From Bacilli bacterium (GTDB taxonomy: Bacteria; Bacillota_I; Bacilli_A; RF39; UBA660), in contig JAZQIU010000006.1 in NCBI GenBank assembly GCA_045541255.1, positions 109,504 to 173,503 on the forward strand: 64,000 bases of DNA, read 5' to 3'. This document shows positions 1 to 64,000 of the stretch, piece after piece; within the stretch, counting starts at the first letter, position 1, and each line of letters begins with the position of its first letter. The position numbers were made by a program, and so were the translations under genes. A model generated the notes under the pieces. The model saw only the letters and a list, made by a program, of their open reading frames with translations, ran no database searches and was not told where the DNA came from.

Positions 1-1
1 T

Positions 2-1993
<1,992 letters not shown>

Positions 1994-2019
1994 TGTCTTT
2001 TTTATATGTATTTTATAAA

Positions 2020-2048
2020 TTGATAAGTTATAAATATTATTGTATAAT
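2020..2048 (+). promoter_or_regulatory. Sigma-A-like promoter upstream of ORF 2072
   Basis: TTGATA (2020-2025), a 17-nt spacer ending in TG, then TATAAT (2043-2048); it lies about 25 nt upstream of the RBS gaggtgg. Confidence 0.45.
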
Positions 2049-2071
2049 GTAAGTATTAAAGAGGTGGAATA

Positions 2072-2548
2072 ATGTTTAAGAAATTAAAGTCTTTTTATAA
2101 GAATAATAGAGTATATTCTATATTAATGATTATATCTATTATTTGTATAGTTGCTATATTGGTTGGTGTTGTTCTATATTTTTTAGGACAAACTAGTAAA
2201 GATAAATATGGTAATAGATTAGAGGGAATAGAAAAAGTTGAAATAAAAGAAAGTAAATTGAATGAAATAGAAAATAAGATAACTGAAAATGAGTTAGTTA
2301 AGAGTACTGAAGTTGTTATAAAAGGGAAATTAGTTTATATAACAATTACTCTTAATACAGGAACTCATGCTGATGCTGAATCTTTAGCTCAAACTTCTTT
2401 AGAATTATTTAGTGAAGAAGAAAAAGCTTTTTATGATATTCAATATATTGTAGATAATAAAGATGAAAAAATAGAAGAAAATTTTCCAGTAATGGGATAT
2501 ATTAAAGCTGGGAATTCAGTTATTAAATGGACTAATTATGTTCAATAG
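2072..2548 (+). CDS. Hypothetical membrane-anchored protein
   Basis: 158-aa ORF preceded by a good RBS (agaggtgg), with a single N-terminal hydrophobic helix. No motif recognised. Confidence 0.5.
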   Translation: MFKKLKSFYKNNRVYSILMIISIICIVAILVGVVLYFLGQTSKDKYGNRLEGIEKVEIKESKLNEIENKITENELVKSTEVVIKGKLVYITITLNTGTHADAESLAQTSLELFSEEEKAFYDIQYIVDNKDEKIEENFPVMGYIKAGNSVIKWTNYVQ

Positions 2549-2556
2549 GTGATATT

Positions 2557-4584
2557 ATGAAAATGAAAAAGATAGTAATTATTTCGATAGTTTCAGTATT
2601 GTTGTTGGGTGGAATTATATTTGGTTTTTATAAATTATTTAAAGATGAAAATAGTTTGACAATTGCTGAAAAAACTTGGATAAGCAATAATAAAAATAGT
2701 GTTTATACAATAAATGTTCCAAATGATATAAATGTTTTTGGAAAGAATGGTGCGGGAGTATTCTTTGATTTTATTAATTCTTTAGATGAAGAATTAAGTT
2801 TAAAATTAAATAGTTCAGTATATTCAATTAATTCTACTAATGATGCTTTAGGATTTAATGTGGATACTAGTTATAATAGTAGAGATTTGTTAGTATATAT
2901 GGATTATTTTGTTTTAATTAGTAAAGATAAAAATAGTGTAGTTAATTTAGATAAAATCTCTGATAAAACTATAGGTATAATTGGTAAAGATTTAAGTTAT
3001 GTTAGTTCTTATTATAGTTTAAGTAATACAATAAAATCTTACGATAGTGGTGATGCGTTATTTAAAGGTTTAGAGGCTAATGAAGTTAGTTATGTTATAG
3101 TTCCTTTAAACCAATATAAAGATACTATAGTTAGTAAATCATATAATGTTAGTTATTTCTTTAATGATGCCAAAGTATATTATTATTTACATTTAGGTAG
3201 TGACGAAACATTAAATTCAATTATTACTAAATACTATAATATTTGGATAAATGACGAATATAATAAGAGTTATAATAGAAATAATTATAATTTATTTATA
3301 AATAGTTTAAAAATAACAGATATACAAGAAGATGAATTAACAGATAAAAGTTATATTTTTGAATATTTAGTTAATCAACCATATCAATTAATATCTAGAG
3401 GTGACTTTACTGGTGTAGTTAGTGAGTATTTAAATTCATTTACTGAGTTTAGTGATATAGAATTTGAATATGCTAAAGTTAAAAAATTTAATAATTTAAA
3501 GAATGATATTAGTAAGAAAAAAATAGATTTATATTTTAATCAATATAATTATTCTAGTAATTATTCAAAGATAAATATTAATTTTAATATAGATTATTAT
3601 TTAATTAGTAATAGAGATGTTAAGTTAAATATAGATAGTTTAAAGTCTTATAATGGTGAAATTTATGTTGAAGAAAATTCTATGCTTTATGAGTATTTAA
3701 GTAATTATAAAAATATTATTATTAAAACATATCCTAAATTAAGTAAAGTTAAAAGTTTATTAAAGAAAAATAATATTGTGTTAGTTGATAAGTTATCTTA
3801 TGATAATTATTTAATTGATAATTTAAGTAATGTGCATAAATTATTAGAGGATACTGTTGATAGTAAAACATATACATTTAATTATAAAAATGGAGAAGAT
3901 ATATTTTATAAATTATTTAGTAGTTATGTTAATACTTTAAATCCAAAAGAAGTAGTTGATGATAGTTTAAATACTTATTTTGAGACATATGAAGCTGGTA
4001 GTAGAACAGTTAAATTAGCTAGATATATTATTATGTTAATAATTGTATTGTTAATTGGAGCATATTTATTAATTAAGTCTAAAAAAAGAATTGTTTTAAA
4101 TACTAAAGTTAAAAATAATGAAAAAATTAGATATGTAGATATGTTAACTAGTTTAAAAAATAGAAATTATTTAAATGATAGAATGGAAATCTGGAACCAA
4201 AATACTGTGTACCCTCAAGCTGTTATTGTATTAGATTTAAACAATGTTAAATATTTAAATGATACATTTGGTCATGAAGAAGGGGATAAACAAATTAAAG
4301 CTGCTGCTAATGCTTTATTTAAAACACAATTAGATAATACTGAGTTATTAAGAACTGATGGTAATGAGTTTATGATTTATTTAGTAGGTTATAGTGAAAA
4401 GCAAGTAGTTAGTTACATTAAAAAGTTATTAAAAGAATTTAAAAAATTGCCTTATGAATATGGTGTTGCAATTGGATTTAGTATGATTAATGATGATTTG
4501 AAGTTGGTTGAAGATGCATTCAACGAAGCGATGTTAATGATGAGAAAAAATAAGAGCGCTTTTGAGGGTAATGATGATAAATAA
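2557..4584 (+). CDS. Membrane sensor protein with large extracytoplasmic region and degenerate GGDEF domain
   Basis: 675 aa: N-terminal TM, long Asn/Tyr-rich external region, second TM (IIMLIIVLLIGAYLLI), then a GGDEF-family C-terminus (DMLTSLKNRNYL..., LDLNNVKYLNDTFGHEEGD). The signature reads DGNEF rather than GGDEF/GGEEF. Confidence 0.7.
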   Translation: MKMKKIVIISIVSVLLLGGIIFGFYKLFKDENSLTIAEKTWISNNKNSVYTINVPNDINVFGKNGAGVFFDFINSLDEELSLKLNSSVYSINSTNDALGFNVDTSYNSRDLLVYMDYFVLISKDKNSVVNLDKISDKTIGIIGKDLSYVSSYYSLSNTIKSYDSGDALFKGLEANEVSYVIVPLNQYKDTIVSKSYNVSYFFNDAKVYYYLHLGSDETLNSIITKYYNIWINDEYNKSYNRNNYNLFINSLKITDIQEDELTDKSYIFEYLVNQPYQLISRGDFTGVVSEYLNSFTEFSDIEFEYAKVKKFNNLKNDISKKKIDLYFNQYNYSSNYSKININFNIDYYLISNRDVKLNIDSLKSYNGEIYVEENSMLYEYLSNYKNIIIKTYPKLSKVKSLLKKNNIVLVDKLSYDNYLIDNLSNVHKLLEDTVDSKTYTFNYKNGEDIFYKLFSSYVNTLNPKEVVDDSLNTYFETYEAGSRTVKLARYIIMLIIVLLIGAYLLIKSKKRIVLNTKVKNNEKIRYVDMLTSLKNRNYLNDRMEIWNQNTVYPQAVIVLDLNNVKYLNDTFGHEEGDKQIKAAANALFKTQLDNTELLRTDGNEFMIYLVGYSEKQVVSYIKKLLKEFKKLPYEYGVAIGFSMINDDLKLVEDAFNEAMLMMRKNKSAFEGNDDK

Positions 4585-5452
4585 AATTGTTAATTTGTTA
4601 TCGAAAGTATTTAAAAAGCCAAAGAAATATTTTAAAGACTTTTTTGGCAAAGTTTGGGAGATCTTATTTAAACCTGAGACATTAATTTTACCAGGGCAGT
4701 TAGCATTCTTTGTGATTTTAAGTTTTATACCATTGTTGTCAATAGTTAGTTGGATAGGTGGTTTACTAGGGGTTACTGTGGAAAGTGTAACAAGTCTTTT
4801 AGGACAAATTTTTACAACTGTTAACTTTGATTGGATAGTGCCTAATTTACAAACAACAGTGATAAGTTTAAAATATATTATTATACTTGGAGTGATGTTT
4901 TATATTGCTGCAGGTGGTGCCAATAGTATAATTATTGCTAGCAATCAAATTTATGGTATTAAGCAAAGTAATTATTTTAAAAGAAGAATTAAAGCTATGT
5001 GGATGACATTAATGTTATGTTTACTTTATGTCTTTGTGCTTTTGGTTCCATTACTTGGAAATAAAATTATATCAAGTTTTAATTATTTTGATTTAAAAAT
5101 TATTATAGATCCTATACTTACAATTGTAAGAGGACCGATATCGTGGATTATAGTATATTTCTTTGTTAAATCAATTTATGTTATAGCGCCTGATAAAGAT
5201 GTTAATCATAAAGGATTTAATTTAGGAGCTATGTTTACTACTGTATTTTGGGTAATATTAACTTATATATATAGTGGATGGATAAATAATTTTGCTTCTT
5301 ATGCTACTTATTACGGTAGTTTAAGTAATATAGCAATATTAATGTTGTGGTTATATTGGTTATGTTTTATATTTGTAATTGGGTTATGTTTAAATGTTAA
5401 AGTAGAGAATGAAGAATTGGAAAAAACTGGTGTAATAAAAAATCAAGAATAA
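4571..5452 (+). CDS. YihY/BrkB (virulence factor BrkB / RNase BN-like) family membrane protein
   Basis: Polytopic membrane ORF with the family-typical N-terminal LAFFVILSFIPLL segment. The first ATG (4571) overlaps the end of the upstream gene; the ORF track starts at TTG 4562. Confidence 0.6.
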   Translation: MMINKIVNLLSKVFKKPKKYFKDFFGKVWEILFKPETLILPGQLAFFVILSFIPLLSIVSWIGGLLGVTVESVTSLLGQIFTTVNFDWIVPNLQTTVISLKYIIILGVMFYIAAGGANSIIIASNQIYGIKQSNYFKRRIKAMWMTLMLCLLYVFVLLVPLLGNKIISSFNYFDLKIIIDPILTIVRGPISWIIVYFFVKSIYVIAPDKDVNHKGFNLGAMFTTVFWVILTYIYSGWINNFASYATYYGSLSNIAILMLWLYWLCFIFVIGLCLNVKVENEELEKTGVIKNQE

Positions 5453-5554
5453 ACAATAATAATATTGTACTCACGAGTATTATTTGAGTACTATAGACTA
5501 CAATATTAAAATAGTTTGAAGTTTGAACTAAATGATATTGTGGGGTAATACTTG

Positions 5555-5587
5555 AGAAACACATTCAATTATGTGTTTCTTTTTTTG
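5555..5587 (+). terminator. Rho-independent terminator
   Basis: Perfect 10-bp stem agaaacacat / atgtgtttct with a 6-nt loop, followed by a T-run. Confidence 0.6.
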
Positions 5588-5662
5588 TAAACTAATGTTA
5601 GATATAAGGTATTGTTTTTTGTTATATATGTTATAATAATTTTGATAAGGGCGTGATTTTGG

Positions 5663-6409
5663 ATGAAAAATATAACATTTAAAAATCTAGATATTACAAT
5701 TAATTCTGGTGAATTAGTTGGTATTATTGGTCCTAATGCTTCAGGTAAGACTTGTCTTTTAAGAATGATTTCTGGAAGAATACAAAATGATTATATAAAT
5801 ATAGATGAAAAAAATATAAATAATTATAGTTTAGAATATAAAAGACATAATATAGTATGTGTTTTTGATGATAATATATATAATACATGTAGTGTTAGAA
5901 ATGAATTAAAGTATTATTTAGAAAAATTATATTTAGAAAAAGAAGAAATAAATAATAGAATTGATAATTTTATTGAATATTTTAATTTAGAAAATTTAAT
6001 AGATTTAGATTTTATTAATGTTAGTACTGAGAAAAGAATTTTTATTAAAGTATTATCATTATTAATAATTGAACCTAGTTTATTTTGTATAGATGATTTA
6101 TTAACATATTTAAGTAAAGATAAAAAAATTAAAATATTAAATTATATTAAAGATAAAAATATTACTTTTTTAAATGTAACAAATGATATGGAAGAACTTT
6201 TATTATTAGATAAAGTTTTAATATTAAATAAAGGTAAAAAAGTTATTTATGATAAGACTGTAAATGTTTTAGAGAATGAGAGCTTGTTTAAAGAATTAGG
6301 TATTTCATTGCCATTTATATATGATATAAATAATATGCTTAAAGATTATGATTTAATTAATGAGAATCATATTGTATATAGAGAGTTGGTGGATTTATTA
6401 TGGAAATAA
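5663..6409 (+). CDS. ABC-type ATPase (EcfA-like, divergent)
   Basis: Walker A is GPNASGKT. The signature region is degenerate (VSTEKR) and Walker B-like reads FCIDDLL. It sits directly upstream of a second ATPase-like ORF and truA, as ecfA1-ecfA2 do in Firmicutes. Confidence 0.7.
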   Translation: MKNITFKNLDITINSGELVGIIGPNASGKTCLLRMISGRIQNDYINIDEKNINNYSLEYKRHNIVCVFDDNIYNTCSVRNELKYYLEKLYLEKEEINNRIDNFIEYFNLENLIDLDFINVSTEKRIFIKVLSLLIIEPSLFCIDDLLTYLSKDKKIKILNYIKDKNITFLNVTNDMEELLLLDKVLILNKGKKVIYDKTVNVLENESLFKELGISLPFIYDINNMLKDYDLINENHIVYRELVDLLWK

Positions 6410-7032
6410 TGTTTAGTAATAAGTCTAGTGAACTTATAAAGAAAAATACTGTAACTGGTATATATGGTGATAAAATTGATTTAGTTAAATGCGGTTTTGA
6501 GTTTGATGGTATTCTTTATGATGATGAATGGACTGTTAAAAGATTTTTAAATGGATATAAGTTAAAAATAGATGAAAGAATATTAGAAATATTTAGTGAG
6601 TTAGAAATTAGTTATAGTTTATTAAAAAGGAAAATAAAAACATTAAGTAAATCACAATTAAAATTAATTTTTTTAACATATAGTATTTTAAATAAACAAA
6701 ATATTTTAGTATTAGATTATTTTGATAAAGGGTTATCATTTAAAGTGAAAAAAAGAATTATTAATTTTTTGAAAACAAGATATAAAGGTAGTATAATTGT
6801 TATAAGTAATGATATAGTATTTTTAGATTTGTTGTGTAGTTATTTAATAGTTTTTGAAAATGATAAAATAATTTTTAATGATGAGTTTAATAATGTTTAT
6901 AAGAGTAGGGTTAAGATAGAATATCCTGAAATTATAAAATTTATAAGAGTTGCTAATAAGTCTGATGCTAAATTATCATATACTGTTGACAATAAGGAGT
7001 TGCTTAAAGATATTTATAGGAGTGTAAGATGA
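6400..7032 (+). CDS. Degenerate ABC ATPase-like protein (EcfA2 position)
   Basis: 210 aa overlapping the upstream ATPase gene. It has a signature-like LSKSQ and Walker B-like ILVLDYFD but no recognisable Walker A (GIYGDKID). Confidence 0.45.
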   Translation: MEIMFSNKSSELIKKNTVTGIYGDKIDLVKCGFEFDGILYDDEWTVKRFLNGYKLKIDERILEIFSELEISYSLLKRKIKTLSKSQLKLIFLTYSILNKQNILVLDYFDKGLSFKVKKRIINFLKTRYKGSIIVISNDIVFLDLLCSYLIVFENDKIIFNDEFNNVYKSRVKIEYPEIIKFIRVANKSDAKLSYTVDNKELLKDIYRSVR

Positions 7033-7751
7033 GATATTTAATTACTGTTTCTTATGATGGAAGCAAATACTATGGTTTTCAAAGATTAAATAAAGAAAAG
7101 TCAGTACAATGTGAGTTAGAAAGAGCGTTAAGTAAAATTAATAAATGTGAAGTTTTAGTAAAAGGAGCTGGTAGAACTGATAGAGGTGTGCATGCAAAAG
7201 GACAATGTTGTCATTTTGATTTAGATGTAAATATTCCTCCTGAACGATTAATTAATGCTGTTAATTCTTTATTGGATAAATATATTAGAGTAGTTGATTG
7301 TAAGTGTGTTGATAAAGAATTTCATGCTAGGTTTGATGTAAAAGAAAAAACTTATAAATATATTATAAATATGGGAGAGTTTGAGCCGATTAAAGAAGAT
7401 TATATTTATAATTATGGATATAAATTAAATATAAAAAATATGAAGAAAGCTAGTAGGTATTTAATAGGGAAACATTCTTATAAAGTATTTGTTAGTGGAG
7501 AAAGAGAAAATTATAACAGTGAGATTTTTAAAGTTAGCTTTGATTGCTATGATAATTATTTAGCTATAACTTTTGTTGGTAAAAGTTTTTATAGATATAT
7601 GGTTAGAAATATGGTAGGAGCTTTAATTTTGGTTGGTAGAGGTAAAATAAGTTGTGAAGAATTTAGAAATATGATAGATAGTGATGAAAATAAATATACT
7701 TATATGACTGTACCAGCTAATGGATTATATTTAGAAAGTATAAAGTATTAG
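7029..7751 (+). CDS. truA: tRNA pseudouridine(38-40) synthase
   Basis: 240 aa with the catalytic motif GAGRTDRGVHA and a YxGFQ-like N-terminus (YDGSKYYGFQ). Confidence 0.9.
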   Translation: MRYLITVSYDGSKYYGFQRLNKEKSVQCELERALSKINKCEVLVKGAGRTDRGVHAKGQCCHFDLDVNIPPERLINAVNSLLDKYIRVVDCKCVDKEFHARFDVKEKTYKYIINMGEFEPIKEDYIYNYGYKLNIKNMKKASRYLIGKHSYKVFVSGERENYNSEIFKVSFDCYDNYLAITFVGKSFYRYMVRNMVGALILVGRGKISCEEFRNMIDSDENKYTYMTVPANGLYLESIKY

Positions 7752-7759
7752 GTGATAGT

Positions 7760-8131
7760 ATGAAAAAAAATGGTTTTACTTTAATTGAATTAATTACAGT
7801 TATTGCTTTACTTAGTATAGTTAGTGTTATTTTGATACCTAAAATAAGTGATATGTTTCAAACTTCTAAAGCAGACCAATTAGAAGATGTTAGACAAGAA
7901 GTAGTGACTGCTACCGAAGTTTATTTGAATAGTTCTTGCGGTAGTGAAAATTATGATAAATTAATTAGGGAAGATAATATAAAAATTTATCTAAGTAGCA
8001 TTAGAGATTGTGCATTAATTGATAATAAGATATATAATCCAATGAGTGGTGAATACTTTGATATTGATAATGAATATGTTGATGTTTTTATTGATGAAGT
8101 AGGAATGATTGATTACAATTTAAGTTTTTAA
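7760..8131 (+). CDS. Type IV pilin / ComGC-like pseudopilin
   Basis: N-terminal prepilin peptidase motif MKKNG/FTLIELITVIALLSIV (G-F-T-L-I-E) followed by a hydrophobic helix. No assembly genes are nearby. Confidence 0.8.
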   Translation: MKKNGFTLIELITVIALLSIVSVILIPKISDMFQTSKADQLEDVRQEVVTATEVYLNSSCGSENYDKLIREDNIKIYLSSIRDCALIDNKIYNPMSGEYFDIDNEYVDVFIDEVGMIDYNLSF

Positions 8132-8190
8132 TCATTCTTTTTTTGTATAAAAAATAAAAATAAGTTAAAAATATAAATGGAGGAATTTAT

Positions 8191-8628
8191 ATGGATGAAA
8201 CACAAGAATTATTAACTTATTTGTATCAAGATGCGGATATGGCATTAAACAGTTTAACTTTATTAATAAATAAAATTAATAAAAAAGATAATAAAATTAA
8301 AAAAGTTATAGAAGGTTTGATTAAAGGTTATGAAAATTATTTAGTAAAAGTAAAAGATTATATGAAACAAAATAATTATGATATTCAATCTAAGCCTTTA
8401 ATTAGTAAAATGGGAGCATATTTTGGTATTAATATGGAAGTTATGAAAGACAATAGTGATTCAAGGCTTGCAGATATGTTGATTCAAGGATTAACAATGG
8501 GTGTATTAAATGTTACAAAAAAAATTGATACTTATAAAGGTGATGCTGAAAAAGAAGTTATAGGTTTAGCAAAAGAATTTAAAAAATTCCAACAAGAAGG
8601 AATTGAATTTTTGAAAAAGTATTTATAA
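8191..8628 (+). CDS. Hypothetical helical protein
   Basis: 145-aa ORF with RBS ggagg; no motif recognised. Confidence 0.45.
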   Translation: MDETQELLTYLYQDADMALNSLTLLINKINKKDNKIKKVIEGLIKGYENYLVKVKDYMKQNNYDIQSKPLISKMGAYFGINMEVMKDNSDSRLADMLIQGLTMGVLNVTKKIDTYKGDAEKEVIGLAKEFKKFQQEGIEFLKKYL

Positions 8629-8669
8629 CAAGTTATATAACGCTTGTTATTTTTTTATAAATAAAAAAA

Positions 8670-9218
8670 TTAAAGTTTAAAATCTTTAATTTCATCATCA
8701 AACATGTTCTTTCCATCAAAATAATTTCTAACTTTAATTCTATGAATTTTTGCTATTAAGTTAGATGGAAACTTTTTAATAATTAAGTTTATTTCTGTAG
8801 TATATTTATTGAAAAATGATTTTGCTGCATCTAATATTTCATCACTATCTTTTAAATCGTTTAATATTGTATTATACTCTTCGTTATCTTCTAATGATTG
8901 ATAGTCATTTTTAACTTTATGAATTAAGTTTTCTCCCTCGGTTATTTTTCTATCTAATTCAAAGTTGGATATATTATCTTTTTTTAATTTTTCTAAATCT
9001 TTGAAATATGATACTTCTTTTTTTAACAATTTATTTATAATTGATGAACTTCTCATAACTAAATCATATTTATTTCTTAATTCATTGTCTATAATACTTT
9101 CAGCTTCATTGATTTTTATATTCATTTCTTGTAATTTATTGTATTTAAAAATATATTGTATAACTATTATTCCTATTAATATTATTGCAATTAAAATTAT
9201 AACTAATGCTAACTTCAT
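8670..9218 (-). CDS. LemA family protein
   Basis: N-terminal TM followed by YNKLQ..., and a C-terminal ...FNKYTTEINLIIKKFPSNLIA pattern typical of LemA. The + strand ORF 8965-9237 is an antisense shadow. Confidence 0.65.
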   Translation of the reverse strand: MKLALVIILIAIILIGIIVIQYIFKYNKLQEMNIKINEAESIIDNELRNKYDLVMRSSSIINKLLKKEVSYFKDLEKLKKDNISNFELDRKITEGENLIHKVKNDYQSLEDNEEYNTILNDLKDSDEILDAAKSFFNKYTTEINLIIKKFPSNLIAKIHRIKVRNYFDGKNMFDDEIKDFKL

Positions 9219-9286
9219 ATTATCACCTACTATTTAATTATAGCATAAGAGTTTGAATTATTGTAAAATAAATATTAGGTGATAAT

Positions 9287-9802
9287 ATGAAAATAAAAAC
9301 TGTTATAGTTGGTGAGTTAGAAACTAATTGTTATATAGTAGAAAATGAAGATAGTTGTTTAATTATAGATCCAGGAGATGAGTTTTTAAAAATAAAGAAT
9401 AATATAGATAAAAAAGTGATAGGGGTTTTATTAACTCATAGACACTTTGATCATGTTGGGGCATTAGAAGAAATTGTAGACTATTATAATGTTCCCATCT
9501 ATGATAAAAATAATCTAAGTAACGGAGTAAATAAAATAGGTGATTTTGAACTAATTGTCAATTATAATCCTGGGCATACATTAGATTCTATAAGTTTTAT
9601 TTTTGATAATATTATGTTTAGTGGTGATTTTATTTTTAGAGGGTGTATAGGTCGTACAGATTTGGGAGGAGATTTTAATTTAATGAAAGAAAGTATTAGA
9701 GAAATTTTAGCTAGTACTGTTAATTATAAAATTTATCCAGGTCATGGTGAAATTACAATGTTAAATGATGAGAGAGAAATGTTAAGTTATTATTTAAAAT
9801 AA
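9287..9802 (+). CDS. MBL-fold metallo-hydrolase
   Basis: HxHxDH motif (THRHFDHVGA) plus downstream PGHT and GH metal ligands. Confidence 0.85.
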   Translation: MKIKTVIVGELETNCYIVENEDSCLIIDPGDEFLKIKNNIDKKVIGVLLTHRHFDHVGALEEIVDYYNVPIYDKNNLSNGVNKIGDFELIVNYNPGHTLDSISFIFDNIMFSGDFIFRGCIGRTDLGGDFNLMKESIREILASTVNYKIYPGHGEITMLNDEREMLSYYLK

Positions 9803-9827
9803 AAAAAGTTATCCGTTTGGATAATTT

Positions 9828-10157
9828 TTAAATGTTATAGTTTATTTTTTCATCGAATTCTACAAAGTTTAGATATATCATAAGAATTAAATACCATTTT
9901 CCAGTTTCGGGATTACTTATAATTAAATGATCTCTTCCTGCTTGTTCTATTATTCCGTTATAAATTGAATCTTTCCAGTCTAGAGAATCAGGATAACTTA
10001 CATATGCTTTTACTTTTTTTCCTCTATTAAGTCTTAAAATATTTTCTATGTAACTTTGTTCCATTGTTAATTCAGTTCCAACTGGTACTATATTATCGGT
10101 ATAATTATTTGTTGCTGCAGTTGGAAATGTTGGATTTTGGTAGTATGTACCGTTCAT
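9828..10157 (-). CDS. gerQ: Spore coat protein GerQ-like
   Basis: The C-terminal region SYIENILRLNRGKKVKAYVSY...GIIEQAGRDHLIISNPETGKWYLILMIYLNFVEFDE matches my recollection of the conserved GerQ/YwdL core. Confidence 0.65.
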   Translation of the reverse strand: MNGTYYQNPTFPTAATNNYTDNIVPVGTELTMEQSYIENILRLNRGKKVKAYVSYPDSLDWKDSIYNGIIEQAGRDHLIISNPETGKWYLILMIYLNFVEFDEKINYNI

Positions 10158-10265
10158 TTCTTCACCTCTAATTAAATATATGTAAGTTTTTTAGATATAA
10201 TTCATTAGAATTTTATTGAATATGTTTTAAAATTCTTATAAAATAAGATTTATGAAAGAAGTGAT

Positions 10266-10976
10266 ATGATGTATTTATATGAAAAACAGAAAAGTACTAT
10301 TGATGTTTATGAATTAAAAGAGAACCAGAAAAAACTAATAGAATTTAAACGAAGAGAGATGGCAAAAAAATCTAAAAATGATATAGTTTATAAATTTTTA
10401 TTGACTGATGCAGATGGGTTAAAAGGTATAGACTATTTAGATGCTATTACAAATGTAGATATAATTAGTCATGAAAAAAAAATACAAAAGTCAAAAGAAT
10501 TAAACGGTAAAACTGTTTTACAAAATTTATCTTGTGAAAATTTGGATGATAAAATTATCATAGATGGATTATTAGAGCAATATTATAAAGGAGATTTGGA
10601 GAATTCATCTATAAAGAAATTAATGCAAGATGGTGTAGCGGTTAAGTATTTGCTTTTAACTACTTATACAAAACATGTAATAAAAAAGGAAAGTTTATTA
10701 TTTAATGGTATTTATGAGTTGCCTTATATTTTATCTTTACCAGAATCTTTAGTTCTGTTGAGAGAACTTAGAAATAAAATTTTTAATGATATATGTGATA
10801 AAAATATTTATGGGCAATTAGCAACATTTGATTTCGTTGATGAACCGATTGCTAGTTATGATATTGAAACCATTAATTGTATGATAAATTTTGGTTTATT
10901 AAATCAAAAAATTAATGATAATGATTTTGATATTCATCAAAAAATATTAAATAAAGTTAGACAGGTTAATAAATAG
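10266..10976 (+). CDS. Hypothetical protein
   Basis: 236-aa ORF; no motif recognised. Confidence 0.45.
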   Translation: MMYLYEKQKSTIDVYELKENQKKLIEFKRREMAKKSKNDIVYKFLLTDADGLKGIDYLDAITNVDIISHEKKIQKSKELNGKTVLQNLSCENLDDKIIIDGLLEQYYKGDLENSSIKKLMQDGVAVKYLLLTTYTKHVIKKESLLFNGIYELPYILSLPESLVLLRELRNKIFNDICDKNIYGQLATFDFVDEPIASYDIETINCMINFGLLNQKINDNDFDIHQKILNKVRQVNK

Positions 10977-11055
10977 TCTAATTTTAAACTTATAATTTTT
11001 ATTGCAATTTTGTTTATTTCTCGGTATACTAGTGAACGAAAGAAGTTGATTATTT

Positions 11056-12540
11056 ATGCGTGAATTTACAGATCAAGAATTAATAAGAAGAGAAAAAGCA
11101 GAAAAAATTAGAGAAATGGGTATGGATCCATTTGGTAATAGATTTGATAGAACTGCTTTTAATAGTGAAATAAAAGAAAAATATAAAGATGTAGAACATG
11201 ATGAATTTGAAAATATTACTGATGAATATGTTGTTGCTGGTAGAATAATGTTTATTAGAAAAATGGGTAAAGCATCATTCTTTAGTATTAAAGATAAGAC
11301 TGGTAGTATGCAAATTTATATCTCTATAAATGATGTAGGTGAAGAAGTATATAATTTATTTAAAACTGCTGATTTAGGAGATATAGTTGGTGTTAAAGGT
11401 CGTGTTATGAAAACTAAGACTGGTGAAATAACTTTAAAATGTATAGAATATACTCATTTAGTTAAAGCTTTAAGACCATTACCTGAAAAATTTCATGGTT
11501 TGACTGATATAGAAGAAAGATATAGAAGACGTTATGTTGATTTAATAATGAATGATACTTCTAAAAATATTGCTTTCTTAAGACCTAGAATTATTAGATG
11601 TATTCAAAATTTTATGGATAATAGAGGTTTTACTGAAGTTGAAACTCCTGTTTTACAAACTTTATTAACTGGAGCAAGTGCTCGTCCATTTATTACTCAT
11701 CATAATACTCAAGATTTAGATATGTACTTACGTATTGCTTTAGAATTACCATTAAAGAGATTATTAGTTGGTGGTATGGAAGCAGTATATGAAATAGGTA
11801 GAACATTTAGAAATGAAGGAATGGATCCAAAACATAATCCTGAATTTACTTTAATGGAAGCATATTTAGCATATTCTAATTTAGAGGGCATGATGGAAAT
11901 GACTGAAGCAATGTATAAAACTATTGCTGAAGAAGTTTTTGGAAAATATGTTTATAATTGGGGTGGAAATGAAATTGATTTAAGCGGTTCTTGGAGAAGA
12001 GTTAGTATGGTTGACGCTATAAAAGAACAAACTGGTATAGATTTCAAAAAAGAAATGACTGTTGAAGAGGCTATGAAGTTGGCTAGTGAACATGATATAG
12101 TGGTTGAAAGTCATCAAGAAAATGTTGGACATATAATAAATTTATTCTTTGAAAAATATGTAGAAGAAACTTTAATTCAACCAACTTTCTTATATGGACA
12201 TCCAGTTGAAATTTCACCATTAACAAAAGCAAATCCTGAAGATCCTAGATTTGTTGATAGATTTGAATTATTTATTGGTGGTAAAGAGTTTGCTAATGCT
12301 TATACTGAATTAAATGATCCAATCGATCAATTAGAAAGATTTGAAAATCAATTAAAAGAAAAAGAGTTAGGTAACGATGAAGCTAATGATATAGATATGG
12401 ACTTCATTGAAGCTTTAGAATATGGTATGCCACCTGCTGGTGGAATTGGTTATGGAATAGATAGATTATGTATGTTATTTACAGAACAAGAATCTATTAG
12501 AGATGTTATACTATTCCCAACTATGAAAAATAGGAACTAA
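11056..12540 (+). CDS. lysS: Lysine--tRNA ligase (class II)
   Basis: 494 aa with an N-terminal OB-fold region, class II motifs (FRNEGMDPKHNPEFTLMEAY; GGIGYGIDRLCML) and typical LysS length. Confidence 0.95.
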   Translation: MREFTDQELIRREKAEKIREMGMDPFGNRFDRTAFNSEIKEKYKDVEHDEFENITDEYVVAGRIMFIRKMGKASFFSIKDKTGSMQIYISINDVGEEVYNLFKTADLGDIVGVKGRVMKTKTGEITLKCIEYTHLVKALRPLPEKFHGLTDIEERYRRRYVDLIMNDTSKNIAFLRPRIIRCIQNFMDNRGFTEVETPVLQTLLTGASARPFITHHNTQDLDMYLRIALELPLKRLLVGGMEAVYEIGRTFRNEGMDPKHNPEFTLMEAYLAYSNLEGMMEMTEAMYKTIAEEVFGKYVYNWGGNEIDLSGSWRRVSMVDAIKEQTGIDFKKEMTVEEAMKLASEHDIVVESHQENVGHIINLFFEKYVEETLIQPTFLYGHPVEISPLTKANPEDPRFVDRFELFIGGKEFANAYTELNDPIDQLERFENQLKEKELGNDEANDIDMDFIEALEYGMPPAGGIGYGIDRLCMLFTEQESIRDVILFPTMKNRN

Positions 12541-12565
12541 TTACTAAAAAATTAGTTCTTTTTTT
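12534..12565 (+). terminator. Rho-independent terminator after lysS
   Basis: 9-bp stem gaactaatt / aattagttc followed by a T-run; it overlaps the lysS stop codon. Confidence 0.5.
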
Positions 12566-12637
12566 GTGAAATTTTGGTGAAAAACACTTTACTTTATTTA
12601 TTTTATGCTATAATTGTTATGAGGAGGTTAAAGAGTA

Positions 12638-14236
12638 ATGAAAAAGTTTTTTAAAAAACATGATTTAGTTAAAATAGCATTGTGTATGATATTATTAACA
12701 GTTATATTATCTTGGATTATTCCGCAAGGTTATTTTAATGCAGGTGAATTAGTTAAAGGTGAAATCACTAGAGTTGGTTTATTTGATTTTGTAACTTATG
12801 GACTATTAGGAATGTATTATTTTACTGTATTAGTAACATTCTTCTTTGTTCTAGGAGCATTTTATCAATTTTTATCAAGTCTTGGTGCTTATCAAAAATT
12901 AACTGATAAAATTGCTGCAAAAGTAAAAGGAAAGGAAATATTATTTTCATTAATTATTAGTTTTGTATTTGCTGCTTTAGCAAGTATAATAAATGAATAT
13001 TTAGTATTAGTTGCATTTATGCCATTTGTAGTAACTATTTGTTCCAAATTAAAAATGGATAAAATTAGTACATTTGTAACTACTTTTGGTGCTATGCTAG
13101 TTGGTATTTTAGGTACTACAATTAGTGCTAAAGTTGCTGGTATGAGTGTTCAATATTTATCATTAACTTATACTGATAAATTATTTGAAAAAATTCTTTT
13201 ATTTGCTATTGCTTTCATAGTATATAGTTTATTTAATATTAGACATTTAAAGAAAACTTTAGCAGATAATAAAGAATTTAAAACTATTATTGGATTCTTT
13301 GCTGCATTAGTAGATATTGGATTATTAGTTTTATTCTTTATTGTTAAAAAATTAGTATTCTATATTTTGTTAGGTGTTACTGTATTAGGTTTAGTTGCTT
13401 ATATAGTATATAGTATTAAGAAAAAAGATACTAAGAAAAAGAATAGTAAATCAAAGAAAGAAAAGGAAAGTGCTTTAGTAGTTAATGTTGATTTATTTGA
13501 AAATACTGTTAAGGGTAGTGATAAATCAAATACAATTCCATTAATTATTGTAGGAATTATTGCTATTTTAGTTACAATTTTAGCTTATATTCCATGGTCA
13601 ACAGTATTCCAAGTTGATTGGTTTAGTAAAGCATTAACAACTGTAACAGAAGCTAAATTATTTGGAGTTCCAATATTCTCTTATATTCTTGGTAATGTAA
13701 CTGAATTTGGTACTTGGGATATATTTGGTGTTCAAGTTGTTATGATTGTTGCTATGTTAATATTAGCAATTTGTTATAGACAAGGATTAACTAATATTAT
13801 TGATTCTTTTGCTGAAGGTTTCAAAAAATCTAGTAAATTAGTAGTAGTTTTATTACTTGCATATGTAATATTAGAATTTACAGTTATGTATCCTGTTATT
13901 CCAACTATTCTTGGAAGTATTTTAGGAGCTAAATTCAATGTATTAACAACTACTTTAGGTGGTTTATTAACAAGTGCATTTACTACTGAATATCAATATA
14001 CTATTAATTTAGTTTATTCTTATTTAACATCTGCATATGCTAGCAATTTAAGTGTTGTTTCAATTATTCTACAATCTACATTTGGATTAGTATCATTCTT
14101 TGTTCCATCTAGTGCTATGTTATTAGTTGGTTTAAGTTATTTAGATATTCCATATAAAGATTGGATGAAATATATTTGGAAATTCTTAGTTGTAATGTTA
14201 GTTGTTATTGTAGTAATGGCTTTCATTATTGCATAG
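12638..14236 (+). CDS. YfcC/DcuC-like polytopic membrane transporter
   Basis: 532-aa multi-TM protein. The N-terminus (ILSWIIPQGYF) resembles the YfcC family. An unusual Lys-rich cytoplasmic loop (KKKDTKKKNSKSKKEKE) is present. Confidence 0.5.
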   Translation: MKKFFKKHDLVKIALCMILLTVILSWIIPQGYFNAGELVKGEITRVGLFDFVTYGLLGMYYFTVLVTFFFVLGAFYQFLSSLGAYQKLTDKIAAKVKGKEILFSLIISFVFAALASIINEYLVLVAFMPFVVTICSKLKMDKISTFVTTFGAMLVGILGTTISAKVAGMSVQYLSLTYTDKLFEKILLFAIAFIVYSLFNIRHLKKTLADNKEFKTIIGFFAALVDIGLLVLFFIVKKLVFYILLGVTVLGLVAYIVYSIKKKDTKKKNSKSKKEKESALVVNVDLFENTVKGSDKSNTIPLIIVGIIAILVTILAYIPWSTVFQVDWFSKALTTVTEAKLFGVPIFSYILGNVTEFGTWDIFGVQVVMIVAMLILAICYRQGLTNIIDSFAEGFKKSSKLVVVLLLAYVILEFTVMYPVIPTILGSILGAKFNVLTTTLGGLLTSAFTTEYQYTINLVYSYLTSAYASNLSVVSIILQSTFGLVSFFVPSSAMLLVGLSYLDIPYKDWMKYIWKFLVVMLVVIVVMAFIIA

Positions 14237-14306
14237 TATAAGTAAAAAAAAGTAATGCATAGTCATTGCTTTTTTTGTGTAAGTTTTTTAATATAAAAAA
14301 ATATTC

Positions 14307-14335
14307 TTGTGTCAAAAATGATTATGTGTTAGAAT
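14307..14335 (+). promoter_or_regulatory. Possible promoter of the pheST leader
   Basis: TTGTGT, a 17-nt spacer ending in TGT, then TAGAAT (14330-14335). Confidence 0.35.
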
Positions 14336-14341
14336 AATCTA

Positions 14342-14565
14342 GTAATACATTGATTATGTCTAGTATTTTATATAAGTATTCTTTAAAGAGAGTGATTGTT
14401 ATTAGCTGAAAGCAATTGCAAGAATAGTATAAAAGAAGTTTCAACATAGGAGTGTTAATCGTTTAATCTACGTTATAGGATAAGAGTGCTAGGGAACTAG
14501 AACAAAGGTGGTACCGCGGAATTCAACAGTGTTTCGTCCTTTATTAGGATGACACTGTTTTTTTA
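14342..14565 (+). promoter_or_regulatory. T-box riboswitch leader (Phe)
   Basis: Contains the AGAGAG stem I start, a candidate specifier UUC followed by A (14440-14443) and the T-box sequence AAAGGTGGTACCGCG (14504-14518). A 13-bp terminator hairpin (14525-14558) plus T-run lies immediately upstream of pheS. Confidence 0.8.
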
Positions 14566-14584
14566 TTTAGAAAGGATTGTTATT

Positions 14585-15634
14585 ATGTATAATGTTAAAG
14601 TAAATGAATTAATGGAAGAAGTTAAAACTATTTTTGATGGTATTGATTCAAAGAAAACTTTAGAAAATATTAAAGTTGCTTATATGGGAAAAAATGGTAA
14701 GATAACTCTTTTAAATCAACTAATTAAAGATGTTCCAAATGAAGAAAAACGTGAGTTTGGTATGAAAGTTAATGAGGTTAAAAATTATTTTAATACTGAG
14801 TTTGATAGATTAAGTAAGGAAATTGAATTAAAAGAAATTAATGAAAAGTTAAATGCTGAAGCGATAGATGTTACTTTACCTGGAACAGAAATTCCTGTAG
14901 GTAGTGCACATCCTATTGAAAGAATAATAGAAAGTTTAGAAAACTTACTTATGAGTATGGGTTATGATGTTGTAGAAGGACCTGAAGTAGAAAAAGATTT
15001 ATATAACTTTGAACTTCTTAATTTACCTAAAGGACATCCTGCTAGAGATGCACAAGATACTTTCTATGTTAAAGATGAAGAATATTTATTACGTAGTCAA
15101 ACAAGTCCAGTACAAGCGAGAGTTATGTTAGATAAAGAAGGAAAAGAACCTATTAGAATAATTTGTCCTGGTAAAACTTATAGAAGAGATGAAGATGATG
15201 CTACTCATTCACATCAATTTACTCAAATGGAAGGTTTGTTAGTTGATAAAGATATTACTTTAGGAGATTTAAAGGGTACATTCGAAGAAATTGCTAAAAT
15301 GTTATTTGGTAAGAGTCGTGATACACGTTTTAGACCAAGTTTTTATCCATTTACAGAACCTAGCGTGGAAATGGATATAAGTTGTTTTAATTGTAATAGT
15401 AAAGGATGTAATATTTGTAAAGGTACTGGATGGATTACAGTAGGTGGAGCAGGTATGGTAAATCCTATAGTTCTAAGAAATTGTGGTTATAATCCAAATG
15501 AATGGAATGGTTTTGCATTTGGTTTTGGTATTGAAAGACTTGCAATGTTAAAATATGGAATTAATGATATAAGAACATTCTATGTTAATCATGATGTTCG
15601 TACTTTAAAACAATTTGATAGAAGGGAGAATTAA
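14585..15634 (+). CDS. pheS: Phenylalanine--tRNA ligase alpha subunit
   Basis: Class II motifs are present (HPARDAQDTFY; FRPSFYPFTEPS; GFAFGFGIERLAML). The start is taken at ATG 14585 after RBS gaaagga; the ORF-track start at 14549 lies inside the T-box terminator. Confidence 0.95.
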   Translation: MYNVKVNELMEEVKTIFDGIDSKKTLENIKVAYMGKNGKITLLNQLIKDVPNEEKREFGMKVNEVKNYFNTEFDRLSKEIELKEINEKLNAEAIDVTLPGTEIPVGSAHPIERIIESLENLLMSMGYDVVEGPEVEKDLYNFELLNLPKGHPARDAQDTFYVKDEEYLLRSQTSPVQARVMLDKEGKEPIRIICPGKTYRRDEDDATHSHQFTQMEGLLVDKDITLGDLKGTFEEIAKMLFGKSRDTRFRPSFYPFTEPSVEMDISCFNCNSKGCNICKGTGWITVGGAGMVNPIVLRNCGYNPNEWNGFAFGFGIERLAMLKYGINDIRTFYVNHDVRTLKQFDRREN

Positions 15635-15635
15635 T

Positions 15636-18023
15636 ATGGCAATTAGTTTAAATTGGGTAAATGATTATATTGATATAAAGGATGTTGATTTAGTTGAACT
15701 TGCTAATAAAATTACTAAAGCTGGTATAAATATAGAAAAAGTTAGTAGTAATAAAATTGATAATTTAGTAGTTGGTAAAGTTTTGGAATGTGTAGATCAT
15801 CCTGATAGTGATCATTTACATGTTTGTAAGGTTGATATTGGTGATACTATTACTCAAATAGTATGTGGTGCTAGCAATGTAAGAAGTGGTATTAAAGTTA
15901 TAGTTGCATTACCTGGTGCTATATTACCTGGAGATTTTGAAATTAAACAAAGTAAAATTAGAGGTGTAGAGTCTAATGGTATGATTTGTGCTTTATTTGA
16001 ACTTGGTTTAGAAGAAAAAACAGAAGAAAATTATAATAAGGGTATTACCGAATTAGATGATGATGCACCTATTGGTGAAAATGCTTTTGTTTACTTAGAT
16101 ATGGGTGATACTACTTATGAATTAGACTTAAATCCTAATAGAACTGATTGTAATAATCATTTATGTTTTGCATATGAAGTTGCAGCAGTTTTAAAAAGAA
16201 AAGTTAATATGCCTGATGTAAGTTTTAATACAATAGAAGATAAAGTTGAAGATTTAGTTTCTTTAGATGTTCAAACTGATAATTGTAGTATGTACAACTT
16301 AATGATTGCTAAAGATGTTAAGATTAAAGAAAGTCCTGAATTTATTAAACGTAGATTAGAAGTAGCTGGTATAAGAAGTATAAATAATGTTGTGGATATT
16401 TCTAATTATGTAATGTTAGAGTATGGACAACCATTACATTTCTTTGATAAAGATGTAGTTGGTGATAAGATTGTTGTAAGAATGGCTAAAGATAATGAAA
16501 AGATTGTTACATTAGATGAGCAAGAAAGAGATTTAATAACTGATGATATTGTTATAACTGATGGAGAAAAAGCTTTATGTGTTGCTGGTGTAATGGGCGG
16601 ATTAAATAGTGGAATAACTGAAGATACTAAGAATATTTTAATAGAATCTGCTATGTTTAATTCATATAATGTTAGATATACAAGTATTCGTTTAGGTTTA
16701 AGAAGTGAAGCAAGTTTAAGATTTGAAAAACCATTAAATTATGAATATTGTGAACTTGCTATAAAAAGAGCTTGTCATTTATTAGAGCGTTTTGCTGATG
16801 CTAAGATAGTTAGTGGTGTTATTACACATGATAAAACTGATAAGAGTGAAAGAAAGATAAATGTTAGTTTAAAAGAAATAAATTCTGTATTAGGTATGGA
16901 ATTAACAAAAGAAGATGTTGAAAGTACTTTAGATAGTTTAGGTTTTGGATATACGGAAACTAATGATAATTATGAAGTGTTAGTTCCTAATAGAAGACAA
17001 GATATAGTATTACAAAAAGAAGATATTATAGAAGAAGTAGGTAGAATTTATGGTTATGATAATATAGTTCCTACTTTACCTAGAGTAAACATTAAAAAAG
17101 GTGAATATAGTGAAAGTGCTAAGTTTAGAAAAATAGTTTCTAAAAGAATGAGAAGTTTAGGATTTAGAGAACTTAGAACTTATACTTTAGTTAGTGATGA
17201 AGATTCTAATAAATATAATTATAATTTTGGAGAATTTGTTAAACTTAATAGACCAATGTTAAAAGAAAGAGCTGTTGTTAGACAAAGTTTATTGAATTCT
17301 TTAGTAGAAGTAATTAATTATAATATAAAGAGTAAGAATAAAGATTTAATGATGTATGAAATTGCTAACACTTATAGTGGTAGTGATGAATATGTTGAAG
17401 ATACTAAGTTAGCTTTTGTTATGACTGGTAAATATTTAAGTAATACATGGAATAACAACTGTTATGATATAGATTTCTATTTTGCTAAAGGTGTTATTGA
17501 AAACTTATTAAATTATTTAGGATTAGAAAATAGATATACATTAAGTTTAAGTGATAAATTGCCTAATGAAATACATCCTAAAATTAATAGTGAAATAGTT
17601 GTTGGTGGAAAAAGTGTTGGATACTTTGGAAAATTACATCCTAGCGTAACAAAAGAAGATATATTTGTATGTGAAATATCTTTAACTAAGTTAGGTATGA
17701 ATAAAACTGGTGATGTTAAATTTAAAGAATTAAATAAATATCCTAAGATAGAAAAAGATTTAGCATTTATTGTGAGTGATAGTGTAGATAGTTATGATTT
17801 AGTTAAAGAAATTAAAAAATCTGGTGGCAAATTATTAACTGATGTTAAAGTATTTGATATATATAAAGGTGAAAAATTAGATAGTGATAAAAAATCTATA
17901 GCATATAATTTAACATTTGAAGATAATACTAGAACTTTAACTGAAGATGAAGTTATGAAAGTATTTAGTATTATTATAAGGAATGTTGAAACTAAATTTA
18001 ATGCAGTTTTAAGAGATAAATAA
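15636..18023 (+). CDS. pheT: Phenylalanine--tRNA ligase beta subunit
   Basis: About 795 aa with an N-terminal tRNA-binding OB domain (VGKVLECVDHPDSDHLHVCKVDIG), B3/4 and B5 regions and a C-terminal FDX-ACB domain. Start at ATG 15636 after RBS gggag. Confidence 0.95.
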   Translation: MAISLNWVNDYIDIKDVDLVELANKITKAGINIEKVSSNKIDNLVVGKVLECVDHPDSDHLHVCKVDIGDTITQIVCGASNVRSGIKVIVALPGAILPGDFEIKQSKIRGVESNGMICALFELGLEEKTEENYNKGITELDDDAPIGENAFVYLDMGDTTYELDLNPNRTDCNNHLCFAYEVAAVLKRKVNMPDVSFNTIEDKVEDLVSLDVQTDNCSMYNLMIAKDVKIKESPEFIKRRLEVAGIRSINNVVDISNYVMLEYGQPLHFFDKDVVGDKIVVRMAKDNEKIVTLDEQERDLITDDIVITDGEKALCVAGVMGGLNSGITEDTKNILIESAMFNSYNVRYTSIRLGLRSEASLRFEKPLNYEYCELAIKRACHLLERFADAKIVSGVITHDKTDKSERKINVSLKEINSVLGMELTKEDVESTLDSLGFGYTETNDNYEVLVPNRRQDIVLQKEDIIEEVGRIYGYDNIVPTLPRVNIKKGEYSESAKFRKIVSKRMRSLGFRELRTYTLVSDEDSNKYNYNFGEFVKLNRPMLKERAVVRQSLLNSLVEVINYNIKSKNKDLMMYEIANTYSGSDEYVEDTKLAFVMTGKYLSNTWNNNCYDIDFYFAKGVIENLLNYLGLENRYTLSLSDKLPNEIHPKINSEIVVGGKSVGYFGKLHPSVTKEDIFVCEISLTKLGMNKTGDVKFKELNKYPKIEKDLAFIVSDSVDSYDLVKEIKKSGGKLLTDVKVFDIYKGEKLDSDKKSIAYNLTFEDNTRTLTEDEVMKVFSIIIRNVETKFNAVLRDK

Positions 18024-18046
18024 GATGTCAATAGACATCTTTTTTG
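18023..18046 (+). terminator. Rho-independent terminator after pheT
   Basis: Stem agatgtc / gacatct with loop aata, then TTTTTT. Confidence 0.7.
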
Positions 18047-18092
18047 TTGTTATTTTTAAATATTATATATATAATAAAAGAGAGGGTTGATA

Positions 18093-18509
18093 ATGATGTA
18101 TTGTTCAAATTGTGGTAAAGAAAGAAAAGAAAATAGTCATTTTTGTTATAATTGTGGTAATCAATTTGATGAAAATATTGAAGTAAAAAAAGAGATTAAA
18201 AGTGGTAATCAAGAGACTAGTTTAGTATTAGGCATAATATGTTTAGTATCAAGTTTTATAGTCAATATATTATGTTTTATACCTGGTATTATGAGTATTA
18301 TGTATGCAAAAAAATATAAAAAAGAAAGTGGAAAACTAGGAATAGGTTTTGGACTTTCTATTGGTGGAATGATATATAGTTTGATTACATTTATTTTATT
18401 AGTGTTATTTATTATATTTATATGGGCTATGACTTATGAAACTAATAATGAAGGTAGTTATAAATATAATTATGATACTGAATACACTTATAATGTACCT
18501 TATGTTTAA
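18093..18509 (+). CDS. Zinc-ribbon domain membrane protein
   Basis: N-terminal CxxC...CxxC (YCSNCG...FCYNCG) followed by two hydrophobic helices. Confidence 0.6.
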   Translation: MMYCSNCGKERKENSHFCYNCGNQFDENIEVKKEIKSGNQETSLVLGIICLVSSFIVNILCFIPGIMSIMYAKKYKKESGKLGIGFGLSIGGMIYSLITFILLVLFIIFIWAMTYETNNEGSYKYNYDTEYTYNVPYV

Positions 18510-18523
18510 AATGGAGTTGTGGT

Positions 18524-19012
18524 ATGGAAAGAGTAGATAAAACAAATTATTATTTAGATATAGCAGAATCAGTATTAGAAAGAAGTACTTGTATTAGAAG
18601 ATGTTTTGGTGCAATAATTGTTAAAAATGATGAGATTATTGCTACTGGATTTAATGGGGCTCCTCGTGGCAGAAAAAATTGTTGTGATTTAAAATATTGT
18701 TTAAGAGAAAAATTAAATATACCTAGAGGTGAACGTTATGAAATGTGTAGATCTGTACATGCTGAACAAAATGCTATAATAAGTGCATCACGTAGAGATT
18801 TATTAGATTCTACATTATATTTAGTAGGTAAAGAATATGAAAGTGGCAATTATGTAGCTAATTCTAATCCTTGTTCTTTATGTAAAAGAATGATTATTAA
18901 TGCAGGTATTAAGACCGTTGTTTTACGTGATACTAAAGATAGTTATAGAATTGTTAAGGTTCAAGATTATATAGATAATGATGAAAGTTTAGAAGGTGTT
19001 ACTGGATATTAA
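18524..19012 (+). CDS. comEB: dCMP deaminase (ComEB-like)
   Basis: Cytidine/deoxycytidylate deaminase zinc motifs HAEQNAI and PCSLCKRMIINAGI. Confidence 0.85.
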   Translation: MERVDKTNYYLDIAESVLERSTCIRRCFGAIIVKNDEIIATGFNGAPRGRKNCCDLKYCLREKLNIPRGERYEMCRSVHAEQNAIISASRRDLLDSTLYLVGKEYESGNYVANSNPCSLCKRMIINAGIKTVVLRDTKDSYRIVKVQDYIDNDESLEGVTGY

Positions 19013-19494
19013 TTATCCAGTTTTTCTTTTATTATTTTGTATTCCGTCAATAATTTTTCTAAAGAGTAAGTTGCATTAGCACTTGATGGGCTAGGTAAAT
19101 AAAAACATTCTAAGTTTAAGTCTTTATAATATTTTTGATATAAATTATAGGATAGTTTGCCAGTACAAAATATATATTTTATTTTTGAATTTTTTATTAT
19201 TGGTTTTAAATTATTTATTTTAATATTCTTTATACTTGAATCACTAGAACCATTTATATCACATTCTTTTATCATATCGAATATGGCTATATTGTTATTT
19301 AATAAAAAGTTTTCTTTATCAGTATTTGTTTTTAATTCAGTATTAAATAATATACTTAGTATTTTCCAAAATCTATTTGTTTTATGAGCATAATAAAAGT
19401 TATTTTCTCTAGATATTATGCTTGGCATACTACCTAATATTAATACTTTTGATTGTTCATTGTATATTGGTTTTAGTATGTGTTTTACTTTCAT
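19009..19494 (-). CDS. DNA-deoxyinosine glycosylase-like UDG-superfamily protein
   Basis: N-terminal VLILGSMPS...YYAHKTNRFWKIL resembles the hypoxanthine/uracil DNA glycosylase family; C-terminal LPSPSSAN motif. Confidence 0.65.
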   Translation of the reverse strand: MKVKHILKPIYNEQSKVLILGSMPSIISRENNFYYAHKTNRFWKILSILFNTELKTNTDKENFLLNNNIAIFDMIKECDINGSSDSSIKNIKINNLKPIIKNSKIKYIFCTGKLSYNLYQKYYKDLNLECFYLPSPSSANATYSLEKLLTEYKIIKEKLDN

Positions 19495-19568
19495 ATAATC
19501 TTCCTTTTTATTTATTCATATATTATACTATTATTAGAAAGTATTGTGTAATATTTTGTGGGTGTAGT

Positions 19569-20237
19569 ATGAAAAATAATCAAGAATTATTAGATGAATT
19601 AAAAATAAAATATGATAAATTACAAATTAAATATGGTTCTAAAGAACATGATTCTATTTATAATGGAGGCTGTGTTAATAATCCCAATGTTTGTTTTGTA
19701 TTTATGAATCCAACTGGAAGAAATGTTGCAAGTTTAAAAACATGGGAAGGGCGTAAGTCTCCTTGGATAGGAACTAAAAATATATGGACATTATTTAGAA
19801 AGTGTAATTTGATAGAAGAAGATTTATATTTAAAAATTAGAAGTAAATTACCTAAAGAATGGGATTATAATTTTGCTGATGAAGTTTATGATAGCGTAGA
19901 AAAAAATAAATATTTTATTACAAATTTAGGTAAATGTACTCAAGTAGATGCTAGACCTTTAAGTGATGAAGTGTTAGGTAAGTATACGAAGTTATTATTA
20001 AAAGAAATTGATATCATAAAACCTAGAGTTATAATTACTTTTGGTAATCAAGTTAGTTCTATAGTGTTAGATAAGAAGATATCTGTATCTAATACTAGGA
20101 AAGAATTTTTTGAAAAAAAGATAGGAAATAATGTTTATAAAATTTTTCCGGTTTATTATCCAATAGGGAATGGTATATTTAATATAGATAAATCTATAGA
20201 AGATATAAATTGGATTATAGATAATTATGTTAAATAA
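19569..20237 (+). CDS. Uracil-DNA glycosylase family protein (family 4/5-like)
   Basis: Motifs VCFVFMNPTGRN and ...FITNLGKCTQ. The start is moved to ATG 19569; the hydrophobic extension from 19422 overlaps the divergent gene's promoter region. Confidence 0.55.
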   Translation: MKNNQELLDELKIKYDKLQIKYGSKEHDSIYNGGCVNNPNVCFVFMNPTGRNVASLKTWEGRKSPWIGTKNIWTLFRKCNLIEEDLYLKIRSKLPKEWDYNFADEVYDSVEKNKYFITNLGKCTQVDARPLSDEVLGKYTKLLLKEIDIIKPRVIITFGNQVSSIVLDKKISVSNTRKEFFEKKIGNNVYKIFPVYYPIGNGIFNIDKSIEDINWIIDNYVK

Positions 20238-20300
20238 AAATATTTATTGAATATGTATTGTTTTAAGTGTTAAAATTATATTGTAAATAGGAGGTATTTT

Positions 20301-20984
20301 ATGAATAGAGTTAGTAATATTTTATGGGGATTTGTGTTGATAATAATAGGTATTATATTTGGTTTAAATGCTTTAAATATAGCTGATATAAATATATTCT
20401 TTAATGGATGGTGGACTTTATTTATTATTGTTCCTTGTTTTATTGATTTATTTAAAAATGAAAGTAAAACTGGAAATATAATAGGTTTAATTATTGGTGT
20501 TGCTTTATTGCTTTCGTGTAGAGGAATATTTGATATTGGTATGATTTTTAAATTAATAATTCCATTTATATTAGTTTGTATAGGTTTATCTATTATTTTT
20601 AAAGATAGTTTAAATAAGAAAGTAAAAGATAAAATAAAAACTTTAAATAAAAATAAGAAAAATGATAAAGAATATACTGCTACTTTTGGTGAACAAAAAT
20701 TAGACTTTAGTGATGAAAAGTTTGAAGGTAGTGAACTTAATGCTATATTTGGTGGAATTAATTGTGATTTAAGAAATTCAACTATTAAAGAGGATTGTGT
20801 AATAAATGCAACTGCTATATTTGGAGGGATTACTATTCGTGTTCCTGATAATATAAATGTTAAAGTTACTTCTACTTCAATATTTGGTGGTGTTAGTGAT
20901 GAAAGAAAGAAAAGAAATAATGATTCGAAAGTAACTTTATATATAAACGCTACATGTTTATTTGGAGGAGTTGAAATTAAATGA
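20301..20984 (+). CDS. LiaF/YvqF-like cell-wall stress response membrane protein
   Basis: N-terminal TM helices, then C-terminal repeated IFGG blocks (AIFGGINCDL, AIFGGITIRVP, SIFGGVSD, CLFGGVEIK) typical of the LiaF C-terminal domain. Confidence 0.7.
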   Translation: MNRVSNILWGFVLIIIGIIFGLNALNIADINIFFNGWWTLFIIVPCFIDLFKNESKTGNIIGLIIGVALLLSCRGIFDIGMIFKLIIPFILVCIGLSIIFKDSLNKKVKDKIKTLNKNKKNDKEYTATFGEQKLDFSDEKFEGSELNAIFGGINCDLRNSTIKEDCVINATAIFGGITIRVPDNINVKVTSTSIFGGVSDERKKRNNDSKVTLYINATCLFGGVEIK

Positions 20985-21784
20985 GTGAGGCTCAAAAAGT
21001 AATTAAATATTTAGCAATAGCATTTGCTGTATTTTTGATAATTAATATATTTTCAGCAATGTTTTATGGTTTGAATTCATTAAGTAATATATTTGATGAA
21101 GAAAAAAGTATTACTAATGAATTAAAAGATGTAGATATAAATTCTTCTGTATCTATATTAAGTATAGATGTTACAACAGCTAATTTAATTATTAAAACTG
21201 GTGATGTTTTAAATATTGAAACTGATAATGATGATATAAAAGTTAGACAAGATAATAATAAAATTTATATAGAAGAAAATACTAATTGGTTTAAATTTAA
21301 TAATGATTCTAATTTGTTAATTACTGTACCTAGTTCTTTAGTATTTGCTGGTGTTGCTGTTGATACAGGTGCTGGTAAACTTGATATAAATAATTTAACA
21401 ACAGATAATTTATATTTAGATTTGGGTGCTGGTAAAGCAAATATTAATAATGTGACTGTTAATAAAGTAGCTGAAATTGATGGTGGAGCTGGTGAAATTA
21501 ATATAAAAACAAGTGTTATTAATAATTTGGATATGGATATGGGAGTAGGTAAAGTATATTTAAATGCTCAGTTATTAGGAAATAATGAAATAGATTCTGG
21601 TGTAGGCAAAGTTGATATTGATTTAATTGGTACAATAAATGATTATAAAATAACTTTAGATAAAGGTATTGGAGAAACAATTATAGATGGTAAGTCTATA
21701 GTAAGTGGAACTTATGGTAGTGGAGCAAGTAAGATGAGTATCGATGGTGGGGTAGGAAGCATAAATGTTTCTTTAGATAAATAG
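20981..21784 (+). CDS. LiaG/DUF4097-like beta-helical putative adhesin
   Basis: N-terminal TM and repeated GAGK/GVGK...I/L turns (DTGAGKLDIN, LGAGKANIN, GGAGEINIK, MGVGKVYLN, SGVGKVDID). Translationally coupled to the LiaF-like gene. Confidence 0.55.
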   Translation: MSEAQKVIKYLAIAFAVFLIINIFSAMFYGLNSLSNIFDEEKSITNELKDVDINSSVSILSIDVTTANLIIKTGDVLNIETDNDDIKVRQDNNKIYIEENTNWFKFNNDSNLLITVPSSLVFAGVAVDTGAGKLDINNLTTDNLYLDLGAGKANINNVTVNKVAEIDGGAGEINIKTSVINNLDMDMGVGKVYLNAQLLGNNEIDSGVGKVDIDLIGTINDYKITLDKGIGETIIDGKSIVSGTYGSGASKMSIDGGVGSINVSLDK

Positions 21785-21808
21785 ATGTCAGTGTGGCATC
21801 TATTTTTT
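21781..21808 (+). terminator. Rho-independent terminator
   Basis: 10-bp stem atagatgtca / tggcatctat followed by TTTTT. Confidence 0.6.
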
Positions 21809-21963
21809 GTTGTCATAAAATAAATTGGTGATATAATGTTTAATATAAGTGATGCAATATATGCATCAAATGTTTTAAATATTTCTTTTGATAAATTTAC
21901 AATATATGGGTTTTCCATCTATAATTCATATTATGGTATAAAAAATTTTGAAAAGTTTTTAAA

Positions 21964-22854
21964 ATGGAGAATGTTAGGAGAATAAATGTGGAAAGATTTA
22001 AAAAAGTTAAAATTGCTAGTATATTAGGAATTGTTGGCAATTTATTTTTGTTCGTTATAAAAAGTATTATTGGAGTTTTTACCAATAGTAGTGCTATGAT
22101 TGCTGATTCTTTTAATAGTTTAGGAGATATATTATCTTCTTTAATAACTTTTATAGGGAATAAGATAGCCAGCAAACAAGCGGATGATGATCATAATTTG
22201 GGGCATGGTAAAGCGGAATATGTTTATTCAATGTTAATGAGTATTGTTATGATTATAGCTTCTTTTATTGTGTTAAAGAATTCTATCTTTTCAATATTTG
22301 AAAGTGAAAAATTTACTTTTTCAATATGGTTGATAATTATTTGTATAATTACTTTAGTTGTAAAATTTTCTTTATATATGTATACAAATAAAATTGCAAA
22401 AGAACAAAATAATTTATTAATAAAAGCTAACAGTAATGATCATAGAAATGATTGTTTAATTACAAGTTTAACTTTAGTGTCTAGTTTATTATCGTTAAAA
22501 AATTTATATTATTTAGATGGTATTATTGGTTCATTAATATCTATATGGATTATACTATCTTATATAAAAATATTTTTAGAGAGTTATGATGTATTGATGG
22601 ATAAGTCTATATCTAATGATACAAAGAATAAAGTTTATGAAATAATTAATAGTCATAAAGAAATAAAAAAGATACAACATTTTGTATCTACTCCAGTAGG
22701 TTATAAATATCAAATATCTTTTACTATATTTGTTGATGGTAATATGTCAACATTTGAAAGTCATGAAATAGCAGATAAGTTAGAAAAAGAAATAAACTCT
22801 AAAGTAGAAGATGTATACTTAACTGTTATTCATGTTAATCCTTATGAAGAATAA
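21964..22854 (+). CDS. Cation diffusion facilitator (CDF) family transporter
   Basis: The TM1-2 signature NLFLFVIKSIIGVFTNSSAMIADSFNSLGD, HxxxD-type residues (DDDHNLGHGKAEY) and a C-terminal cytoplasmic domain. Confidence 0.85.
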   Translation: MENVRRINVERFKKVKIASILGIVGNLFLFVIKSIIGVFTNSSAMIADSFNSLGDILSSLITFIGNKIASKQADDDHNLGHGKAEYVYSMLMSIVMIIASFIVLKNSIFSIFESEKFTFSIWLIIICIITLVVKFSLYMYTNKIAKEQNNLLIKANSNDHRNDCLITSLTLVSSLLSLKNLYYLDGIIGSLISIWIILSYIKIFLESYDVLMDKSISNDTKNKVYEIINSHKEIKKIQHFVSTPVGYKYQISFTIFVDGNMSTFESHEIADKLEKEINSKVEDVYLTVIHVNPYEE

Positions 22855-22926
22855 AACTATATTATATAGTTTTTTTGTTTTATTAGATGAAATGTGTTAT
22901 AATAGTTTTCGCTTTGGAGGGGTATT

Positions 22927-23439
22927 ATGGTTAATATAAGAGATATTTATAATAAAATTGATATTCAATTAATGGAAGAAGATTATTGGAATTTAGATAT
23001 AGAAGATAGAAAGAGATTAATTGATAAGTTTTTAAAACAATATATTATTCTTAAAATTAATGAAATTAATTTTAATGCTTTATGTGAAACGAATAAAGAG
23101 TTGAGTACTATTGAATTATTTGAATTATTAAGTAGTTTGATACCTAAAGAAGAACATTTTGAAACTATTAGGCATTTTACTCACTATATTTTGCAAATAA
23201 GTTCTAATTTACAAGGTTGGTCTATTATTTGGTGGGGAGAAGAAGATGATGAGTTAGTTGAAAATCCTTTAGTAGAATTTGATATAGATGGTAAGTGGAA
23301 TAAACTTGTTACTGATAATAGAACTGATTTAGTTAAGACTTTTAAATTTGCATATCATATATTTATGAATGAATTTATGATAATTAAAAAAGATGAAATA
23401 AAAAGATTAAAGTTTGGTTTAAAAGAAATAGAAAAATGA
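22927..23439 (+). CDS. Hypothetical protein
   Basis: 170-aa ORF with RBS ggagggg; no motif recognised. Confidence 0.45.
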   Translation: MVNIRDIYNKIDIQLMEEDYWNLDIEDRKRLIDKFLKQYIILKINEINFNALCETNKELSTIELFELLSSLIPKEEHFETIRHFTHYILQISSNLQGWSIIWWGEEDDELVENPLVEFDIDGKWNKLVTDNRTDLVKTFKFAYHIFMNEFMIIKKDEIKRLKFGLKEIEK

Positions 23440-23648
23440 GAAGTGTTATAAAATATCTATAAAAAATTTTGGTTTATGTCTTTTCTAATTATTTTTGCTT
23501 TTTGTTGGATATTTTTTACTTTAAGATTGATGCTAAAAGAATTAATGTATATAAATAAATTTTTATTAAAAGAGATTGTTTTAAGTTTTTATGTTATAAT
23601 TTAATTGATTTGGTACAATATATTTTTGTTTGTATGTGGTGATAAAGA

Positions 23649-25145
23649 ATGGATAATACTGAATACATAAATAAACTTTCATTAGAAGAAAAAAATAAAT
23701 TAAAAGATTTTTTTTGTTTGTTTGATAGTGTGTGCTTGATGGAAGATGATGATAAAAATAAGTTAAAACTTGATTTTGAAAATGCGATTATATATTATTT
23801 AAAATGTGATAAAAAATTAGATGAGATATTAGAACTTTTAGAAATAAAAAAATTAGGGCATTTTTATAATAAAAATGAGAATTCATTTAAATGTTTTATG
23901 CTTGATGATGCTGCAAAATTATATCCTTTATCCCTTCAAAAAAATAAAATGGCTATATTTAGGGTATCGGTTTATTTGAAAGAAATTGTTGTTCCTGAAT
24001 TATTACAAATGGCTTTGAATTTTACTATAAAAAGATATCCAACTTTTGCTACCTCTTTGAAAAAAGGCTTTTTTTGGCATTATTTATCTAGTAATATAAG
24101 ACATTATGAAATAGAAAAAGAAAAAACCTATCCTTGTCAATCGTTTCAAATTGATGATGATTCTCAATTGTTTAAAGTGCTTTATTTTAAGAATCGTATT
24201 AGTGTTGAATTTTTTCATGGTTTAACAGATGGTGTAGGTGGTATTACTTTTTTAAAAACCTTGATTGCTGAATATTTAAAATTAAAAAGTTTGAAAGTTG
24301 AAAATACGTTTAGAATATTAGATGCTGATGCATTTCCCAATATAGAGGAATATGAAAATGCGTTTGCTAAAGTTCCTAAAACATTAAAATCTGGTGGTTT
24401 TATAACGTCCAAGGCAGTACAAATGGTAGGTGAACTATCCGATGTTAAACCATGCAAAGTCCTACATTTTAAAATTGACGCCAATAAAATAAAATTATTA
24501 GCGAGAAAATATAATGTGACGGTAACTGCATATATTTTATCGATTATGTTTTTAGCGATAAAAATGTCAACTAATAAAATAAAAGGATATATAGGTATTC
24601 AAGTTCCTGTAAATATGAGAAAATTTTATTTTCCAAAAACTATTCGTAATTTTTCAATGTACTGCAATATACGCTTAAAAGTTGAAGAAATTATTGAATT
24701 TGATGATTTGGTAAATAAAGTAAATATTCAATTAAAAAATAAATCTTCAAAAGAAGCGATGGTTAATATGGTAACTGCTACTGAAAAAATAGTTAAATAT
24801 TTAAGTTATATCCCTATAATTATAAAAAAACCATTAGTAAAAATTGTATATGGATTTTTAGGGGATAAAGTATTTTCTAATACTCTATCAAATTTGGGGG
24901 ATATACAATTACCTAATTTTATATCTGAAAATATAGAAAATATAGATTTTGTATTGGGTGCAGGTATTACTAATAGAGCAGGTTGTGCTGTTATTACTGT
25001 TAACAATATTTTGAATTTTTCTATAAGTAAAATGACTTATGATACAACTTATGAGGAAAAAATGTATGAGCTATTACAAAAAAATGGTATTGATGTTGAA
25101 ATAATAGATAATGAATTAAATAAAATTAATATTAAAAATAGTTAG
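23649..25145 (+). CDS. Condensation-domain-like acyltransferase (HxxxDG motif)
   Basis: 498 aa carrying FFHGLTDGVGG, which matches the HHxxxDG catalytic motif of NRPS-C / alcohol acetyltransferase-type enzymes. Assignment rests on the motif only. Confidence 0.45.
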   Translation: MDNTEYINKLSLEEKNKLKDFFCLFDSVCLMEDDDKNKLKLDFENAIIYYLKCDKKLDEILELLEIKKLGHFYNKNENSFKCFMLDDAAKLYPLSLQKNKMAIFRVSVYLKEIVVPELLQMALNFTIKRYPTFATSLKKGFFWHYLSSNIRHYEIEKEKTYPCQSFQIDDDSQLFKVLYFKNRISVEFFHGLTDGVGGITFLKTLIAEYLKLKSLKVENTFRILDADAFPNIEEYENAFAKVPKTLKSGGFITSKAVQMVGELSDVKPCKVLHFKIDANKIKLLARKYNVTVTAYILSIMFLAIKMSTNKIKGYIGIQVPVNMRKFYFPKTIRNFSMYCNIRLKVEEIIEFDDLVNKVNIQLKNKSSKEAMVNMVTATEKIVKYLSYIPIIIKKPLVKIVYGFLGDKVFSNTLSNLGDIQLPNFISENIENIDFVLGAGITNRAGCAVITVNNILNFSISKMTYDTTYEEKMYELLQKNGIDVEIIDNELNKINIKNS

Positions 25146-25243
25146 AATAAAGAAAGTAATATTAAAAGATTAAATATATACGATTTATTATAAAACATTT
25201 TAAATGAAAAGAGTTTGTTTTATTTAAAAAATATTTAATTCAA

Positions 25244-25276
25244 TAAAAAACTTACAAACTATAATAGTTTGTAAGT
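25244..25276 (-). terminator. Terminator downstream of tRNA-Gly
   Basis: 11-bp stem acttacaaact / agtttgtaagt with loop ataat; the T-run is on the minus strand. Confidence 0.55.
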
Positions 25277-25285
25277 TGAATTCTC

Positions 25286-25360
25286 TGGAGCAAGTGAGCG
25301 GAATCGAACCGCCGTCTCAGCCTTGGCAAGGCCGCATACTAACCGCTGTACTACACCTGC
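25286..25360 (-). tRNA. tRNA-Gly (anticodon GCC)
   Basis: The reverse complement reads GCAGGTGTAGTACAGCGGTTAGTATGCGGCCTTGCCAAGGCTGAGACGGCGGTTCGATTCCGCTCACTTGCTCCA. It has an acceptor stem, a D-loop AGCGGTTA, the anticodon loop TTGCCAA, the T-loop GGTTCGATTCC and an encoded CCA. Confidence 0.85.
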
Positions 25361-25458
25361 GTGCATTAATAATATATCAAAATAATTTTTAGAATGCAAG
25401 AGTTTATTGACTAGTTTTCTTTTAAATATTATAATTTATTTATTGAGAGGTAGTTAAA

Positions 25459-26943
25459 ATGTTAAGAAGTATAGTTAGTTTTATAGGACAAAGTTATTTA
25501 ACTAGTAAAAATATATATAATATAATTGGAACTGTTTTGGCAGTTATGACATTATATAAGGCGGTTTATTGGGCAATAGGTTTTTTATTTACTAGAAAAT
25601 TTAAGCCTGCTAAGAATAATCATAAGTATGGTATTTTAATTGCTGCTAGAAATGAAGAAGCGGTTATTGGGAATTTATTGGATAGTATTAATAAACAAGA
25701 TTATCCTAAAGATTTATTAACAGTTTTTGTAGTTGCTGATAATTGTACTGATAATACTGCTGATATTGCTCGTAAGCATGGGGCTAAAGTTTATGAAAGA
25801 CAAGATCCTAGTAGAAGAACAAAAGGATTTGCGTTACAATTTTTATTTGAAAATATTAAGAAAGATTATGGCATTGAATCATTTGAAGGTTACTTTATAT
25901 TTGATGCAGATAATTTATTAAATAAAAATTATATTACTAAGATGAATGATGCTTTTGATAGTGGAGAAAAGATTATTACTTCATATCGTAATACTAAGAA
26001 TTTTGATGAAAATTGGATAGCCTCAACTTATGCATTACATTGGATACGTAGTATTCGTGCTAATCATAGAGCTAGAAGTGTATTACATTTAGCGACTAAT
26101 ATACAAGGTACAGGTTTCTTATTTGCTAATGAAATAGTAAGAAATGGTTGGAATTATACAGGTTTAACTGAAGATAGAGCTTTGACAGCTGATGCAGTTG
26201 CTCGTGGATATCAAATAACTTATCAAGATGAAGCTGAATTCTTTGATGAACAACCTATAAGTTTAAAAGTAGCTTTAAGACAAAGATTACGTTGGAGTAA
26301 AGGACATTTATTAGCATTCTTAGAAACTGGTCCTAAGTTATTTGTTAATATATTCTTTGGTAAATTATTTATAAAAGATAAATGGGGAATTGAAGATAAA
26401 AAAAGAGGTTTCTGGGCTGGATTATTAGAATCTATAAGACATCGTTTTGCTAGTTATGATACATTAATGCAATTAACTCCATTAGTAGTATTTAACTTGG
26501 CTAGATGGTTGTTAGTAAGTGTTGTTATTTATGCTTGTTATTCATATAGCAATGGTGTTGGTGCATATTTATTTGGTGGTAATTCTATTTTTGCTCGTAT
26601 TTTATCATTTGTTTTTGATAAACCGGTTGTAGAGATTACTCCTGGAGTTAGTGCATTCTTTATATCTATGTTACTTGCTATATGGTTAAGATTATTATAC
26701 AGAATGGGTGCTTATATAAAGAATATGTGGGTAGCTGTTTATGTATTTATAGTTGAAAGACATAGAATTAAGAAAATACCTTTTATGAAAAAAGTTTTAT
26801 ATACTATTACTTGGCCAATATTTGATATTATAGGACGATATACAACATATGCTGCTTTATTTGTTAAAGTAGAATGGAAACCTATACCACATGTTAGTAA
26901 AGTAACTATAGATGAAGTAGATACTTCAAATGGGGTGAAGTAA
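25459..26943 (+). CDS. Processive family-2 glycosyltransferase (membrane-embedded)
   Basis: GT2 motifs are present (ILIAARNEE, VVADNCTDNT, FDADN, TEDRALT, QRLRWSKG = QxxRW), flanked by N- and C-terminal TM helices. Confidence 0.85.
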   Translation: MLRSIVSFIGQSYLTSKNIYNIIGTVLAVMTLYKAVYWAIGFLFTRKFKPAKNNHKYGILIAARNEEAVIGNLLDSINKQDYPKDLLTVFVVADNCTDNTADIARKHGAKVYERQDPSRRTKGFALQFLFENIKKDYGIESFEGYFIFDADNLLNKNYITKMNDAFDSGEKIITSYRNTKNFDENWIASTYALHWIRSIRANHRARSVLHLATNIQGTGFLFANEIVRNGWNYTGLTEDRALTADAVARGYQITYQDEAEFFDEQPISLKVALRQRLRWSKGHLLAFLETGPKLFVNIFFGKLFIKDKWGIEDKKRGFWAGLLESIRHRFASYDTLMQLTPLVVFNLARWLLVSVVIYACYSYSNGVGAYLFGGNSIFARILSFVFDKPVVEITPGVSAFFISMLLAIWLRLLYRMGAYIKNMWVAVYVFIVERHRIKKIPFMKKVLYTITWPIFDIIGRYTTYAALFVKVEWKPIPHVSKVTIDEVDTSNGVK

Positions 26944-27128
26944 TGAAAAAATATATAGATCAAATATTTTATGAAGGTTTAGGAAAAAGTATATATTATC
27001 CTATAGAGAAATTAATAGATAAAATAAATAATAAGACTGTTAAAAATATATTTACAATTATTGTAAAGTGTATATATTTTATAGTTGCAATAACTATAGC
27101 ATTTATGTTATTTTATTTCGTGAAATAA
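26943..27128 (+). CDS. Small membrane protein
   Basis: 61 aa, start overlapping the GT2 stop (ATGA), with one C-terminal TM helix. Confidence 0.4.
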   Translation: MKKYIDQIFYEGLGKSIYYPIEKLIDKINNKTVKNIFTIIVKCIYFIVAITIAFMLFYFVK

Positions 27129-27198
27129 GTTCATTTAGTATGAACTTTTTATTTTGGTTAAAGTATGCTATAATTGGCGTATAAAGAGGGTATTATTT

Positions 27199-29235
27199 AT
27201 GAAGGAAAAGTTTAAGAAATTTTTAGATAAAGAAAATATTAAAAATACGTATAAAAAAGTAAAGAAAAATGTTTTAAATTATGTTAAACATAATAGGTTA
27301 TTTTTATCTTATGTTATTTTATGTTTTATAAATTGTTTTTTAATAAGATGGATAACAGTAGGTAATTGGTATAATCAAAAAACTATTTTTATTGATTTAT
27401 CTGTTGCTGTATTTTTTGGTTCTTTTGCTTATTTATTTAAACCAAATAATCAGTTTAAATATTTGATAATATTAGTTATTATTAATACTGCTATTTGTAT
27501 AATTAATGGTATATATTATAGTTTTTATTCTTCTTTTGCTTCATTTAGTTTATTAACTGCTTTAGGGCAAGTAGGAGAAGTAGGAGATGCAGTATTAGAA
27601 AAATTACAAATACAACATTTTATATATTTAGTACCTTTTATATTATTTTGGTATATAAATAAAAGATTAGTAAAAAAAGATTATTTTAATTATGTTAAAA
27701 AGATAGAAAAGGGTAGAAAACTTTTTGTTGGTAGTTTAGTAGTAAGTATACTTGTATTAGGTTTAAATCTATCTATGATTAGTGGTACTAGTTATAGTAG
27801 TTTAGTTAAACAATGGAATAGAGAAACTATAGTTAAAAGTTTTGGTATAGTTATATATCAAGGTAATGATTTAGTTCAAACTACTAGAAGTAAGTTAAAT
27901 AGTTTATTTGGATATGATGAAGCTAGTAGAAAGTTTGTAGAATATTATAATACTAAAGAAAAAGAAGAAAGTGATAATAAGTATAGTAATATTTTTGAAG
28001 GAAAGAATGTTGTAATGATGCATTTAGAAAGTATGATGACTTTCTTTGTGGATTTAAAGATAAATGGTGTTGAAGTAACTCCTAACTTAAATAAGCTAAC
28101 TAAACAGGGGTTATATTTTAGTAATTTTTATCCTGAAATAAGTGTAGGTACAAGTAGTGATACAGAGTTTACTGTTAATACTTCATTACTTCCTGTATCA
28201 AGTGGTACAGTATTTGTTAGTTATTATGATAGATATTATGAAAGTTTAGAAAGATTATTAAGTGATAAAGGATATTATACATTTAGTATGCATGGTAATA
28301 AGGCTAGTATGTGGAACAGACATAAGATGCATCCTAGTTTAGGTTATCAAGGTATGTATTTTGAAGATAGTTATAATATAGATGAAGTAGTTGGATTAGG
28401 TTTATCTGATGTATCTTTCTTTAATCAAATTATTCCTATTTTAACTCAAATAGAGAATGAAAATAAGAATTATATGGGTACTATAATAACTTTATCAAAT
28501 CATACTCCTTTTGCTGATTTAGATAAATATGGTGAAGATATAACATTAACTTATACTACAACTATTACAAATGAAGATGGAGAAAAAGAAGAAGTAGTAT
28601 ATGATTATTTAGAGGGAACTAAGCTTGGTAATTATATAAAGAGTGCTCATTATGCAGATATGGCTTTAGGGCAATTTATAGATTCTTTATATACTAACAA
28701 TATAATGAATGATACTGTATTTGTTATGTATGGAGATCATGACGCTAAGTTATCTAAGAATGAATTTAATCGTTATTATAATTATGATTTTACTACTGGA
28801 GAAATAAAAGATAAAGATGGTCCAACATATATAGAATATGATTATTATGCAAATGAATTAAATAAAAATACTCCATTAATAATATGGACTAAAGATAATA
28901 AGTATCAAAAAGAAATAAAGTATCCTATGGGTATGATAGATGTTTTACCTACAATAGCAAATATGTTAGGTTTAGAAACTAATTTTGCTTTAGGACATGA
29001 TATATTTGAAATAAAATATGATAATATAGTTCCTTTCCCTAATGGTAACTTCTTAACTAAACAAGTATATTATAATCATAGTAAAGAAGAGTATGTATCT
29101 TTAACTAATGAACCTATTGATGAAACATATATAGAAGAATGTAAAGAATATACGGAAACTATTATAGAATTATCTAATGATATAGTAGTTTATGATTTGA
29201 TAAAGAATGAAAAAGATAGAGTGGTTAGTGAATGA
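27199..29235 (+). CDS. LtaS-like sulfatase-family (phosphoglycerol transferase) membrane protein
   Basis: Five N-terminal TM helices followed by an extracellular sulfatase/alkaline-phosphatase-like domain (VVMMHLESM..., EISVGTSSDTEF, SMHGNKASMWNR, YGDHD). Start moved to ATG 27199. Confidence 0.8.
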   Translation: MKEKFKKFLDKENIKNTYKKVKKNVLNYVKHNRLFLSYVILCFINCFLIRWITVGNWYNQKTIFIDLSVAVFFGSFAYLFKPNNQFKYLIILVIINTAICIINGIYYSFYSSFASFSLLTALGQVGEVGDAVLEKLQIQHFIYLVPFILFWYINKRLVKKDYFNYVKKIEKGRKLFVGSLVVSILVLGLNLSMISGTSYSSLVKQWNRETIVKSFGIVIYQGNDLVQTTRSKLNSLFGYDEASRKFVEYYNTKEKEESDNKYSNIFEGKNVVMMHLESMMTFFVDLKINGVEVTPNLNKLTKQGLYFSNFYPEISVGTSSDTEFTVNTSLLPVSSGTVFVSYYDRYYESLERLLSDKGYYTFSMHGNKASMWNRHKMHPSLGYQGMYFEDSYNIDEVVGLGLSDVSFFNQIIPILTQIENENKNYMGTIITLSNHTPFADLDKYGEDITLTYTTTITNEDGEKEEVVYDYLEGTKLGNYIKSAHYADMALGQFIDSLYTNNIMNDTVFVMYGDHDAKLSKNEFNRYYNYDFTTGEIKDKDGPTYIEYDYYANELNKNTPLIIWTKDNKYQKEIKYPMGMIDVLPTIANMLGLETNFALGHDIFEIKYDNIVPFPNGNFLTKQVYYNHSKEEYVSLTNEPIDETYIEECKEYTETIIELSNDIVVYDLIKNEKDRVVSE

Positions 29236-29846
29236 AAAAGAAAAAGATTGGGATTGTAGTTTGTTTTATTCTATTAATATATTTTATAGGTGGGATATTT
29301 TATAATATATTTTTAGATAGAAGTGATACTAAGAAAAAAAATAATGTTAATCAAAATTTACAAATAAAAGGTTTTGAGTACTTATTGAATGATGATGATA
29401 CTGAATTATTGAAAAGTGAATTTAAAAAGTTAAAGAACAATTTAGAAAGTAGTAATATTAATTATAATGAATATGCTTTAAGTATAAGCAAAATGTTTAT
29501 AATTGATTTATATACTCTAAATAATAAAAAGAATATGTATGATGTAGGCGGGGTACAGTTTGTATATCCTGATGCTCGAGAAAATTTTAAATTAAATGTT
29601 GAAAATACTTTATATAAGTATATGGAAGATAATAGTGATGGTAAAAGAGTTCAAGATTTACCTGAAGTTAGTAATGTAGAAGTTACTAGTGATGAAGTAT
29701 ATGAATATACTATTGGTGAAGAAAAGTATGAGGGATATAAGATTAATCTTGACATAAGTTATGTTAAAGATTTAGAATATGACGCAAAAGCTGAATTAAT
29801 ATTAGTTAAAGTAGATAAATACTTGTATATTGTTGAAAAAAATTAG
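29232..29846 (+). CDS. Hypothetical membrane-anchored protein
   Basis: 204 aa with one N-terminal TM helix; overlaps the stop of the LtaS-like gene. Confidence 0.45.
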   Translation: MKKKKIGIVVCFILLIYFIGGIFYNIFLDRSDTKKKNNVNQNLQIKGFEYLLNDDDTELLKSEFKKLKNNLESSNINYNEYALSISKMFIIDLYTLNNKKNMYDVGGVQFVYPDARENFKLNVENTLYKYMEDNSDGKRVQDLPEVSNVEVTSDEVYEYTIGEEKYEGYKINLDISYVKDLEYDAKAELILVKVDKYLYIVEKN

Positions 29847-29877
29847 AAGCTTATGCTTCTTTTTTAGGAGGTGCTAT

Positions 29878-31437
29878 ATGACAGATATAGAAATAACTAA
29901 AAGATTTAAAATGAAAAATATAGAAAGTTTATTAAATGAACTTGATATAAAAGATTATGAATTATATGGTAACTATAAAGCGAAAATAAATAGTATTGAT
30001 AGTAATAGAAATGGTAATGTTATTTTAGTAACTGCTATTAATCCTACACCTTATGGTGAAGGTAAAACTACTGTTGCTATTGGTATTCATGATGCTATGT
30101 GTAAGCTAGGTAAGTCTAGTATGTTAGTTTTAAGAGAACCATCTATGGGACCGGTGTTTGGTATTAAAGGTGGTGCTACTGGTGGTGGTTATTCACAAAT
30201 AGTGCCCATGGAAGATATTAATTTACATTTTACTGGTGATTTTCATGCTATAACTAGTGCAAATAATTTAATTAGTGCTTGTATAGATAATAGTATATAT
30301 TTTGGGAATCCATTGCGTATTAAAAAAGTTTTATTTGAAAGATGTTTAGATGTTAATGATAGAAGTTTAAGAGATATAAAGGTTGGATATAATTCTAAAT
30401 TTAATATAACAGCAGCGAGTGAAATAATGGCTATTTTTTGTTTAGCGAAAAATGAAGAAGATTTAAGAGAAAGATTAGATAACATAATAATAGGTATCGA
30501 TGAAGATGATAATGAAGTATATTTAAAGAGTTTAGATATAACTGGTTCATTATTAGTTTTGTTGAAAGATGCTATTAAGCCTAATTTAGTTCAAACATTA
30601 TATAATAATCCTGTATTAGTTCATGGTGGTCCTTTTGCTAATATAGCTCATGGATGTAATAGTGTTATTGCTACTAATATGGCTACTAAGTTAAGTGATT
30701 ATGTTATAACAGAAGCTGGTTTTGGTAGTGATGCAGGTGCTGTTAAATTTTTTGATATAAAATGTAGAGAAAATAACATTAATCCATTGTGTATAGTTTT
30801 AGTTTGTACTTTGCGAGCTTTAAAATATAATGGTGAAGGTGTATTAGAAAATGGACTTTGCAATTTAGGTATACATATTGAAAATATGAAGAAATTTAAT
30901 CAAAATATTATTGTAACTTTAAATAAGTTTGAAGATGATACCCTTGAAGAAATTGAATGTATTAAAAAATATGTTGATGAATATAATGTTCCATTTACCA
31001 TCAATACTGCTTATACTGATGGAGAAGATGGCGCTATTGAAATAGTAGAAGAAATTGTTAAATGTAGAGAATGCAATTTAAATTTACTTTATAATTTAAA
31101 TGATAGTTTAGAGAATAAAATTAATATAATGTGTAAGGAAATATGTAGAGCGAGTGAAGTAGAATTTACGCGTGTTGCATTAGAAAAAATAAAAAAATAC
31201 TCTAATTTAGAGTATCCAATTTGTATTGCTAAAACTCAGTATAGTATAAGTGATAATCCTAAATTGTTAGGTGCACCAATTAATACTAAAATAACTGTTA
31301 GTGATATTAAAGTAAATAATGGAGCTAAATTCATAACTGTATATTTAGGAAATATACTTACTATGCCTGGTTTAAGCAAAGTACCTAATGCTACAAATAT
31401 AAACTTAGATAATAACGAAATAGTTGGATTGTTCTAA
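29878..31437 (+). CDS. fhs: Formate--tetrahydrofolate ligase
   Basis: Carries PTPYGEGKTTVAIGI (P-loop of FTHFS), EPSMGPVFGIKGGATGGGYSQ and FANIAHGCNS. Start at ATG 29878 after RBS aggagg. Confidence 0.9.
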   Translation: MTDIEITKRFKMKNIESLLNELDIKDYELYGNYKAKINSIDSNRNGNVILVTAINPTPYGEGKTTVAIGIHDAMCKLGKSSMLVLREPSMGPVFGIKGGATGGGYSQIVPMEDINLHFTGDFHAITSANNLISACIDNSIYFGNPLRIKKVLFERCLDVNDRSLRDIKVGYNSKFNITAASEIMAIFCLAKNEEDLRERLDNIIIGIDEDDNEVYLKSLDITGSLLVLLKDAIKPNLVQTLYNNPVLVHGGPFANIAHGCNSVIATNMATKLSDYVITEAGFGSDAGAVKFFDIKCRENNINPLCIVLVCTLRALKYNGEGVLENGLCNLGIHIENMKKFNQNIIVTLNKFEDDTLEEIECIKKYVDEYNVPFTINTAYTDGEDGAIEIVEEIVKCRECNLNLLYNLNDSLENKINIMCKEICRASEVEFTRVALEKIKKYSNLEYPICIAKTQYSISDNPKLLGAPINTKITVSDIKVNNGAKFITVYLGNILTMPGLSKVPNATNINLDNNEIVGLF

Positions 31438-31444
31438 CTATTTT

Positions 31445-31645
31445 TTAATGTTCATCTAAATCCATTACTAGTATTCCAATATTGATTAATCCAGTTAATC
31501 CTACTAATGAATATATAATTCTTGGAATAATTGAATCAACACCAAATATTGCTTCAACTAAGTTAAAATCTAATAGACCGATTAAACCCCAGTTGATAGC
31601 ACCTATTATTGTAACACTTAAACATATCTTCTGTAATGTATTCAT
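31445..31645 (-). CDS. DUF378 family small membrane protein
   Basis: 66 aa; GAINWGLIGLLDFNLV is the characteristic DUF378 motif. Confidence 0.75.
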   Translation of the reverse strand: MNTLQKICLSVTIIGAINWGLIGLLDFNLVEAIFGVDSIIPRIIYSLVGLTGLINIGILVMDLDEH

Positions 31646-31767
31646 ATTAAACCTCTTTTCTGTTACTAGTATGTATTATTATTTTTATATTATACATATA
31701 AATTTTATTATAATTTTTAGAATAAAAAATAGTAATAAAAATATAGTATATTAGAAAAGGGGAGTTT

Positions 31768-32871
31768 ATGAAAAAAATATTAATTATTATAAGTATGTTT
31801 TTATTTTTATGTGGGTGTGGTAAAAGTAGTGAAGAAAATATAGTTAAAAAGTTTCAGCAAAAAATAGAGAAAACAGATTCTTATATATTAAAAGGTAATA
31901 TGGCTATTATTAGTAATGAAGATACTTTTAATTATAATGTTGAAGCTAGTAAGAGTAAGGATGAGTATTATAAAGTTAGTTTGATTAATAAAACTAATGA
32001 TCATGAACAAGTTATATTAAAAAATGCTGAAGGGGTATTTGTTGTAACGCCTGATTTGAATAAAAGTTTTAAATTTCAAAGTGATTGGCCTAACAATGGT
32101 AGTCAATCATATTTATTAGATGTTTTATTAACTGATGTTTTAAATGATGATAATGTTCATGTTGAAAAAGGAGATAGTAAATATATTCAATGTAGAGTTA
32201 ATTATCCAAATAATAATACTTTATATAGCGAGAAAATTTACTTAGATGATGATTATGGTGTTGAAAAAGTAGAGGTTTTGGATCAAGATGGTAATGTTAA
32301 GATAACTTTAGATGTAACTAGTATAAATTATAAGCCTAGTTTCTCAGATGATTATTTTGATTTAGATAATTTAGTTACTGAAGAAACTAAAGAAGAAAAA
32401 GTTGAAGATAATAGTAAACAAGAAGAAAATAAAGAAAGTGATAAAAACACCGATGAGAAGAAAGAAGAAATTGGTAATAATCAAAATGTAGAAGAGAATG
32501 ATACTGCAACTGGTGGAGTTTTAGAAGATATAATATATCCTTTATATGTTCCTCAAAATACTCATTTGAGTACACAAGATACTATTTCAACTGATAATGG
32601 TAATAGAGCAATATTAACTTTTGCAGGAGATAGTCCGTTTGTATTAGTAGAAGAAGTTAGTCAAAGATTTGATGAAATGGAGATTATTCCTGTTAATGGA
32701 GAACCTTTAATGATGTCTGATTCTATAGGAGCTTTAAGTAGCAATTCATTATATTGGACTAGTAATGGAATAGATTATTATATAAGTAGTTCAAGTTTAG
32801 ATAGTAGTGAATTAATGACTATTGCTGAAGGTTTGAGTGGCACTAGTGTAATAGTATCTAGTGAAAAGTAG
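31768..32871 (+). CDS. Lipoprotein (LolA-like / DUF4367-like fold suspected)
   Basis: Signal peptide with lipobox LFLCGCG, plus an acidic low-complexity linker (KEEKVEDNSKQEENKESDKNTDEKKEE). Confidence 0.65.
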   Translation: MKKILIIISMFLFLCGCGKSSEENIVKKFQQKIEKTDSYILKGNMAIISNEDTFNYNVEASKSKDEYYKVSLINKTNDHEQVILKNAEGVFVVTPDLNKSFKFQSDWPNNGSQSYLLDVLLTDVLNDDNVHVEKGDSKYIQCRVNYPNNNTLYSEKIYLDDDYGVEKVEVLDQDGNVKITLDVTSINYKPSFSDDYFDLDNLVTEETKEEKVEDNSKQEENKESDKNTDEKKEEIGNNQNVEENDTATGGVLEDIIYPLYVPQNTHLSTQDTISTDNGNRAILTFAGDSPFVLVEEVSQRFDEMEIIPVNGEPLMMSDSIGALSSNSLYWTSNGIDYYISSSSLDSSELMTIAEGLSGTSVIVSSEK

Positions 32872-32903
32872 ATTATAGTCTACTTTTTTTCATATAATTT
32901 ATT

Positions 32904-33266
32904 ATGAATATACTTAATAATGATTTAAAAAGATTAGATTTTGAAAATATGATATGGATTATATTTATTATTTTAGCAATATTAAATATATCAGGAGATA
33001 ATTTATTAAAAGATTTTATTGTAACAAATAATAAAAGTGAAGAAATGTATGCTAATAAAATATTTCTATTTGTTTTAGTTATAAGTTTGTTTATATATAT
33101 TTATTTTTATATAAGAAATTATAATGTCTTTGAAAAGGCAAGTGAAGAACAAAAAAAATTTTTTGCTATAAAATTATTAGGTAGTGCTTTTTTAATAGCA
33201 GGTGTAATTTGTTTAATTTATTTTCAATATAAGCAAGTAAATTTTGTGGGTAGTCCGGCTATATAG
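32904..33266 (+). CDS. Small membrane protein
   Basis: 120 aa with three hydrophobic helices; no motif recognised. Confidence 0.4.
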   Translation: MNILNNDLKRLDFENMIWIIFIILAILNISGDNLLKDFIVTNNKSEEMYANKIFLFVLVISLFIYIYFYIRNYNVFEKASEEQKKFFAIKLLGSAFLIAGVICLIYFQYKQVNFVGSPAI

Positions 33267-33350
33267 TGTAAAGAGCGTGTTTAATAGATAAATATAAGCG
33301 TTTTTATTGTGCTTTTTGTATTATAATATAGATAATAGGGAGGCATATAT

Positions 33351-34370
33351 ATGAAATGTGTTAAAATCTTTGATACAAAAAAGTTTGAAGTTGTAAAAGA
33401 AGAAGAACCAGTAAGTAAAAATGGTAGTGTAGTTTTTAAGGTAAATGCTTGTGGAATTTGTGGAAGTGATATTCATTATTGGGATAATGGAGAACCTAAA
33501 GGGTTAATAATGGGACATGAATTTTCTGGAACTGTAATTGATCCTGGAAGTAGAAATGACTTAAAAGTAGGAGATAGAATAACAGGGTTACCTATTTCTC
33601 CTTGTGGTGTTTGTCATTCTTGTAAAAGTGGAAATCCTCAATATTGTAAACTTACTTGGTCTAAAGCTGTAGGGTTGGCTTTAACAAATAGTGGAGGCTA
33701 TGCAGAAGTATCTTGTTGTAGAGCTGATATGGTAAAGAAATTACCTGATAATATTACTGATGAAGAAGCTTCTATGGTTGAACCTAGTGCAGTTTCTTTA
33801 CATGCGGTTAACTTAGCTAATATGAAAGGCGGAGAAAACGTTCTTGTTATAGGTGGTGGAATTATTGGTTTAATGTGTGCTGAATTTGCAAAATTAAAAG
33901 GAGCCAAATATGTTGCTTTATTAGAAACCAATGAAATGCGTGGCAAAAAAGCTTTGAATTTTGGTAAAGTAGATGAATTTTATAATGCTATGGATGGAAA
34001 TGTTATCCCTGAATTAGTTCAAAAAACTATAGGTGGTTTTGATGTAGTATTAGAATGTTGTGGAAATGGTCCTGCGGTAAGTGAAGCAATAATGGCTGTA
34101 AAACCTGGAGGTACAATTGTTTTAGTAGGAGTTTCTACTGCACCAATAACAGTACCTTTAGTTATGAGTGTTATGGGAGAAGTTACAATGCAAGGTGCTA
34201 TTGCATACACAGTAAAAGAGTTTGAAGAATGTATTGATTTAATTGCTAATAAACAAATAGATGTTTCAAAATATATAGATGATATTGTTAATTTAGAAGG
34301 AGTACAAAAAGCATTTGAAAGACTTACTAGTGGTAGTGATGATGCTATTAAGATAATAATAAAACCATAA
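33351..34370 (+). CDS. Zinc-dependent alcohol/polyol dehydrogenase (MDR family)
   Basis: Contains the catalytic-zinc motif CGICGSDIH...GHEFSGTV, a structural-zinc Cys cluster (CGVCHSCKSGNPQYC) and a Rossmann GGGIIG. Confidence 0.85.
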   Translation: MKCVKIFDTKKFEVVKEEEPVSKNGSVVFKVNACGICGSDIHYWDNGEPKGLIMGHEFSGTVIDPGSRNDLKVGDRITGLPISPCGVCHSCKSGNPQYCKLTWSKAVGLALTNSGGYAEVSCCRADMVKKLPDNITDEEASMVEPSAVSLHAVNLANMKGGENVLVIGGGIIGLMCAEFAKLKGAKYVALLETNEMRGKKALNFGKVDEFYNAMDGNVIPELVQKTIGGFDVVLECCGNGPAVSEAIMAVKPGGTIVLVGVSTAPITVPLVMSVMGEVTMQGAIAYTVKEFEECIDLIANKQIDVSKYIDDIVNLEGVQKAFERLTSGSDDAIKIIIKP

Positions 34371-34443
34371 AAAGTGTTTAAAAATACACTTTTTTATTTT
34401 AGTTATATAATTTTTATGTTAAAATAACTATTAGGTGGTTATA

Positions 34444-34947
34444 ATGGTAAAAAATTCAAAGAGATTAAAACAAGCAAAGTTTGAAAGTGAAGATGTTGCT
34501 CAAATTAGAAATTTAATTATTATATTTGTTATAGTTGTATTAGTTTGTGTAGGACTTTATTTTTTAACAGATACTATGATTAAAAGAGAAAGTAACAATA
34601 ATGATAATACTACTCAAAAAGTAGAGATAGATTATGATATTGCTACTGTTGGTACTATGTTTAATAGAATTGAAGAAGAATATTATGTTTTAATGTATTC
34701 TAGTGAAAATGATAGTAAATTAGATAGTGTCTTAAATAAATATAGAAGTAGTGATAATTATATTAAAACTTATTTTATTGATTTAGATAAAAAAGTTAAT
34801 AGTTCTGTTTTAGGAGATGAATTAGTTAAGGCTCCTAAAAATAGTAAAGATGTTAAAGTTATAGGAGCTACATTATATAAAATAAAAAAAGGTAGCGTTA
34901 TTAAATGTTATAGTGGTATAGATGAAATAACTAATGTTTTGAGTTAG
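34444..34947 (+). CDS. Hypothetical membrane-anchored protein
   Basis: About 167 aa with one TM helix; no motif recognised. Confidence 0.4.
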   Translation: MVKNSKRLKQAKFESEDVAQIRNLIIIFVIVVLVCVGLYFLTDTMIKRESNNNDNTTQKVEIDYDIATVGTMFNRIEEEYYVLMYSSENDSKLDSVLNKYRSSDNYIKTYFIDLDKKVNSSVLGDELVKAPKNSKDVKVIGATLYKIKKGSVIKCYSGIDEITNVLS

Positions 34948-35076
34948 TTATTTTTTTGTGTGATTTGACTTTTGGATAAAAATATGGTAAACTTTACTTA
35001 TCAATTGGGGGATTGGTTAGTTTATACAATATCTTTATCTTCCTTTTGGGAAGTTTTTTAATTAGGGGGAAAAATT

Positions 35077-35583
35077 ATGGGTTATTATACTAGAGAAGGA
35101 TTTAAAAAATTAAGAAATAGTTTAGATGAAACGAGAATTGAGTATGAACAAAGTTTAAGAAGATTAGGTGATGTAGAAAAAGATAATAATTTATCTGAAA
35201 GTACTGAATTTATTCAAGAACGTTTTAAAATAACTTATTCTTATAGTGCTGAAAGAAGTAAAATAATAGAAAATTTAAATAATGCTGTTATCATTGAAGA
35301 TACTGAAGAATATAAAAATTGGGATGGACAAACTATTTCTAGAAAATGTGAAGTAACTGTAGATTATAATGGAACTGAAGTTACTTATAAAATATTAGGT
35401 GAAAACGAAGCTGATATAGATAATGATGTTTTATCTTGTAGTGCTCCAATAGTTCTTTCTATGTTAGGTCATAGAGTTGGAGAGTTTATCGATTTTAATG
35501 GTAATACTATTTATGTTGAAAATATAAGACGTATTAATGATGATTTAACACAAGAAAAAGTTTATACTAAAAGTTCGAGATAA
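35077..35583 (+). CDS. GreA/GreB-family-like protein
   Basis: An N-terminal coiled-coil-like region and a C-terminal LSCSAPIVLSMLGHRVGEFIDF...IYVENI resembling the GreA C-terminal domain pattern (S-P-x-A-L-G-x-x-x-G-D). Confidence 0.5.
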   Translation: MGYYTREGFKKLRNSLDETRIEYEQSLRRLGDVEKDNNLSESTEFIQERFKITYSYSAERSKIIENLNNAVIIEDTEEYKNWDGQTISRKCEVTVDYNGTEVTYKILGENEADIDNDVLSCSAPIVLSMLGHRVGEFIDFNGNTIYVENIRRINDDLTQEKVYTKSSR

Positions 35584-35646
35584 TATTTAATTATATTATC
35601 TTTTTTTTATTTTATAATTATGATAAAATTACTTTGGAGATAATTT

Positions 35647-36837
35647 ATGAAAAAAAATATAAGATTAAACTTTATACAATTAGCTATTATAGTTTCAATA
35701 CCTACATTAATTATGTCTATTATAAGTGGTTCGTTAATTTATAATAGGTTAAATAGTGGTAAAGTAACAACTACTAATAATAAATATGTAAATGAATTTA
35801 TAAGTACTTATAATAAATTATTAGATGAGTATTATGAAGATTTAGATGAAAATAAATTGGTAGATGCTGCAATTAATGGTATGCTTTCGTATACTGGAGA
35901 TGATTATACTATTTATATGAATGAAGATGCTACCGAATCTTTAAACGAAAAGTTAGAAGGTACTTATGAAGGTGTAGGTATAAGAATAAGTTTGAATGAT
36001 AATAATGAAATATATATTTATGAAATATTTGATAATTCACCTGCTAAAACCGCTGGAATGCTAGTTGGAGATATTTTATTATCAATAAATGGTAAAGAAT
36101 TAGTAGGTAAATCAACAGAAGAAGCTTCTTTGATAATACAAAACAGTAAAGATACTAAGTTTGTTATTGGGGTAAAACGTAATGGAGAAATATTATCTTT
36201 TGAGGTTGAAAGAAAAACATTAATAGTACCTGCTATAAGTAGTTCAATAAAAGAAATAAATGGTAGAAAAATAGGTTATATTTATTTAGAAACTTTTTCG
36301 AATACTCTTGATACACAAGTTGAGTCTACTTTGTTGAGTATGGAAAGTGCTGGTATTGAATCTTTAATTATAGATGTAAGATATAATACTGGTGGATATT
36401 TATCTAGTTGTACAAATATAATAGAGTTATTTTTAGAAAAAGATAAGTTAATGTACACAATAAAATCTAAGAAAGATAGTACTGATTATAAAGATACTAC
36501 TGATACAAAAAGAAATTATCCAATTGTTGTTTTAATAAATGGAAGTAGTGCAAGTGCAAGTGAAATTTTAGCTAGTTCTTTGAAGTATAGTTATGGTGCT
36601 ACTATTGTTGGTACTAAAAGTTATGGAAAAGGTAAAGTTCAAACTACTGGTACTTTAGAAGATGGAACAATGATTAAGTATACATCTGCTCGTTGGTTTA
36701 TGCCAAATGGTGAGTGTTTAGATGAAAAAGGTTTAGAACCTGATATAAAAGTAGATTTAAGTGAAGAATATATAAAAAATCCAATAGAGGAAAATGATAA
36801 TCAACTAAATGAAGCTTTAAAAATATTGTCAAATTAG
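35647..36837 (+). CDS. S41 family C-terminal processing peptidase with PDZ domain
   Basis: N-terminal TM, PDZ (SPAKTAGMLVGDILLSINGKEL), and a catalytic region with DVRYNTGG and INGSSASASEILASSLK. Confidence 0.85.
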   Translation: MKKNIRLNFIQLAIIVSIPTLIMSIISGSLIYNRLNSGKVTTTNNKYVNEFISTYNKLLDEYYEDLDENKLVDAAINGMLSYTGDDYTIYMNEDATESLNEKLEGTYEGVGIRISLNDNNEIYIYEIFDNSPAKTAGMLVGDILLSINGKELVGKSTEEASLIIQNSKDTKFVIGVKRNGEILSFEVERKTLIVPAISSSIKEINGRKIGYIYLETFSNTLDTQVESTLLSMESAGIESLIIDVRYNTGGYLSSCTNIIELFLEKDKLMYTIKSKKDSTDYKDTTDTKRNYPIVVLINGSSASASEILASSLKYSYGATIVGTKSYGKGKVQTTGTLEDGTMIKYTSARWFMPNGECLDEKGLEPDIKVDLSEEYIKNPIEENDNQLNEALKILSN

Positions 36838-36859
36838 TTTTCGACAATATTTTTCTTTT
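36823..36859 (+). terminator. Terminator after the ctp-like gene
   Basis: 8-bp stem atattgtc / gacaatat spanning the stop codon, followed by a T-rich run. Confidence 0.45.
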
Positions 36860-36963
36860 GTTGACAAATCTTTACAACACTTTACAAAATATTTTCTTTC
36901 TATTTGTCGTTTACTATACTATAATTAGATTGCGTGCAGTAATTAGAGGAGAGAAAAATAATT

Positions 36964-37713
36964 ATGAAAAATAAAATACGTGTAGTACTTGTTGATTTAG
37001 ATAATGAACAACTTAGAAGTATTGAGAAGTATTTTAGTAATCACGCAGTAATTGATATTGTTAGAACTTATAATGATGGTTTAAGTGCTATAAATTATAT
37101 TAAAGAAAATAGTAATAAATTTGATTTAGTTATAATGGATTTATTATTATCTAATAAAGATGGTTTAAGTATTATTAAAGATATGAGGGATAATGATATT
37201 AATAAAAATATAATAGTTTTAACAGGATATAATTCATTAGATATAATTAAACAAGTTAGTTTATATAATATAAATTATTTTATGTTAAAACCATTTGATT
37301 TAAAAGATTTAGAATATCAAGTATTAAATATAAGAGAAAATCAATCTTGTATAGTTGATAGAAATAAAGAGTTGCAAACTAATATTACGAGCTTGTTACA
37401 TTCTTTAGGAGTACCTTCGCATATAAAAGGATACGAATATATACGAGAAGGCATAGGATTAATGTATAATAATCCTAAAATGTTAGGCGCTATAACAAAA
37501 GAAATGTATCCAGAAATAGCTGTAAAATATAATACTACAAGTAGTCGTGTTGAACGTGCTATTAGACATGCAATTGAAGTAAGTTGGTCTAGAGGAGATT
37601 ATGATTTAATGGAAGAAGTTTTTGGTCATAGTGTTGATTATGATAGAGCTAAACCAACTAATTCAGAGTTTATAGCTACTTTAGCAGATAAATTAAGATT
37701 AGAAACAAGATAG
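36964..37713 (+). CDS. spo0A: Sporulation master regulator Spo0A
   Basis: Receiver domain (DLVIMDLLL with the Asp pocket) plus the diagnostic Spo0A C-terminal domain ([13 protein letters not shown]..., [18 protein letters not shown]). Confidence 0.9.
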
Positions 37714-37773
37714 TGAATAAAATATAAATTTTATCCTCATTATAATCATAAGATTTATAAGGAGGATTTTTTA

Positions 37774-39633
37774 ATGGATAAAAATAGTAAGGATTGTGTG
37801 AAAGAGTATTTAAAGTTAGCAGAAAGAGAAATGTTAAAATTAAATCATCCATATGTAGGTAGTGAACATTTGATTTTAGCACTATTAAAAAATAAAGATA
37901 TTATAGGCGTTTGTGAACCGTATGATTTATCATATGAATTATTTAAAAATGAATTGATTAATATAATTGGTACATCAAATGTAAAGTCTACAACTATTTT
38001 ACATACTCCTTTATTGAAAAGTATAATTAATGATGCTAAAACTGATGCTTATGAAAATAATAAAGGTATTGTAACTCCTAAACATTTAATGATAAGTGTA
38101 TTAGAAAGTGGAGATGGTATAGGTGTTAGAATTCTTATTAGTTTGGGTATTGATTTAGAAAGTATATACAAAGATTTAAAAAGAGAATTTAATCCCTTAT
38201 TAAATACGTTAAATAAATATGGTTATGATATGTCTATTAACGATACTAATTTGGCAGGTAGAGAAAATGAATTAGAACAAATAATTGAGATATTATTAAG
38301 AAAGAACAAAAATAATCCTTTATTAGTTGGAGAAGCTGGTGTTGGTAAAACAGCATTAGTAGAAGCATTGGCTACTAAGATTAATAACGACAATTATTTA
38401 GAATTAAAAGGTTATAAAATTTTTAATTTAGATATGTCTTTATTATTAGCTGGCAGTAAATATAGAGGAGATTTTGAAGAACGATTAAATTCTGTTATAA
38501 AAGAAGTTATTGATAATGGAAAAATTATTCTTTTTATAGATGAGATACATACGATAATAAATGCTGGAGGTAGTGAAGGTGCTATTGATGCAGCAAATAT
38601 TTTAAAACCTTATTTGTCTAAAGGTGATTTAAAAATTATTGGTGCTACAACTACACATGAATATGATAAATATATTTCTAAAGATAAAGCTTTAGTAAGA
38701 AGGTTTGATGTTGTAAGTATTTCAGAACCTAATTTAGAAATGGTAAAAGATATTTTATATAAGATAAAAGATAATTATAAAAAATATCATAATATTAATA
38801 TAACTAAAAATAATTTAGATATGATTATAGAATATTCTAATAAATTTATTTTTGATAAAAAAAATCCAGATAAAACTATAGATGTTTTGGATAGTGTATG
38901 TTCATTAGTAAGAAATAGTGGTAAAAGAACAATAACAAGAAGTGATGTTGAATGTGTAATTGGTAGAAAAATAAATAGAAAATTAAAAATAGATAAAGAA
39001 GTAATTTTAAATAATTTACTAAAAAAGGTTTATGGACAAAAAGATGCTATTAGTAATATATTAAATATTTTAGAATGTGAGGGTTTTAAAAGTATTTTAT
39101 TGTTAGGTGGAATTGGAGTTGGAAAAACTTTAAGTGTAAAAGAAATTAGTAGAGAGTTAGGCATGAATTTAATTCATATAGATATGAGTGAATATTCAAA
39201 TTATTATAGTATTAATAGTTTTTATAGCGGAGAAAATAGTTTATATAGTAAGTTAAAAAATAATAGTATTATTTTATTTGATAATATAGAAAAGTGTAAT
39301 ATAAATATTTTAAATATGTTAATGAAGATAATAGATGATAAAAAAATAAAAGATAAAGTTTTAAATAATTGTATAATATTTTTAAGTGCTACTAATAAAG
39401 TTAAATATAATATAGGTTTTAGTAGATGTATTGATAGTATTTATTATGATAAAAAAGAAATTTTAGATAGTGTTGATTATGTTGTTAAATTTGCTGATAT
39501 TTGTGAAGAAGATGTTAATGAATATATCATTTCTAATGGAGTAAAGAATTTTGATATATCAATGTGTGACTATAAGAATTATGGGTTTAGGGGTGTTAAA
39601 ATAAGTTTAAATAGTAAGAATATAATTAAATAA
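37774..39633 (+). CDS. ClpC/ClpA-like AAA+ ATPase with degenerate second module
   Basis: Clp_N repeats (HPYVGSEHLILALLK; TPKHLMISVLE) and a D1 Walker A GEAGVGKTA with Walker B ILFIDEIH. The C-terminal module is short, with only GGIGVGKT and no clear Walker B or sensor motifs. Confidence 0.65.
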   Translation: MDKNSKDCVKEYLKLAEREMLKLNHPYVGSEHLILALLKNKDIIGVCEPYDLSYELFKNELINIIGTSNVKSTTILHTPLLKSIINDAKTDAYENNKGIVTPKHLMISVLESGDGIGVRILISLGIDLESIYKDLKREFNPLLNTLNKYGYDMSINDTNLAGRENELEQIIEILLRKNKNNPLLVGEAGVGKTALVEALATKINNDNYLELKGYKIFNLDMSLLLAGSKYRGDFEERLNSVIKEVIDNGKIILFIDEIHTIINAGGSEGAIDAANILKPYLSKGDLKIIGATTTHEYDKYISKDKALVRRFDVVSISEPNLEMVKDILYKIKDNYKKYHNINITKNNLDMIIEYSNKFIFDKKNPDKTIDVLDSVCSLVRNSGKRTITRSDVECVIGRKINRKLKIDKEVILNNLLKKVYGQKDAISNILNILECEGFKSILLLGGIGVGKTLSVKEISRELGMNLIHIDMSEYSNYYSINSFYSGENSLYSKLKNNSIILFDNIEKCNINILNMLMKIIDDKKIKDKVLNNCIIFLSATNKVKYNIGFSRCIDSIYYDKKEILDSVDYVVKFADICEEDVNEYIISNGVKNFDISMCDYKNYGFRGVKISLNSKNIIK

Positions 39634-39699
39634 CTCTTTTGGGTTATTTTTATTTTATTTTTTTATTATTTATTATATAATATTGCTCGGTGACTTTTT

Positions 39700-39945
39700 A
39701 TGAAAGATTATATTTATATATATGATGACAATAATAATAAATTAAAGATGGAAGTAGTTTTAAAATTTAATATAGATGGTTATAAATATAATTATATTAT
39801 TTATAAAGATGAAAAAGATTATTTTGTTGCTAAATATGTTGGTGGTAATATAGTTGATTTAAATACAGATTTAAGTAAGAGGGAAATTAAGTTTTGTGAA
39901 AAAATGTTAGAAAGGTTTATAAAAAATGAAACTGAAAGTAAATAA
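39700..39945 (+). CDS. DUF1292-like small protein
   Basis: 81 aa; the pattern DDNNNKLKMEVVLKFNIDGYKYNYIIY...YFVAKY resembles DUF1292 proteins. Confidence 0.45.
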   Translation: MKDYIYIYDDNNNKLKMEVVLKFNIDGYKYNYIIYKDEKDYFVAKYVGGNIVDLNTDLSKREIKFCEKMLERFIKNETESK

Positions 39946-41338
39946 GAAACATAAAAAAGCTGATGTTAGTAAAATGAGTTTTGGGAAAAAGGTTGGATTA
40001 ACATTAGGTGGATTTGGTATTGTGGCATTTCTATTTTCTGGATGTTGTTTTCAATGTTTTATACCTTGGACAACTGATATTCCTCATACTTATGAATATG
40101 CTGTTCGTCAGTCAAAAGAACCAATTTGTATATATGATGAAGATTTAGAAAAATTAACAGAATTAGAATTACAAGTAAAAAAACGGAAAGATCTTTCGTG
40201 GTTAAATAAATGTAAAAATTTACAAGAGTTAACTTTAATTTTTGATAAAGATAATGTTGATACAACTTGTTTGAAAGATATTAAAAAATTAGAAAAATTA
40301 AAGTGTGTGATAATAAAATCTAGTACAGATGATATTATATTTGATTCTAATAGTTTTTCATTTTTGATTAAAGATAAAATAAGTAGATTAACATTAGATG
40401 GTGTTTGCATAGATGATGACTTTTTAGAGGAATTTATTAATTTGAAATATCTTTCTATTTCAGAAAACTTCTTTAATACTTGTATAGATTTTTCTAAATT
40501 TTCTAAGTTAGAAGTATTAGATTTAGGTAATAATCAACCATATAATATTGCTATGTTTTTGAATAATGATAGTTGTAAACATATTTTTTATGATAAAAAT
40601 ATTAAAGTTTTATATAATTCTGATGAAGAGTTTGATTTAAAGGAAATCTGTACTAATTTTAAACTTTCAGTATCTGATTTTGGAAATAAATCTTTAAGTG
40701 ATAGGGCAAAATTAGATTTAGTTTTAACTCAAGTTTTAAACTATCTTGATTATGATCCAAATTTAGATGAAATTGAAGAACAAGGTAAAAAGGCTTTTCA
40801 TAATAGATATTATAAAGAAGGGAAATTATATGGAGCTTTAGAATTTCCAGAAGATAATTATGGTAAAGCAATTTGTGGTAATTATGCAGCTTTATTTACA
40901 GCTTTGGCTAATAGAATTGGATTGGAAGCTTACTATATAACTGGTGTGGGGCATGCTTTTAATTTAGTTAAAATTGATGGGGAGTATTATTATACAGATC
41001 CTACATGGTTAGATGGAAAAACTTATAATGATGGTAATATAAAAGTATTAGCTATGGATGCTTTGTTGGATGGGGATGGTGATAAATTAGAATGGTATTT
41101 AGAAGATCCAAATGTGTATCATGATGATTCTCATGTACCTATTGATATACCTTATAATGTACCTTATAATGTTGAAATTAAAGAGATAAAAACAAAAGAA
41201 GAGATAATTGCATATTGTTTACTTATAGGTGGATGTATTGTTTTGATATTTGGAATGTGTTATTTATCTAAAATTCTTTTAAGTGAAGAACCAGAAAAGT
41301 CTAAAACAAAAGTTTTAAAACCGGAAAAAGAAAACTAA
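39926..41338 (+). CDS. Membrane-anchored leucine-rich-repeat / transglutaminase-like protein
   Basis: N-terminal TM and LRR-like segments (LQELTLIF, LSISENFF, LEVLDLGNN). A transglutaminase-core-like Cys-His-Asp is present (AICGNYAALF...GHAFNLVKIDGEYYYTDPTW), followed by a C-terminal TM. Confidence 0.6.
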   Translation: MKLKVNKKHKKADVSKMSFGKKVGLTLGGFGIVAFLFSGCCFQCFIPWTTDIPHTYEYAVRQSKEPICIYDEDLEKLTELELQVKKRKDLSWLNKCKNLQELTLIFDKDNVDTTCLKDIKKLEKLKCVIIKSSTDDIIFDSNSFSFLIKDKISRLTLDGVCIDDDFLEEFINLKYLSISENFFNTCIDFSKFSKLEVLDLGNNQPYNIAMFLNNDSCKHIFYDKNIKVLYNSDEEFDLKEICTNFKLSVSDFGNKSLSDRAKLDLVLTQVLNYLDYDPNLDEIEEQGKKAFHNRYYKEGKLYGALEFPEDNYGKAICGNYAALFTALANRIGLEAYYITGVGHAFNLVKIDGEYYYTDPTWLDGKTYNDGNIKVLAMDALLDGDGDKLEWYLEDPNVYHDDSHVPIDIPYNVPYNVEIKEIKTKEEIIAYCLLIGGCIVLIFGMCYLSKILLSEEPEKSKTKVLKPEKEN

Positions 41339-41392
41339 TATCTATTAGTTTTTTTTAATTTGTGGTAATATAATTATTAAGGGAGTGGTATT

Positions 41393-42784
41393 ATGAAATT
41401 TTATAATACATTAACTAGAAAAGTTGAAGAGTTTGTTCCTAGAAATAAAGATAGTGTTACAATGTATACTTGTGGACCAACTGTTTATCATTATGCTCAT
41501 ATAGGAAATTTAAGAACTTATATAATGGAAGATGTTTTAGAAAAAACTTTAAATTATATTGGTTATAATGTTAAGAGAGTAATGAATATAACTGATGTAG
41601 GACATTTGAGTAGTGATGCAGACACTGGTGAAGATAAAATGCTTAAGGGAGCAAAAAGAGAAAATAAAACAGTTCTTGAAATAGCAGAATATTATACAAA
41701 TGAATTTAAAAATGATGCTCAAAAATTAAATATTAAGTGGCCTGAAATAGTTATTCCGGCAACTAGTTTGATAGAAGATTACATTAAGTTTATTGAAAAA
41801 TTAGAGAAAGATGGTTATGCATATTTTAAAAATGGTAATGTTTATTTTGATACATCTAAATTGAATGATTATTATGTTTTAACTAATCATACTGAAGATT
41901 CTTTAATGAGTGCAGTTAGAGAAGATGTAGAATTAGATGAAAATAAGAAAAATAAAACTGACTTTGTTTTATGGTTTACTAAGTCTAAGTTTGATAGTCA
42001 AGAGTTGAAGTGGGATTCTCCTTGGGGCGTCGGGTATCCTGGATGGCATATTGAATGTTCTTGTATTTCTTTGAAATATTTAGGTGAGTATTTAGATATA
42101 CATTGTGGTGGTGTTGATAATATTTTTCCACATCATACAAACGAAATTGCTCAAACTGAAAGTTTTATAGGACACAAATGGTGTAATTATTGGTTTCATC
42201 CAGAACATTTAAATGATGCAACCGGTAAAATGAGTAAAAGTAAAGGTGAATTTTTAACTGTTTCATTATTAGAAACTAAAGGATATAATCCTCTCGCTTA
42301 TAGATTATTTTGTTTGCAATCACATTATCATAAACAATTAGTATTCAGTTATGAAAATATGGATATTGCTGAAAATGCTTATAAAAAATTAAAAAATAAA
42401 ATTAGTTCTATTACATCTGAAGGTGAATTAGATAAAGAAATTTTTGACAAATATAATAGTAAATTTATTGAAAGTTTAAGTAATGATTTAAATACTGCAA
42501 ATGCTATTACTGTTTTATATGATGTTTTAAAAGATGACATTAATGGTACAACTAAGTTAGAACTTATTAAATCGTTTGATAAAGTATTAAGTTTAAATTT
42601 GATTCAAGAAAATGAATTAAGTGATAAACATGAGTATATTATGTTAAAAATTGAAGAAAGAAAAGTTGCTAAAATGAATAAAGATTTTATTTTGGCAGAT
42701 ACTATAAGAGAAGAATTAGCTAATGAAGGTATTATATTAGTTGATACAAGAGAAGGAACAACATATAAATTGGAGGAAAAATAA
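41393..42784 (+). CDS. cysS: Cysteine--tRNA ligase
   Basis: Class I motifs HIGN (YAHIGNLR) and KMSKS, plus zinc-binding Cys residues (TCGPT, HIECSC). Confidence 0.95.
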   Translation: MKFYNTLTRKVEEFVPRNKDSVTMYTCGPTVYHYAHIGNLRTYIMEDVLEKTLNYIGYNVKRVMNITDVGHLSSDADTGEDKMLKGAKRENKTVLEIAEYYTNEFKNDAQKLNIKWPEIVIPATSLIEDYIKFIEKLEKDGYAYFKNGNVYFDTSKLNDYYVLTNHTEDSLMSAVREDVELDENKKNKTDFVLWFTKSKFDSQELKWDSPWGVGYPGWHIECSCISLKYLGEYLDIHCGGVDNIFPHHTNEIAQTESFIGHKWCNYWFHPEHLNDATGKMSKSKGEFLTVSLLETKGYNPLAYRLFCLQSHYHKQLVFSYENMDIAENAYKKLKNKISSITSEGELDKEIFDKYNSKFIESLSNDLNTANAITVLYDVLKDDINGTTKLELIKSFDKVLSLNLIQENELSDKHEYIMLKIEERKVAKMNKDFILADTIREELANEGIILVDTREGTTYKLEEK

Positions 42785-43455
42785 TGGATAATATTGGGTT
42801 ATATTTTTTAGCACTTATTATACCTATGATTGCGCAAATATATGTTACATCGAATTATAATAAGTATAAAAGAATTAATAATGATAAAAAAATGACTGGT
42901 TTTGATGTGGCTCGTATGATATTAGATAAAAATGGTCTAAATAATATGTATGTAGTTGAAACTAAAGGTAATTTAACTGATCATTATGATCCTAAAAGAA
43001 AAATTATTAAATTATCTAGTGAAGTATTTCATGGTAGTAGTATAGCAGCTATGGCTGTTGCAGCTCATGAAGTTGGACACGCTTTACAAGATAAAGAAGG
43101 TTATTTCTTTATGAAAGTTAGAAGTTTTATATTTCCTATTGTTAATTTTGGTACTAAATTTGCTTATATAGTATTAGTTATAGGTTTAGTAGCTAATATG
43201 ATGAATTTAATATGGACAGGTATATTATTGGTAGGGTTAGGATTATTATTTCAAATAGTTACTTTACCAGTAGAGTTTGATGCTAGTAAAAGAGCCTTAA
43301 AAGAATTAGAAACAAATGTAATTCTTCCTAATGTTGATATAAAAGGTACTAAATCTATGTTAACAGCTGCTGCAATGACTTATGTTGCAGGAGTATTATC
43401 AAGTGCATTAGAAATGTTAAGATTAATTTTAATTTTTACAAATGATAGAGACTAG
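42784..43455 (+). CDS. Zinc metallopeptidase (Zn_peptidase_2 / YugP-like)
   Basis: HEVGHALQD zinc motif with N- and C-terminal TM helices and a typical length of about 223 aa. Confidence 0.8.
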   Translation: MDNIGLYFLALIIPMIAQIYVTSNYNKYKRINNDKKMTGFDVARMILDKNGLNNMYVVETKGNLTDHYDPKRKIIKLSSEVFHGSSIAAMAVAAHEVGHALQDKEGYFFMKVRSFIFPIVNFGTKFAYIVLVIGLVANMMNLIWTGILLVGLGLLFQIVTLPVEFDASKRALKELETNVILPNVDIKGTKSMLTAAAMTYVAGVLSSALEMLRLILIFTNDRD

Positions 43456-43548
43456 TTCTCTTTTTTTGTGTAAATAAAGTGTATATATAAATGTAAATAT
43501 TTGCTTTTATAAATTTTTAATAGTACTCTTAAAATAGAGGTGATACTA

Positions 43549-44262
43549 ATGTCATCAAAAGATTATAGGTATATGAATAAAGATGAGTTCGATATGTATA
43601 AAAAGTTTGCTGAGAGTAGTGTGCGTACAAAGGGAGCAGAAACTATTACTAATGCAAAGAAAGGTACAAAAAGAACTTATAAATCGAAATTTGAAAAGAA
43701 ATTAAGAAAGTTTAAAAGAGTAGTGTCTAGGCTTTTAATAATGGTGTTATTAGTATTAGGATTAGTAAAAGGTGTTGATTTTACTGTAGATTATGCGAAC
43801 AGACATATAGCATATAAAAATGCTTTAGAAGATTTTAGACCAAAATTAGTTCAGTATTTAACTGAAGCTGATGTAAATTTTGCAATTTCTAAAGATAAAA
43901 TTGTTATTTTGGATAATGATGAAAAAAGTATGGATAAACTTCATAATGTTTTAAATGAAGAAGTTGGATTGGATTCTCATCAAACTTCTTATGTGTTAGA
44001 TAAATTATGTGGAGAAGATGCATTTGATAAAAGTGTACAATCTTTTGGGTATGATAATGGAGATGAATTTTTAAGAAGTAATTATTTTAAAGGTCCAGTG
44101 TCTAGTAGTGGAAACATTTATTATGGAAAATACCCTGATAAAAGAAAATTTGAGAATAATCAAGAAGCAGCGGTTTATCAGAAATTAACTGTATTACAAG
44201 AAAAAGAAGAAGCAAAAATACAAGAGTATTTAGAAACACAAGAAAAAGGAATGAGTAAATAA
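43549..44262 (+). CDS. Hypothetical membrane-anchored protein
   Basis: ORF with a basic N-terminus and one TM helix (LLIMVLLVLGLV); no motif recognised. Confidence 0.4.
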   Translation: MSSKDYRYMNKDEFDMYKKFAESSVRTKGAETITNAKKGTKRTYKSKFEKKLRKFKRVVSRLLIMVLLVLGLVKGVDFTVDYANRHIAYKNALEDFRPKLVQYLTEADVNFAISKDKIVILDNDEKSMDKLHNVLNEEVGLDSHQTSYVLDKLCGEDAFDKSVQSFGYDNGDEFLRSNYFKGPVSSSGNIYYGKYPDKRKFENNQEAAVYQKLTVLQEKEEAKIQEYLETQEKGMSK

Positions 44263-44474
44263 TGGAAGAAACAGTATTAATTGATGTTTATAAAATAGGT
44301 GATATTATTTATGAAGTTATTGATCAAGTAGATTATAATAATAATCATTATGTTTTCTTGTGTAATGAAAATGATGAAAATGATATAATGTTAAGAAAAG
44401 TGAATGGAGATAATTTGGATCCTTTAGATACAGAAGAAGAATTAAAAGAAGTTTTAAGTTTATTAAATAAATAG
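44262..44474 (+). CDS. Hypothetical small acidic protein
   Basis: 70 aa, start overlapping the upstream stop (TAATG). Confidence 0.4.
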   Translation: MEETVLIDVYKIGDIIYEVIDQVDYNNNHYVFLCNENDENDIMLRKVNGDNLDPLDTEEELKEVLSLLNK

Positions 44475-44521
44475 AATCTAGTTTGATAGATTTTATTTTT
44501 TTATAAAAGGAGGTTTTAAAT

Positions 44522-45043
44522 ATAAATTATATAAATAAGGGGAAAAGAGATATTTTAATATTTCCTAAATTTAAAAATATAGATAAAATTCAAAAGATAC
44601 GAAAGAAATATGATGAGCTGTATGATATTTTACCTCCTCATATTACTTTAGCTTTTCCTTTTTTTAGTGATATAAGTAATAGTGAATTAGAAAGCAAATT
44701 GAAATTAATATTAAAGGATGTAACTACATTTAAAATAAAGTGTAGTGGTATAAGTTTAAAGAAAGATAATAATATAAATAAATATTATATATTTTTAAAT
44801 ATAGTTGAGGGTAAGGAGTTACTTTTAGATATTCATAATAGAATTTATAATACTATTTTAAAGGAAGGAAATATAGTAGGTTATGAACCTCATATTACAT
44901 TAGGAACTTTGGATAGTAAAAGCATTGAATTAGATTTTGTAGATATTTTTGAAAGTGATATAGATAGTATACTTGTTGAAAGTATCGGTGAAAATGAAGA
45001 ATCAAACATAGTATTTGAAATTAAGTTAAATAAAAATACCTAA
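44522..45043 (+). CDS. 2H phosphoesterase (LigT / 2'-5' RNA ligase-like) family protein
   Basis: Two HxT motifs in one frame: PPHITLAFP (upstream of the ORF-track start) and EPHITLGT. The frame is open from 44507, and a strong RBS aaaggagg (44506-44513) precedes it. No ATG/GTG/TTG lies at the expected distance, so the 5' end is uncertain. Confidence 0.55.
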   Translation: MNYINKGKRDILIFPKFKNIDKIQKIRKKYDELYDILPPHITLAFPFFSDISNSELESKLKLILKDVTTFKIKCSGISLKKDNNINKYYIFLNIVEGKELLLDIHNRIYNTILKEGNIVGYEPHITLGTLDSKSIELDFVDIFESDIDSILVESIGENEESNIVFEIKLNKNT

Positions 45044-45114
45044 AATTAGGTATTTTTATTTGCTTTATTTTATATAAGATGTTAGAATATTTTATGCTTT
45101 TTTGGGGTGGTTAT

Positions 45115-45831
45115 ATGTCAATAGAATATAGAGTGACAAAATGTGATAATATAAATAATTGGTTTGCTGATTTGTTTAATGTTATTAAAATGTGTTGTGA
45201 TTGTAAGGAGTGTCTTTTTTTATTAGAAAAAGTCAGACATTATTATGATACAAATTTTAATATATGTATAGATGAAGAGTTATCATATGATGAAATTAAT
45301 AGTCAACAGAGATTTTTTAATTATATGAAGAATAAAAAATGTAAGTTTAATTTTGAATATTTTAAAATTGGAATAGAATATGCGTCTTATAATAATAAAG
45401 AATTAGATTTTATTAGTGCATTTATACGATATATTGTTATGACGAATTTTGATGATGTTAAAGTTTCAACTGGTTTTTCTACTGGTGTAGGGAATTCTTT
45501 TTATTCAAAAGCTATGTGTTTTTTAGGTGACTATCCTTTAGGAAGTGTAGATTTATTTTTGATTGAATCAAATGTTTTGTTTGATTATTTAAAAGTAAAA
45601 AAACACTTAAGGTGTTTAGGTGTAGGTACTTTATTGTTAAAAAGAATTATGAAAGATTTAGTTGAGTTTTATCCTAATGCTAATTTATATGCTAATAATG
45701 TTTCAAAAAATAATGATACAGCTATTTCCTTTTATAAAAAAATAGGCGGAGTTTTTGATGAAGGGATAGGAGAATATTTTTATAAAGTTACATTTGATAA
45801 AGAAAAATTAAAAATATTATCATTAGAATAA
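45115..45831 (+). CDS. GNAT-family acetyltransferase-like protein
   Basis: The C-terminal part has the acetyl-CoA motif A pattern (LRCLGVGTLLLKRIM) and ...AISFYKKIGG. Start taken at ATG 45115 after ggggtgg. Confidence 0.5.
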   Translation: MSIEYRVTKCDNINNWFADLFNVIKMCCDCKECLFLLEKVRHYYDTNFNICIDEELSYDEINSQQRFFNYMKNKKCKFNFEYFKIGIEYASYNNKELDFISAFIRYIVMTNFDDVKVSTGFSTGVGNSFYSKAMCFLGDYPLGSVDLFLIESNVLFDYLKVKKHLRCLGVGTLLLKRIMKDLVEFYPNANLYANNVSKNNDTAISFYKKIGGVFDEGIGEYFYKVTFDKEKLKILSLE

Positions 45832-45879
45832 TATTTATAATCTTTTGTGGTATTATAAATATATATGAGAGGTGGTTTT

Positions 45880-47826
45880 ATGTTTAAGTTAGTATCAAAA
45901 TATGAACCTAATGGTGATCAACCAAAAGCAATAAATGAGTTAGTTAATGGTTTAAATAACGGGAAAAAACATCAGGTATTATTAGGAGCAACGGGTACTG
46001 GTAAAACTTTTACAATTGCAAATGTTATAGAGAAAGTTAATAAACCAACTTTGGTTTTAGCTCATAATAAGACATTAGCAGGGCAATTATATGGTGAATT
46101 AAAAGAATTGTTTCCAGAAAATCATGTAGAATACTTTGTTTCATATTATGATTATTATCAACCAGAAGCTTATGTTCCTAGTAGTGATACATATATAGAA
46201 AAAGATGCTAGTATAAATGATGAAATAGATGAATTAAGACATAGTGCAACTGCTTCTTTATTGCGTAATCGAGATACTATTGTTGTAGCAAGCGTATCAT
46301 GTATATATGGTATTGGCGATGTAGAAGATTATAAAGAAAAGATGTTAATAATTAATTTAGGGGATATTATAAAACGTGATGAATTATTAAAAAAACTTAT
46401 AGATATGACTTATGAAAGAAATCAACTAGATTTTCATAGGGGAACATTTAGGGTTAATGGAGATATAATCGATATTATTCCTATCGGTGAAAAGAAAAAT
46501 GGTATACGTATAGAGTTATTTGGTGATGAAGTAGAAACTATAAGTGAATTTGATATTTTGACTGGAGTAGTAAAAAATAAAAAGAAAAGTATTACAATAT
46601 TTCCTGCGAGTCATTTTGTTACAAGTGAAGATAAATTAAAAATTGCTATTGAAAGAATACAAAATGAATTAGAAGAAAGATTAAAGTATTTAAAAGAAAA
46701 TAATAAGTTATTAGAAGAACAACGTTTAAGAGAAAGAACTTTATATGATATAGAAATGTTAAAAGAAACTGGTTTTTGTCATGGTGTTGAAAACTATTCT
46801 AGACATTTAGCGTTAAGAGAAGAAGGAGAAACTCCTAATTGTTTAATCGATTTCTTTCCTGATGATTTCTTATTAGTAATAGATGAGTCTCATGTAACTG
46901 TTCCTCAAGTAAGAGGAATGTATAATGGAGATAGAATGAGAAAACAAACTTTAGTTGATTATGGTTTCCGTTTACCAAGTGCATTAGATAATAGACCATT
47001 AAAGTTTAATGAATTTGAGGATAAGATTAATCAAGTTATATATGTTTCGGCAACTCCAGGAGATTATGAATTGGATTTAGTTGATAATAATTTTGCTGAG
47101 CAAATTATTAGACCTACTGGATTGTTGGATCCTACAATTGATGTAAGAAAAACAGAAGGTCAAATAGATGATTTGATTGGGGAAATTAATAAACGTATTG
47201 AATTAAATGAAAGAGTTTTAATTACTACATTAACTATTAGAATGGCAGAAGAATTAACTAATTATTTAAAAGGAATAGGCATAAAAGTAGCTTATTTACA
47301 TAGTGAAGTTAAGACTTTGGAGAGAATGAAAATAATTAGAGAATTACGTTTAGGTGTTTATGATGTAGTAGTCGGTATTAACTTATTGCGTGAAGGTATT
47401 GATATACCAGAAGTTAGTTTGATTGCTATTATGGATGCTGATAAACAAGGCTTCTTAAGAAGTGAGCGAAGCCTTATTCAAACTATAGGTAGATGTGCCA
47501 GAAACGAAAAAGGGCATGTTATTATGTATGCAGATACTATAAGTGAAGCGATGGATAAAAGTATTAAAGAGACTGAAAGAAGACGTAGTATTCAAGATAA
47601 ATATAATAAAGAACATGGAATAGTTCCTAAGACAATTATTAAATCAATTAAAGAAGTTATTAGTAATGAAGTTGATGACAAAATAGAAGATGTTAAAATG
47701 AGTAAAAAAGAAAAACAGGATATGTTAATTAGAATAGAAGAAGAGATGAGAGAAGCAGCTAAGAATATGGATTTTGAACGTGCTATGGAACTAAGAGATA
47801 TATTATTTGAATTAAAAAGTGAGTAA
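45880..47826 (+). CDS. uvrB: Excinuclease ABC subunit B
   Basis: Walker A GATGTGKT, helicase motifs (DESH, SATPG, LREGLD-like [10 protein letters not shown]) and a C-terminal UVR domain (FERAMELRD). Confidence 0.95.
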
Positions 47827-47902
47827 ACTTGATACTTTCTTTTTAATTGACTATAAATATAAATTGTAATAAAATTATTAATGTACAAGGGAGTTGTTTA
47901 GA

Positions 47903-49525
47903 GTGAAAAAGATAGCTATTTTTGGTCATAAAAATCCAGATACTGATAGTGTATGTGGTGCAATATGTTTAAGTTATTTAAAAAATCAATTAGGATTTAA
48001 TACTGAACCGAGAATACTAGGTGAAATAAATAATGAAACAAAATTTGCTTTAGACTATTTCAATGTGAAAACTCCAAGTTTATTAGAAGATGTTAAAGTA
48101 AAAATTAAAGATATTACTTATCACAAAGATTATTTTATAAAAGAAGATTCAAGTATTTATGATACATATTATTCTATGAATGATAAAAATATAACAGGTA
48201 TTCCTTTAGTAGATAATAATAAAAAGTTTGTTGGTTATGTTTCATTGAAAGAAATAGCACGTGCTATGATAGATCATACTACGAATTATTTAGATACAAC
48301 ATTTGATAATATTGTTAGTACTTTAAATAGTATAAATTATGTAAGAGTTAACGAAGAAATAAAAGGTAATATTGTTGCTGCTACTTTTGATGATAATACT
48401 TTTATAAATCAAATTAAATTAGATAATAATAGTATAGTTATCGTTGGTGATAGACAAGCAATTATAGATTATTCTATAGAAAATAAAGTTAAATTAATTA
48501 TATTAATTGGTAATCAAGAGTTAAATCCCGAACAATTATTAATAGCAAAAGCGAATAATGTTAATATTATTTGTACTCCATATAGTAGTTTTGAAACTAG
48601 TAGGTTATTAGGGTTAACTAATAAAATAAATACTATTAAGAGAAATGAAAATTGTATATGTTTAGATGTAGAAGATTATATGACGGACTTTATAGAGATA
48701 TCTAATAAGACTAAGCATACTAATTATCCTATTGTTAATAAAAAAGGTATATGTTATGGTCTTTTAAGACTTATTGATACAAGCGAATATAACAAATATA
48801 AAGTTATATTGGTAGATCATAATGAGAGTAAACAGAGTGTTGATGGATTAGAAGAAGCTGAAATATTAGAGGTTGTGGATCATCATAATATAAGTGATAT
48901 AAATACTAATAAACCTATTAATTTTAGAAATATGGCTGTAGGTAGTGTAAATACAATTATTTATTATTTATATAAAGAAAATAATGTAACTATTCCAAAT
49001 GATATTGCAGGATTAATGTTAAGCGGTATTTTGTCTGATACACTATTGCTTAATAGTCCAACCACTACTTATCATGATAAATTTGTTGTTAATGAATTAT
49101 CTAAACAAAATAATATAGATTATAATAGTTATGGTATAAAACTTTTAAAAAGCGGTATGGATTTAACTGGATTTAGTGTAGAAGATATTATTTATAGAGA
49201 TTATAAAACTTATAATGTTAATGGGTATAAATTTAGTATCGGTCAAATTCTTACTGTAGATTTTTGTGATATAGAAAGTAAAAAAGATGAATATATAGAA
49301 GCGTTGAATGAGATAAGTATTAAAAATGGATATAAGGTTAGTGCTTTATATGTTACAAACATTTTGGATAAAAGCTCTTATATTTTATATAATGATAGTG
49401 CTGATTATATAATGAAGGAAGCTTATGGTTTAAATAATATATATCAAGGTATAATTTTAGATGGAGTTTTATCTAGAAAAAAACAAATGGTACCGAATAT
49501 AATGGATATATTAGAAAGATTATAA
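47903..49525 (+). CDS. CBS-domain-containing family II (DHH/DHHA2) inorganic pyrophosphatase
   Basis: DHH motifs are present (GHKNPDTDSVCGAI; LVDHNE; VVDHHN), with inserted CBS/DRTGG-like segments and a DHHA2 C-terminus. A GTG 47903 start is likely; the ORF track gives TTG 47894. Confidence 0.8.
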   Translation: MKKIAIFGHKNPDTDSVCGAICLSYLKNQLGFNTEPRILGEINNETKFALDYFNVKTPSLLEDVKVKIKDITYHKDYFIKEDSSIYDTYYSMNDKNITGIPLVDNNKKFVGYVSLKEIARAMIDHTTNYLDTTFDNIVSTLNSINYVRVNEEIKGNIVAATFDDNTFINQIKLDNNSIVIVGDRQAIIDYSIENKVKLIILIGNQELNPEQLLIAKANNVNIICTPYSSFETSRLLGLTNKINTIKRNENCICLDVEDYMTDFIEISNKTKHTNYPIVNKKGICYGLLRLIDTSEYNKYKVILVDHNESKQSVDGLEEAEILEVVDHHNISDINTNKPINFRNMAVGSVNTIIYYLYKENNVTIPNDIAGLMLSGILSDTLLLNSPTTTYHDKFVVNELSKQNNIDYNSYGIKLLKSGMDLTGFSVEDIIYRDYKTYNVNGYKFSIGQILTVDFCDIESKKDEYIEALNEISIKNGYKVSALYVTNILDKSSYILYNDSADYIMKEAYGLNNIYQGIILDGVLSRKKQMVPNIMDILERL

Positions 49526-49569
49526 AAAATCAACTTATTAAAAGTTGATTTTTATTTGTTGTAAAAATT

Positions 49570-49902
49570 TTAACTATTTAAACCATCTATATAACCGATA
49601 ACTTTATTTTTCTTATCTTTAGTCATTTTATCAAATGTATCTAATAACATTAAATCTGTAACATCAAAACCATTTTTCTTAATGCTTAATAATGGCATAT
49701 CATCGTTAATTCTACCCAATAAATAATCAGTAGATGTTCCTAAAAAGTCAGCTATTTTAATAAGTGTTTCAACTGATGGATAAGCTTTTCCTGATTCATA
49801 TGCTGAAATAGTTTCTTGGCTAACTTCAGCTGCTATACTAAGTCTAACTTGAGTAATCTTTTTCTTTTCTCTAATTTTCTTTAAATTTTCCATAAAATTC
49901 AC
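49570..49902 (-). CDS. XRE-family helix-turn-helix transcriptional regulator
   Basis: N-terminal HTH: KKITQVRLSIAAEVSQETISAYESGKAYPSVETLIKIADFLGTSTDYLLGR. Confidence 0.8.
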   Translation of the reverse strand: MNFMENLKKIREKKKITQVRLSIAAEVSQETISAYESGKAYPSVETLIKIADFLGTSTDYLLGRINDDMPLLSIKKNGFDVTDLMLLDTFDKMTKDKKNKVIGYIDGLNS

Positions 49903-50077
49903 CTCATTAATAACTCTTATATATATTATTGTATAGGAAATAATTGTATATTTTAGATATTGAAAATGTACTTTGATATAAGTAGTATCTATTATGTAAA
50001 ATGTATTTTGTCGAATTAAAGCGAATATGTTTTATTATAAATTTTATGTCATAAGTTTATTTAGGAGGACAATAGTT

Positions 50078-52633
50078 ATGGGACTAAATGGACTAAATGA
50101 TGAAGAAGTAAAACAATCTAGAAAAAAGTATGGCACTAATAATGTTAATAATACTAAAAAAAATAGTTTTTTATCTCTTTTGATAGAATCATTAGGTGAT
50201 CCTATTATTAAAATTCTTTTAATTGCTCTTTCCGTTAAAATAGTATTTTTATTTCATGATGCTGATTGGTTTGAAACTTTAGGTATTCTTATAGCGATAT
50301 TTTTAGCATCTTTTATATCTACTATAAGTGAATATGGTAGTGAGAAGGCATTTAAAAGATTACAGGATGAAAGTAGCAATATATTGGTAAAAGTTAAGAG
50401 AAATGGAAATTTAATAAAAATTAATATTAATGAGATTGTAGTAAATGATATAGTTATTTTAGAAAGTGGAGATTTAGTTCCGGCGGATGCTATAGTTCTT
50501 AAGGGTGGAGTTTTGGTTGATGAATCTGCATTGAATGGTGAAACTAAAGAGGTAGAAAAGAACTTAGGAAGTGAGATTTTAAAGGGAAGTATAATTTGTG
50601 ATGGAGAATGTATTTTAAGAATAACGAGAGTAGGTAAAAATACTATATATGGAAATATAGAAGTTGAAGTTATGTCTAAAACTATTGATAGTCCTTTGAG
50701 AAGTAGATTACATACTTTAGCTAGTACAATAAGTAAAATAGGTTATATAGGTAGTATATTAGTAGTAATAAGTTATTTGTTTTCAGTAATAGTTTTAAAA
50801 AATAATTTTGATTTATCTTTAATAATGGATACTATAACTAATCCTAAATTAATGATAGATTATTTAATTTATTCGATGACTTTATGTGTAACTGTTATAA
50901 TAGTTGCTGTTCCTGAAGGATTGCCTATGATGGTTGCATTAGTATTATCTAGTAACGTTAAAAGAATGTTAAAAAGTAATGTGTTAGTTAGAAAAATGGT
51001 TGGAATAGAAACAGCAGGTAGTATAAATATTTTATTTACTGATAAAACTGGTACTATAACTAATGGTAAGTTAAGTGTTATAGAACTTTTAAATTATAAG
51101 GGTGTAGTAGAAAATAATTTAAAGTATAAAAATATATTTTTAGAAAGTTTACTTTATAATAATCAAAGTAATTATAGTAATGGAGAAGTAATAGGTGGTA
51201 ATACTACAGATCAAGCTATAATGAATTATATTAAAAGAGAAAAGAATGAAGATTATGAAAATGTGGTTTTATTTAATAGTAAAAATAAATATTCAGTAAC
51301 TAAACTTGTAAATAAAAATATGTTTTATTTTAAGGGTGCTAATGAAGTTATTATTGAAAATTCTGATTATTATTTAGATGATTTAGGGTATAAACAGATA
51401 TTAAGAGATAAAAATAAATTATATGATATTGTTAAAGCTAAAACTAAAGAAGGTTTAAGAGTGATTAGCGTTGGATATAAAAATAATAATAGCAATCTTA
51501 GTGGGATATGTTTTATTGGTTTTGTTGTTATAAAAGATGAAATTAGAGATAATGCAAGGGATGGAATAAAATTAGTTAATGATGCTCATATTCAAACTGT
51601 TATGATTACTGGAGATGATAAGTCTACTGCTACATCAATAGGTAGAGAAATAGGTTTAATTAATAGTATAAATGATATAATATTAACTCATGATGATTTG
51701 GAAAAGATGAATGATAATAGTATTGCAAAAATAATACCTAATTTGAGAATTGTTGCGCGTGCTTTACCAACTGATAAAAGTAGATTAGTTAAAATATGTC
51801 AAAGTATAGATCTAGTTGTTGGTATGACAGGAGATGGAGTTAATGATGCTCCTGCTTTAAAAATAGCTGATGTAGGGTTTGCAATGGGAAGTGGAACGGA
51901 AATTGCAAAAGAAAGTAGTGATATTGTTATTTTAGATAATAATTTGATATCTATAGGTAATGCTGTACTTTATGGTCGTACAATTTTTAAGAATATTAGA
52001 AAGTTTGTTATATATCAATTAACTGTAAATTGTTGTGCTTTAGTATTAAGTATAATTGGTCCAATAATAGGTATATCTACTCCTATAACAGTAATTCAAA
52101 TGCTGTGGATAAATATGATAATGGATACTTTAGCTGGTTTGGCATTTAGTTATGAACCTCCATTAGATGAATATTTAAAAGAATTTCCTAAAAAACGCAA
52201 TGAAACTATAATTAATAAATATATGTATGCGGAAATCATTTTAACTGGAGTATTTTCTTCTTTAGTTTGTCTGTTTTATCTTTCTAACAACTTTATAAAA
52301 AATATGTTTAGGGTAGATAGCAATAATATTTATTTTATGACTGGTTTCTTTGCTCTATTTATATTTATGGGAATATTTAATGCTTTTAATGCAAGAACTA
52401 CAAGGCTTAATTTATTAAGTAATTTAAAAAAGAATAAAGTATTTATTATTCTCTTTAGTTTAATAAGTATAGTTCAAATGTATTTAATATATTATGGTGG
52501 TAGTTTATTTAGAACATATGGTTTATCTATTAAAGAGTTGTTAATTGTATTTGTTATGGCATTAACTGTTATACCTGTTGATTTATTTAGAAAAGTTTTA
52601 TTTAAAAGAAAAGGTGTAATAGATTATATTTAA
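50078..52633 (+). CDS. P-type ATPase, Ca2+-transporting (PMCA/SERCA-like, P2 type)
   Basis: Phosphorylation motif DKTGTIT plus TGES-equivalent, TGDDKSTA, GDGVNDAPAL and PEGLP in TM4. Start at ATG 50078 after RBS aggagg. Confidence 0.9.
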   Translation: MGLNGLNDEEVKQSRKKYGTNNVNNTKKNSFLSLLIESLGDPIIKILLIALSVKIVFLFHDADWFETLGILIAIFLASFISTISEYGSEKAFKRLQDESSNILVKVKRNGNLIKININEIVVNDIVILESGDLVPADAIVLKGGVLVDESALNGETKEVEKNLGSEILKGSIICDGECILRITRVGKNTIYGNIEVEVMSKTIDSPLRSRLHTLASTISKIGYIGSILVVISYLFSVIVLKNNFDLSLIMDTITNPKLMIDYLIYSMTLCVTVIIVAVPEGLPMMVALVLSSNVKRMLKSNVLVRKMVGIETAGSINILFTDKTGTITNGKLSVIELLNYKGVVENNLKYKNIFLESLLYNNQSNYSNGEVIGGNTTDQAIMNYIKREKNEDYENVVLFNSKNKYSVTKLVNKNMFYFKGANEVIIENSDYYLDDLGYKQILRDKNKLYDIVKAKTKEGLRVISVGYKNNNSNLSGICFIGFVVIKDEIRDNARDGIKLVNDAHIQTVMITGDDKSTATSIGREIGLINSINDIILTHDDLEKMNDNSIAKIIPNLRIVARALPTDKSRLVKICQSIDLVVGMTGDGVNDAPALKIADVGFAMGSGTEIAKESSDIVILDNNLISIGNAVLYGRTIFKNIRKFVIYQLTVNCCALVLSIIGPIIGISTPITVIQMLWINMIMDTLAGLAFSYEPPLDEYLKEFPKKRNETIINKYMYAEIILTGVFSSLVCLFYLSNNFIKNMFRVDSNNIYFMTGFFALFIFMGIFNAFNARTTRLNLLSNLKKNKVFIILFSLISIVQMYLIYYGGSLFRTYGLSIKELLIVFVMALTVIPVDLFRKVLFKRKGVIDYI

Positions 52634-53136
52634 ATTACATTATAACCATTAATAATAGTTCTAGTTTCTTTTATAGTTATAAATGCTTTATTATCTAATT
52701 TATGTAAAAGATTAGTAAGTTCTTCTAATCTTTTTTTATCGGTTTCTATTAGTAGTACAGTTTGATTTTTATCTTTATTTAATATTGTAACTCCAAAGTC
52801 AGCATCTTTAATTTTTTTTGTTGTTTTAATTTTATTAGATATTACTATTAATTCCATATTAGTTTTTATAAATTTATGAGTTATTAAAGTACCAAGTATT
52901 GTTCCGGTAGTATAACCTCCTGAATAACTAAGTACTATAAAAAAATTTAATTCTGTATTAAGTGCTTCTCTTGCTACTAAGAACCAAATAGTTATTTCAA
53001 AAAATGCTAATATAGCTACTATAACTGTTTTACCTCTTAATACAAATGTAGTTCTAACTGTACTTATACATACATCTAGAATTCGAGCAAAAAATATTTT
53101 CAAACAAGTAAATAGAAGAGTCATAGAAATCACCAT
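52630..53136 (-). CDS. UPF0316/DUF2179 family membrane protein
   Basis: N-terminal IFFARILDVCISTVRTTFVLRGK... with three TM helices, then a C-terminal DUF2179-like soluble domain. Confidence 0.65.
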   Translation of the reverse strand: MVISMTLLFTCLKIFFARILDVCISTVRTTFVLRGKTVIVAILAFFEITIWFLVAREALNTELNFFIVLSYSGGYTTGTILGTLITHKFIKTNMELIVISNKIKTTKKIKDADFGVTILNKDKNQTVLLIETDKKRLEELTNLLHKLDNKAFITIKETRTIINGYNVI

Positions 53137-53184
53137 TATTAGTATGAAGTTTATTTTTTTACTTATACTAATAGAGGTGATAAT

Positions 53185-53682
53185 ATGTATAATATTTTTA
53201 ATATATTTTTATTTTATTCAATATTTGGTAATCTGTTTGAACGAATAATAATGAATTTTATTAATGAGTCATATATAAGTGGTTTTATGGGTACTTTATT
53301 TACACCTATATATGGAATAGCAGTATTGGTTATATTAAATATCCATAAAAGAATAAAAATAAAAAATAAATTTTTAAAAATATTTGTAGAGTTTTTTTTA
53401 TATGTTTTAGTTTTAACTATATTAGAATTTATAGGTGGTATGTTAATAGAGAAGGTATTTAATAAAGTTTATTGGAATTATGATAAGTTTAAATATAATG
53501 TTGGAAAATATGTTAGTTTAGAAAGTTCTTTATTATGGGGAGTTTTATCTATAAGTGTATTGTATTTGATTCATCCTCTTTATAAAAAGTTAGAGCCACA
53601 TATACCTAAATTTGTAACTATAGGATTTAGTTTGTTTTTTATAATAAATTTATTTTTTTCATTATTTGTTAAATTGGCCTAG
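53185..53682 (+). CDS. Putative membrane protein (PF06541/CmpB-like)
   Basis: Polytopic; motifs GTLFTPIYGIAV and GGMLIEKVFNKVYWNY resemble that family. Confidence 0.45.
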   Translation: MYNIFNIFLFYSIFGNLFERIIMNFINESYISGFMGTLFTPIYGIAVLVILNIHKRIKIKNKFLKIFVEFFLYVLVLTILEFIGGMLIEKVFNKVYWNYDKFKYNVGKYVSLESSLLWGVLSISVLYLIHPLYKKLEPHIPKFVTIGFSLFFIINLFFSLFVKLA

Positions 53683-53725
53683 TATAAAAAATTTAAATAA
53701 CATAGTATAAGTTGGAGGGTAAATT

Positions 53726-54199
53726 ATGTTATTTGAATTCAAAAACAATAATAATGATTTTTATGATATGAATTTAGATTATTTTAATTTAAATAAGTAT
53801 GATATAAAGAATAATGAATTTAAGAATTATAATAATATGAATAAAAGTGATAATTTAGATTTAGAGAATGGTTTTTATTTAGGCAATATATTTAGTGATT
53901 TGTATAAACCGTATAAAAATTTTAAACCTAAAAAAATTAATGCTTATAGTGAACAACAAAAAATGTTATTACGTATTCAAGAATTAGATTTTATTATAAA
54001 TGATTTAAATTTATATTTAGATGTATATCCTAATGATATGAAATGTTATGAAATTTTCAAAAAATATTGTTTAGAACTTGAAAGTTTAAAAAAGAAATAT
54101 GAAGAAAAATATCAAGTTTTAGAACTTATTAATGATACTAAAGGAAAGTATACATGGATAGAAGAACCATGGCCTTGGGATGGAGGTAAATATGTTTAA
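53726..54199 (+). CDS. cotJB: Spore coat-associated protein CotJB (with CotJA-like N-terminal segment)
   Basis: CotJB core QELDFIINDLNLYLDVYPNDMKCYEIFKKY...YEEKY...EPWPWD. The N-terminal GNIFSDLYKPY resembles the CotJA motif. It sits directly upstream of cotJC. Confidence 0.7.
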   Translation: MLFEFKNNNNDFYDMNLDYFNLNKYDIKNNEFKNYNNMNKSDNLDLENGFYLGNIFSDLYKPYKNFKPKKINAYSEQQKMLLRIQELDFIINDLNLYLDVYPNDMKCYEIFKKYCLELESLKKKYEEKYQVLELINDTKGKYTWIEEPWPWDGGKYV

Positions 54200-54398
54200 G
54201 TATGATAAAAAACTTCCTTATCCAGTAGATATAAAGAAAAAAGATTTAAAGATGGCAAAATATATCATAACTCAATTTGGTGGTTCTAATGGGGAGATTG
54301 CTGCAGCGTTAAGATATTATTCACAAAAGTTTAGTATGCCTACTGAAGAGGGTAAAGCATTATTAAATGATATTGCTACTGAAGAACTACTACAATAA
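54192..54398 (+). pseudogene. cotJC: cotJC (Mn-catalase-family spore coat protein), 5' fragment truncated by prophage insertion
   Basis: MFKYDKKLPYPVDIKK...FGGSNGEIAAALRYYSQKF...LLNDIATEE follows the conserved CotJC N-terminus. It then reads LLQ-stop exactly where the metal-binding ExxH segment should follow. The fragment is about 68 aa, whereas I recall full-length CotJC as about 190 aa. Confidence 0.75.
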
Positions 54399-54440
54399 GC
54401 ATATCAGTTATAAAAGCAATAAATAAAATAAGGAAAAAAG

Positions 54441-54472
54441 AGCAAAAAAAAAGGACTAGCCGAAGCTAGTTC
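54441..54472 (-). terminator. Rho-independent terminator after the endolysin gene
   Basis: Minus-strand hairpin gaactagc-ttcg-gctagtcc followed by a run of nine T. Confidence 0.65.
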
Positions 54473-54484
54473 TTTTAAATTTTA

Positions 54485-55348
54485 CTAATATAATTTAATA
54501 TTGTCCCAACGAGTAGTACCATTTTTAAAGTTAAGATTAACTTGTCTTTGAACTTCTGCATAATTAGATCCTAACGCTTTTTTACGAGCGTCGCCATTAC
54601 CGAAATCTCCTCTAATAGTTTTCTTAACTAAAGTTAAAATATCTACTGTAGGTTGTGGTTTAGGTGTTGCTGCTGGCTTAGAATTATTAGAACTTAACAT
54701 TTCATTAACTCTAGCTTGAACTTCACTATATCTGCTACCTAACGCTTTTTTACGGTCTTCTCCGTTACCATATTTACCAGCTATAACTTCCTTAGCTAAT
54801 TCGTCAACAGATTTATTAGCTATATCATTATTAGTAGTTGGTGTATTGTTTATAATTCCTATAACAGGATTTACAATACAACCTCTATAAGTATAGCCAC
54901 TACCAGCACCCCAGTTACCATTACCTTTATTACGTGTAGCAGTCCAGAAAGCCGTACTTCCGTAACCACTCTCAGCAGTTTTAACTTGAGTATCGCTATT
55001 TTTCTTAGTACAGATAGCAACGTGTCCTGCACCGTCATTACCAGATAAAGTAGCGCCTTTTTGCCATACCATAATACCACCGACAACTGGCTCTTTTACA
55101 ACTGATAATCCTAACGCGATAGCTCTTTCTATAAAGTTCTCAGCGTTACAATTTAACCAGTATTTTTCATACCCTAAATTGCACTCCTCATTAAATGCAC
55201 CGCAAGCATAACCTACACAGTTAGCTAAAACATTACAATTAGCGTCTGTTGGCTTTCCTTGAATACATGTAGAGTAACCACCGTTAGCTTTACGAATAAA
55301 ATATTTATTACCAGCTCCTGGCTTAGTTGTTCTTATATTCGTCATCAA
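54485..55348 (-). CDS. Endolysin: CHAP/NlpC-P60-like amidase-peptidase with two Cpl-7 (CW_7) cell-wall-binding repeats
   Basis: N-terminal Cys/His pair (NCVGYACG ... GHVAICT) and two C-terminal repeats GKYGNGEDRKKALGSRYSEVQARVNEML / GDFGNGDARKKALGSNYAEVQRQVNLNF. Confidence 0.85.
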   Translation of the reverse strand: MMTNIRTTKPGAGNKYFIRKANGGYSTCIQGKPTDANCNVLANCVGYACGAFNEECNLGYEKYWLNCNAENFIERAIALGLSVVKEPVVGGIMVWQKGATLSGNDGAGHVAICTKKNSDTQVKTAESGYGSTAFWTATRNKGNGNWGAGSGYTYRGCIVNPVIGIINNTPTTNNDIANKSVDELAKEVIAGKYGNGEDRKKALGSRYSEVQARVNEMLSSNNSKPAATPKPQPTVDILTLVKKTIRGDFGNGDARKKALGSNYAEVQRQVNLNFKNGTTRWDNIKLY

Positions 55349-55538
55349 TTTCAGCTCCTTCCCCTAAAAGTTCATTGACAGTATCTGTGTTGAAATTTGT
55401 TTGTACTCCGTATGGCTCAGCGTCTTCGCCAGCGCCCATACCTTCGACGTCTTGAATATAATTATTTTTATATTCTTCGACTAATTCTTTGTTGTACTCA
55501 ACTTCAATTATTTGTTCTTGAGTGTTTTTTTCTTCCAT
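55323..55538 (-). CDS. Small acidic hypothetical phage protein
   Basis: 71 aa, lying between the holin and the endolysin and overlapping the endolysin start by 26 nt. Confidence 0.4.
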   Translation of the reverse strand: MEEKNTQEQIIEVEYNKELVEEYKNNYIQDVEGMGAGEDAEPYGVQTNFNTDTVNELLGEGAEIDDEYKNN

Positions 55539-55539
55539 G

Positions 55540-55923
55540 TTAGTTTTCCTCCTTATCTTTATCTATATCTAACTCTGAGTCGACAGAGTTGATACCTAAA
55601 ATATCTTTTATTTTTGAATAACAGTCTAAAGCATATTTTCTATACGCCGTTAAAGTTATTCCTACAATTTCTAAAAATGTTATTATGTCATTAGGAACAG
55701 TAATCTCGATTCTTGCTAAAATGATAGGTAATACTTCTAAGCAGAAGCAATATGTTATAAAACATAAACAAAAAAGAAACGCTTTTAACGTTCCTTTTCC
55801 TATCTTTTTCCACTCGAATTTAGTAGCTTGACTACCTAATACCGCACCTAATACGGTATTAGTTAAATAAAGTGCTCCTAGCACCGCTAATAACATTAGA
55901 ATAGTTAATAAATTATTTTCCAA
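55540..55923 (-). CDS. Putative holin
   Basis: 127 aa with three or four TM helices and a charged C-terminus, immediately upstream of the endolysin. Confidence 0.65.
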   Translation of the reverse strand: MENNLLTILMLLAVLGALYLTNTVLGAVLGSQATKFEWKKIGKGTLKAFLFCLCFITYCFCLEVLPIILARIEITVPNDIITFLEIVGITLTAYRKYALDCYSKIKDILGINSVDSELDIDKDKEEN

Positions 55924-55933
55924 TTTAAACTCC

Positions 55934-56242
55934 TCACTTTCTGTGTAATTCTTCTAAATTGTCTATTCTATGGTGCGCTGATTTAGTAGACGATTCTACC
56001 GCAGATAATCTCTCGCCTAGTTGGTGTATTGTTTTATTAAAGTCTTTATTATCTAAACGTATCTCGTCAATATTTTTACTAATCATATCTAATTTTGTGT
56101 CTAGCTTAGTAGACATAGCCACGTCCTCTTTAGTCTCTTGTTTAACGTTTTTTCTACTATTCATTAAATAAGTAGCATAACCTATAATACCGCCTAGAAT
56201 AGTAAAAACTAAACCTATTGAAATCATAGTCGAACTTTCCAT
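55934..56242 (-). CDS. XhlA-like membrane/coiled-coil lysis-associated protein
   Basis: 102 aa with one TM helix plus a coiled coil (RLSAVESSTKSAHHRIDNLEE); its position before the holin matches PBSX-like modules. Confidence 0.45.
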   Translation of the reverse strand: MESSTMISIGLVFTILGGIIGYATYLMNSRKNVKQETKEDVAMSTKLDTKLDMISKNIDEIRLDNKDFNKTIHQLGERLSAVESSTKSAHHRIDNLEELHRK

Positions 56243-56775
56243 TATTCGTTATTTTCTTTACTTTCTTCTGGATTAGTAGGGAAATCTACTTCAAATGGAA
56301 AATTCTTTTGTTTAGTAATATCTCTTAATTGTTGTCTATATCTAGACCAATTACCATTTAAAACGTTTCCAAGTGAGCTAAATAAATCTTTTATTACCGA
56401 TAACATAGTTACGGCGTTAATTTCTTCTGGTACGGCTATACCTAATCTATCAATAAGGACATGTTTATCACTTTCAGCAAGTAATTTGTCTCTTATTGCT
56501 CTTATTTCTGCTGCTTTTTCTGCGATAAAATTGTTTTTAGCTAATTGTAGCCATGTATCAATATTATCGTTTAAATAAGCTTCTAAATCGTCTCTGTTGA
56601 TAATCTGCATTTTATATACGTAATAAGAATATAAAGTATATTCTGTACCGTCTTCTTCTGTTCTAGTAACTTCTTCTATGTCGTCAAAAAAAGCAACCTC
56701 AATTAGGTTGCCTTTTAATTCTCCAATTCTAAAGTTACCAGGTCTTATTGTGCTTTCTACCTTTTTTACTTTCAT
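56242..56775 (-). CDS. Tail-fibre-assembly / XkdW-like protein
   Basis: The C-terminal WSRYRQQLRDITKQKNFPFEVDFPTNP matches the W-x-x-YR-x-x-LRDIT...FP...P motif of phage tail-fibre assembly chaperones. Its start overlaps the RT 3' end by 41 nt. Confidence 0.5.
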   Translation of the reverse strand: MKVKKVESTIRPGNFRIGELKGNLIEVAFFDDIEEVTRTEEDGTEYTLYSYYVYKMQIINRDDLEAYLNDNIDTWLQLAKNNFIAEKAAEIRAIRDKLLAESDKHVLIDRLGIAVPEEINAVTMLSVIKDLFSSLGNVLNGNWSRYRQQLRDITKQKNFPFEVDFPTNPEESKENNE

Positions 56776-57799
56776 TTCTTATAACCTCCTTACACAATTT
56801 GTAATTAACATACGGTTTTATGTATTTTTGTTGATAATTAAATGAATTACAATGTTTTAACCAACCGCTGTAACTAAGCATGGCTGCTGCGTCGTGATAG
56901 GTTATATGATCTTTCTTAGCCATTTTCTTAGCACGCCTTTTAATTCTTAAGAAATTGCTTCTTCTAAGAGTAGTATACCCACGATAGAAACGATAACCTA
57001 AGAAATCAATAGGCCTAGACTCTGTTTTGAAAAGTTGCCAGTTTTCTTTAATACGTAACTTTTCTTTACTTAAGAAGTTGTCGATTTCTATTTTGATTTT
57101 TCTTAATTCTTTTTTGTTGTTCGAGAATAATACCATGTCGTCCATGTATCTTATATAATGTTTAACTTTTAATTGTTCTTTTATAAAATGATCTAGATCC
57201 TGTAAATAAAAATTCGCAAACCATTGACTCGTAAAATTGCCTATAGGTAGACCTTCCTGGCTACTGTCAATAATTAGATCAATAAGAAATAAAGTGTCTT
57301 TATCTTTTATAATCTTACGAAATTTATTTTTTAGAATCTCTTTGTCAATACTAGGGTAAAATTTCTTAATATCTATTTTTAAACAATATTTAGTATATTT
57401 TCTATCAGCTACTAATATCTTTTTTAAATGTCTCATGCCACGCATAATACCTCTATTTTTGATACTAGCGCAAGAAAACTCATACATGCCACGCATAATA
57501 AGCGGCTCTATCTGCAGCATTAAAGCCCAGTGAATAACCTGGTCTGGGTAAAAGCGCGGCTTAAAGATAATTCTTTCTTTTTTATTAGCACCGTCTCTTA
57601 TTTTCATTTCAACGTATGGACTAGGTCTATACGTTTTATCTTTTAATGCTTTTTGGATTTGTAAAGCGTAGTATGTAGGAGAGTCGAGTATTTTCTCAAC
57701 TGTCTTTCTAGATCCTTTACCTTTAGCAGCTTTATAAATAGCAGATTCAATATTGTTTAAATTTGTGATATTTTCATAAATGTTACCTTTTCTTTTCAT
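56735..57799 (-). CDS. DGR reverse transcriptase
   Basis: 354 aa with the RT motif 5 YMDD (IRYMDDMVLF) and the DGR-specific motif 4 [LIV]GxxxSQ (LPIGNFTSQWFAN). It lies 147 nt downstream of a template repeat. Confidence 0.92.
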   Translation of the reverse strand: MKRKGNIYENITNLNNIESAIYKAAKGKGSRKTVEKILDSPTYYALQIQKALKDKTYRPSPYVEMKIRDGANKKERIIFKPRFYPDQVIHWALMLQIEPLIMRGMYEFSCASIKNRGIMRGMRHLKKILVADRKYTKYCLKIDIKKFYPSIDKEILKNKFRKIIKDKDTLFLIDLIIDSSQEGLPIGNFTSQWFANFYLQDLDHFIKEQLKVKHYIRYMDDMVLFSNNKKELRKIKIEIDNFLSKEKLRIKENWQLFKTESRPIDFLGYRFYRGYTTLRRSNFLRIKRRAKKMAKKDHITYHDAAAMLSYSGWLKHCNSFNYQQKYIKPYVNYKLCKEVIRNESKKGRKHNKTW

Positions 57800-57946
57800 A
57801 ATTCCTGGTCCTTTTAAAATTCTTATATTTGCCTGCAGGTCTTTCGAGAAATTTCATAATGAAGATAAACCTACTAAACCCACCCAGAACGACTAATTTT
57901 TAGCAAGCGCTATGGAAAATGATGTGTAAGGATTTAATGATAAGTA
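57800..57946 (-). other. TR-to-RT spacer (probable 3' part of the DGR template RNA)
   Basis: Non-coding 147 nt between TR and the RT start. By analogy with the Bordetella phage DGR, this spacer is expected to be part of the RNA that primes cDNA synthesis. Confidence 0.45.
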
Positions 57947-58049
57947 GTCGAGCTCCGTTGTTCTCCCACGTATTCGAAGACGCGTTGTTAGCATTAAGAC
58001 ACCACAAGCCACAATAACTAGAGTCTACCCAACAACCGCCGACACGAGC
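57947..58049 (-). repeat. DGR template repeat (TR)
   Basis: A 103-bp match to the VR. In the 97-nt core, all 6 mismatches are at TR adenines on the coding strand. VR-frame translation ARVGGCWVDSSYCGLWCLNANNASSNTWENNGAR (6 AAY Asn codons). Confidence 0.9.
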
Positions 58050-58103
58050 TAATCGCTTAAGATAACGAAACACACACACCAAGTCCCTATTTTAATATAA
58101 GTG

Positions 58104-58206
58104 GTCGAGCTCCGTAGTTGCCGTTATAATTCGAAGACGTATCATTCAGCGTATAACACCACAAGCCACAATTAGTACCATTGAGCCAACGACCGCCGAC
58201 AAGTAC
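58104..58206 (-). repeat. Orphan DGR cassette C6 (VR/TR-like, 103 bp)
   Basis: Same length and conserved blocks as VR/TR. VR-frame translation VLVGGRWLNGTNCGLWCYTLNDTSSNYNGNYGAR, no stop, 6 Asn codons. Confidence 0.8.
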
Positions 58207-58257
58207 AAATCGTGAAAACTACGAGCACACACACCAAATCCCATTTTAATATAAGTG

Positions 58258-58360
58258 GTCGAGCTCCGATCGTAGCGTTGTAATTCGAAGACGCTTCGTT
58301 AAGGTTCCAATACCACAAGCCACACATAAGGGCGTCAGCCCAATTACCGCCGACAAGAGT
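58258..58360 (-). repeat. Orphan DGR cassette C5
   Basis: VR-frame translation TLVGGNWADALMCGLWYWNLNEASSNYNATIGAR, no stop, 5 Asn codons. Confidence 0.8.
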
Positions 58361-58419
58361 ATAAAAGAATAACTACACGACCAGAGGCCACACACCAAAT
58401 CCCAATTTTAAAATAAGTA

Positions 58420-58522
58420 GTCGAGCTCCGACGTTGATATTCGATAACGAAGACGCGTCATTAAAGTTCCAATACCACAAGCCAGCTTGAGAGGTATTGT
58501 TCCATCTACCGCCGACAAGAGC
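58420..58522 (-). repeat. Orphan DGR cassette C4
   Basis: VR-frame translation ALVGGRWNNTSQAGLWYWNFNDASSLSNINVGAR, no stop, 6 Asn codons. Confidence 0.8.
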
Positions 58523-58579
58523 GAATAAAGACTAAACGTTCGAAGCGCACACATCAAATCCCTAATTTTGATATAAGCG

Positions 58580-58682
58580 GTCGAGCTCCGACGTTGTTCC
58601 AAGATTCCGAAGACGCGTTTTCAATAGTAAGAGCCCACAAGCCACTACAACTGACGTCCCAGAAGCTACCGCCGACAAAAAG
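58580..58682 (-). repeat. Orphan DGR cassette C3
   Basis: VR-frame translation LFVGGSFWDVSCSGLWALTIENASSESWNNVGAR, no stop, 3 Asn codons. Confidence 0.8.
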
Positions 58683-58736
58683 CAGTAACAGAAATACGGA
58701 GCCATACACACCAAATCCCAAATTTTAATATAAGTA

Positions 58737-58839
58737 GTCGAGCTCCGACGCCTGTACCATTAGCCGAAGAAAGCTCTTCAAAGTGCCAACACCACAAGCC
58801 ACAACGAAGCGCATTATTCCAATTGCCGCCGACAAGAGC
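58737..58839 (-). repeat. Orphan DGR cassette C2
   Basis: VR-frame translation ALVGGNWNNALRCGLWCWHFEELSSANGTGVGAR, no stop, 4 Asn codons. Confidence 0.8.
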
Positions 58840-58894
58840 GAACGCTGAGAGTTAGCACGAACTATACACACCAAATCCCATTTTAATATAAGTG

Positions 58895-58997
58895 GTCGAG
58901 CTCCGACGTCGGCTACTGACTCAGAAGAATCTAGCAGCAGCAAATAACTAAATAATCCAGAACGATTATCAATACGCCAAAGACCGCCGACAAGAGC
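58895..58997 (-). repeat. Orphan DGR cassette C1
   Basis: VR-frame translation ALVGGLWRIDNRSGLFSYLLLLDSSESVADVGAR, no stop, 1 Asn codon. This is the most divergent copy (SGLF instead of CGLW). Confidence 0.75.
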
Positions 58998-59051
58998 GGA
59001 ATCAGTAGACCAACGCGAACATTACACACCATGCCCTAAAAAATAAATTTA

Positions 59052-59137
59052 GCGGCTCCGACTACAGTCGGTATAATAATTATTTTTATTTATGGGAGGC
59101 TGGCCGCCCCCAAACCCCCGCTAACTGGTTTTAAGAA
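59052..59137 (-). promoter_or_regulatory. VR-specific 3' flank: GC-rich island plus small hairpin (candidate IMH/target-recognition element)
   Basis: Directly after the stop codon lies cgggggtttgggggcggccagcctccc (59094-59121, coding strand), very GC-rich in an AT-rich context. A hairpin CCGAC-TGTA-GTCGG follows at 59058-59071. The segment is absent downstream of TR and of all six cassettes. Confidence 0.5.
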
Positions 59138-60239
59138 GTCGAGCTCCGCTGACCTCCCACGTAAGCGAAGACGCGTTGTTAGCATTAAGACACCACAAGC
59201 CACAATAACTAGAGTCCACCCAACAACCGCCGACAAGAGCGATTCTATTTCCTGGATTACACCAGTAATAATCTGTAGTGTAAGTATCACTACTACCACC
59301 TACTTTAGTAGGGAAAGCAACTAACGGATTCTTAGAATCGTAACCTAACTCTGTAATATAACTACCACCAGTAGAACTATTTACATAGCCAACTTTCTCA
59401 TAATCTCCGTCAAAGACGTCGCTTGCGTAAGAAGTAGGATTATAACAGATATAAGCTTCATATTCTGATATATTAACACCGTCTAAGAATTGCCATATAT
59501 TACCGAATATATCTTCAATTCCACGATAGATAACAGATCCTTTATCAGTACCTGTAGCACTTCCAGATTTCATACCTAAACTATTGCAGCCACCACTATT
59601 TAAAGCAGCAGTATTGCTTCCGTTAGTATAACCTGGTCCTAATTTTGACTGAGAATTATAATCAGCATATTCAACTAAATATAATAATTGAATTAGGAAA
59701 TAATGCCAGTCTAATTGGTGCCAGCCACTACCTAGATTTTTAGCGTATGTTCTAAAGTCTGCTATAGTTTTACTTACTAAAGGAGCATAACCACTACGAC
59801 TATAAACTCCGTCGCTTGATCCAGACATAGTATAACGTCCGATCATAAATTCTTTACTTCTAGTAAAGCCACTTAAATTATCTTTAGAGATAAGTACATA
59901 TTCGTAACCGTAAGACACATACCTCTTATAATAGAATTCTGGTATTATTGTCATTACTTGACCGTTACTACCTGTAAAGGAAAAATTAGCGTCGCCATAA
60001 TAAGCAACTATCTTTTTATTAGTATTATCATAATTACAAGTGATTATATCACTCCATGGGTAAATACTATCAAAGTCGTTTCTTACTGCAGTAGTACCAA
60101 CTTGAGCGTTAGCTACTAAACCTACGGCGTCCTCAATTCTTTCCCAAGCAGACGAAGCAGAACTTATTTTACGTCTTACTCCGTATACTTTACTTAAATT
60201 GTTCGATTTCTTTTCTCGAACATTTATTACACCTAACAT
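59121..60239 (-). CDS. DGR target protein: tail fibre / receptor-binding protein with C-terminal lectin (FGE-sulfatase-like) fold
   Basis: 372 aa in the tail-fibre position. It carries the FGE/CLec-like motif YRGIEDIFGNIWQFLDG, and its C-terminus GGCW...CGLWC...GARL carries the VR. Confidence 0.88.
   Translation of the reverse strand: MLGVINVREKKSNNLSKVYGVRRKISSASSAWERIEDAVGLVANAQVGTTAVRNDFDSIYPWSDIITCNYDNTNKKIVAYYGDANFSFTGSNGQVMTIIPEFYYKRYVSYGYEYVLISKDNLSGFTRSKEFMIGRYTMSGSSDGVYSRSGYAPLVSKTIADFRTYAKNLGSGWHQLDWHYFLIQLLYLVEYADYNSQSKLGPGYTNGSNTAALNSGGCNSLGMKSGSATGTDKGSVIYRGIEDIFGNIWQFLDGVNISEYEAYICYNPTSYASDVFDGDYEKVGYVNSSTGGSYITELGYDSKNPLVAFPTKVGGSSDTYTTDYYWCNPGNRIALVGGCWVDSSYCGLWCLNANNASSLTWEVSGARLLKTS
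59138..59240 (-). repeat. DGR variable repeat (VR), 3' end of the target gene
   Basis: 103-bp counterpart of the TR, encoding ALVGGCWVDSSYCGLWCLNANNASSLTWEVSGAR. It differs from the TR at adenine positions only within the core. Confidence 0.9.
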
Positions 60240-60240
60240 A

Positions 60241-61155
60241 TTAACCCTCCAATTCCATATTAGATAATTGATATGTAATAGTTATCGTAATATCTTCAAG
60301 AGGTTTAGCACTTGTTAAGATTTTAAATCCGCCGTCATAAGAGTTTATACATGCGTCATTTAGTTTAACTTGATTAGCTAAATCTAAAATACCATTAACT
60401 AGCGTATTAGACGTAATATCACTATCAATTATATCATATTCATACAATTTTGTATCACTATTTAACGCCCAATTATCTAACGTTAAAGTAGTTTCATAGC
60501 TTTTAAGGCCATTTTTTACGATTTCATATATTTGATTAGCAAGTTTTCCAGCAGCGTCAGAGTCTAATTGATTCTTGATTTTATTAAACCACTCAGAGAA
60601 AGTGTCCTCAGTTGTTTGTATATATTCTTCGAATTTAGTATATAGTTGGTCGTATATTTCTTCTGTGTTTAATGTTTCAACGGTAGAAGCAACAACTCCA
60701 CAAACTGATTCTTCAAATCTAGTATCTTTAATCGCTGACTGTGTAATAGAAGTAGCACCATTATTAACATAAATTTCAGCAATTTTAATATCATATACGG
60801 TAGAGGATCTAACTAAAGCTGGAGCTGACGGATTATCGCTAAATGTTCCTTTGATTATTTGAGCTGATATTAACCTATTTGTTAAATCTAATCTAATAAC
60901 AACATTATCGATTCTTTTTAATGTACCGTCAGCAGTTTCAACAGTTTTAATTAAATCCCCAGTATTAGAATAGCGATAACCTTCTATATTGGCGTCGCCT
61001 TCTTGAATAGTTATAGTCATATCATTATTAGCTATGACTCTTAACTCATTATTAAAAATACCATTAGTAAAGTATTTCTTTAAATGACGAGCAAAGTCTT
61101 CCGCAAAGTAAACTCTGTCGTCGTTTATGTCATTAAAAAAACTATATTTTTCCAT
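60241..61155 (-). CDS. Phage tail/baseplate-associated structural protein (function unknown)
   Basis: 304 aa lying between the Gp37-like protein and the DGR target. The N-terminus (YSFFNDINDDRVYFAEDFARHLKKYFTNGIF) is a pattern I associate with siphophage fibre-module proteins. Confidence 0.45.
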   Translation of the reverse strand: MEKYSFFNDINDDRVYFAEDFARHLKKYFTNGIFNNELRVIANNDMTITIQEGDANIEGYRYSNTGDLIKTVETADGTLKRIDNVVIRLDLTNRLISAQIIKGTFSDNPSAPALVRSSTVYDIKIAEIYVNNGATSITQSAIKDTRFEESVCGVVASTVETLNTEEIYDQLYTKFEEYIQTTEDTFSEWFNKIKNQLDSDAAGKLANQIYEIVKNGLKSYETTLTLDNWALNSDTKLYEYDIIDSDITSNTLVNGILDLANQVKLNDACINSYDGGFKILTSAKPLEDITITITYQLSNMELEG

Positions 61156-61172
61156 AACTTCCGTCCTTTCTT

Positions 61173-62225
61173 TTATTCATTTACAAATTTTTCTGCGATA
61201 GGATTACCATAAGTAGGTATTATATCATGTTTACCTTTTTCGATAACTTCTTCTACCTCAGTAATTCTTTGTCTTTGAGTAGTGTTCCAACTTTCTTTTT
61301 TAATATTAACAATATCTCCTAAATCCCAATATTTTCTATAATGGGTAGAGTGTATTGTTGCCTCAAAACTTTCAGTTGGATTAGTTAGTTTTTCTTTGCC
61401 TAAGTTGTCTAAAATTGCGTTATATTGGTCTGTAGTTAAATCTGTATTGCTTTCGCTTTTTGCGTCTACAAACGCCTCTCTAATATCAAAATCGTGCGTA
61501 TCAGTTGTTACGTTAGTTACTGTTCTTAAAATACGAGCCGTATCTTCGCCAGTACCACCAACTAATACGTCAGTAATCATATTTTTTCTACTGTATGTAT
61601 ATTCAGCTGAATCAAGATTTGATTTATCTTCGCTGAATTCATATCTAGTATTAACTTTTTGAGAGTCTGTTCTATCTTTTCCTACATAATTAACGTATTT
61701 ATAACGTTTATTAGCTAAGTCTAAGATAATTTTTCCACCTATATTAGAAGCACGAGAAAGTTTTTCGTGAAATTCATATACATTTTTATAAGTACATTGA
61801 AAATCAACTTTATCACTTGTTATATCGCTAGAAGTAATATCTAGTAAAGAAAAAGGCGTCATATTGTTTAATAGCTTTCTAAAAGCTCCAATATAATCGC
61901 CACTATAAGTAACACGTTTCTTTATAATTCTTCTTTTTAACAATGATAATAAAAAACTACCATAAACTGATATAGTAACTTTATCTCCGTCGTCGTTAAA
62001 CTTCCAAGACTCAATTATTCCAACTTCGTCGTTTTCTGTTAAATCACTTCGAACAATAATGTTATCATAATTTAATAACCTAAGATTATTAGGTGTTAAA
62101 TTTAAGCTTAATTCAAATTCTCCAGTCTCGAAATATTTTCTTCTCCAACGTAGAGAGCCGTAGCTATCTATAACACCTAAAAACTTTAAGTCTCTATCAT
62201 ATACATTTAAAGATATAGTTTCCAT
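61173..62225 (-). CDS. Siphovirus Gp37-like tail protein (Tal position)
   Basis: 350 aa immediately after Dit, with an N-terminus (ISLNVYDRDLKFLGVIDSYGSLRWRRKYFETGEFELSL) typical of ReqiPepy6 Gp37-like proteins. Confidence 0.55.
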   Translation of the reverse strand: METISLNVYDRDLKFLGVIDSYGSLRWRRKYFETGEFELSLNLTPNNLRLLNYDNIIVRSDLTENDEVGIIESWKFNDDGDKVTISVYGSFLLSLLKRRIIKKRVTYSGDYIGAFRKLLNNMTPFSLLDITSSDITSDKVDFQCTYKNVYEFHEKLSRASNIGGKIILDLANKRYKYVNYVGKDRTDSQKVNTRYEFSEDKSNLDSAEYTYSRKNMITDVLVGGTGEDTARILRTVTNVTTDTHDFDIREAFVDAKSESNTDLTTDQYNAILDNLGKEKLTNPTESFEATIHSTHYRKYWDLGDIVNIKKESWNTTQRQRITEVEEVIEKGKHDIIPTYGNPIAEKFVNE

Positions 62226-63106
62226 TATACCGCCTCATATTCTGGTAAGAATTCAACGGTAGTCTCTAAATTGTCCTCGCCACTATCTGCGCCACTTCTA
62301 AAGGTATTAGTTCCACTAGGTACTTGTAAATACTTACTACCATAAGCCATTAAGTAATTTATGTTTTCTTCTTCTCCAGTAGCAGCACTTATATAAATAA
62401 CATTTTTATTATCTATATGAGTAGTAATAATAATCTGATCTCCTGGAGACATAACTTTTTCTATCTGGATTATCTCACGAGTATTAACATTAAATAGATA
62501 TGGATTAGTTACAGTATCATTAGCTTTAAATCTAATAGTCATACCATAATCAAAATCCGTAGTATTTTCTGTAGTACCCATAGAAGTAGTATTTTTAGTA
62601 CCAAATTTAATACCTGTTTCTTGTGGAATCTTTAACGCAAATTTAAACGCTGGCGTCCATGTAGCCATAGACAATACTGTAGCTGCAATAGCCGAAAAAC
62701 GCGGATTAGGACATACTAGAGAAATAGTAAAATCTCTAGTGTAACCTTTCTTTTCTGGAATAGTTACTTTTTCAACAACACAAGTGATTTTTCTTTCAAT
62801 ATTTCCTTCATAATAATATAAAGTACCTTCACTATTAAGAGGGAACATATCGAATAGTAATAATCTATTTTCTTGTACGTTTTCTGTTATAGTACCTTTA
62901 ATTTGTAAATCTCTTTTATCAATACTCGTACCAGTCCAAGTAGCGCCGACACCATACGCAGATTTAACACTATTAACACTACCTATAACGTCATGAAAGC
63001 CGTCGCATATTCCTAATAGGAAAGGTGGCTTATATGTAAAAGTGATTAGATCGCCTTTGTAGTTTTCAAATATTAAAGTTCTTTCCATATAATCACGCCT
63101 TTCCAT
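62225..63106 (-). CDS. Distal tail protein (Dit, Sipho_tail family)
   Basis: 293 aa directly downstream of the tape measure gene, overlapping it; the sequence pattern is typical of phage tail family proteins. Confidence 0.65.
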   Translation of the reverse strand: MERRDYMERTLIFENYKGDLITFTYKPPFLLGICDGFHDVIGSVNSVKSAYGVGATWTGTSIDKRDLQIKGTITENVQENRLLLFDMFPLNSEGTLYYYEGNIERKITCVVEKVTIPEKKGYTRDFTISLVCPNPRFSAIAATVLSMATWTPAFKFALKIPQETGIKFGTKNTTSMGTTENTTDFDYGMTIRFKANDTVTNPYLFNVNTREIIQIEKVMSPGDQIIITTHIDNKNVIYISAATGEEENINYLMAYGSKYLQVPSGTNTFRSGADSGEDNLETTVEFLPEYEAV

Positions 63107-64000
63107 ATTTTAGGTTATACTCTTGTAAAGCTTTTCTTGTTTGTCGAGCAGTTTCAGCTGGAGACAATGGCTCAGTAGAGTTAATAGTTAAACTAAAGTT
63201 ATTGTTTACCTCGTTGTTAGTTACTGCAGACTGTTGAGATACATACTCTTTATTTTCGTCAGCAGTTAAAACACGTTCTCCTTTATGTAGTAGCGCTGGC
63301 ATTTCGTCATAAGGTACGTAATCCATACCGACACGAAGTTTCTTGATTAAAGAAATATTTAATCCTTTACCTCCAACACCAGGTACCCAGTCTGGAATCT
63401 TTATTTTATTTAATCCTTTAATAAAAGTATTTATTCCGTCTATTATAAAGTTAATAGGAGCTTTAAATATTCCTGTTATGGTAGAAATAATACCGCTGAA
63501 TATATCTTTTACTCCCTGCCATGCTTTTTTCCAATTACCAGTAAATATACCAGTTATAAAATTTATTATTCCATTTAAGTATTTTTTTAATCCTTCTATG
63601 ATAGGTGTTAGTGCTGAGAAAGCACGACCGAAAGTATTAGTTAATATACTTGCAGTAATATTAAGCGCACCCTGTAGAGGTGGAAGTATAGCGTTAATAA
63701 TCATAGTCAATAAATTTATTATTGGAGGTAAGATCATATTTAATAACTCTATAAGTGGAGTTAATAACGCCATAAGTAAATCTATAAATGGTTGTAATAA
63801 TTGTAATATTGGTTGTAGTAATGGTAATAATGGTTGAATAAGACTAAGCAATAAAGGTAAAATTAACTGTATTATCTGTAATAATGGCGGTAATAACATA
63901 TTTATTAGATCCACTATTACTGGTAGAATCGACTCTATGACCTGGGTTATAAAAGGTAAGAGTTGATTTATTAAATCAATAAGTATAGGGAAAATAGCAT
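63093..64000 (-). CDS. Tape measure protein, C-terminal part (5' end outside the window)
   Basis: The frame stays open to the window edge (…AIFPILIDLINQLLPFITQVIESILPVIVDLINM…). It shows Leu/Pro-rich periodic helices and a glycine-rich membrane-like segment, then the conserved C-terminal ...HKGERVLTADE motif. Confidence 0.8.
   Translation of the reverse strand, partial: AIFPILIDLINQLLPFITQVIESILPVIVDLINMLLPPLLQIIQLILPLLLSLIQPLLPLLQPILQLLQPFIDLLMALLTPLIELLNMILPPIINLLTMIINAILPPLQGALNITASILTNTFGRAFSALTPIIEGLKKYLNGIINFITGIFTGNWKKAWQGVKDIFSGIISTITGIFKAPINFIIDGINTFIKGLNKIKIPDWVPGVGGKGLNISLIKKLRVGMDYVPYDEMPALLHKGERVLTADENKEYVSQQSAVTNNEVNNNFSLTINSTEPLSPAETARQTRKALQEYNLKYGKA

Follow-up and report, generated by a model that had tools for sequence, protein, structure and literature searches.

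The sporulation gene cotJC is interrupted, in the stretch of 64,000 nucleotides analysed here (the window), by a prophage of about 30.4 kb. This prophage is a temperate siphovirus which carries a DGR, a switch of the cI/cro type and, at its far end, the gene of a large serine recombinase (LSR). Integration of the LSR type at a defined dinucleotide, by which cotJC is split reversibly, is very probably the structural and recombinational explanation for this arrangement. The window contains the attL end of the prophage, and the remaining att forms were taken from related sequences in public data.

On the host side of the junction, an intact cotJB gene (53726..54199, + strand, 157 aa; Pfam CotJB PF12652, E 7.5e-21) is followed by the 5' fragment of cotJC (54192..54398, + strand), which starts within the end of cotJB. 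The fragment consists of 66 host codons (MFKY...ATEE) and continues into phage DNA, from which L-L-Q and a stop codon are read. Residues 1-66 are 100% identical to those of the intact CotJC on the Logan contig L001, on which an identical CotJB is followed by an uninterrupted cotJC. The fragment corresponds to positions 1-67 of the 284 positions of the Mn_catalase/CotJC profile (PF05067, E 7.7e-18). The ATG at 54180 was rejected as start of cotJC; the gene actually begins with MFKY at 54192, and in this numbering the coding sequence is intact up to Glu66 (...NDIATEE-LLQ-stop). Downstream of the stop codon, 86 nt of AT-rich DNA extend up to the endolysin gene. They contain a bidirectional intrinsic terminator (54449..54476), with terminator-like sites on both strands where 0.1 would be expected from shuffled sequence. 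This terminator is part of the phage DNA and also occurs in the attP contigs L094, L097 and L099. At the junction the GC content increases from 23-27% (host) to 31-36%, and the GC skew switches sign. No further cotJC-like sequence was found within the 64-kb window by tblastn.

The original prediction, made from the letters of the window, had placed a prophage within cotJC, with the gene intact up to about residue 68. It had also described LLQ and a stop, AT-rich DNA and the terminator of the endolysin side behind this point, and the absence of the metal-binding segment and of the remaining ~120 residues from this side. All of this agrees with the comparison to L001 and to the Pfam profile, and a phage lysis module follows the junction. 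Regarding the host locus itself, the Pfam domain of CotJB covers residues 79-152 only and is preceded by a long Asn-rich N-terminal extension. A separate cotJA gene is absent beside cotJB, and a gene for a CmpB-like membrane protein is located upstream.

The empty site (attB) is represented by L001, which is 99.65% identical to the window over 2,029 nt (52361-54389). Its agreement with the window extends to 54389 (position 54387 differs), after which L001 reads ...ATEELGHSEMIATM, where the window reads ...ATEELLQ-stop. Intact proteins of 185 aa with 99% identity to the CotJC of L001 are also present in public data (P0001 and P0121). By exact look-up, the 68-aa N-fragment of the window (P0135) and a 115-aa C-fragment (P0130, MIATMVSQ...) were each traced to the records of an NCBI contig with a length of 215,332 bp, and P0130 is 100% identical to the CotJC of L001 over the shared residues. 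A near-identical C-fragment (P0131) is encoded on L085, directly 3' of the LSR gene and on the same strand; the C-fragments of cotJC are called as Mn_catalase by Pfam. If the 5' part of the window is joined in silico to the 3' part of L085, an ORF of 185 aa is obtained, which differs at two positions each from P0001 and P0121 and contains TEELGH at residues 64-69.

Both junctions of the same phage are located on one ENA contig (ERZ27297498:k141_433465, 44,090 bp; L098 for attR and L111 for attL). At attR, the LSR gene is followed by ..AAAAATGA|GTTAGCACATTTAGAA and then by the 3' part of cotJC. At attL, cotJB and the 5' part of cotJC, ending with ..ACTGAAGA|ACTACTACAATAAG, are followed by the endolysin gene. 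A distance of 30,412 bp separates the two junctions, and in silico joining of the flanks yields an in-frame CotJC of 186 aa. The length of the prophage was taken from this contig, as walking from the Dit protein of the window yielded short contigs only; with this length, the prophage extends about 20.8 kb past the window end. In the genome of the window, the end of the LSR (..VILWPL-stop), CTGACAACATAATTGTAAAAATGA and RTTAGGACATAGTGAAATGATT would be expected to follow 54385 on the right-hand side at a distance of about 30.4 kb, before P0130. It had been anticipated that the 3' part of cotJC lies beyond the far prophage end, and joining of the flanks had been suggested as a check for restoration of the ORF and for the att core. 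The position of the 3' part was confirmed directly on k141_433465, and the joined flanks do restore the ORF and define the att core. For the window's own genome, the position of the 3' part at the far end is shown indirectly, by the sequence records of P0135 and P0130.

The attP sequence AATGAACTACTACAATAAG was predicted from the crossover model based on the junctions and was then found in IMG/VR (L094). A first model with the crossover after TTA (AAAATGAGTTACTACAATAAGC) had no match in IMG/VR and was dropped. Positions 1-94 of L094 comprise the 3' end of the LSR gene and the left arm, and positions 95-4005 are 99.1% identical to positions 54384-58294 of the window. The attP form of the same phage, with 98.5-99.1% identity from position 54384 onwards, was detected in L094, L096, L097, L099, L100 and several ENA contigs of about 30 kb. 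In these contigs, which originate from independent samples, the LSR gene adjoins the endolysin gene. The attR form with the same LSR subtype is present in L095 and L098. Up to ..AAAAATGA, L098 (attR) and L099 (attP) share 12,190 of 12,190 nt. L099 is an attP contig of 30,554 bp from a sister sample of k141_433465, and subtraction of the k-mer overlap of 141 nt results in 30,413 bp. The attP-form contigs of about 30 kb (29.96-30.55 kb) match the prophage in length, and we infer that they are circular phage genomes.

Judged from these sequence data, the phage is active and not a fossil, because all four att forms occur in public data and attP is frequent, accounting for 7 of the 10 places tallied for this phage. 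This abundance of attP is as expected from ordinary lytic induction.

As the related sequences stem from MAGs and metagenome contigs, and several contigs break near the att site, the junction of cotJC and phage could in principle be an artefact of metagenome assembly or binning. However, the same attL junction occurs in at least five independent assemblies (L082-L084, L109, L111), attR, attP and attB were all found, and one crossover model fits all of them to the base. Moreover, breaks at att sites are expected from a mixture of integrated and free forms. A chimera is thus hardly conceivable.

For the assignment of the crossover point, junctions of different hosts and the one contig with two junctions were compared. 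In the host of the window, attB and attP have GAA (54384-54386) in common, and the match to the attP contigs L094, L099 and L100 begins exactly at 54384. On k141_433465, attL reads ..GAAGA|ACTAC and attR ..AAATGA|GTTAGC, and the common part is GA only. The inferred crossover dinucleotide is GA at 54384..54385 (+ strand), with which the Glu66 codon begins. The four forms read ACTGAA-GA-ATTAGGACAT for attB (L001), AAAAAT-GA-ACTACTACAATAAG for attP, ACTGAA-GA-ACTACTAC for attL (window) and AAAAAT-GA-GTTAGCAC or AAAAAT-GA-ATTAGGAC for attR. GA is the sole common part in every pairing, and the arms are otherwise unrelated. The recombination pair consists of attP CTGACAACATAATTGTAAAAAT-GA-ACTACTACAATAAGCATATCAG and attB ..GATATTGCTACTGAA-GA-RTTAGGNCAY.. 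and in the window attL is composed of the host half-site ...GATATTGCTACTGAA, the GA core and the phage half-site ACTACTACAATAAGCATATCAG. Its approximate extent (54360..54410) was derived from a comparison of attL (window, L082-84, L111), attB (L001), attP (L094, L096, L097, L099, L100) and attR (L095, L098). GA is non-palindromic, and serine integrases need a non-palindromic central dinucleotide.

The codon of Glu66 is GAA or GAG in 65 of the 65 intact homologues examined. Mn catalases possess a ferritin-like fold with Glu and His residues as metal ligands. Glu66 and His69 (alignment numbering) presumably form the E-x-x-H metal motif, and we take Glu66 to be a ligand of the di-Mn centre. The location of the crossover on the unchangeable part of the codon of a catalytic residue suggests why such phages cross species. 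With regard to conservation, the 44 nt of the att site rank in the top ~14% of the 44-nt windows in cotJC. That the att site is the most conserved part of the gene was ruled out, since the region of the second metal motif around nt 391 is more conserved.

The LSR of this phage is encoded outside the window and comprises 721 aa; in the attP and attR forms (L094-L100), 24 nt separate the end of its gene from the core. Resolvase, Recombinase and Zn ribbon domains (PF00239, PF07508, PF13408) were identified in LSRs of 719-721 aa (719-aa LSR of L088) and in the LSRs of L080 and L051. The closest solved structure to the LSR relative of L080 is SprA (YokA) of SPbeta (9dxh, full-length, E 2.5e-35). 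One 90%-identity cluster of the family comprises 971 members, and LSRs with 87%, 78% and 72% identity (P0152, P0206 and P0253) are each encoded immediately 5' of a cotJC 3' fragment. In INPHARED, the LSR had no close relative, all entries being below 40% identity.

The LSRs of 719-721 aa possess two LysM-like repeats between the catalytic and the recombinase domains (residues ~228-315; L088 9479-11638) and a second insert at ~445-540. Both inserts are missing in the shorter relatives of L080 and L051. That a DNA recombinase should contain a peptidoglycan-binding motif is surprising. On L112 (5491-8384), the annotated LSR lacks 16 residues (705 aa), and genes for GFO_IDH_MocA oxidoreductases replace the phage repressor region on the side away from the endolysin; this arrangement is either a rearrangement or a misassembly.

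A 209-aa tyrosine-recombinase-like protein was considered as the integrase and rejected, since it is encoded internally and consists of the catalytic domain only, and since a core of 2-3 bp fits a serine recombinase. Genes of this kind (Phage_integrase catalytic domain only, 209-288 aa) are located in the middle of the early region (L088 4579-5208; L090 4429-5295; L098 5420-6049).

The part of the prophage that lies in the window is encoded on the - strand. It starts with the gene of an endolysin with a CHAP domain and two CW_7 repeats (54485..55348; Pfam). Two small genes of the lysis module follow (55323..55923; ORFs of 71 aa and 127 aa), which are holin-like by position only. The index of the public collection assigns the 127-aa protein to 156 blocks, always in this phage context. 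The next gene encodes a Phage_tail_APC-domain protein (56242..56775), which is probably the accessory protein of the DGR, as PF16778 was detected on the equivalent 177-aa gene in L082. Furthermore, the DGR reverse transcriptase (56735..57799; Pfam RVT_1, E 6.6e-19) and the DGR region (57941..59245) were identified, the latter with TR at 57941-58054, an array of repeated units at 58098-58994 and VR at 59132-59245. TR and VR are 91% identical, and every mismatch in the core is at an adenine of TR. The VR forms the 3' end of the DGR target gene, which encodes a tail-fibre-like protein of 372 aa (59121..60239). Beyond it, three baseplate or distal-tail genes for proteins of 304 aa, 350 aa (Sipho_Gp37) and 293 aa (Sipho_tail/Dit) extend over 60241..63106 (ORFs; Pfam on the same genes in relatives). 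The last gene, a tape-measure gene (63093..64000; 587 aa in relatives), is cut by the window end.

Near-identical copies of the phage (~93-99% identity at the lysis/DGR end) are integrated in cotJC of several hosts (L082, L109, L111), whose flanks are 76-83% identical to those of the window or not alignable. In other species, the same codon of cotJC is occupied by more distant LSRs (L080 63% and L051 44% identity in the catalytic domain); these related proteins comprise 543 and 503 aa (L080 4091-5760; L051 735-5150). Among the best 80 matching species-representative loci, 6 contain foreign DNA at this site of cotJC. Elements that split cotJC are common in uncultured, spore-forming gut Bacilli of very low GC content, and metagenomes contain hundreds of members of the LSR family.

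This spread also bears on the question of whether the prophage is a domesticated, defective element of the skin type, which functions as a developmental switch only and has lost phage formation. Most of the described intervening elements (skin, vfbin, vrin) are indeed defective prophages (PMC4191935). In the cotJC phage, however, the modules for lysis, tail, DGR, terminase and lysogeny are complete, near-identical copies reside in hosts with such divergent flanks, and attP contigs of circular length occur in many samples. A defective element is therefore very unlikely.

Some further observations concern the cotJC site in other loci. L033 and L049 have similar phage-side arms at this site, and one family of these arms reads atcgtgtaKGnnCnGAAGAR (L033 ~960-1040; L049 9940-10010; L054 ~80-150; L039 1-60). 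On L049, the lysis end and not the recombinase abuts the 3' fragment of cotJC. L016 contains an intact cotJC (9803-10327) and, about 800 bp further on, a second partial copy (11141-11386, residues 65-146). This copy is preceded by a sequence resembling a phage arm (ttgataacatt...gag) and may be the remnant of an old integration.

The host is very probably an endospore former, because it encodes Spo0A (36964-37713; Spo0A_C, E 1.3e-41) beside a CtpB-like S41 protease (35647-36837). Its nearest relatives are labelled as uncultured Bacilli, 'Tenericutes' or Mycoplasma MAGs and originate from gut samples. The host DNA (window 1-54000) has a GC content of 23-27% and a positive GC skew of 0.3-0.48, and nearly all long ORFs are located on the + strand.

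Prophages that split genes are already known, and the cotJC phage is a well-documented further example which leaves the concept unchanged. The proposed likeness to skin in sigK and SPbeta in spsM is supported by the type of the recombinase, an LSR whose closest solved structure is SprA of SPbeta. SPbeta (LSR SprA/YokA, RDF SprB/YotN) is likewise an active temperate phage that splits a sporulation gene, and it shares with the cotJC phage the LSR and the precise excision that restores the ORF. The two differ in target gene and host, the latter being an uncultured gut Bacilli bacterium of very low GC content in case of the cotJC phage, and in size, as SPbeta is much larger than the 30.4 kb of the cotJC phage with its DGR. 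The LSR of the cotJC phage is distantly related to SprA and carries two LysM-like inserts. The skin element in sigK (B. subtilis SpoIVCA; C. difficile CD1231/CD1234) is also derived from a prophage, and the gene is rebuilt by excision through a serine recombinase. In contrast to the active phage in a coat-enzyme gene described here, skin is defective and resides in an essential sporulation regulator.

The original prediction did not count cotJC among the established examples; as an in silico target, however, the gene was on record before. Galperin et al. 2022 (10.1101/2022.02.25.481979) mention that cotJC of Laceyella sacchari contains a skin-like element, and cotJC is among the in silico targets of Abe et al., as cited in a preprint on relatives of SPbeta. 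These elements share the target gene with the phage analysed here; the texts consulted give neither att sites nor a recombinase, and neither a crossover point nor data on excision. Our literature search yielded no report that defines att sites or the recombinase for cotJC, tests the excision from cotJC or describes this phage family. Searches for spore coat protein JC together with integrase, or manganese catalase together with serine recombinase, yielded nothing relevant.

Two further elements with a serine recombinase in a late sporulation gene are yin in yabG of Clostridium botulinum (PMC10747680) and gin in gerE of B. cereus (PMC5595907), for both of which integrated and excised circular forms were detected. 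Whereas yin is reported to be unique to one strain (PMC10747680) and gin lacks phage genes (PMC5595907), the cotJC phage is widespread and crosses species. cotJC, resolved to the base with four att forms, thus joins the few sporulation genes that are known to be interrupted by prophages bearing a recombinase. The defined LSR together with attP and attB represents a ready experimental system (in vitro, in heterologous hosts, by junction PCR and by read counting).

Regarding the mechanism, the LSR family recombines attP with attB inside cotJC, with the inferred crossover at the GA of the Glu66 codon. Integration leaves an N-terminal stub of 68 codons after cotJB, while the remaining ~119 codons come to lie immediately 3' of the LSR gene at a distance of ~30.4 kb; when the flanks are rejoined, a CotJC of 185-186 aa is restored. 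Lysogens would be devoid of CotJC unless the prophage excises. In B. subtilis, the cotJ operon is sigma-E dependent. Excision may also happen in the terminally differentiated mother cell, so that cotJC would be restored there and the forespore would keep the prophage.

Such a developmental excision in the mother cell, proposed by analogy, has a somewhat less than even chance of being correct. The same tentative degree of confidence applies to a switch like that of SPbeta, in which a family of DGR-bearing phages would keep cotJC split in the forespore and excise in the mother cell by means of a sporulation-controlled directionality factor. If such a switch existed, the spore would obtain a coat containing CotJC as well as the prophage, and the crossover on an invariant GA in combination with a diversifying tail fibre would allow many species as hosts.

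On the other hand, there is an even chance that cotJC merely serves as a safe harbour, i.e. a conserved site in a gene that is unneeded in vegetative cells. Excision would then occur on ordinary induction only, and spores of lysogens would be formed without CotJC or with a paralogue. This explanation is consistent with a fully active phage that is usually found in the attP form and possesses a standard cI/cro module. Furthermore, sporulation-sigma motifs were not enriched. In the early region of L088, -10 motifs of the sigma-E/sigma-K type occurred three times (CATACANT, 1.8 expected) and 12 times (CATANNNTA, 12.6 expected), and a scan for sigma-70 motifs was at chance level, too. Upstream of the LSR gene, a conserved inverted repeat overlaps a TATAAT box, an arrangement that is more reminiscent of a vegetative promoter under operator control. 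An RDF similar to SprB/YotN was not recognised among the products of about two-thirds of the early genes (concatenated, PDB sequence search), where an HNH endonuclease was the sole match. Paralogues of the CotJC family are also common; C. difficile possesses several, and single mutants are mild (PMC11222575). CotJC may be dispensable or redundant.

However, all LSR elements in mother-cell sporulation genes for which the cited papers report a test, namely those in sigK, spsM, spoVFB, spoVR, gerE and yabG, are excised in a manner linked to sporulation or growth phase (PMC4191935, PMC5595907, PMC10747680), and excision in the mother cell was described for SPbeta, skin, vfbin, vrin and gin (PMC4191935, PMC5595907). 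It also argues against a mere safe harbour that spsM is non-essential as well, yet the excision of SPbeta is developmentally controlled, and that a group of related LSRs is specialised on cotJC across species.

Besides the split gene, some features of the phages deserve mention. A SpoVG homologue (PF04026) is encoded in the phage early region (L090 7091-7345; L093 481-738; L095 6720-6980; L098 6901-7161); SpoVG is a regulator of the host type that is linked to sporulation and septation. In otherwise near-identical phages, the endolysin consists either of CHAP and CW_7 or of Peptidase_M23 and CW_7 domains (L107, L112, L113, L114 4510-5367 in comparison to 54485-55348 of the window). In this swap the catalytic domain is exchanged and the wall-binding repeats are kept.

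Finally, five or six tandem units of ~157 nt are located between TR and VR (58098-58994) and are also present on L082 (10370-11400). They keep the frame of TR and VR and an IMH-like end (CTTGTCGGCGG..TGTGGCTTGTGG..CGGAGCTCGAC) and are 61-70% identical, with differences that are not adenine-specific. The units give the impression of an array composed of alternative TR/VR cassettes, and we know of no description of such an array for any DGR.

Follow-up and report, generated by a model that had tools for sequence, protein, structure and literature searches.

Gene conversion at the DNA level, without a reverse transcriptase (RT), underlies the transfer from pilS to pilE in Neisseria and the vls system of Borrelia. 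The accessory protein Avd is present in 74% of diversity-generating retroelements (DGRs) and is not universal. DGRs of Architecture A, which have no Avd and correspond to "Lineage 3" of Wu et al. 2018, make up 29% of those catalogued (PMC5758913). In the DGR of Bordetella phage BPP-1, the RT (Brt) makes cDNAs of 90 to 120 nt, and 7 bp between the sequence proximal to the template repeat (TR) and the spacer, by the priming nucleotide, set the site of initiation (PMC6182149); the spacer RNA between TR and RT belongs to the Rfam family RT-10 (PMC5737381). The DGRs of Treponema, Legionella and Stenotrophomonas have one TR and several variable repeats (VRs) or targets (PMC5758913, PMC6642488). The RNA family RT-18 (RF03021; Weinberg et al. 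2017) has no assigned function, and some of the RT motifs have been speculated to be linked to DGRs (PMC5737381). No prior description of a tandem template array serving one VR was found in the literature.

A DGR in the window, the whole 64,000-nt stretch of DNA analysed here, rewrites the tip of a prophage tail-fibre protein. We consider it highly probable that this is an active multi-template phage DGR, holding a library of seven templates and working by the mechanism proposed below, and we conclude that cassette choice, adenine mutagenesis and mosaic formation each add diversity. Everything beyond the statement that a VR matches a given cassette is inference, as there are no expression, cDNA or read-level data. 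The RT gene (positions 56735 to 57799, minus strand; 354 aa) carries the predicted IGNFTSQ and YMDD motifs, the former meeting the motif-4 signature [I/L]GxxxSQ. Its best solved relative is Brt of BPP-1 (8ub7_A, E value 3.7e-36), with group II intron RTs at about 4e-11; by these motifs and the PDB match, and without a tree, the RT is of the DGR type. Its 3' end is overlapped by 41 nt by a tail-fibre assembly chaperone gene (56242 to 56775, minus strand; Pfam Phage_tail_APC, PHROG 4912) that belongs to the context and not to the DGR. The spacer that separates the RT gene from the last cassette contains a single structured RNA, RT-18 (57822 to 57912, minus strand), which at 60.2 bits exceeds the gathering score of 41.3 and is single-copy per locus in 11 of 11 relatives, independent of array size. 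There is no ORF for Avd between the target and the RT, and no Avd-family match among the prophage ORFs from 54400 to 64000; this search was limited to the ~10 kb by which the prophage extends into the window.

The target gene (59121 to 60239, minus strand) encodes a 372-aa tail protein (PHROG 5302 "tail protein," E value 5e-67) with the motif GNIWQFLDG, and the VR forms its last ~34 codons, both as originally predicted. An AlphaFold2 model had a mean pLDDT of 77.8, with the VR part below 50. The suspected C-type-lectin fold found support in Foldseek, where the top three PDB matches were TaqVP chains (best 5vf4, E value 2.8e-8) and Mtd and TvpA appeared as weak, lower matches. The target thus models as a C-type-lectin variable protein.

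In an ungapped alignment of the two repeats, the 97-nt core bounded by GTCGGCGG and GGAGCTCGAC (TR, 58043 to 57947; VR, 59234 to 59138; both minus strand) has exactly six mismatches, each at an adenine of the TR coding strand (plus-strand positions 58026, 57974, 57973, 57962, 57961 and 57958). With 20 adenines in the TR core, 6/20 adenines and 0/77 non-adenine positions are changed, and the probability that six of six mismatches fall on adenine by chance is about (20/97)^6 = 8e-5. These counts, and the codon effects inferred for this pair (N to L, N to V, N to S and a silent GTA to GTG), agree with the original prediction. The 103-bp repeat that it described (57947 to 58049 and 59138 to 59240) also contains, outside the core, a single mismatch that is not at an adenine: 58045 is G and 59236 is T, within a GCTCGT/GCTCTT block immediately 5' of the core. 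The VR (59138 to 59240, minus strand), consisting of the core and the GCTCTT block, is at present, as judged from this alignment and a mosaic analysis, an adenine-mutagenised copy of the RT-proximal cassette c7.

The hypervariability expected of the receptor-binding tip could be assessed at the population level in public proteins. Proteins with no amino acid differences in residues 1 to 335 had completely different last 37 residues; of the 13 further members listed for the 90% cluster of the target, 9 fit this description, and their tails all differed. The expected restriction of population-level variability to the VR is borne out by these proteins and by the comparison with locus L001 below. 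The match to Brt, the adenine-confined mismatches, the TaqVP-like target and the variable tails all agree with the predicted DGR, and its identification rests on the first three together with RT-18 and a hairpin found only at the VR.

Between the VR and the TR lie six more copies of the 97-nt unit, which the original prediction did not mention. Its reading as a classic one-TR element therefore stands as to DGR identity and falls short in treating as the sole TR what is one template among seven alternatives; it was incomplete, not wrong. The template array (57947 to 59036, minus strand) has seven tandem units with a period of 154 to 162 nt, each made up of a 5' motif, a variable leader of ~30 nt, GCTCTT, a 97-nt cassette and a yACTTAT flank. 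All on the minus strand, the cassettes are c1 (58895 to 58991; VGGLWRIDNRSGLFSYLLLLDSSESVADVGAR), which has few adenines and no central GGCTTGTGG block, c2 (58737 to 58833; VGGNWNNALRCGLWCWHFEELSSANGTGVGAR), c3 (58580 to 58676; VGGSFWDVSCSGLWALTIENASSESWNNVGAR), c4 (58420 to 58516; VGGRWNNTSQAGLWYWNFNDASSLSNINVGAR), c5 (58258 to 58354; VGGNWADALMCGLWYWNLNEASSNYNATIGAR), c6 (58104 to 58200; VGGRWLNGTNCGLWCYTLNDTSSNYNGNYGAR) and c7 (57947 to 58043; VGGCWVDSSYCGLWCLNANNASSNTWENNGAR), the TR of the original prediction. All eight cores in the window (the VR and seven cassettes) are exactly 97 nt, and the cassettes have common conserved ends, are in frame and stop-free, and are 60 to 70% identical among themselves. 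Across related loci, 111 of 111 unique array cassettes are 97, 94 or 100 nt long and contain no stop codon when read in the VR frame, as against 65/111 and 4/111 for the two remaining frames. Comparison of the frames shows that the coding frame of the array is under selection. The uniform length, the stop-free VR frame and the retention of the 5' motif in the spacers suggest that the cassettes are maintained as donors.

About 31 related prophage loci have arrays of two to eight cassettes. No array was seen in a locus with an RT less than ~74% identical to that of the window, and some loci above this level have none either. In the 29 testable loci (those with a VR and at least two templates), the VR was explained by one cassette or by a mosaic of two or three in 26. 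Summed over these 26, 200 of 213 VR mismatches fell on template adenines, with adenine occupying ~21% of template positions. A single donor with no non-adenine mismatches was found in 13 loci (for example, 12/12 in L087 and L103 and 11/11 in L011 and L167); some other explained VRs had one to four non-adenine differences (three in L001, four in L003). In L017, in part of L004 and in L165, the VR was not explained by the locus's own cassettes; the array of L165 is exactly that of the window, yet the VR of L165 matches none of its cassettes. Cassettes identical to those of the window recur as donors: c4 in L161 and L167, c3 for the 5' part of the VR in L162 (protein P0123), and c2 for the 5' part of a mosaic VR in L163, the 3' part of which comes from a close variant of c5 with four differences. 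The tails of public proteins identical to the target in residues 1 to 335 derive from c3, c4, c5, c6 or mosaics. Comparison of these loci shows that any cassette can serve as donor, with adenine-only changes.

Other comparisons are between near-identical phages. The window and L001 have no differences over 4.7 kb (54400 to 59099), including the seven cassettes and the RT, and over 4.9 kb (54400 to 59299) they differ in the VR only, at 38 positions; the VR of L001 derives from c6, which is also the donor in L002. In L168, which has an array identical to that of the window, the donor is c4, with nine adenine mismatches and one non-adenine mismatch. Alignment shows that the donor switches between otherwise identical phages. 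These cases bear on the possibility that c7 is the only template of a canonical one-TR DGR and that the six upstream copies are duplication relics or decayed TRs or VRs. The window's VR does match c7 only, the A-poor c1 without its central conserved block could pass for such a relic, and more distant relatives of the RT have a single TR. However, this reading is contradicted by the stop-free frame that 111 of 111 cassettes have kept in a region that codes for no protein, by the adenine-only matches of relatives' VRs to internal cassettes and by the c6- and c4-derived VRs beside the same array, and we regard it as very unlikely.

The relatives are all metagenome assemblies, and chimeric assembly of mixed populations could in principle have produced the mosaic VRs, although identical mosaic proteins are found repeatedly, on three to four contigs. 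That the array and the donor patterns as a whole are assembly artefacts of hypervariable repeats, which the short-read origin of the relatives and the long identical stretches common to VR and donor might suggest, is hardly credible: cassettes only 60 to 70% identical assemble unambiguously, the array order recurs across independent samples and pipelines (L001, L165, L168 and L081), and the contig that carries the array of the window is 64 kb or longer.

The VR and the cassettes have the GC-rich end GGAGCTCGAC in common, and their flanks differ. A GC-rich hairpin with a 6-bp stem and a 5-nt loop (59095 to 59111, minus strand) lies 26 nt downstream of the VR core and is absent after every cassette. 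In the window alone its fold was no better than that of shuffles; the stem is kept in 12 diverse relatives, with compensatory changes in three of six pairs. Between the target gene and the array (59038 to 59071, minus strand), the sequence can be read as a terminator-like hairpin, CCGACTGTAGTCGG at 59058 to 59071, with a T-run 10 nt further (59038 to 59047); this evidence is weak, as a consensus scan did not flag it. No promoter for the array was found in the window.

The 5' motif, GGGAyyTGrTGTGT, has seven copies on the minus strand between 58074 and 59036 (59036-59024, 58879-58866, 58719-58706, 58562-58549, 58403-58390, 58242-58229 and 58087-58074), each ~30 nt upstream of a cassette. In related arrays, 72 of 72 unique internal spacers have it, with an information content of ~2 bits per position, compared with ~0.3 bits for the next 16 nt. 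RNA-type motifs are kept in every unit, with A/G alternation opposite U. A single-copy sequence, ACACATCATTTTCC (57914 to 57927, minus strand), is complementary to the 5' motif, and we propose that it is the 3' strand of a long-range RNA helix with it; the complementarity is real and the covariation limited. The complementarity of the two motifs, which were chosen by pattern, is mostly invariant. The A-rich 3' tail of RT-18, AAATATAAGAAT (57819 to 57830, minus strand), is complementary to the CTTATATT flank after the cassettes. This complementarity averages 8.18 nt for cognate pairs versus 6.31 nt for non-cognate pairs, a value reached in 0 of 2,000 permutations, and it covaries, with four compensatory types. 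Internal flanks have only 4 to 9 nt complementary to the tail, and the shortest common flank core, CTTA, occurs in the VR flank too, so that the flank could serve cDNA-target homology instead of RNA pairing.

We hypothesize that the cassettes, the RT-18 RNA and the RT gene are probably co-transcribed from one strand, the single transcript being inferred. The RT would be held by the single RT-18 element and would copy one cassette into cDNA, misincorporating opposite adenines. The cassette may be selected when its CUUAUAUU flank pairs with the A-rich tail of RT-18, a model that draws on the flank-tail covariation, the one RT-18 per locus and, by analogy, the 7-bp pairing in BPP-1; a closing helix between the GGGAyyUGrUGUGU motif of each unit and ACACAUCAUUUUCC is likewise inferred. 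The cDNA would replace the VR through two blocks common to cassettes and VR, GCTCTTGTCGGCGG at the 5' side and GGAGCTCGAC at the 3' side, and the downstream GC hairpin, whose function is inferred, would make transfer one-way. Replacement that stops or switches at the internal conserved blocks GGCTTGTGG and GCGTCTTCG may give rise to mosaic VRs. The last full write in the window would have come from c7.

It is also possible that the last cassette is the only starting point of the RT and that synthesis continues across the array, producing a long multi-cassette cDNA from which any cassette integrates by homology. This scheme suits the presence of just one RT-18 element, downstream of the final cassette, and the integration homologies common to all cassettes. 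However, donors occur anywhere in the array, and one seven cassettes from the RT (L098) would need a cDNA of >1.1 kb, against 90 to 120 nt for Brt (PMC6182149). Nor was there a bias toward the RT-proximal donor, which was used in 4 of 18 single-donor loci versus 4.18 expected under uniform use, and the conservation of flank and 5' motif in every unit would remain unexplained. We consider read-through improbable and retain copying of individually selected cassettes as the preferred model.

A further possibility is that switching is RecA-type gene conversion from silent cassettes, with the RT only adding adenine mutations later. The common end blocks and internal conserved blocks suit homologous recombination, as does the finding that mosaic breakpoints lie at conserved blocks and that the part from the RT-nearer cassette varies. 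In L083 and L101, the target gene is fused directly to an array unit, as VR-cassette recombination with deletion predicts, but these junctions could be assembler jumps between the VR and a near-identical donor. DNA recombination does not require the RNA-type motifs found in every unit, and adenine-only differences from internal cassettes imply that these are reverse-transcribed in place, making a separate DNA step unneeded. We consider gene conversion quite unlikely, less likely even than read-through; the adenine-only signature, itself read from aligned repeats, argues for an RNA intermediate and against DNA transfer from silent cassettes.

With this model of selective cassette copying, the locus resembles the BPP-1 DGR (mtd-avd-TR-brt) in having an RT of the same clade (by PDB match, without a tree), adenine-specific transfer from TR to a VR at the 3' end of a tail-fibre gene with a C-type-lectin fold, a GC-rich 3' boundary that, at the VR alone, has a hairpin downstream of it, and a structured spacer RNA between TR and RT with a short TR-proximal/spacer pairing, here proposed. 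It differs in having seven TRs rather than one, RT-18 rather than RT-10 as its spacer RNA, and no avd between target and RT or in the ~10-kb prophage part. Unlike the family as described, the RT-18 copy is here assigned to a DGR, and for its "unpaired" 3' tail we propose pairing with the flank of the TR. The TR-RT core without avd is like that of Architecture A DGRs of Firmicutes phages, such as Lactobacillus phage LBR48, whose RT is the closest among cultured phages (48.8% identity); unlike the window, LBR48 has one TR, as do the more distant relatives that were examined. DGRs with several VRs also depart from the layout of one TR and one VR within a single element, but there one template serves many targets, whereas here many templates serve one target. 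With pilS/pilE and vls, the array has in common unexpressed in-frame partial copies beside one expression site and mosaic segmental replacement bounded by conserved blocks; unlike those systems, its copies carry the signature of adenine mutagenesis and an RT and RNA element stand at the end of the array.

The prophage element, read on the minus strand, is a diversity-generating retroelement (DGR), as had been predicted originally: the reverse transcriptase (RT) matches, the adenine-only mismatches, the spacer RNA, and the model of the target protein all agree. The RT open reading frame (positions 56735-57799, minus strand; 354 amino acids) carries the IGNFTSQ and YMDD motifs previously reported for it and matches Pfam RVT_1. 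Its best solved relative was 8ub7_A (E value, 3.7e-36), whose sequence was confirmed as that of BPP-1 brt, while group II intron and retron RTs scored near 1e-10. An ungapped comparison of the 97-nt core shared by the template repeat (TR) and variable repeat (VR) recovered exactly the six mismatches claimed, all at TR adenines; 6 of 20 adenines and 0 of 77 other bases were changed, with a chance probability of ~8e-5. The repeat had been described as 103 bp long, and the adenine-only pattern holds within the 97-nt core, outside which there is one non-adenine mismatch (58045 G versus 59236 T). The 91-nt spacer at 57822-57912 (minus strand) scored 60.2 bits with the Rfam family RT-18, whose gathering score is 41.3. 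RT-18 has been known only as an RNA adjoining RT genes, and the same paper assigned RT-10 to the BPP-1 spacer (PMC5737381).

The target open reading frame (59121-60239, minus strand; 372 amino acids, with GNIWQFLDG) had no match in Pfam, NCBIfam, or PDB sequences, and fold comparison alone was informative. The AlphaFold2 model had a mean pLDDT of 77.8, and in Foldseek its first three matches were all chains of TaqVP, a DGR variable protein (best E value, 2.8e-8); Mtd and TvpA, which the original prediction had named for comparison, appeared further down the list. No Avd-like open reading frame was found in the ~10 kb of prophage inside the window, which fits the accessory-gene-less Architecture A that accounts for 29% of catalogued DGRs (PMC5758913). 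The RT frame overlaps that of a downstream tail-fibre assembly chaperone by 41 nt (56735-56775), placing the DGR inside the tail-fibre and lysis transcription unit. A cultured-phage collection did not contain DNA near-identical to the element. The closest cultured RT was that of Lactobacillus phage LBR48, which was dropped as a model because its genome ends yielded one weak TR-like match and no array.

The TR identified originally is indeed a template, but it is one of several; six others had been missed, and there are eight unit copies rather than two. A repeat search combined with anchoring on GTCGGCGG and GGAGCTCGAC resolved these as the VR (core, 59138-59234, minus strand), which forms the 3' end of the target gene, and seven tandem cassettes between the target and RT genes, all on the minus strand: c1 (58895-58991), c2 (58737-58833), c3 (58580-58676), c4 (58420-58516), c5 (58258-58354), c6 (58104-58200), and c7 (57947-58043), the last adjoining the RT and RT-18 and corresponding to the known TR. 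All eight cores are exactly 97 nt long and share one frame, VGG.W......GLW.......SS.......GAR, and yet the cassettes are just 60 to 70% identical to one another. Each is preceded by GGGAyyTGrTGTGT (seven copies) and followed by yACTTATATT, here called the flank. A GC hairpin at 59095-59111 (minus strand) occurs 3' of the VR and after no cassette, and its stem is kept among relatives through three compensatory changes. Codons with adenine at position 1 or 2 number 8 to 13 per cassette; their union over the seven cassettes covers 20 of 32 codons, and the intervening framework residues change as well. A consensus scan of the coding strand found no internal promoter per unit inside the array. The CTTATATT flank resembles a -10 box in this array, but nested transcripts were dropped as a general explanation because that flank is missing from the short-spacer arrays L089 and L097. 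Where the variable part of a cassette ends in GTC, its conserved 3' end forms the palindrome GTCGGAGCTCGAC (58895-58907, 58737-58749, and 58420-58432). With the T-rich flank next to it, the palindrome scanned as terminator-like, exactly at the proposed cDNA start; this is probably incidental.

Use of different cassettes can be seen in phages that are otherwise identical. A related prophage locus, L001, aligns with the window over 5.17 kb and shows 0 differences across 54400-59099, a span containing the lysis genes, the RT, RT-18, and all seven cassettes, versus 38 differences within 59100-59299, where the VR lies. The window's VR currently derives from c7; the donor of the L001 VR is c6 (6 adenine and 3 other mismatches), and that of L168, a locus with the same seven cassettes, is c4. 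The target protein belongs to a 90% cluster of 68 proteins, and of the 13 other members listed and compared, 9 have no amino acid difference over residues 1 to 335. In these nine, the tail is either an N-to-X derivative of c4 or c6 or a mosaic, for example c3 plus c4, and the contigs encoding the cluster proteins confirm cassette-derived tails at the DNA level.

Genome and viral contig collections yielded 160 loci with relatives of the RT, which were scanned with a profile of the window's eight cassettes. Two or more template cassettes were flagged in 35 loci including the window, about 31 of which are true arrays; the first scan found up to seven templates per array, and arrays with eight were found later. 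Arrays were observed only where the RT shares at least ~74% identity with that of the window, and the canonical arrangement of a VR with one TR was seen in some of those loci and in all of the more distant relatives examined. The 111 unique array cassettes come in lengths of 97, 94, or 100 nt, and none has a stop codon in the VR frame; the other two frames are free of stops in 65 and 4 of the 111. Because this array DNA is noncoding, the stop-free frame indicates selection on the cassettes to stay usable as coding donors, an inference drawn from sequence conservation. The 5' motif was kept in 72 of 72 unique internal spacers at ~2 bits per position, compared with ~0.3 bits for the following 16 nt, and each of the 11 loci tested had one RT-18, whatever the array size. 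The element appears to be common in gut metagenomes, and more than 1,000 distinct sequences fall into some of the target protein's 90% clusters. In L083 (5597-5850) and L101 (5130-5392), the target frame continues without a break into a cassette rich in A; after it come an array-type spacer and one more TR, and both the VR-type flank and the hairpin are absent. Either the array was lost when the VR recombined with a cassette, or the assembler jumped between the VR and its donor.

Wherever a locus combined a VR with two or more templates, the VR was compared against each cassette and the best mosaic path. One cassette or a mosaic explained the VR in 26 of 29 loci, and summed over the explained loci, 200 of 213 mismatches fell at template adenines. 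A single donor left no non-adenine mismatch in 13 loci, as did mosaics in 6 (L008, L085, L097, L162, L163, and L164), with breakpoints at the conserved GGCTTGTGG or GCGTCTTCG blocks. In L098, an A-poor cassette was copied nearly unchanged into the VR. Of the two main alternatives to cassette choice by RNA pairing, discussed below, one is that the cassettes are donated by DNA gene conversion. VR differences from internal cassettes are adenine specific, so these cassettes must themselves be reverse transcribed; DNA recombination alone cannot account for the pattern. The other is that cDNA reads through the array from the last cassette. Donors span positions from RT-proximal to seventh from the RT, the RT-proximal cassette being used in 4 of 18 single-donor loci versus 4.18 expected under uniform use. 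Mosaics showed no consistent polarity: in L008, L085, and L097 the VR-proximal cassette supplied the 3' part, whereas in L162 and L163 the RT-proximal one did. On this comparative evidence, the entire seven-cassette library appears to serve as templates. A separate case is L165, whose array (4249-5293) and target body are identical to those of the window and whose VR (4006-4102, carrying NYASGVKAGLWYWHLYETSTISWTTIGAR) matches none of its own cassettes, with 11 non-adenine mismatches. This orphan VR resembles cassette 3 of L097, which suggests that its donor cassette was lost or that phages exchanged sequence.

How a cassette would be selected can be framed in terms of RNA pairing. In single-TR relatives, a TATAAT box lies 7 to 22 nt upstream of GGGATTTGATGTGT, from which we infer that the TR RNA probably starts at this 5' motif. 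The motif is complementary to ACACATCAyyTTCC (57914-57927), directly 5' of RT-18, and a helix could form between GGGAyyTGrTGTGT and ACACATCATTTTCC. One motif position alternates between A and G opposite U (42:42; 30:27 in a trimmed set), as expected for RNA pairing, and one lineage has C-G in place of U-A as the terminal pair. Support for this helix is limited, since few positions vary and the motifs were selected by pattern. Better supported by covariation is a putative second pairing, between the TR 3' flank (CTTATATT) and the A-rich tail of RT-18 (AAATATAAG). Four compensatory flank/tail types occur (CUUAUAUU/AAUAUAAG, UUAUUUUUG/CAAAAAUAA, UUUUAUAUC/GAUAUAAAA, and UUUAUAAUA/UAUUAUAAA), and complementarity averages 8.18 nt for cognate versus 6.31 nt for noncognate combinations, with 0 of 2,000 permutations reaching the cognate value. 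In BPP-1, seven base pairs between the TR-proximal region and the spacer, beside the priming adenosine, fix the initiation site (PMC6182149). Every array cassette keeps a flank complementary to the RT-18 tail (4 to 9 nt), so alternative pairing of any flank with the single tail offers a concrete, testable mechanism. We put this forward as a tentative inference, somewhat short of an even chance. Donor use did not follow flank-tail complementarity in any simple way: c4 and c7 serve as donors even though their flanks are the weakest (5 nt). In L089, L097, L098, L008, L013, and L101, the last cassette is preceded by a longer spacer (66 to 81 nt), in which ACACAT stands a few nucleotides 5' of the spacer's own GGGATTTGGTGTGT. 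This arrangement allows the spacer to fold onto the last unit's 5' motif, which may modulate use of the RT-proximal cassette.

It is possible, but in our judgment unlikely, that the element also rewrites the array itself, with mutagenised cDNA or VR copies occasionally written back so that A-rich "exploration" and A-poor "archived" templates form a heritable memory. In the L008 array, where the two cassettes concerned lie at 5270 and 5580, cassette 3 departs from cassette 1 at 10 positions, all of them template adenines, and cassette 3 of L106 (at 5588) differs from a cassette common to L006, L084, and L086 at 9 positions, 8 of them adenines. Arrays combine cassettes with 5 to 8 AAY codons and cassettes with 0 or 1. 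The adenine-only derivatives and this A-rich/A-poor mix hint that cassettes can themselves be rewritten, and templates may at times be overwritten by mutagenised cDNA. Clear write-back cases were rare (3 of 126 close pairs). A general adenine-biased evolution of cassettes was rejected: among orthologous cassettes, just 125 of 218 variable columns include an A state, an enrichment so mild that ordinary substitution must dominate. If write-back does occur, the phage could restore stored receptor specificities in one step.

The surroundings of the element gave further observations. At 53726-54398 (plus strand), a CotJB gene is followed by an open reading frame matching only positions 1 to 67 of the 284-position Mn-catalase (CotJC) profile. 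This frame ends where the prophage starts, near 54400, where GC content rises from ~24% to ~31% and gene strand flips; L001, which is the same phage, diverges from the window exactly at 54200-54399. From the partial CotJC match stopping at its start, the prophage appears to interrupt a cotJC-like sporulation gene, in the manner of skin or SPbeta-type intervening elements. The host segment (1-54000) has ~24% GC and a very strong positive GC skew (0.22 to 0.56 per 2 kb), nearly all open reading frames of at least 90 amino acids on the plus strand, and a sole tRNA, tRNA-Gly (25286-25360, minus strand). Many proteins 56 to 63% identical to the target (P0050, P0052, P0055, and others) carry the N-terminal prepilin-type cleavage/methylation domain PF07963, and other homologues carry PF10651, PF18454, or PF12571. 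These domains suggest that the same variable C-type-lectin module is also joined to pilin-like and other carriers beyond this phage context.

In the literature searched, we found no description of a tandem multi-TR array serving one VR or of donor switching; subscription-only work was outside our reach. Separate TR-VR pairs are known in crAss-like phages (PMC12386605), and a published DGR survey set multi-TR cases aside, checked them by hand, and removed them. Within the literature that could be searched, the seven-cassette template library is a new variation on a known system. DGR finders that report a single best TR-VR pair under-describe such loci. Rfam RT-18 gains a function as the spacer RNA of a DGR, its pairing role being inferred. 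Because several candidate sites compete on one RNA, the array is a natural test of initiation-site choice by a DGR RT, and its layout suggests how DGR mutagenesis tools with several templates might be designed.

In the working model of DGRs, a single invariant template is used, and its adenines set which residues vary. The window's element differs in that the template itself is picked from a library, which would let the phage change its receptor-binding sequence in large jumps in addition to searching locally, and mosaics add further diversity beyond adenine-bearing codons. The effect is like that of cassette-based antigenic variation, achieved here via reverse transcription.

What the first reader, a model, noticed from the sequence alone, without database searches (positions are those of the whole stretch)
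57947..59240. Six orphan VR/TR-like cassettes in tandem between VR and TR: a possible multi-template or variant-archive DGR
There are eight same-orientation copies of one 103-bp module. They are VR, C1 58895-58997, C2 58737-58839, C3 58580-58682, C4 58420-58522, C5 58258-58360, C6 58104-58206 and TR. Every copy is exactly 103 bp and shares the coding-strand blocks (C)TTGTCGGCGG, GGCTTGTGG, TCTTCG and GGAGCTCGAC. Every copy translates without a stop in the VR frame to (L)VGG-x-W-x5-CGLW-x7-SS-x6-GAR, which amounts to about 200 orphan codons without a stop in AT-rich DNA. The scaffold codons are kept, while the codons that are hypervariable in lectin-fold VRs differ between cassettes at all three codon positions. 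The cassettes are therefore not simple adenine-mutagenised copies of the present TR. Start-to-start spacings are 157, 154, 162, 160, 157 and 158 bp, so the array is not a repeat protein. The canonical DGR layout is target-VR-(avd)-TR-RT, and I do not recall any described DGR with a cassette array in this position. I see three hypotheses. (i) The cassettes are alternative TRs co-transcribed toward the RT. (ii) They are silent donor cassettes that replace the TR or VR by recombination, as pilS or vls cassettes do, giving coarse scaffold switching on top of fine A-mutagenesis. (iii) They are an archive of earlier VR states.
Basis: partly seen in the sequence, partly recalled or inferred. Interest (0 to 1): 0.95.

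Follow-up and report, generated by a model that had tools for sequence, protein, structure and literature searches.

The report
Multi-template diversity-generating retroelement array
A gut-bacterial prophage keeps six extra silent templates beside the usual single one for hypermutating its tail-fibre tip, and public metagenomes show the same phage rewriting that tip from different templates, so it draws on a library of scaffolds instead of one.

Summary
On the minus strand lie a tail-protein gene ending in a VR, six 103-nt cassettes at about 157-nt spacing, a TR, an RT-18 RNA motif and a DGR reverse transcriptase. The cassettes are working alternative templates, not orphans. Twelve public assemblies carry a 100% identical RT. 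In them the VR is an adenine-mutagenised copy of the RT-proximal TR, of C6, C5 or C4, or a chimera of two or three templates. One assembly has the same 1341-nt array to the base as the window, yet its VR comes from C4. Over 43 distinct related loci with 3-9 copies, VRs differ from their best parents at 35% of A sites and 2% of other sites. All 170 distinct silent copies are open in the VR frame, and pN/pS is 0.53 in that frame only. Each unit also carries a copy of the 5' strand of a long-range helix supported by covariation. Its single 3' strand lies just after the TR and is followed by a stem-loop and an A-run. This matches the "cPRT Stop" of the Bordetella phage DGR RNA. I infer that alternative pairing of this helix selects the template. 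I found no earlier description of such an array. Verdict: a new variant of a known kind, of high interest.

The parts
59121..60239 (-). DGR target gene: 372-aa phage tail protein with the VR at its C-terminus
   Evidence: ORF. PHROG phrog_5302 'tail protein', E 5e-67. No Pfam hit.
59138..59240 (-). VR (variable repeat). In this window it is an A-mutagenised copy of the RT-proximal TR.
   Evidence: Against the TR: 6 of 20 A sites changed and 1 of 83 non-A.
59094..59119 (-). G-rich tract plus GC hairpin just after the VR and stop codon. It is a target-site mark, found only after VRs and never after cassettes or the TR.
   Evidence: The analogy to the IMH and hairpin of phage BPP-1 is from established knowledge (PMC3240598 title and abstract).
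59058..59071 (-). Second hairpin (CCGACTGTAGTCGG), followed by a T-rich tract, between the target gene and the array
   Evidence: Function untested.
59024..59036 (-). P1 5'-strand copy 1 (GGGCATGGTGTGT, deviant), upstream of C1
58895..58997 (-). Cassette C1. It is A-poor and degenerate (lacks GGCTTGTGG) and was never seen as a VR parent.
58866..58879 (-). P1 5'-strand copy 2 (GGGATTTGGTGTGT), upstream of C2
   Evidence: Duplex with the P1 3' strand: -16.0 kcal/mol.
58737..58839 (-). Cassette C2. Intact scaffold, but not yet seen as a parent.
58706..58719 (-). P1 5'-strand copy 3, upstream of C3
58580..58682 (-). Cassette C3. It is the parent of the 3' half of a second VR allele in L248.
58549..58562 (-). 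P1 5'-strand copy 4 (GGGATTTGATGTGT), upstream of C4
58420..58522 (-). Cassette C4. It is the parent of the VR in L249, L246 and L241 and of parts of the VR in L242, L244 and L245.
58390..58403 (-). P1 5'-strand copy 5, upstream of C5
58258..58360 (-). Cassette C5. It is the parent of the VR in L247. Its allele K11 is the parent in L250 and of parts of the VR in L242 and L245.
58229..58242 (-). P1 5'-strand copy 6, upstream of C6
58104..58206 (-). Cassette C6. It is the parent of the VR in L001. Its allele K14/K24 is the parent in L243 and L002.
58074..58087 (-). P1 5'-strand copy 7 (GGGACTTGGTGTGT), upstream of the TR
57947..58049 (-). RT-proximal TR, the seventh template and the parent of this window's VR
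57928..57946 (-). AT-rich linker TACTTATCATTAAATCCTT between the TR and the P1 3' strand. It is the presumed place of the priming strand. Every cassette has a similar 15-nt start (YACTTATATTAAAAT).
   Evidence: The priming role is inferred by analogy to BPP-1; I could not show a template:primer duplex.
57914..57927 (-). P1 3' strand ACACATCATTTTCC, present as a single copy
   Evidence: Covariation with the 5' strand: 96.8% of cells paired, 7 of 13 pairs changed on both sides, 0 of 500 shuffles as good.
57897..57912 (-). Short stem-loop UAGC-GCUU-GCUA followed by an A-run. With P1 it gives the duplex + stem-loop + adenosines layout of the BPP-1 'cPRT Stop'.
   Evidence: Compensatory stem changes among loci are visible (TAGC/GCTA, CAGC/GCTG, TTGCC/GGCAA). 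BPP-1 comparison.
57822..57912 (-). RT-18 RNA motif (Rfam RF03021), one copy, between the TR and the RT gene
   Evidence: 60.2 bits against a gathering score of 41.3, E 1e-9.
56735..57799 (-). DGR reverse transcriptase, 354 aa, with the IGNFTSQ and YMDD motifs
   Evidence: RVT_1, E 7e-19. phrog_1423, E 4e-112. Sequence.
56242..56775 (-). Tail-fibre assembly protein gene that overlaps the RT 3' end. It is context, not Avd.
   Evidence: Phage_tail_APC. phrog_4912.

Best explanation
This is a diversity-generating retroelement with a tandem library of templates (here C1-C6 plus the RT-proximal TR) that all feed one variable region at the tip of a phage tail protein. SHOWN: several cassettes of one unchanged array are reverse transcribed with adenine-specific errors and copied into the same VR. 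Successive or mixed events give mosaic VRs, with junctions mostly at the conserved GGCTTGTGG block. The phage therefore gets coarse scaffold switching, fine A-mutagenesis and chimerism together. Purifying selection keeps the silent cassettes open and protein-like in the VR frame. SHOWN: in this RT family the DGR RNA has a long-range helix, P1. Its 5' strand is GGGAYTTGRTGTGT, about 25 nt upstream of the template. Its 3' strand is ACACATCATTTTCC, just downstream of the template, followed by a stem-loop, an A-run and the rest of the RT-18 motif. In arrays every unit carries its own 5' strand, while the 3' strand and RT-18 exist once. INFERRED: P1 is the counterpart of the BPP-1 'cPRT Stop' duplex, which is required for cis-primed reverse transcription and ends the cDNA. 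Each unit is then a complete 'upstream half' (stop strand, template, conserved 3' end GGAGCTCGAC-YACTTAT), and all units share one 'downstream half' (primer region, P1 3' strand, stem-loop, RT-18). Which 5' strand pairs with the single 3' strand decides which cassette is copied. The cDNA stops at that unit's own helix, so it holds exactly one cassette. The GC-rich tract and hairpin found only after the VR make the VR the recipient.
For: (1) Same array, different parent. W and L249 are identical over 1341 nt from the VR end through the array into the spacer. W's VR derives from the TR (6 A, 1 non-A change). L249's VR derives from C4 (9 A, 1 non-A). L001 has 2 mismatches in those 1341 nt and its VR derives from C6. 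L247's VR derives from C5 (9 A, 0 non-A within the C5-assigned segment; one edge difference at the 5' end). (2) Over 43 distinct loci with a VR and an array, 299 of 855 A sites are changed against 70 of 3561 non-A sites (Fisher p 4e-163), and 25 of 43 have zero non-A mismatches. In the control, silent cassettes explained by their neighbours have a median of 12 non-A mismatches (n=268). (3) Chimeric VRs occur with 0 non-A mismatches (L008, L009, L097, L242, L244, L245), and 7 of 13 breakpoints lie at columns 37-39. (4) 170 of 170 silent copies are open in the VR frame, against 21% of shuffles. pN/pS is 0.53 in that frame and 1.00 and 1.22 in the other two. (5) Arrays of 3-9 copies are conserved in a subclade of RTs at about 76% identity or more, from human, mouse, rabbit and ruminant gut MAGs; more distant relatives have the canonical VR+TR. 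(6) P1 covariation. A P1 5' strand was found for 133 of 144 distinct units; 102 of them make at least 12 of 14 pairs, against 5-6 for control windows. P1 is the best-conserved part of the unit: within-array identity is 0.91, against 0.62 for cassettes and 0.38 for the adjacent 20 nt. Each copy gives a -15 to -16.5 kcal/mol duplex. (7) RT-18 is present once only. (8) The BPP-1 RNA has an upstream:downstream duplex plus stem-loop plus adenosines that is essential for priming and stops the cDNA, and putative counterparts were predicted in 207 DGRs from distant taxa (bioRxiv 10.1101/2023.10.23.563531).
Against: There are no RNA or cDNA data, so transcription of the array, the cDNA start and stop points and the role of P1 in template choice are all inferred. 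All array loci share the same P1 3' sequence, so covariation for P1 comes from the family as a whole, not from internal copies. I could not find a convincing template:primer duplex in the AT-rich linker. No avd gene lies near the element, so the BPP-1 analogy may be incomplete. A 1246-nt thermodynamic fold pairs the 3' strand with one P1 copy or another (summed probability 0.995), but it favours distal copies that are seldom or never used, so it does not predict usage. The VRs come from related phages and are not fully independent samples. L001's VR has 3 non-A changes. C1 and C2 were never seen in use.
Confidence: 0.75

Rival explanations
1. The cassettes are used, but by read-through. Reverse transcription always starts at the RT-proximal TR and runs on through the spacers into upstream cassettes. 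The long cDNA then integrates wherever its repeated conserved blocks (GGAGCTCGAC, GGCTTGTGG, GTCGGCGG) align with the VR.
For: Every cassette shares the end blocks needed for homology-guided integration. Use falls with distance from the RT: 9/37, 10/37, 10/34, 13/33, then 3/27, 3/27, 2/21 and 0/10.
Against: Under read-through the internal P1 5' strands would be useless or harmful, yet they are the most conserved part of each unit. In chimeras the 5' parent lies upstream of the 3' parent in only 4 of 13 cases, which does not fit a single long cDNA with loop-out. The first four templates are used about equally rather than in steep decline. In BPP-1 the cDNA ends at the stop duplex.
Confidence: 0.15
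2. DNA-level gene conversion, like pilS or vls. A cassette replaces the TR or the VR by homologous recombination, and ordinary single-template DGR mutagenesis follows.
For: The RT-proximal slot and the cassette sets differ among phages with a 100% identical RT (K07 against K12, K05 against K11), so cassettes are reshuffled by recombination over evolutionary time. Conserved spacers and blocks offer crossover sites.
Against: W and L249 have base-identical arrays but VRs from different parents. The VR differs from the cassette almost only at the cassette's adenines, which requires reverse transcription of that cassette. A later round from the TR would overwrite the VR with TR sequence. A transient rearranged genome that donates its VR back to an intact one is possible but unparsimonious.
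Confidence: 0.05
3. The cassettes are an archive of past VR states, or neutral tandem duplicates of the TR that are decaying.
For: VR-proximal cassettes are poorer in A and in AAY codons: mean AAY is 2.1 at position 1 against 4.7-4.9 at positions 5-8. C1 is degenerate. Two cassettes, L008_3 and L172_2, are A-only mutagenised copies of another cassette.
Against: The direction of change is cassette A to VR N, with several different VRs descending from one cassette. 170 of 170 frames are open and pN/pS is 0.53. Only 2 of 170 copies look mutagenised. Synonymous AAT/AAC exchanges between orthologous cassettes keep the mutable codons.
Confidence: 0.03
4. The extra cassettes mainly serve other, remote VRs in other target genes of the phage or host, and their use on this VR is incidental.
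For: DGRs with remote targets and surveys that list two or more TRs exist (PMC5758913; PMC11661182). The window covers only part of the prophage.
Against: There is no further match to the cassette profile or to any cassette with A-to-N allowed in the 64-kb window. The adjacent VR demonstrably uses at least five of the seven templates.
Confidence: 0.05

Closest known systems
Canonical phage DGR (Bordetella phage BPP-1: mtd-VR, avd, TR, spacer, brt)
   Same: A DGR-type RT with the IGxxxSQ and YMDD motifs. Adenine-specific TR-to-VR information transfer. The VR at the C-terminus of a tail or receptor-binding protein. A GC-rich tract and hairpin after the VR. A structured RNA between the TR and the RT. 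An upstream:downstream duplex plus stem-loop plus adenosines flanking the template, as in the cPRT Stop.
   Different: There are up to eight templates in tandem for one VR instead of one. The VR is rewritten from different scaffolds and as chimeras. The 5' strand of the stop duplex is multiplied with each template. No avd gene is nearby. The TR-to-duplex linker is very short (19 nt here, against about 58 nt of Sp in BPP-1).
[quoted passage not shown]
   Same: More than one TR-like repeat near one RT.
   Different: Those reports only count such loci, or describe each TR with its own VRs (for example the Stenotrophomonas locus with 2 TRs and 6 VRs). They give no tandem array, no evidence that several TRs rewrite one VR and no RNA mechanism. 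Some may be unrecognised examples of the present type.
Silent-cassette gene conversion systems (Neisseria pilE/pilS, Borrelia vlsE/vls, chicken Ig pseudo-V genes)
   Same: A library of promoterless, frame-preserving partial copies beside or near one expression site. Mosaic products. Conserved blocks that frame the variable segments.
   Different: Transfer here goes through RNA and an error-prone RT (A-specific changes), not through RecA-type DNA recombination. The donors stay unchanged, and the copy is mutagenised on the way in.
RT-18 RNA motif (Rfam RF03021)
   Same: The spacer between the TR and the RT matches the family above its gathering score.
   Different: The Rfam model starts at the stem-loop. 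The long-range P1 helix to a strand upstream of the template, and its multiplication in arrays, are not part of the model.

Membership tests
Diversity-generating retroelement (DGR) | Reverse transcriptase of the DGR type | tested here: met
   RVT_1, E 7e-19. PHROG reverse transcriptase, E 4e-112. IGNFTSQ (the [ILV]GxxxSQ signature, recalled from knowledge of DGR RTs) and YMDD are read in the translation. No RT phylogeny was made.
Diversity-generating retroelement (DGR) | A TR/VR pair that differs (almost) only at template adenines | tested here: met
   Window: 6 of 20 A sites against 1 of 83 non-A. Family-wide: 35% against 2%.
Diversity-generating retroelement (DGR) | VR inside the 3' end of a protein-coding target gene, TR non-coding and next to the RT | tested here: met
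   The target is a tail protein.
Diversity-generating retroelement (DGR) | VR lies in a C-type-lectin-type fold | tested here: inconclusive
   No Pfam hit. No PDB sequence hit. A profile against the PDB gives only a weak collinear hit to 5vf4_A, E 0.07. Single-sequence AlphaFold is unusable, pLDDT 32. The VGG-W...GLW...GAR motif resembles lectin-fold VRs, but that is from memory only.
Diversity-generating retroelement (DGR) | Target-site marks at the VR 3' end (GC-rich IMH-like tract and hairpin) that are absent from the template | tested here: met
   GGGGGTTTGGGGGCGGCCAGCCTCCC follows every VR and no cassette or TR. Its function was not tested.
Diversity-generating retroelement (DGR) | Accessory protein Avd (or HRDC or MSL) in the cassette | tested here: not met
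   No such gene lies within about 4-6 kb on either side, in the window or in related loci. The rest of the phage lies outside the window. Not all DGRs carry avd (68% are in the avd architecture).
Diversity-generating retroelement (DGR) | One template repeat per VR (canonical layout target-VR-(avd)-TR-RT) | tested here: not met
   Seven templates serve one VR here, and 2-8 in relatives. This is the respect in which it is a new variant.
cPRT-Stop-type DGR RNA architecture (BPP-1) | A duplex between a segment upstream of the template and the spacer downstream of it, followed by a short stem-loop and unpaired adenosines | tested here: met
   P1 covariation. Stem-loop and A-run. Definition. A functional role in priming and termination is not testable with these tools.
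cPRT-Stop-type DGR RNA architecture (BPP-1) | A template:primer duplex next to the stop duplex, with priming from an internal adenosine 2'-OH | tested here: inconclusive
   No convincing conserved pairing was found in the AT-rich linker.
Silent-cassette gene conversion (pilS/vls type) | Donor-to-expression-site transfer by DNA homologous recombination, with faithful copies of donor segments | tested here: not met
   The copies carry adenine-specific substitutions relative to the donor.

The most novel reading that the evidence does not exclude
The element is a natural template-selection device. One reverse transcriptase and one downstream RNA module are shared by up to eight upstream modules (stop-helix strand plus template). 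Alternative long-range RNA pairing picks which scaffold is copied, mutagenised and written into the tail-fibre tip. Partial or switched events splice scaffolds together. This is an RNA-programmed counterpart of segment choice plus somatic hypermutation, and it could be re-engineered as a multiplex DGR editor.
Probability: 0.5. Interest if true: 0.95.

Novelty: new variant of a known kind. Interest (0 to 1): 0.9.

Why it matters
DGRs are thought to explore sequence space around a single fixed scaffold set by one TR. Here a phage lineage common in mammalian gut Bacilli multiplies that space by holding several divergent scaffolds and recombining them. That should widen the range of receptors its tail fibre can be retargeted to. 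It shows that a DGR RT can use templates hundreds of nucleotides away from its binding RNA. It gives a natural experiment on what defines a template: a stop-helix strand plus a conserved 3' end. It also points to a design for multiplexed DGR-based directed evolution. Finally, DGR finders that expect one TR per VR will mis-annotate or discard such loci, so the type may be under-counted.

Tried and rejected
The phage GenBank collection held nothing similar beyond RT fragments. I searched for cognate VRs of C1-C6 in the window and found none. A scan for unit-specific promoters found no sigma-70-like site in the spacers on the coding strand, and counts were not above shuffles. The 'terminator-like' hits there are only the GTCGGAGCTCGAC ends. 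I tried to find a template:primer duplex by folding the TR 3' end plus linker in 73 loci and saw no consistent pairing. I tested the order of parents in chimeras against the single long cDNA idea, and the order constraint is not met. I tested whether cassettes are mutagenised copies of one another, and this is rare, 2 of 170. For the target fold, the Pfam, PDB sequence and PDB profile searches and single-sequence AlphaFold all failed to give a usable answer. I ran no further search on it, because the fold does not bear on the finding. The full-length RNA partition function supports P1 pairing, but its split among copies is not credible at 1.2 kb. Eight full-text literature queries and eleven papers read turned up no description of a TR array that feeds one VR.
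Full report
1. WHAT IS IN THE SEQUENCE

Everything lies on the minus strand. A 372-aa tail-protein gene (59121-60239; PHROG tail protein) ends in a 103-nt VR (59138-59240). After the stop codon come a G-rich tract with a GC hairpin (59094-59119) and a second hairpin.

Six 103-nt cassettes follow: C1 58895-58997, C2 58737-58839, C3 58580-58682, C4 58420-58522, C5 58258-58360 and C6 58104-58206. Then come the TR (57947-58049), a 147-nt spacer and a 354-aa reverse transcriptase (56735-57799; RVT_1; IGNFTSQ and YMDD motifs). A tail-fibre assembly gene follows.

The one correction is that C1 lacks the GGCTTGTGG and TCTTCG blocks. The TR and VR differ at six adenines plus one edge base, so this is a genuine DGR. 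None of C1-C6 has a cognate VR anywhere in the window.

2. THE CASSETTES ARE USED

I scanned three public collections with the RT and looked up the exact RT protein. This gave 250 loci. A profile of the eight copies finds arrays of 3-9 copies in 59 of them. All of these belong to the closer relatives, with RT identity of about 76% or more. More distant relatives have the ordinary VR+TR layout.

Twelve assemblies carry a 100% identical RT.
- L249 is identical to the window over 1341 nt, from the VR end through the whole array into the spacer. Its VR is nevertheless a copy of C4 with nine adenine changes and one other, while the window's VR is a copy of the RT-proximal TR.
- L001 has 2 mismatches in those 1341 nt, and its VR derives from C6.
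- L247's VR derives from C5. L246 and L241 derive from C4. L243 derives from the C6 allele and L250 from the C5 allele.
- L242, L244 and L245 are mosaics of two or three templates.
- L248 carries two VR alleles in one scaffold.

I fitted a Viterbi mosaic model to all 43 distinct loci that have both a VR and an array. It leaves 299 of 855 template adenines changed against 70 of 3561 other bases (Fisher p 4e-163). In 25 of the 43 loci there is no non-adenine mismatch at all. When silent cassettes are 'explained' in the same way by their neighbours, the median is 12 non-adenine mismatches (n=268), so the fit is not a product of having many parents to choose from.

Because the changes sit at the cassette's adenines, and several different VRs descend from one cassette, the direction is cassette to VR and the route is reverse transcription of the cassette.

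Assembly artefacts are unlikely. The copies share exact runs of at most about 14 nt, far below assembler k-mers, and misassembly cannot create adenine specificity. This last point is inference.

3. THE CASSETTES ARE UNDER SELECTION

All 170 distinct silent copies are open in the VR frame. The other two frames are open in 102 and 4 copies, and shuffles are open 21% of the time. Between closely related cassettes pN/pS is 0.53 in the VR frame and 1.00 and 1.22 in the other frames (the pairs are not independent, so I give no p-value).

Cassettes seen in use have more adenines and more AAY codons than the rest. Use by distance from the RT (0 = the TR) is 9/37, 10/37, 10/34, 13/33, 3/27, 3/27, 2/21 and 0/10. 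VR-proximal cassettes such as C1 are poorer in AAY codons and may be spent. Only two cassettes of 170 are themselves adenine-mutagenised copies of another cassette. The 'archive of old VRs' idea therefore fails for the array as a whole.

4. HOW A TEMPLATE MIGHT BE CHOSEN

Rfam places one RT-18 motif (RF03021; 60 bits, E 1e-9) between the TR and the RT, and none in the cassette spacers.

Comparing the canonical relatives showed a conserved GGGAYTTGRTGTGT about 25-30 nt upstream of the TR. It is complementary to ACACATCATTTTCC, which lies a short AT-rich linker downstream of the TR. Across 110 loci (48 distinct strand pairs) the two strands covary. Examples are GATGTGC/GCACATC, GATATGT/ACATATC, AGTATGT/ACATACT and ATAACGCGC/GCGCGTTAT. 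Of the cells, 96.8% are paired, 7 of 13 pairs change on both sides, and no shuffle or slid register comes near.

The 3' strand is followed at once by a short stem-loop with compensatory changes and by an A-run, which together form the start of RT-18.

This is the layout that Handa et al. describe for the Bordetella phage DGR RNA. There an avd:Sp duplex upstream and downstream of the TR, a short stem-loop and unpaired adenosines form the 'cPRT Stop'. It is required for cis-primed reverse transcription and ends the cDNA, and putative counterparts were predicted in 207 DGRs from distant taxa.

In the arrays every unit has its own copy of the 5' strand.
- The window has seven copies (59024-59036, 58866-79, 58706-19, 58549-62, 58390-403, 58229-42 and 58074-87). 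The six standard copies tested each give -15 to -16.5 kcal/mol with the single 3' strand at 57914-57927; the deviant first copy was not tested.
- A 5' strand was found for 133 of 144 distinct units. Of those 133, 102 keep at least 12 of 14 pairs, against 5-6 for neighbouring windows.
- This strand is the best-conserved part of the unit. Its within-array identity is 0.91, against 0.72 for the AT linker, 0.62 for the cassette and 0.38 for the next 20 nt.

I therefore infer that a unit is a complete upstream half of a DGR RNA: stop strand, template and the conserved 3' end GGAGCTCGAC-YACTTAT. All units share one downstream half. The choice of 5' strand that pairs with the single 3' strand selects the template and bounds the cDNA to one cassette.

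The GC tract and hairpin, found only after VRs, would make the VR the recipient.

Chimeras could come from successive partial homing events, since 3'-biased conversion is known for BPP-1 (this is from my own knowledge), or from template switching at the conserved block. Seven of 13 breakpoints lie at columns 37-39, next to GGCTTGTGG. The 5' parent lies upstream of the 3' parent in only 4 of 13 cases, which argues against a single read-through cDNA with loop-out.

5. WHAT IS NOT SHOWN

There are no transcript or cDNA data. I could not identify the primer:template pairing. No avd gene is near the element. No promoter-like sites lie in the spacers. The 1.2-kb thermodynamic fold pairs the 3' strand with some P1 copy (summed probability 0.995), but its preference among copies is not credible. 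The fold of the target's C-terminus could not be established.

6. COMPARISON AND NOVELTY

The element meets the defining DGR features, with two exceptions: the accessory gene and the one-template rule. It works like a silent-cassette variation system, but through RNA and an error-prone RT.

[quoted passage not shown] The large surveys and mechanistic papers I read do not describe tandem template arrays that feed one VR.

I rate it a new variant of a known kind, with high interest. The multi-template use is directly supported by natural variation. The RNA-switch mechanism is a specific and testable inference.

Noticed in passing
window 54180-54485: The prophage appears to be inserted in the sporulation gene cotJC. 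The ORF 54180-54398(+) is only the first 72 aa of a Mn-catalase/CotJC and abuts the endolysin end of the prophage. In other assemblies of the same phage the endolysin is followed instead by a 721-aa serine recombinase, which is the free or circular junction. This is reminiscent of sporulation-gene intervening elements.
   Followed up: partly
L248:about 2450-2700 (ERZ28654267 scaffold_1321): One scaffold holds two VR alleles joined by a run of N, which lengthens the target ORF to 404 aa. One allele is a C5-allele/C3 chimera and the other derives from the RT-proximal TR. This points to VR heterogeneity within one sample.
   Followed up: partly
L008:5574-5676 and L172 copy 2: Two silent cassettes are adenine-only mutagenised copies of another cassette: L008_3 from L008_1 (10 A, 0 other changes) and L172_2 from L102_2 (8 A, 1 other). 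This suggests occasional off-target homing into the array, or capture of a VR, which would erode templates.
   Followed up: partly
L008:5677-5720, L009:5678-5720, L013:5677-5720: The spacer after the third cassette of this sub-lineage contains ATACACAT, a partial P1 3' strand, immediately before the next P1 5' strand. It looks like a scar of the duplication that built the array, and it could form a local hairpin.
   Followed up: no
L241-L250, about 6260-7320 (window 54485-55348): Phages with a 100% identical RT carry endolysins with different catalytic modules (CHAP against Peptidase_M23) on the same CW_7 wall-binding repeats. This is module swapping at the lysis end.
   Followed up: no
window 57822-57927: Rfam's RT-18 model begins at the stem-loop. 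The covarying long-range helix P1, to a strand upstream of the template, lies just outside the model and is not represented, so RT-18 is probably the downstream half of a larger DGR RNA structure.
   Followed up: yes
window 58895-58997: C1 is degenerate: it encodes GLF instead of GLW, has a run of leucine codons, few AAY codons and a deviant upstream P1 strand. Its position in related arrays is occupied by quite different A-poor cassettes (K08, K09, K15, K19), so the VR-proximal end of the array turns over or decays fastest.
   Followed up: partly
window 56242-57799 and flanks: No avd-like gene lies next to this DGR. The RT is followed, with a 41-nt overlap, by a tail-fibre assembly protein gene, so the DGR is wedged between a tail fibre and its chaperone.
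   Followed up: partly

Follow-up and report, generated by a model that had tools for sequence, protein, structure and literature searches.

We analyzed a 64,000-nt stretch of a Bacilli bacterium contig (referred to here as the window) that carries a phage diversity-generating retroelement (DGR) on its minus strand. Read along that strand, a tail-protein gene with its variable repeat (VR) is followed by six cassettes (C1 to C6), the last template repeat (TR), one spacer (Sp) RNA, and a reverse transcriptase (RT) gene (Table 1). The VR, the cassettes, and the last TR are eight modules, in each of which the anchors GTCGAGCTCCG and CCGCCGAC are separated by exactly 97 nt. C1 to C6 and the last TR are seven copies of a repeat unit of ~155 nt, in which a 14-nt strand (GGGAYTTGRTGTGT) is followed by a variable linker (~25 nt), the 103-nt template, and a short AT-rich flank. 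The units follow one another with a regular tandem period (154 to 162 nt) and share the 3' end GGAGCTCGAC-YACTTAT. The cassettes lack promoters and are truncated copies flanked by conserved scaffolds; 31 to 49 of the 103 nt differ between modules, the variable codons being saturated and the scaffold and flanking motifs nearly invariant. Scaffolds are eroded in the VR-proximal units, and those common to different cassettes are short (about 9 to 25 nt by direct reading). The last module does not duplicate any internal cassette. A promoter and terminator scan of the array gave nothing better than shuffled sequences.

Table 1. Features of the DGR locus, listed from the target gene to the RT gene (positions in the window)
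Feature	Position	Strand	Remarks
DGR target gene, 372-aa tail protein	59121..60239	-	VR at 3' end; phrog_5302
VR	59138..59240	-	In this genome, adenine-mutated copy of the RT-proximal TR
GC-rich element CGGGGGTTTGGGGGCGGCCAGCCTCCC	59094..59120	-	Just past the stop codon; candidate target-recognition element
Small hairpin	59058-59071		Near the first upstream strand; fold z = -2.7
Upstream strand GGGCATGGTGTGT, first copy	59024..59036	-	Before C1; strand of the proposed stop duplex
C1	58895..58997	-	Template-like; eroded scaffold (GLF, not GLW); 1 AAY
Upstream strand GGGATTTGGTGTGT	58866..58879	-	Before C2
C2	58737..58839	-	Alternative template; 4 AAY
Upstream strand	58706..58719	-	Before C3
C3	58580..58682	-	Alternative template; templated the 3' half of one L289 VR version
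Upstream strand	58549..58562	-	Before C4
C4	58420..58522	-	Alternative template; most used in the lineage
Upstream strand	58390..58403	-	Before C5
C5	58258..58360	-	Alternative template; source of the L288 and L291 VRs and of halves in L283 and L289
Upstream strand	58229..58242	-	Before C6
C6	58104..58206	-	Alternative template; close variant used in L284 and L293; half in L285
Upstream strand GGGACTTGGTGTGT	58074..58087	-	Before the last TR
RT-proximal TR	57947..58049	-	Templated the present VR of this genome
Single-copy strand ACACATCATTTTCC in the spacer RNA	57914..57927	-	Complementary to all upstream strands
Spacer (Sp) RNA, Rfam RT-18	57822..57912	-	Short hairpin 57902-57911, then AAAAA; once per element
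DGR reverse transcriptase, 354 aa	56735..57799	-	RVT_1; BPP-1 bRT match

The target protein, the last ~40 codons of which form the VR, matched PHROG family phrog_5302 ("tail protein"; E = 5e-67), and its gene is placed after Sipho_Gp37-type tail genes. Pfam and PDB sequence searches with this protein returned no match, a profile search of the PDB returned only a weak one (5vf4_A; E = 0.011), and a single-sequence AlphaFold model had a pLDDT of 32. Regarding the RT, the best PDB match was the BPP-1 bRT over the full length (8ub7_A; residues 2 to 323; E = 3.7e-36), whereas group II and retron RTs scored far weaker (E = 1e-10 to 1e-11). Pfam RVT_1 was found in the RT, and its translation contains IGNFTSQ, which we take to be a hallmark motif of DGRs. 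Judged from these sequence features, the RT can be assigned to the DGR clade. A scan of eight ORFs between 54.4 and 62.2 kb (the remaining prophage lies outside the window) found no Avd- or HRDC-like accessory protein, and none of 20 sister loci had extra genes between target and RT. With no Avd-like gene near the RT, the analogy with BPP-1 may be incomplete. The CGGGGGTTTGGGGGCGGCCAGCCTCCC element is kept after the VR in five relatives (L244, L001, L008, L012, and L017) and absent after the cassettes; its predicted hairpin is weak and no better than shuffles (z = -0.07). A blastn search against GenBank phages detected no close relative, only RT fragments with 66 to 85% identity.

The VR of the window differs from the RT-proximal TR at seven sites, six of them TR adenines and the seventh at the 5' boundary. 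In sister prophages with an identical RT, other modules served as the template. L290, which is 98.9% identical to the window over 7.9 kb, has exactly the same array and RT, yet its VR is C4 with nine adenine changes. The 17 distinct VRs of the window lineage (18 with a second L289 version) derive from C3, C4, C5, C6, and the last TR. C4 was used in L290, L292, L287/L295, L298/L301, and L299 and contributed halves in L283, L285, L286, and L300; C3 matched the 3' half of an L289 VR with no non-A difference and six differences at A. Sister phages thus draw the same VR from at least five modules of this array, and the locus does not have the architecture of one TR per VR. No use of C1 or C2 was seen among the VRs of this lineage. 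The C1 scaffold is eroded, and not every cassette need be active.

The array could also have arisen as TR duplicates produced by slippage or unequal crossing-over that now decay without function, with a codon bias inherited from the ancestral TR. The regular tandem period, a copy number of 6 to 9 modules that differs between phages whose RT is identical, and the eroded VR-proximal scaffolds are what such decay might leave behind. For the array as a whole we regard this as very improbable: template use already contradicts it for C3 to C6, the scaffold is nearly invariant next to saturated variable codons, and the substitutions between orthologous cassettes favor third codon positions (81/59/46). 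Decay could still hold for C1 or C2.

Arrays of this kind are common in human-gut prophages, with dozens of independent contigs carrying them in the searched viral and metagenome collections. A contig pattern scan (CTTGTCGGCGG..GCTCGAC) was too loose and gave chance matches in GC-rich genomes; only L109 was relevant. We compiled 78 related loci with arrays of 3 to 9 modules (65 distinct series); distant relatives have only a VR and a TR. Each of 33 distinct VRs was assigned to a template by plain Hamming distance, and for 30 of them the nearest cassette was internal. Of the 298 differences between VRs and their nearest cassettes, 255 (86%) were at cassette adenines, against a baseline of 20% A in the template (P = 1e-129). 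Modules 2 to 9 were all used as templates, with no non-A mismatch in most cases, and two phages with the same array used different modules (module 3 in L017 and module 2 in L022). In used templates, 38% of the adenines were changed in the VR. These alignments show that any of several units can template the adenine-mutagenized cDNA that rewrites the VR.

Eleven VRs (L001, L011, L238, L242, L245, L266, L283, L285, L286, L300, and one L289 version) were best explained as halves from two units, with breakpoints at module positions 36 to 60 and 0 to 2 non-A mismatches. Their sequences indicate that VRs can be chimeras joined at the conserved GGCTTGTGG scaffold. The choice of unit can also alter the VR length by one codon, as in L258, which has a VR of 106 nt that matches its 106-nt cassette.

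These VR states are assembly consensus sequences, mostly metagenomic, in which repeats can be mis-threaded; L262 looks misjoined or hybrid, N gaps are present in L289 and L292, and many contigs are broken at the VR. Mixing of VR and cassette sequences by assemblers would leave such traces. As an account of the locus it is nevertheless barely credible, given that the same architecture occurs in the window and in >60 independent contigs from different studies, that the scaffolds common to cassettes are short, and that mis-threading is unable to create adenine-specific differences.

An alternative origin of the VRs would be RT-independent gene conversion of the pilS/pilE or vls type, with the cassettes as silent donors and adenine mutagenesis from the RT-proximal TR only. 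Silent donors would look like the present cassettes, three VRs are exact, unmutated cassette copies (L233, L258, and L270), and L003 has a VR equal to a cassette next to an array that has shrunk to two modules. This origin is improbable as the general one, because the VR differences fall overwhelmingly at the cassette's own adenines; adenine-specific differences from an internal cassette require reverse transcription of that cassette, and homing from the last TR would replace the cassette-specific sequence instead of mutating it. The last module, as noted, is not an internal-cassette copy. Given the mutagenesis rate of 38% per adenine, exact copies are unlikely, which suggests that some RT-independent recombination occurs as well. 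We also rejected the movement of cassettes into the RT-proximal TR slot as the sole template, as the last module was never a copy of an internal cassette; conversion of the TR slot was ruled out in addition by identical arrays that carry VRs from different cassettes. On the basis of these results, we interpret the region as one DGR served by a tandem library of alternative template repeats, a reading to which we assign a probability of roughly 0.85.

The spacer RNA matched Rfam RT-18 over its full length (1 to 84; 60.2 bits; gathering score, 41.3), and one RT-18 copy each was present after the last module in all 11 relatives tested. A motif lies upstream of each of the seven templates and also in single-TR relatives; its complementary strand occurs in the Sp only once. 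In an alignment of a 12-pair duplex and a 4-pair hairpin, 99.7% of cells were paired (slid controls, 37 to 60%), a percentage biased upward because the 14-mer was chosen for the highest complementarity in the sequence before the last module. Compensatory changes, found in L028, L031, L058, and L059, affected six pairs in the duplex and hairpin, three of them duplex pairs. Duplex energies between motif and Sp RNA were only moderately better than those of shuffles (z = -1.6 to -3.1), so that the argument for the duplex rests on covariation and conservation.

The BPP-1 DGR needs a duplex between upstream and spacer sequences for cis-primed reverse transcription and its stopping, and in its cPRT Stop a short stem-loop and adenosines come after a duplex (bioRxiv 10.1101/2023.10.23.563531, Handa et al. 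preprint). The same succession of duplex, short hairpin, and adenosines is seen here, and by this analogy we propose that the ACACATCATTTTCC strand is the equivalent of the BPP-1 cPRT-Stop duplex strand. The single spacer strand would pair with the upstream strand of whichever unit is used and would thereby recreate for that unit the BPP-1-type duplex for cis-priming and stopping. The common 3' end of the units would serve initiation, and chimeras may result from homing that is partial and 3' anchored or from a template switch at the scaffold that the units share. Pairing with a given unit's upstream strand does not alone account for initiation at the 3' end of that unit.

The codon composition of the modules had been the starting point of a first-pass annotation, in which a preponderance of NNY codons was read as the footprint of mutagenesis at the two adenines of AAY template codons. 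On a basis of 20 variable codons per cassette, NNY codons numbered 17 in C6, 15 in C5, 14 in C4, and 13 in C1; dropping one always-Y column restores the annotated 16, 14, 13, and 12 of 19. The pooled frequency in C1 to C6 (89/120; 74%) exceeded that of host (52.5% of 16,040 codons) and phage (55.3% of 2,351 codons) sequences taken from 56 long ORFs of the window (Fisher P = 1e-6 and 2.5e-5, respectively; optimistic values, because the cassettes have common ancestry). The excess persisted when conditioned on the amino acid (41 of 59 observed versus 29 to 31 expected; z = 2.9 to 3.9). The bias is therefore real against a background of 52 to 55%, well below the ~70% at which the annotation would have considered it commonplace.

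Its reading as a specific footprint of AAY mutagenesis did not hold, as the deviation consists of missing A-ending codons together with an enrichment of G-ending ones. A-ending codons made up 11 of 120 variable codons (9%; background, 36 to 39%), G-ending codons were doubled (17% versus 8 to 9%), and Y/(Y+G) was 82% (background, 86%). NNA was equally avoided by scaffold codons (3 of 66, read directly from the codon table), as well as family-wide, and non-AAY codons in AAY-prone columns were no more Y-biased than those in other columns. The 551 adenines of used templates were distributed over codon positions 1, 2, and 3 as 266, 247, and 38. Adenines confined to the first two positions of those codons that are meant to vary make A-ending codons rare and leave codons ending in T, C, or G. 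Given that one and the same tail-protein tip is rewritten from one cassette or another, depending on the sister phage, the codon bias is a template signature; the codon statistics follow from the modules being templates.

The annotation had further reported that Asn (AAY) codons increase toward the RT, and its counts were reproduced exactly (VR, 3; C1, 1; C2, 4; C3, 3; C4, 6; C5, 5; C6, 6; TR, 6). The increase stands in the window (Spearman rho = 0.85 from C1 to TR; exact one-sided P = 0.014, for a trend chosen post hoc) but not as a general trend: among 32 complete related arrays, rho was positive in 17 and negative in 15, and in one clade the RT-proximal module has no AAY at all. The polarity holds in this clade only. 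Across arrays, the first cassette tends to be low in AAY (2.06 versus 3.53). For 28 VRs whose template was clear, the cassette in use had more AAY codons than one drawn at random from its array (4.64 versus 3.43; permutation P = 0.003), so that AAY-rich templates are the more frequently used ones. Concerning the suggestion that the AAY-rich, RT-proximal cassettes are template-like, C4, C5, C6, and the last repeat indeed template the VR in sisters with an identical RT, but so do AAY-poor cassettes (in L016, L244, and L281, and C3 in L289). The AAY count gives the amount of adenine mutagenesis that a template allows.

The same annotation had supposed that the cassettes were themselves written by DGR mutagenesis. 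This does occur in relatives, where in at least five cassettes the whole body or the 3' half is an adenine-only derivative (4 to 9 changes) of another cassette. The derivation test was clean for 3' halves (seven pairs for A and none for T, G, or C) and weak for 5' halves (19 pairs for A versus 5 for T); whole-module derivation with all differences at A gave no pair in the enlarged set. The VR of L270 is identical to an adenine-derived cassette, and several derived cassettes show the chimeric 3'-half pattern also known from VRs. Mutagenized sequence is occasionally written back, by VR-to-cassette conversion or by mis-targeted homing, so that some of the library content is product-derived.

Write-back is not the main origin of the cassettes. 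None of the cassettes in the window is an adenine-only derivative of any sampled cassette, and the differences between orthologous cassettes were ordinary (CT, 53; AG, 44; GT, 32; AT, 25; AC, 20; CG, 12), with third codon positions the most variable. The expectation that C1 to C3 are products differing mainly at A failed for C2 and C3, which differ from the family consensus equally at non-A and A; C1 showed a marginal excess at A positions (P = 0.04). We also rejected the addition of captured VRs as new cassettes at the VR-proximal end, as adenine-derived cassettes sit at any array position, including the last.

These observations make it unlikely that the array is mainly an archive of former VR states, with products at the VR-proximal end, templates at the RT-proximal end, and NNY as the footprint. 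The NNY excess, the Asn trend in the window, the tendency of first cassettes to be AAY-poor, the adenine-only derived cassettes free of T, G, and C counterparts, and the L270 VR all speak for an archive. They are outweighed by a codon bias that is shared with the scaffold, ordinary orthologous differences, the behavior of C2 and C3, derived cassettes at any position, a polarity of either sign, low-AAY cassettes in service as templates, and window cassettes that derive from no sampled cassette. A tentative extension of the template-library reading, slightly less likely than not, is a two-way library that updates itself. It would combine four layers of diversification (choice among about 4 to 8 templates, assembly of mosaics from halves, adenine mutagenesis, and length changes of one codon) with write-back from the VR and with template choice programmed by pairing of the one spacer strand with the repeated upstream strands. 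Successful or recent VR states would then now and again be written back into a heritable, evolving memory of receptor-binding solutions.

Regarding known systems, the locus resembles the BPP-1 DGR (mtd VR, one TR, Sp RNA, bRT, and Avd) in its bRT-like RT, in the 3'-terminal VR of a tail or receptor-binding gene, in A-to-N differences between template and VR, and in a structured spacer RNA between TR and RT. It differs in having seven tandem templates for one VR rather than one, an upstream duplex strand repeated before each template with a single spacer strand, half-and-half chimeric VRs, no Avd gene seen near the RT, and many variable-position template codons that are not AAY. As in TRs generally (PMC5758913), the template adenines are concentrated at codon positions 1 and 2. 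Other DGRs with more than one TR/VR-family repeat per element combine one TR with many VRs (Treponema and Stenotrophomonas) or carry several TR-VR pairs in which every TR has its own VR or VRs (Zeta crAss-like phage Lera) (PMC5758913; PMC6642488; PMC12386605), in contrast to the many TRs for one VR, arranged head to tail in a noncoding array, found here. RT-18 (RF03021) was described as an RNA motif adjoining RT genes with a suspected DGR role (Weinberg et al. 2017, PMC5737381); the Rfam model begins past the stop-duplex strand and includes neither long-range pairing nor repeated partner strands. A tandem template library for a single target was not described in the full-text literature searched, outside which most subscription journals lie.

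The array also shares with several recombination systems a bank of copies, a conserved framework with variable segments, and mosaic transfer. In Neisseria pilS/pilE and Borrelia vls, banks of promoterless partial copies feed one expressed locus by segmental mosaic transfer, and pseudo-V gene conversion of immunoglobulins combines donor choice with point hypermutation. Unlike in pilS and vls, the bank lies between target and RT with one common priming RNA, and the adenine-specific changes suggest that transfer passes through RNA and an error-prone RT and does not rely on DNA recombination alone. Nor is transfer faithful, given the proportion of changed adenines and the restriction of exact copies to three VRs.

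At such loci, DGR pipelines that match the VR to the repeat next to the RT will assign wrong templates or report "non-adenine" substitutions. Template arrays with one common spacer RNA also offer a design idea for DGR-based directed evolution, and one spacer strand with several partners is a natural test of how the duplex selects and bounds the template. DGRs have been described as one template that rewrites its target or targets only at adenines, with positions lacking a template adenine frozen. Here, framework-variable columns 16, 17, 26, 29, 33, and 35 are almost never AAY and differ between templates. Together with recombinable halves and the change in loop length, these columns would extend the sequence space and the host-range reach of the phage far beyond those of a single TR, and the write-back cases point to a way in which DGR templates may themselves evolve.

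The interval contains eight minus-strand modules that align without gaps, each exactly 97 nt long between the anchors GTCGAGCTCCG and CCGCCGAC. The first is the variable repeat (VR), the last is the template repeat (TR) next to the reverse transcriptase (RT), and six cassettes (C1 to C6, numbered from the VR side) lie between them with periods of 154 to 162 nt. In the VR frame, every module encodes aLVGG-x-W-x6-GLW-x7-SS-x6-GAR with approximately 20 variable codons. The closest solved relative of the RT is that of the diversity-generating retroelement (DGR) of Bordetella phage BPP-1 (8ub7_A; full length; E = 3.7e-36), and the TR-RT spacer matches Rfam RT-18 (60.2 bits; threshold, 41.3). Each element has a single RT and a single RT-18 spacer. 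Of the 7 differences between the window VR and the RT-proximal repeat, 6 fall on template adenines. The target is a tail protein that closes a siphovirus-type tail module and is followed by a tail-fibre assembly gene and then a lysis cassette. Membership tests place the element among DGRs, with a departure from the canonical architecture of one TR per VR. Neither window positions 54400 to 62225 nor the sister loci yielded an Avd- or HRDC-like accessory gene adjoining the TR or RT. The tail-fibre assembly protein gene overlaps the 3' end of the RT gene.

Features of the DGR locus and the adjoining prophage end (window positions)
Feature	Position	Strand	Remark
Target ORF (372 aa)	59121-60239	-	VR at its 3' end
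Cassettes C1 to C6	58104-58997	-	
Last module (TR)	57947-58049	-	147 nt upstream of RT
RT (354 aa)	56735-57799	-	
Lysin	54485-55348	-	
CotJC-type Mn-catalase gene, N-terminal fragment (72 aa)	54180-54398	+	

Relatives were gathered by a target-protein search and two DNA-pattern scans, which yielded many human-gut phage and prophage contigs (loci denoted L001, L002, etc.), and their modules were located downstream of the target gene with a profile of the eight window modules. We obtained 78 loci with 3 to 9 modules (65 distinct series); more distant relatives carried a VR and a TR only. VRs of these arrays are as a rule adenine-mutated copies of an internal cassette and not of the RT-proximal one. 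For 33 distinct VRs (consensus sequences of assemblies), the template was then picked by Hamming distance alone, which keeps adenine specificity out of the assignment. The nearest cassette was internal for 30 of the 33, and 255 of the 298 VR differences fell on template adenines, which make up 20% of template bases (p = 1e-129). In the module-by-module assignment, templates were, for example, module 3 of 5 in L004 (13/13 differences at A), module 6 of 7 in L008 (11/12), module 3 of 8 in L012 (12/12), module 2 of 8 in L016, module 8 of 9 in L273, and module 9 of 9 in L249. L017 and L022 share an identical array, yet their VRs derive from modules 3 and 2, respectively. Template adenines were changed at a rate of 38% (to G, 119; T, 68; C, 21).

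Approximately one in four VRs was a mosaic, with its 5' and 3' parts from different cassettes and a breakpoint at module positions 36 to 60, around the invariant GGCTTGTGG; both parts differed from their donors at adenines (0 to 2 non-A mismatches). Cassettes one codon shorter (100 nt) or longer (106 nt) share arrays with 103-nt ones (L008, L011, L012, L016, L258, and others), and the L258 VR is 106 nt long, as is its source cassette. The VRs of L233, L258, and L270 are identical to a cassette. Because the bodies of these cassettes hold 14 to 19 adenines and 38% of template adenines change, such exact copies are unlikely to arise by mutagenic homing, which argues for faithful recombination or for a VR written back into the cassette. 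In L003/L210, the VR reproduces L001 module 6 without mutation and only two modules are left in the array, reflecting either deletion by VR-cassette recombination or assembly collapse. Faulty contigs were L262 and, owing to N gaps, L289 and L292.

For the window's own lineage, exact matches to the RT and to the upstream 304-aa protein were looked up, giving 20 loci from other gut samples. The L290 phage is 98.9% identical to that of the window over 7.9 kb, with zero differences in C1 to C6 and the TR, and its VR matches C4 apart from 9 adenine changes and a single further one. Among the 17 distinct VRs of the lineage, templates were C4 (the commonest), C5, C6, and the last repeat, and mosaics were C4|C5, C6|C4, and C4|last. 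The L289 scaffold holds two VR versions around its N gap, one of which combines a C5-like 5' half with a C3 3' half (0 non-A and 6 at-A differences). The target ORF in L289/L297 was called as 404 aa because two alternative VR versions are split by an N run (locus positions ca. 2975 to 3190), which suggests VR heterogeneity within one sample. This template use identifies the cassettes as alternative template repeats, with use demonstrated for at least four of the six. No use of C1 or C2 was seen in the lineage, and the C1 scaffold is eroded (GLF in place of GLW).

Phages with the identical RT (L283 to L301) carry 6, 8, or 9 modules, with target-RT gaps of 1004, ca. 1311 to 1322, or ca. 1464 to 1477 nt. 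Their arrays vary chiefly at the VR-proximal end, where two unrelated, scaffold-eroded units free of AAY (Asn codons) stand instead of C1. Their lysis modules are also swapped: the window endolysin has CHAP+CW_7 domains and several sisters have Peptidase_M23+CW_7 (compared in L283 to L285, L288, L291, and L292). In the window, the lysin adjoins the CotJC-type fragment, which lies just after cotJB-like genes and abuts the prophage end; the same junction is present in L286, L288, and L289. This suggests that the prophage has integrated into a sporulation (spore-coat) gene. Other sisters have a 721-aa large serine recombinase beside the lysin, as expected for an unintegrated or other-end configuration.

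The first-pass annotation had read an excess of pyrimidine-ending (NNY) variable codons as a possible footprint of AAY mutagenesis. Its counts were reproduced after one always-Y column was dropped, and the bias is real: 89 of the 120 variable codons of C1 to C6 (74%) are NNY, compared with 52.5% of 16,040 host codons (Fisher p = 1e-6) and 55.3% of 2,351 phage codons (p = 2.5e-5) in the same window, and the excess persists after conditioning on the amino acid (z = 2.9 to 3.9). The deviation itself, however, is a loss of A-ending codons (9%, compared with 36 to 39% in the background; p = 1e-11 to 1e-13). Third positions are T 57, C 32, G 20, and A 11; G-ending codons are twice the background, and Y/(Y+G) (82% compared with 86%) does not differ significantly. 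Scaffold codons upstream of the 3' element, read from the codon table, are equally poor in NNA (3/66), and scaffold columns are 91 to 100% NNY across 68 cassette clusters. Among non-AAY codons, AAY-prone columns (12, 14, 15, 18, 25, 27, 28, 32, 34, and 36) show no extra Y bias over diverse columns in which AAY hardly ever occurs (16, 17, 26, 29, 33, and 35). Taken together, the NNA loss, its presence in the scaffold, and the lack of an AAY-column effect make NNY a template signature: it is third-position adenine avoidance and does not specifically record earlier AAY mutagenesis. Used templates have 266 adenines at codon position 1, 247 at position 2, and 38 at position 3; their placement at positions 1 and 2 is a known property of TRs (PMC5758913).

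The per-module Asn counts reported earlier are exact, and their rise toward the RT holds in the window (rho = 0.85; exact p = 0.014) but not across related arrays, with rho positive in 17 and negative in 15 of 32 complete arrays (mean, 0.18). The L012 clade has seven AAY in its second cassette and none in the module nearest the RT. Two weaker patterns persist. First cassettes tend to have few AAY (2.06 compared with 3.53). Used cassettes are richer in AAY than a random one of their array (4.64 compared with 3.43; permutation p = 0.003) and array position matters little (p = 0.09), these usage and gradient p-values being indicative only because arrays within clades are not independent. AAY-poor cassettes serve as templates in L016, L244, and L281; two other AAY-poor cassettes have exact copies in the VRs of L233 and L270, and these copies may stem from recombination and not from templating.

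Cassettes mostly evolve as ordinary constrained coding DNA. On minimum-spanning trees within the 68 clusters, the 186 substitutions were CT 53, AG 44, GT 32, AT 25, AC 20, and CG 12, and fell on codon positions in the order 3 > 1 > 2 (81/59/46). The window cassettes differ mutually at 31 to 49 of 103 positions with nearly identical scaffolds, and no adenine-only relation exists among all their pairs. The suggestion that C1 to C3 are adenine-mutated products is not supported for C2 and C3, whose differences from a family consensus fall equally often on non-A and A positions; C1 alone is marginal. Clear adenine-only derived cassettes do occur in relatives. Module 4 of L017/L022/L270/L272 is the L001/L241/L248 cassette with seven AAY-to-NNY changes and an otherwise unchanged body, and the last module of L262 is its module 7, adenine-mutated. 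Adenine-only derived 3' halves (4 to 6 changes from other cassettes) were found in L241 module 2, L261 module 4, and L281 module 5, whose 5' halves differ in a VR-like mosaic pattern. When derivation at T, G, or C alone was sought in this way, the result was 0 whole modules and 0 3' halves. The L270 VR is identical to its derived module 4, which fits an ancestral VR-to-cassette conversion. The idea of DGR-written cassettes is thus right as an occasional process in relatives, and is not demonstrated for the window's own. L262 (a 1825-nt contig) has a VR-type module with a GC-rich downstream element, preceded by four GGAGCTCGAC-type cassettes and followed by GGTGCTCGAC-type ones, and is probably a chimeric assembly of two phages.

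Several cassettes, then, are reverse-transcribed with adenine mutagenesis into one VR, and mosaic VRs exist; for the choice of unit and its docking geometry, we offer a proposal. GGGAYTTGRTGTGT lies ca. 25 to 30 nt upstream of every template (seven copies, seven templates), the first copy being placed after the GC-rich element of the VR and a small hairpin. The spacer starts with a single ACACATCATTTTCC, a 3- to 4-bp hairpin, and AAAAA. Complementarity between GGGAYTTGRTGTGT and ACACATCATTTTCC extends across 14 nt, interrupted by two U-U mismatches, and the TR of single-TR relatives is bracketed by the same strand pair. With the best-pairing 14-mer chosen as such for the motif, 99.7% of cells were paired on 19 distinct strand pairs, compared with 37 to 60% in slid controls. 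Compensatory changes affected three duplex pairs and three hairpin pairs (L028, L031, L058, and L059). In the BPP-1 cPRT Stop, an upstream (avd) strand pairs with Sp (spacer RNA) positions 59 to 70, and a short stem-loop and adenosines come next; this structure is required for cis-priming, stops cDNA synthesis just upstream of the TR, and has predicted counterparts in 207 other DGRs (bioRxiv 10.1101/2023.10.23.563531). Judged by structure, its architecture appears the same as that of the strand pair, hairpin, and AAAAA here. The single spacer strand could take the upstream strand of whichever unit as its partner, and the common 3' end of the units (GGAGCTCGAC-YACTTAT) would provide the same initiation context for each, so that any unit might be presented to the RT. 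Mosaics may then arise by 3'-anchored partial homing or by copy-choice at the shared scaffold.

Multi-repeat DGRs in the literature searched have one TR with many VRs, two TRs with six VRs, three separate TR-VR pairs, or engineered multiple TRs. Searches of this full-text literature, which covers subscription journals sparsely, turned up no description of alternative TRs arrayed in tandem for one VR, so an earlier account is possible. The array is functionally like silent-cassette systems, and like immunoglobulin gene conversion combined with hypermutation, with the difference that it operates here through RNA and an error-prone RT.
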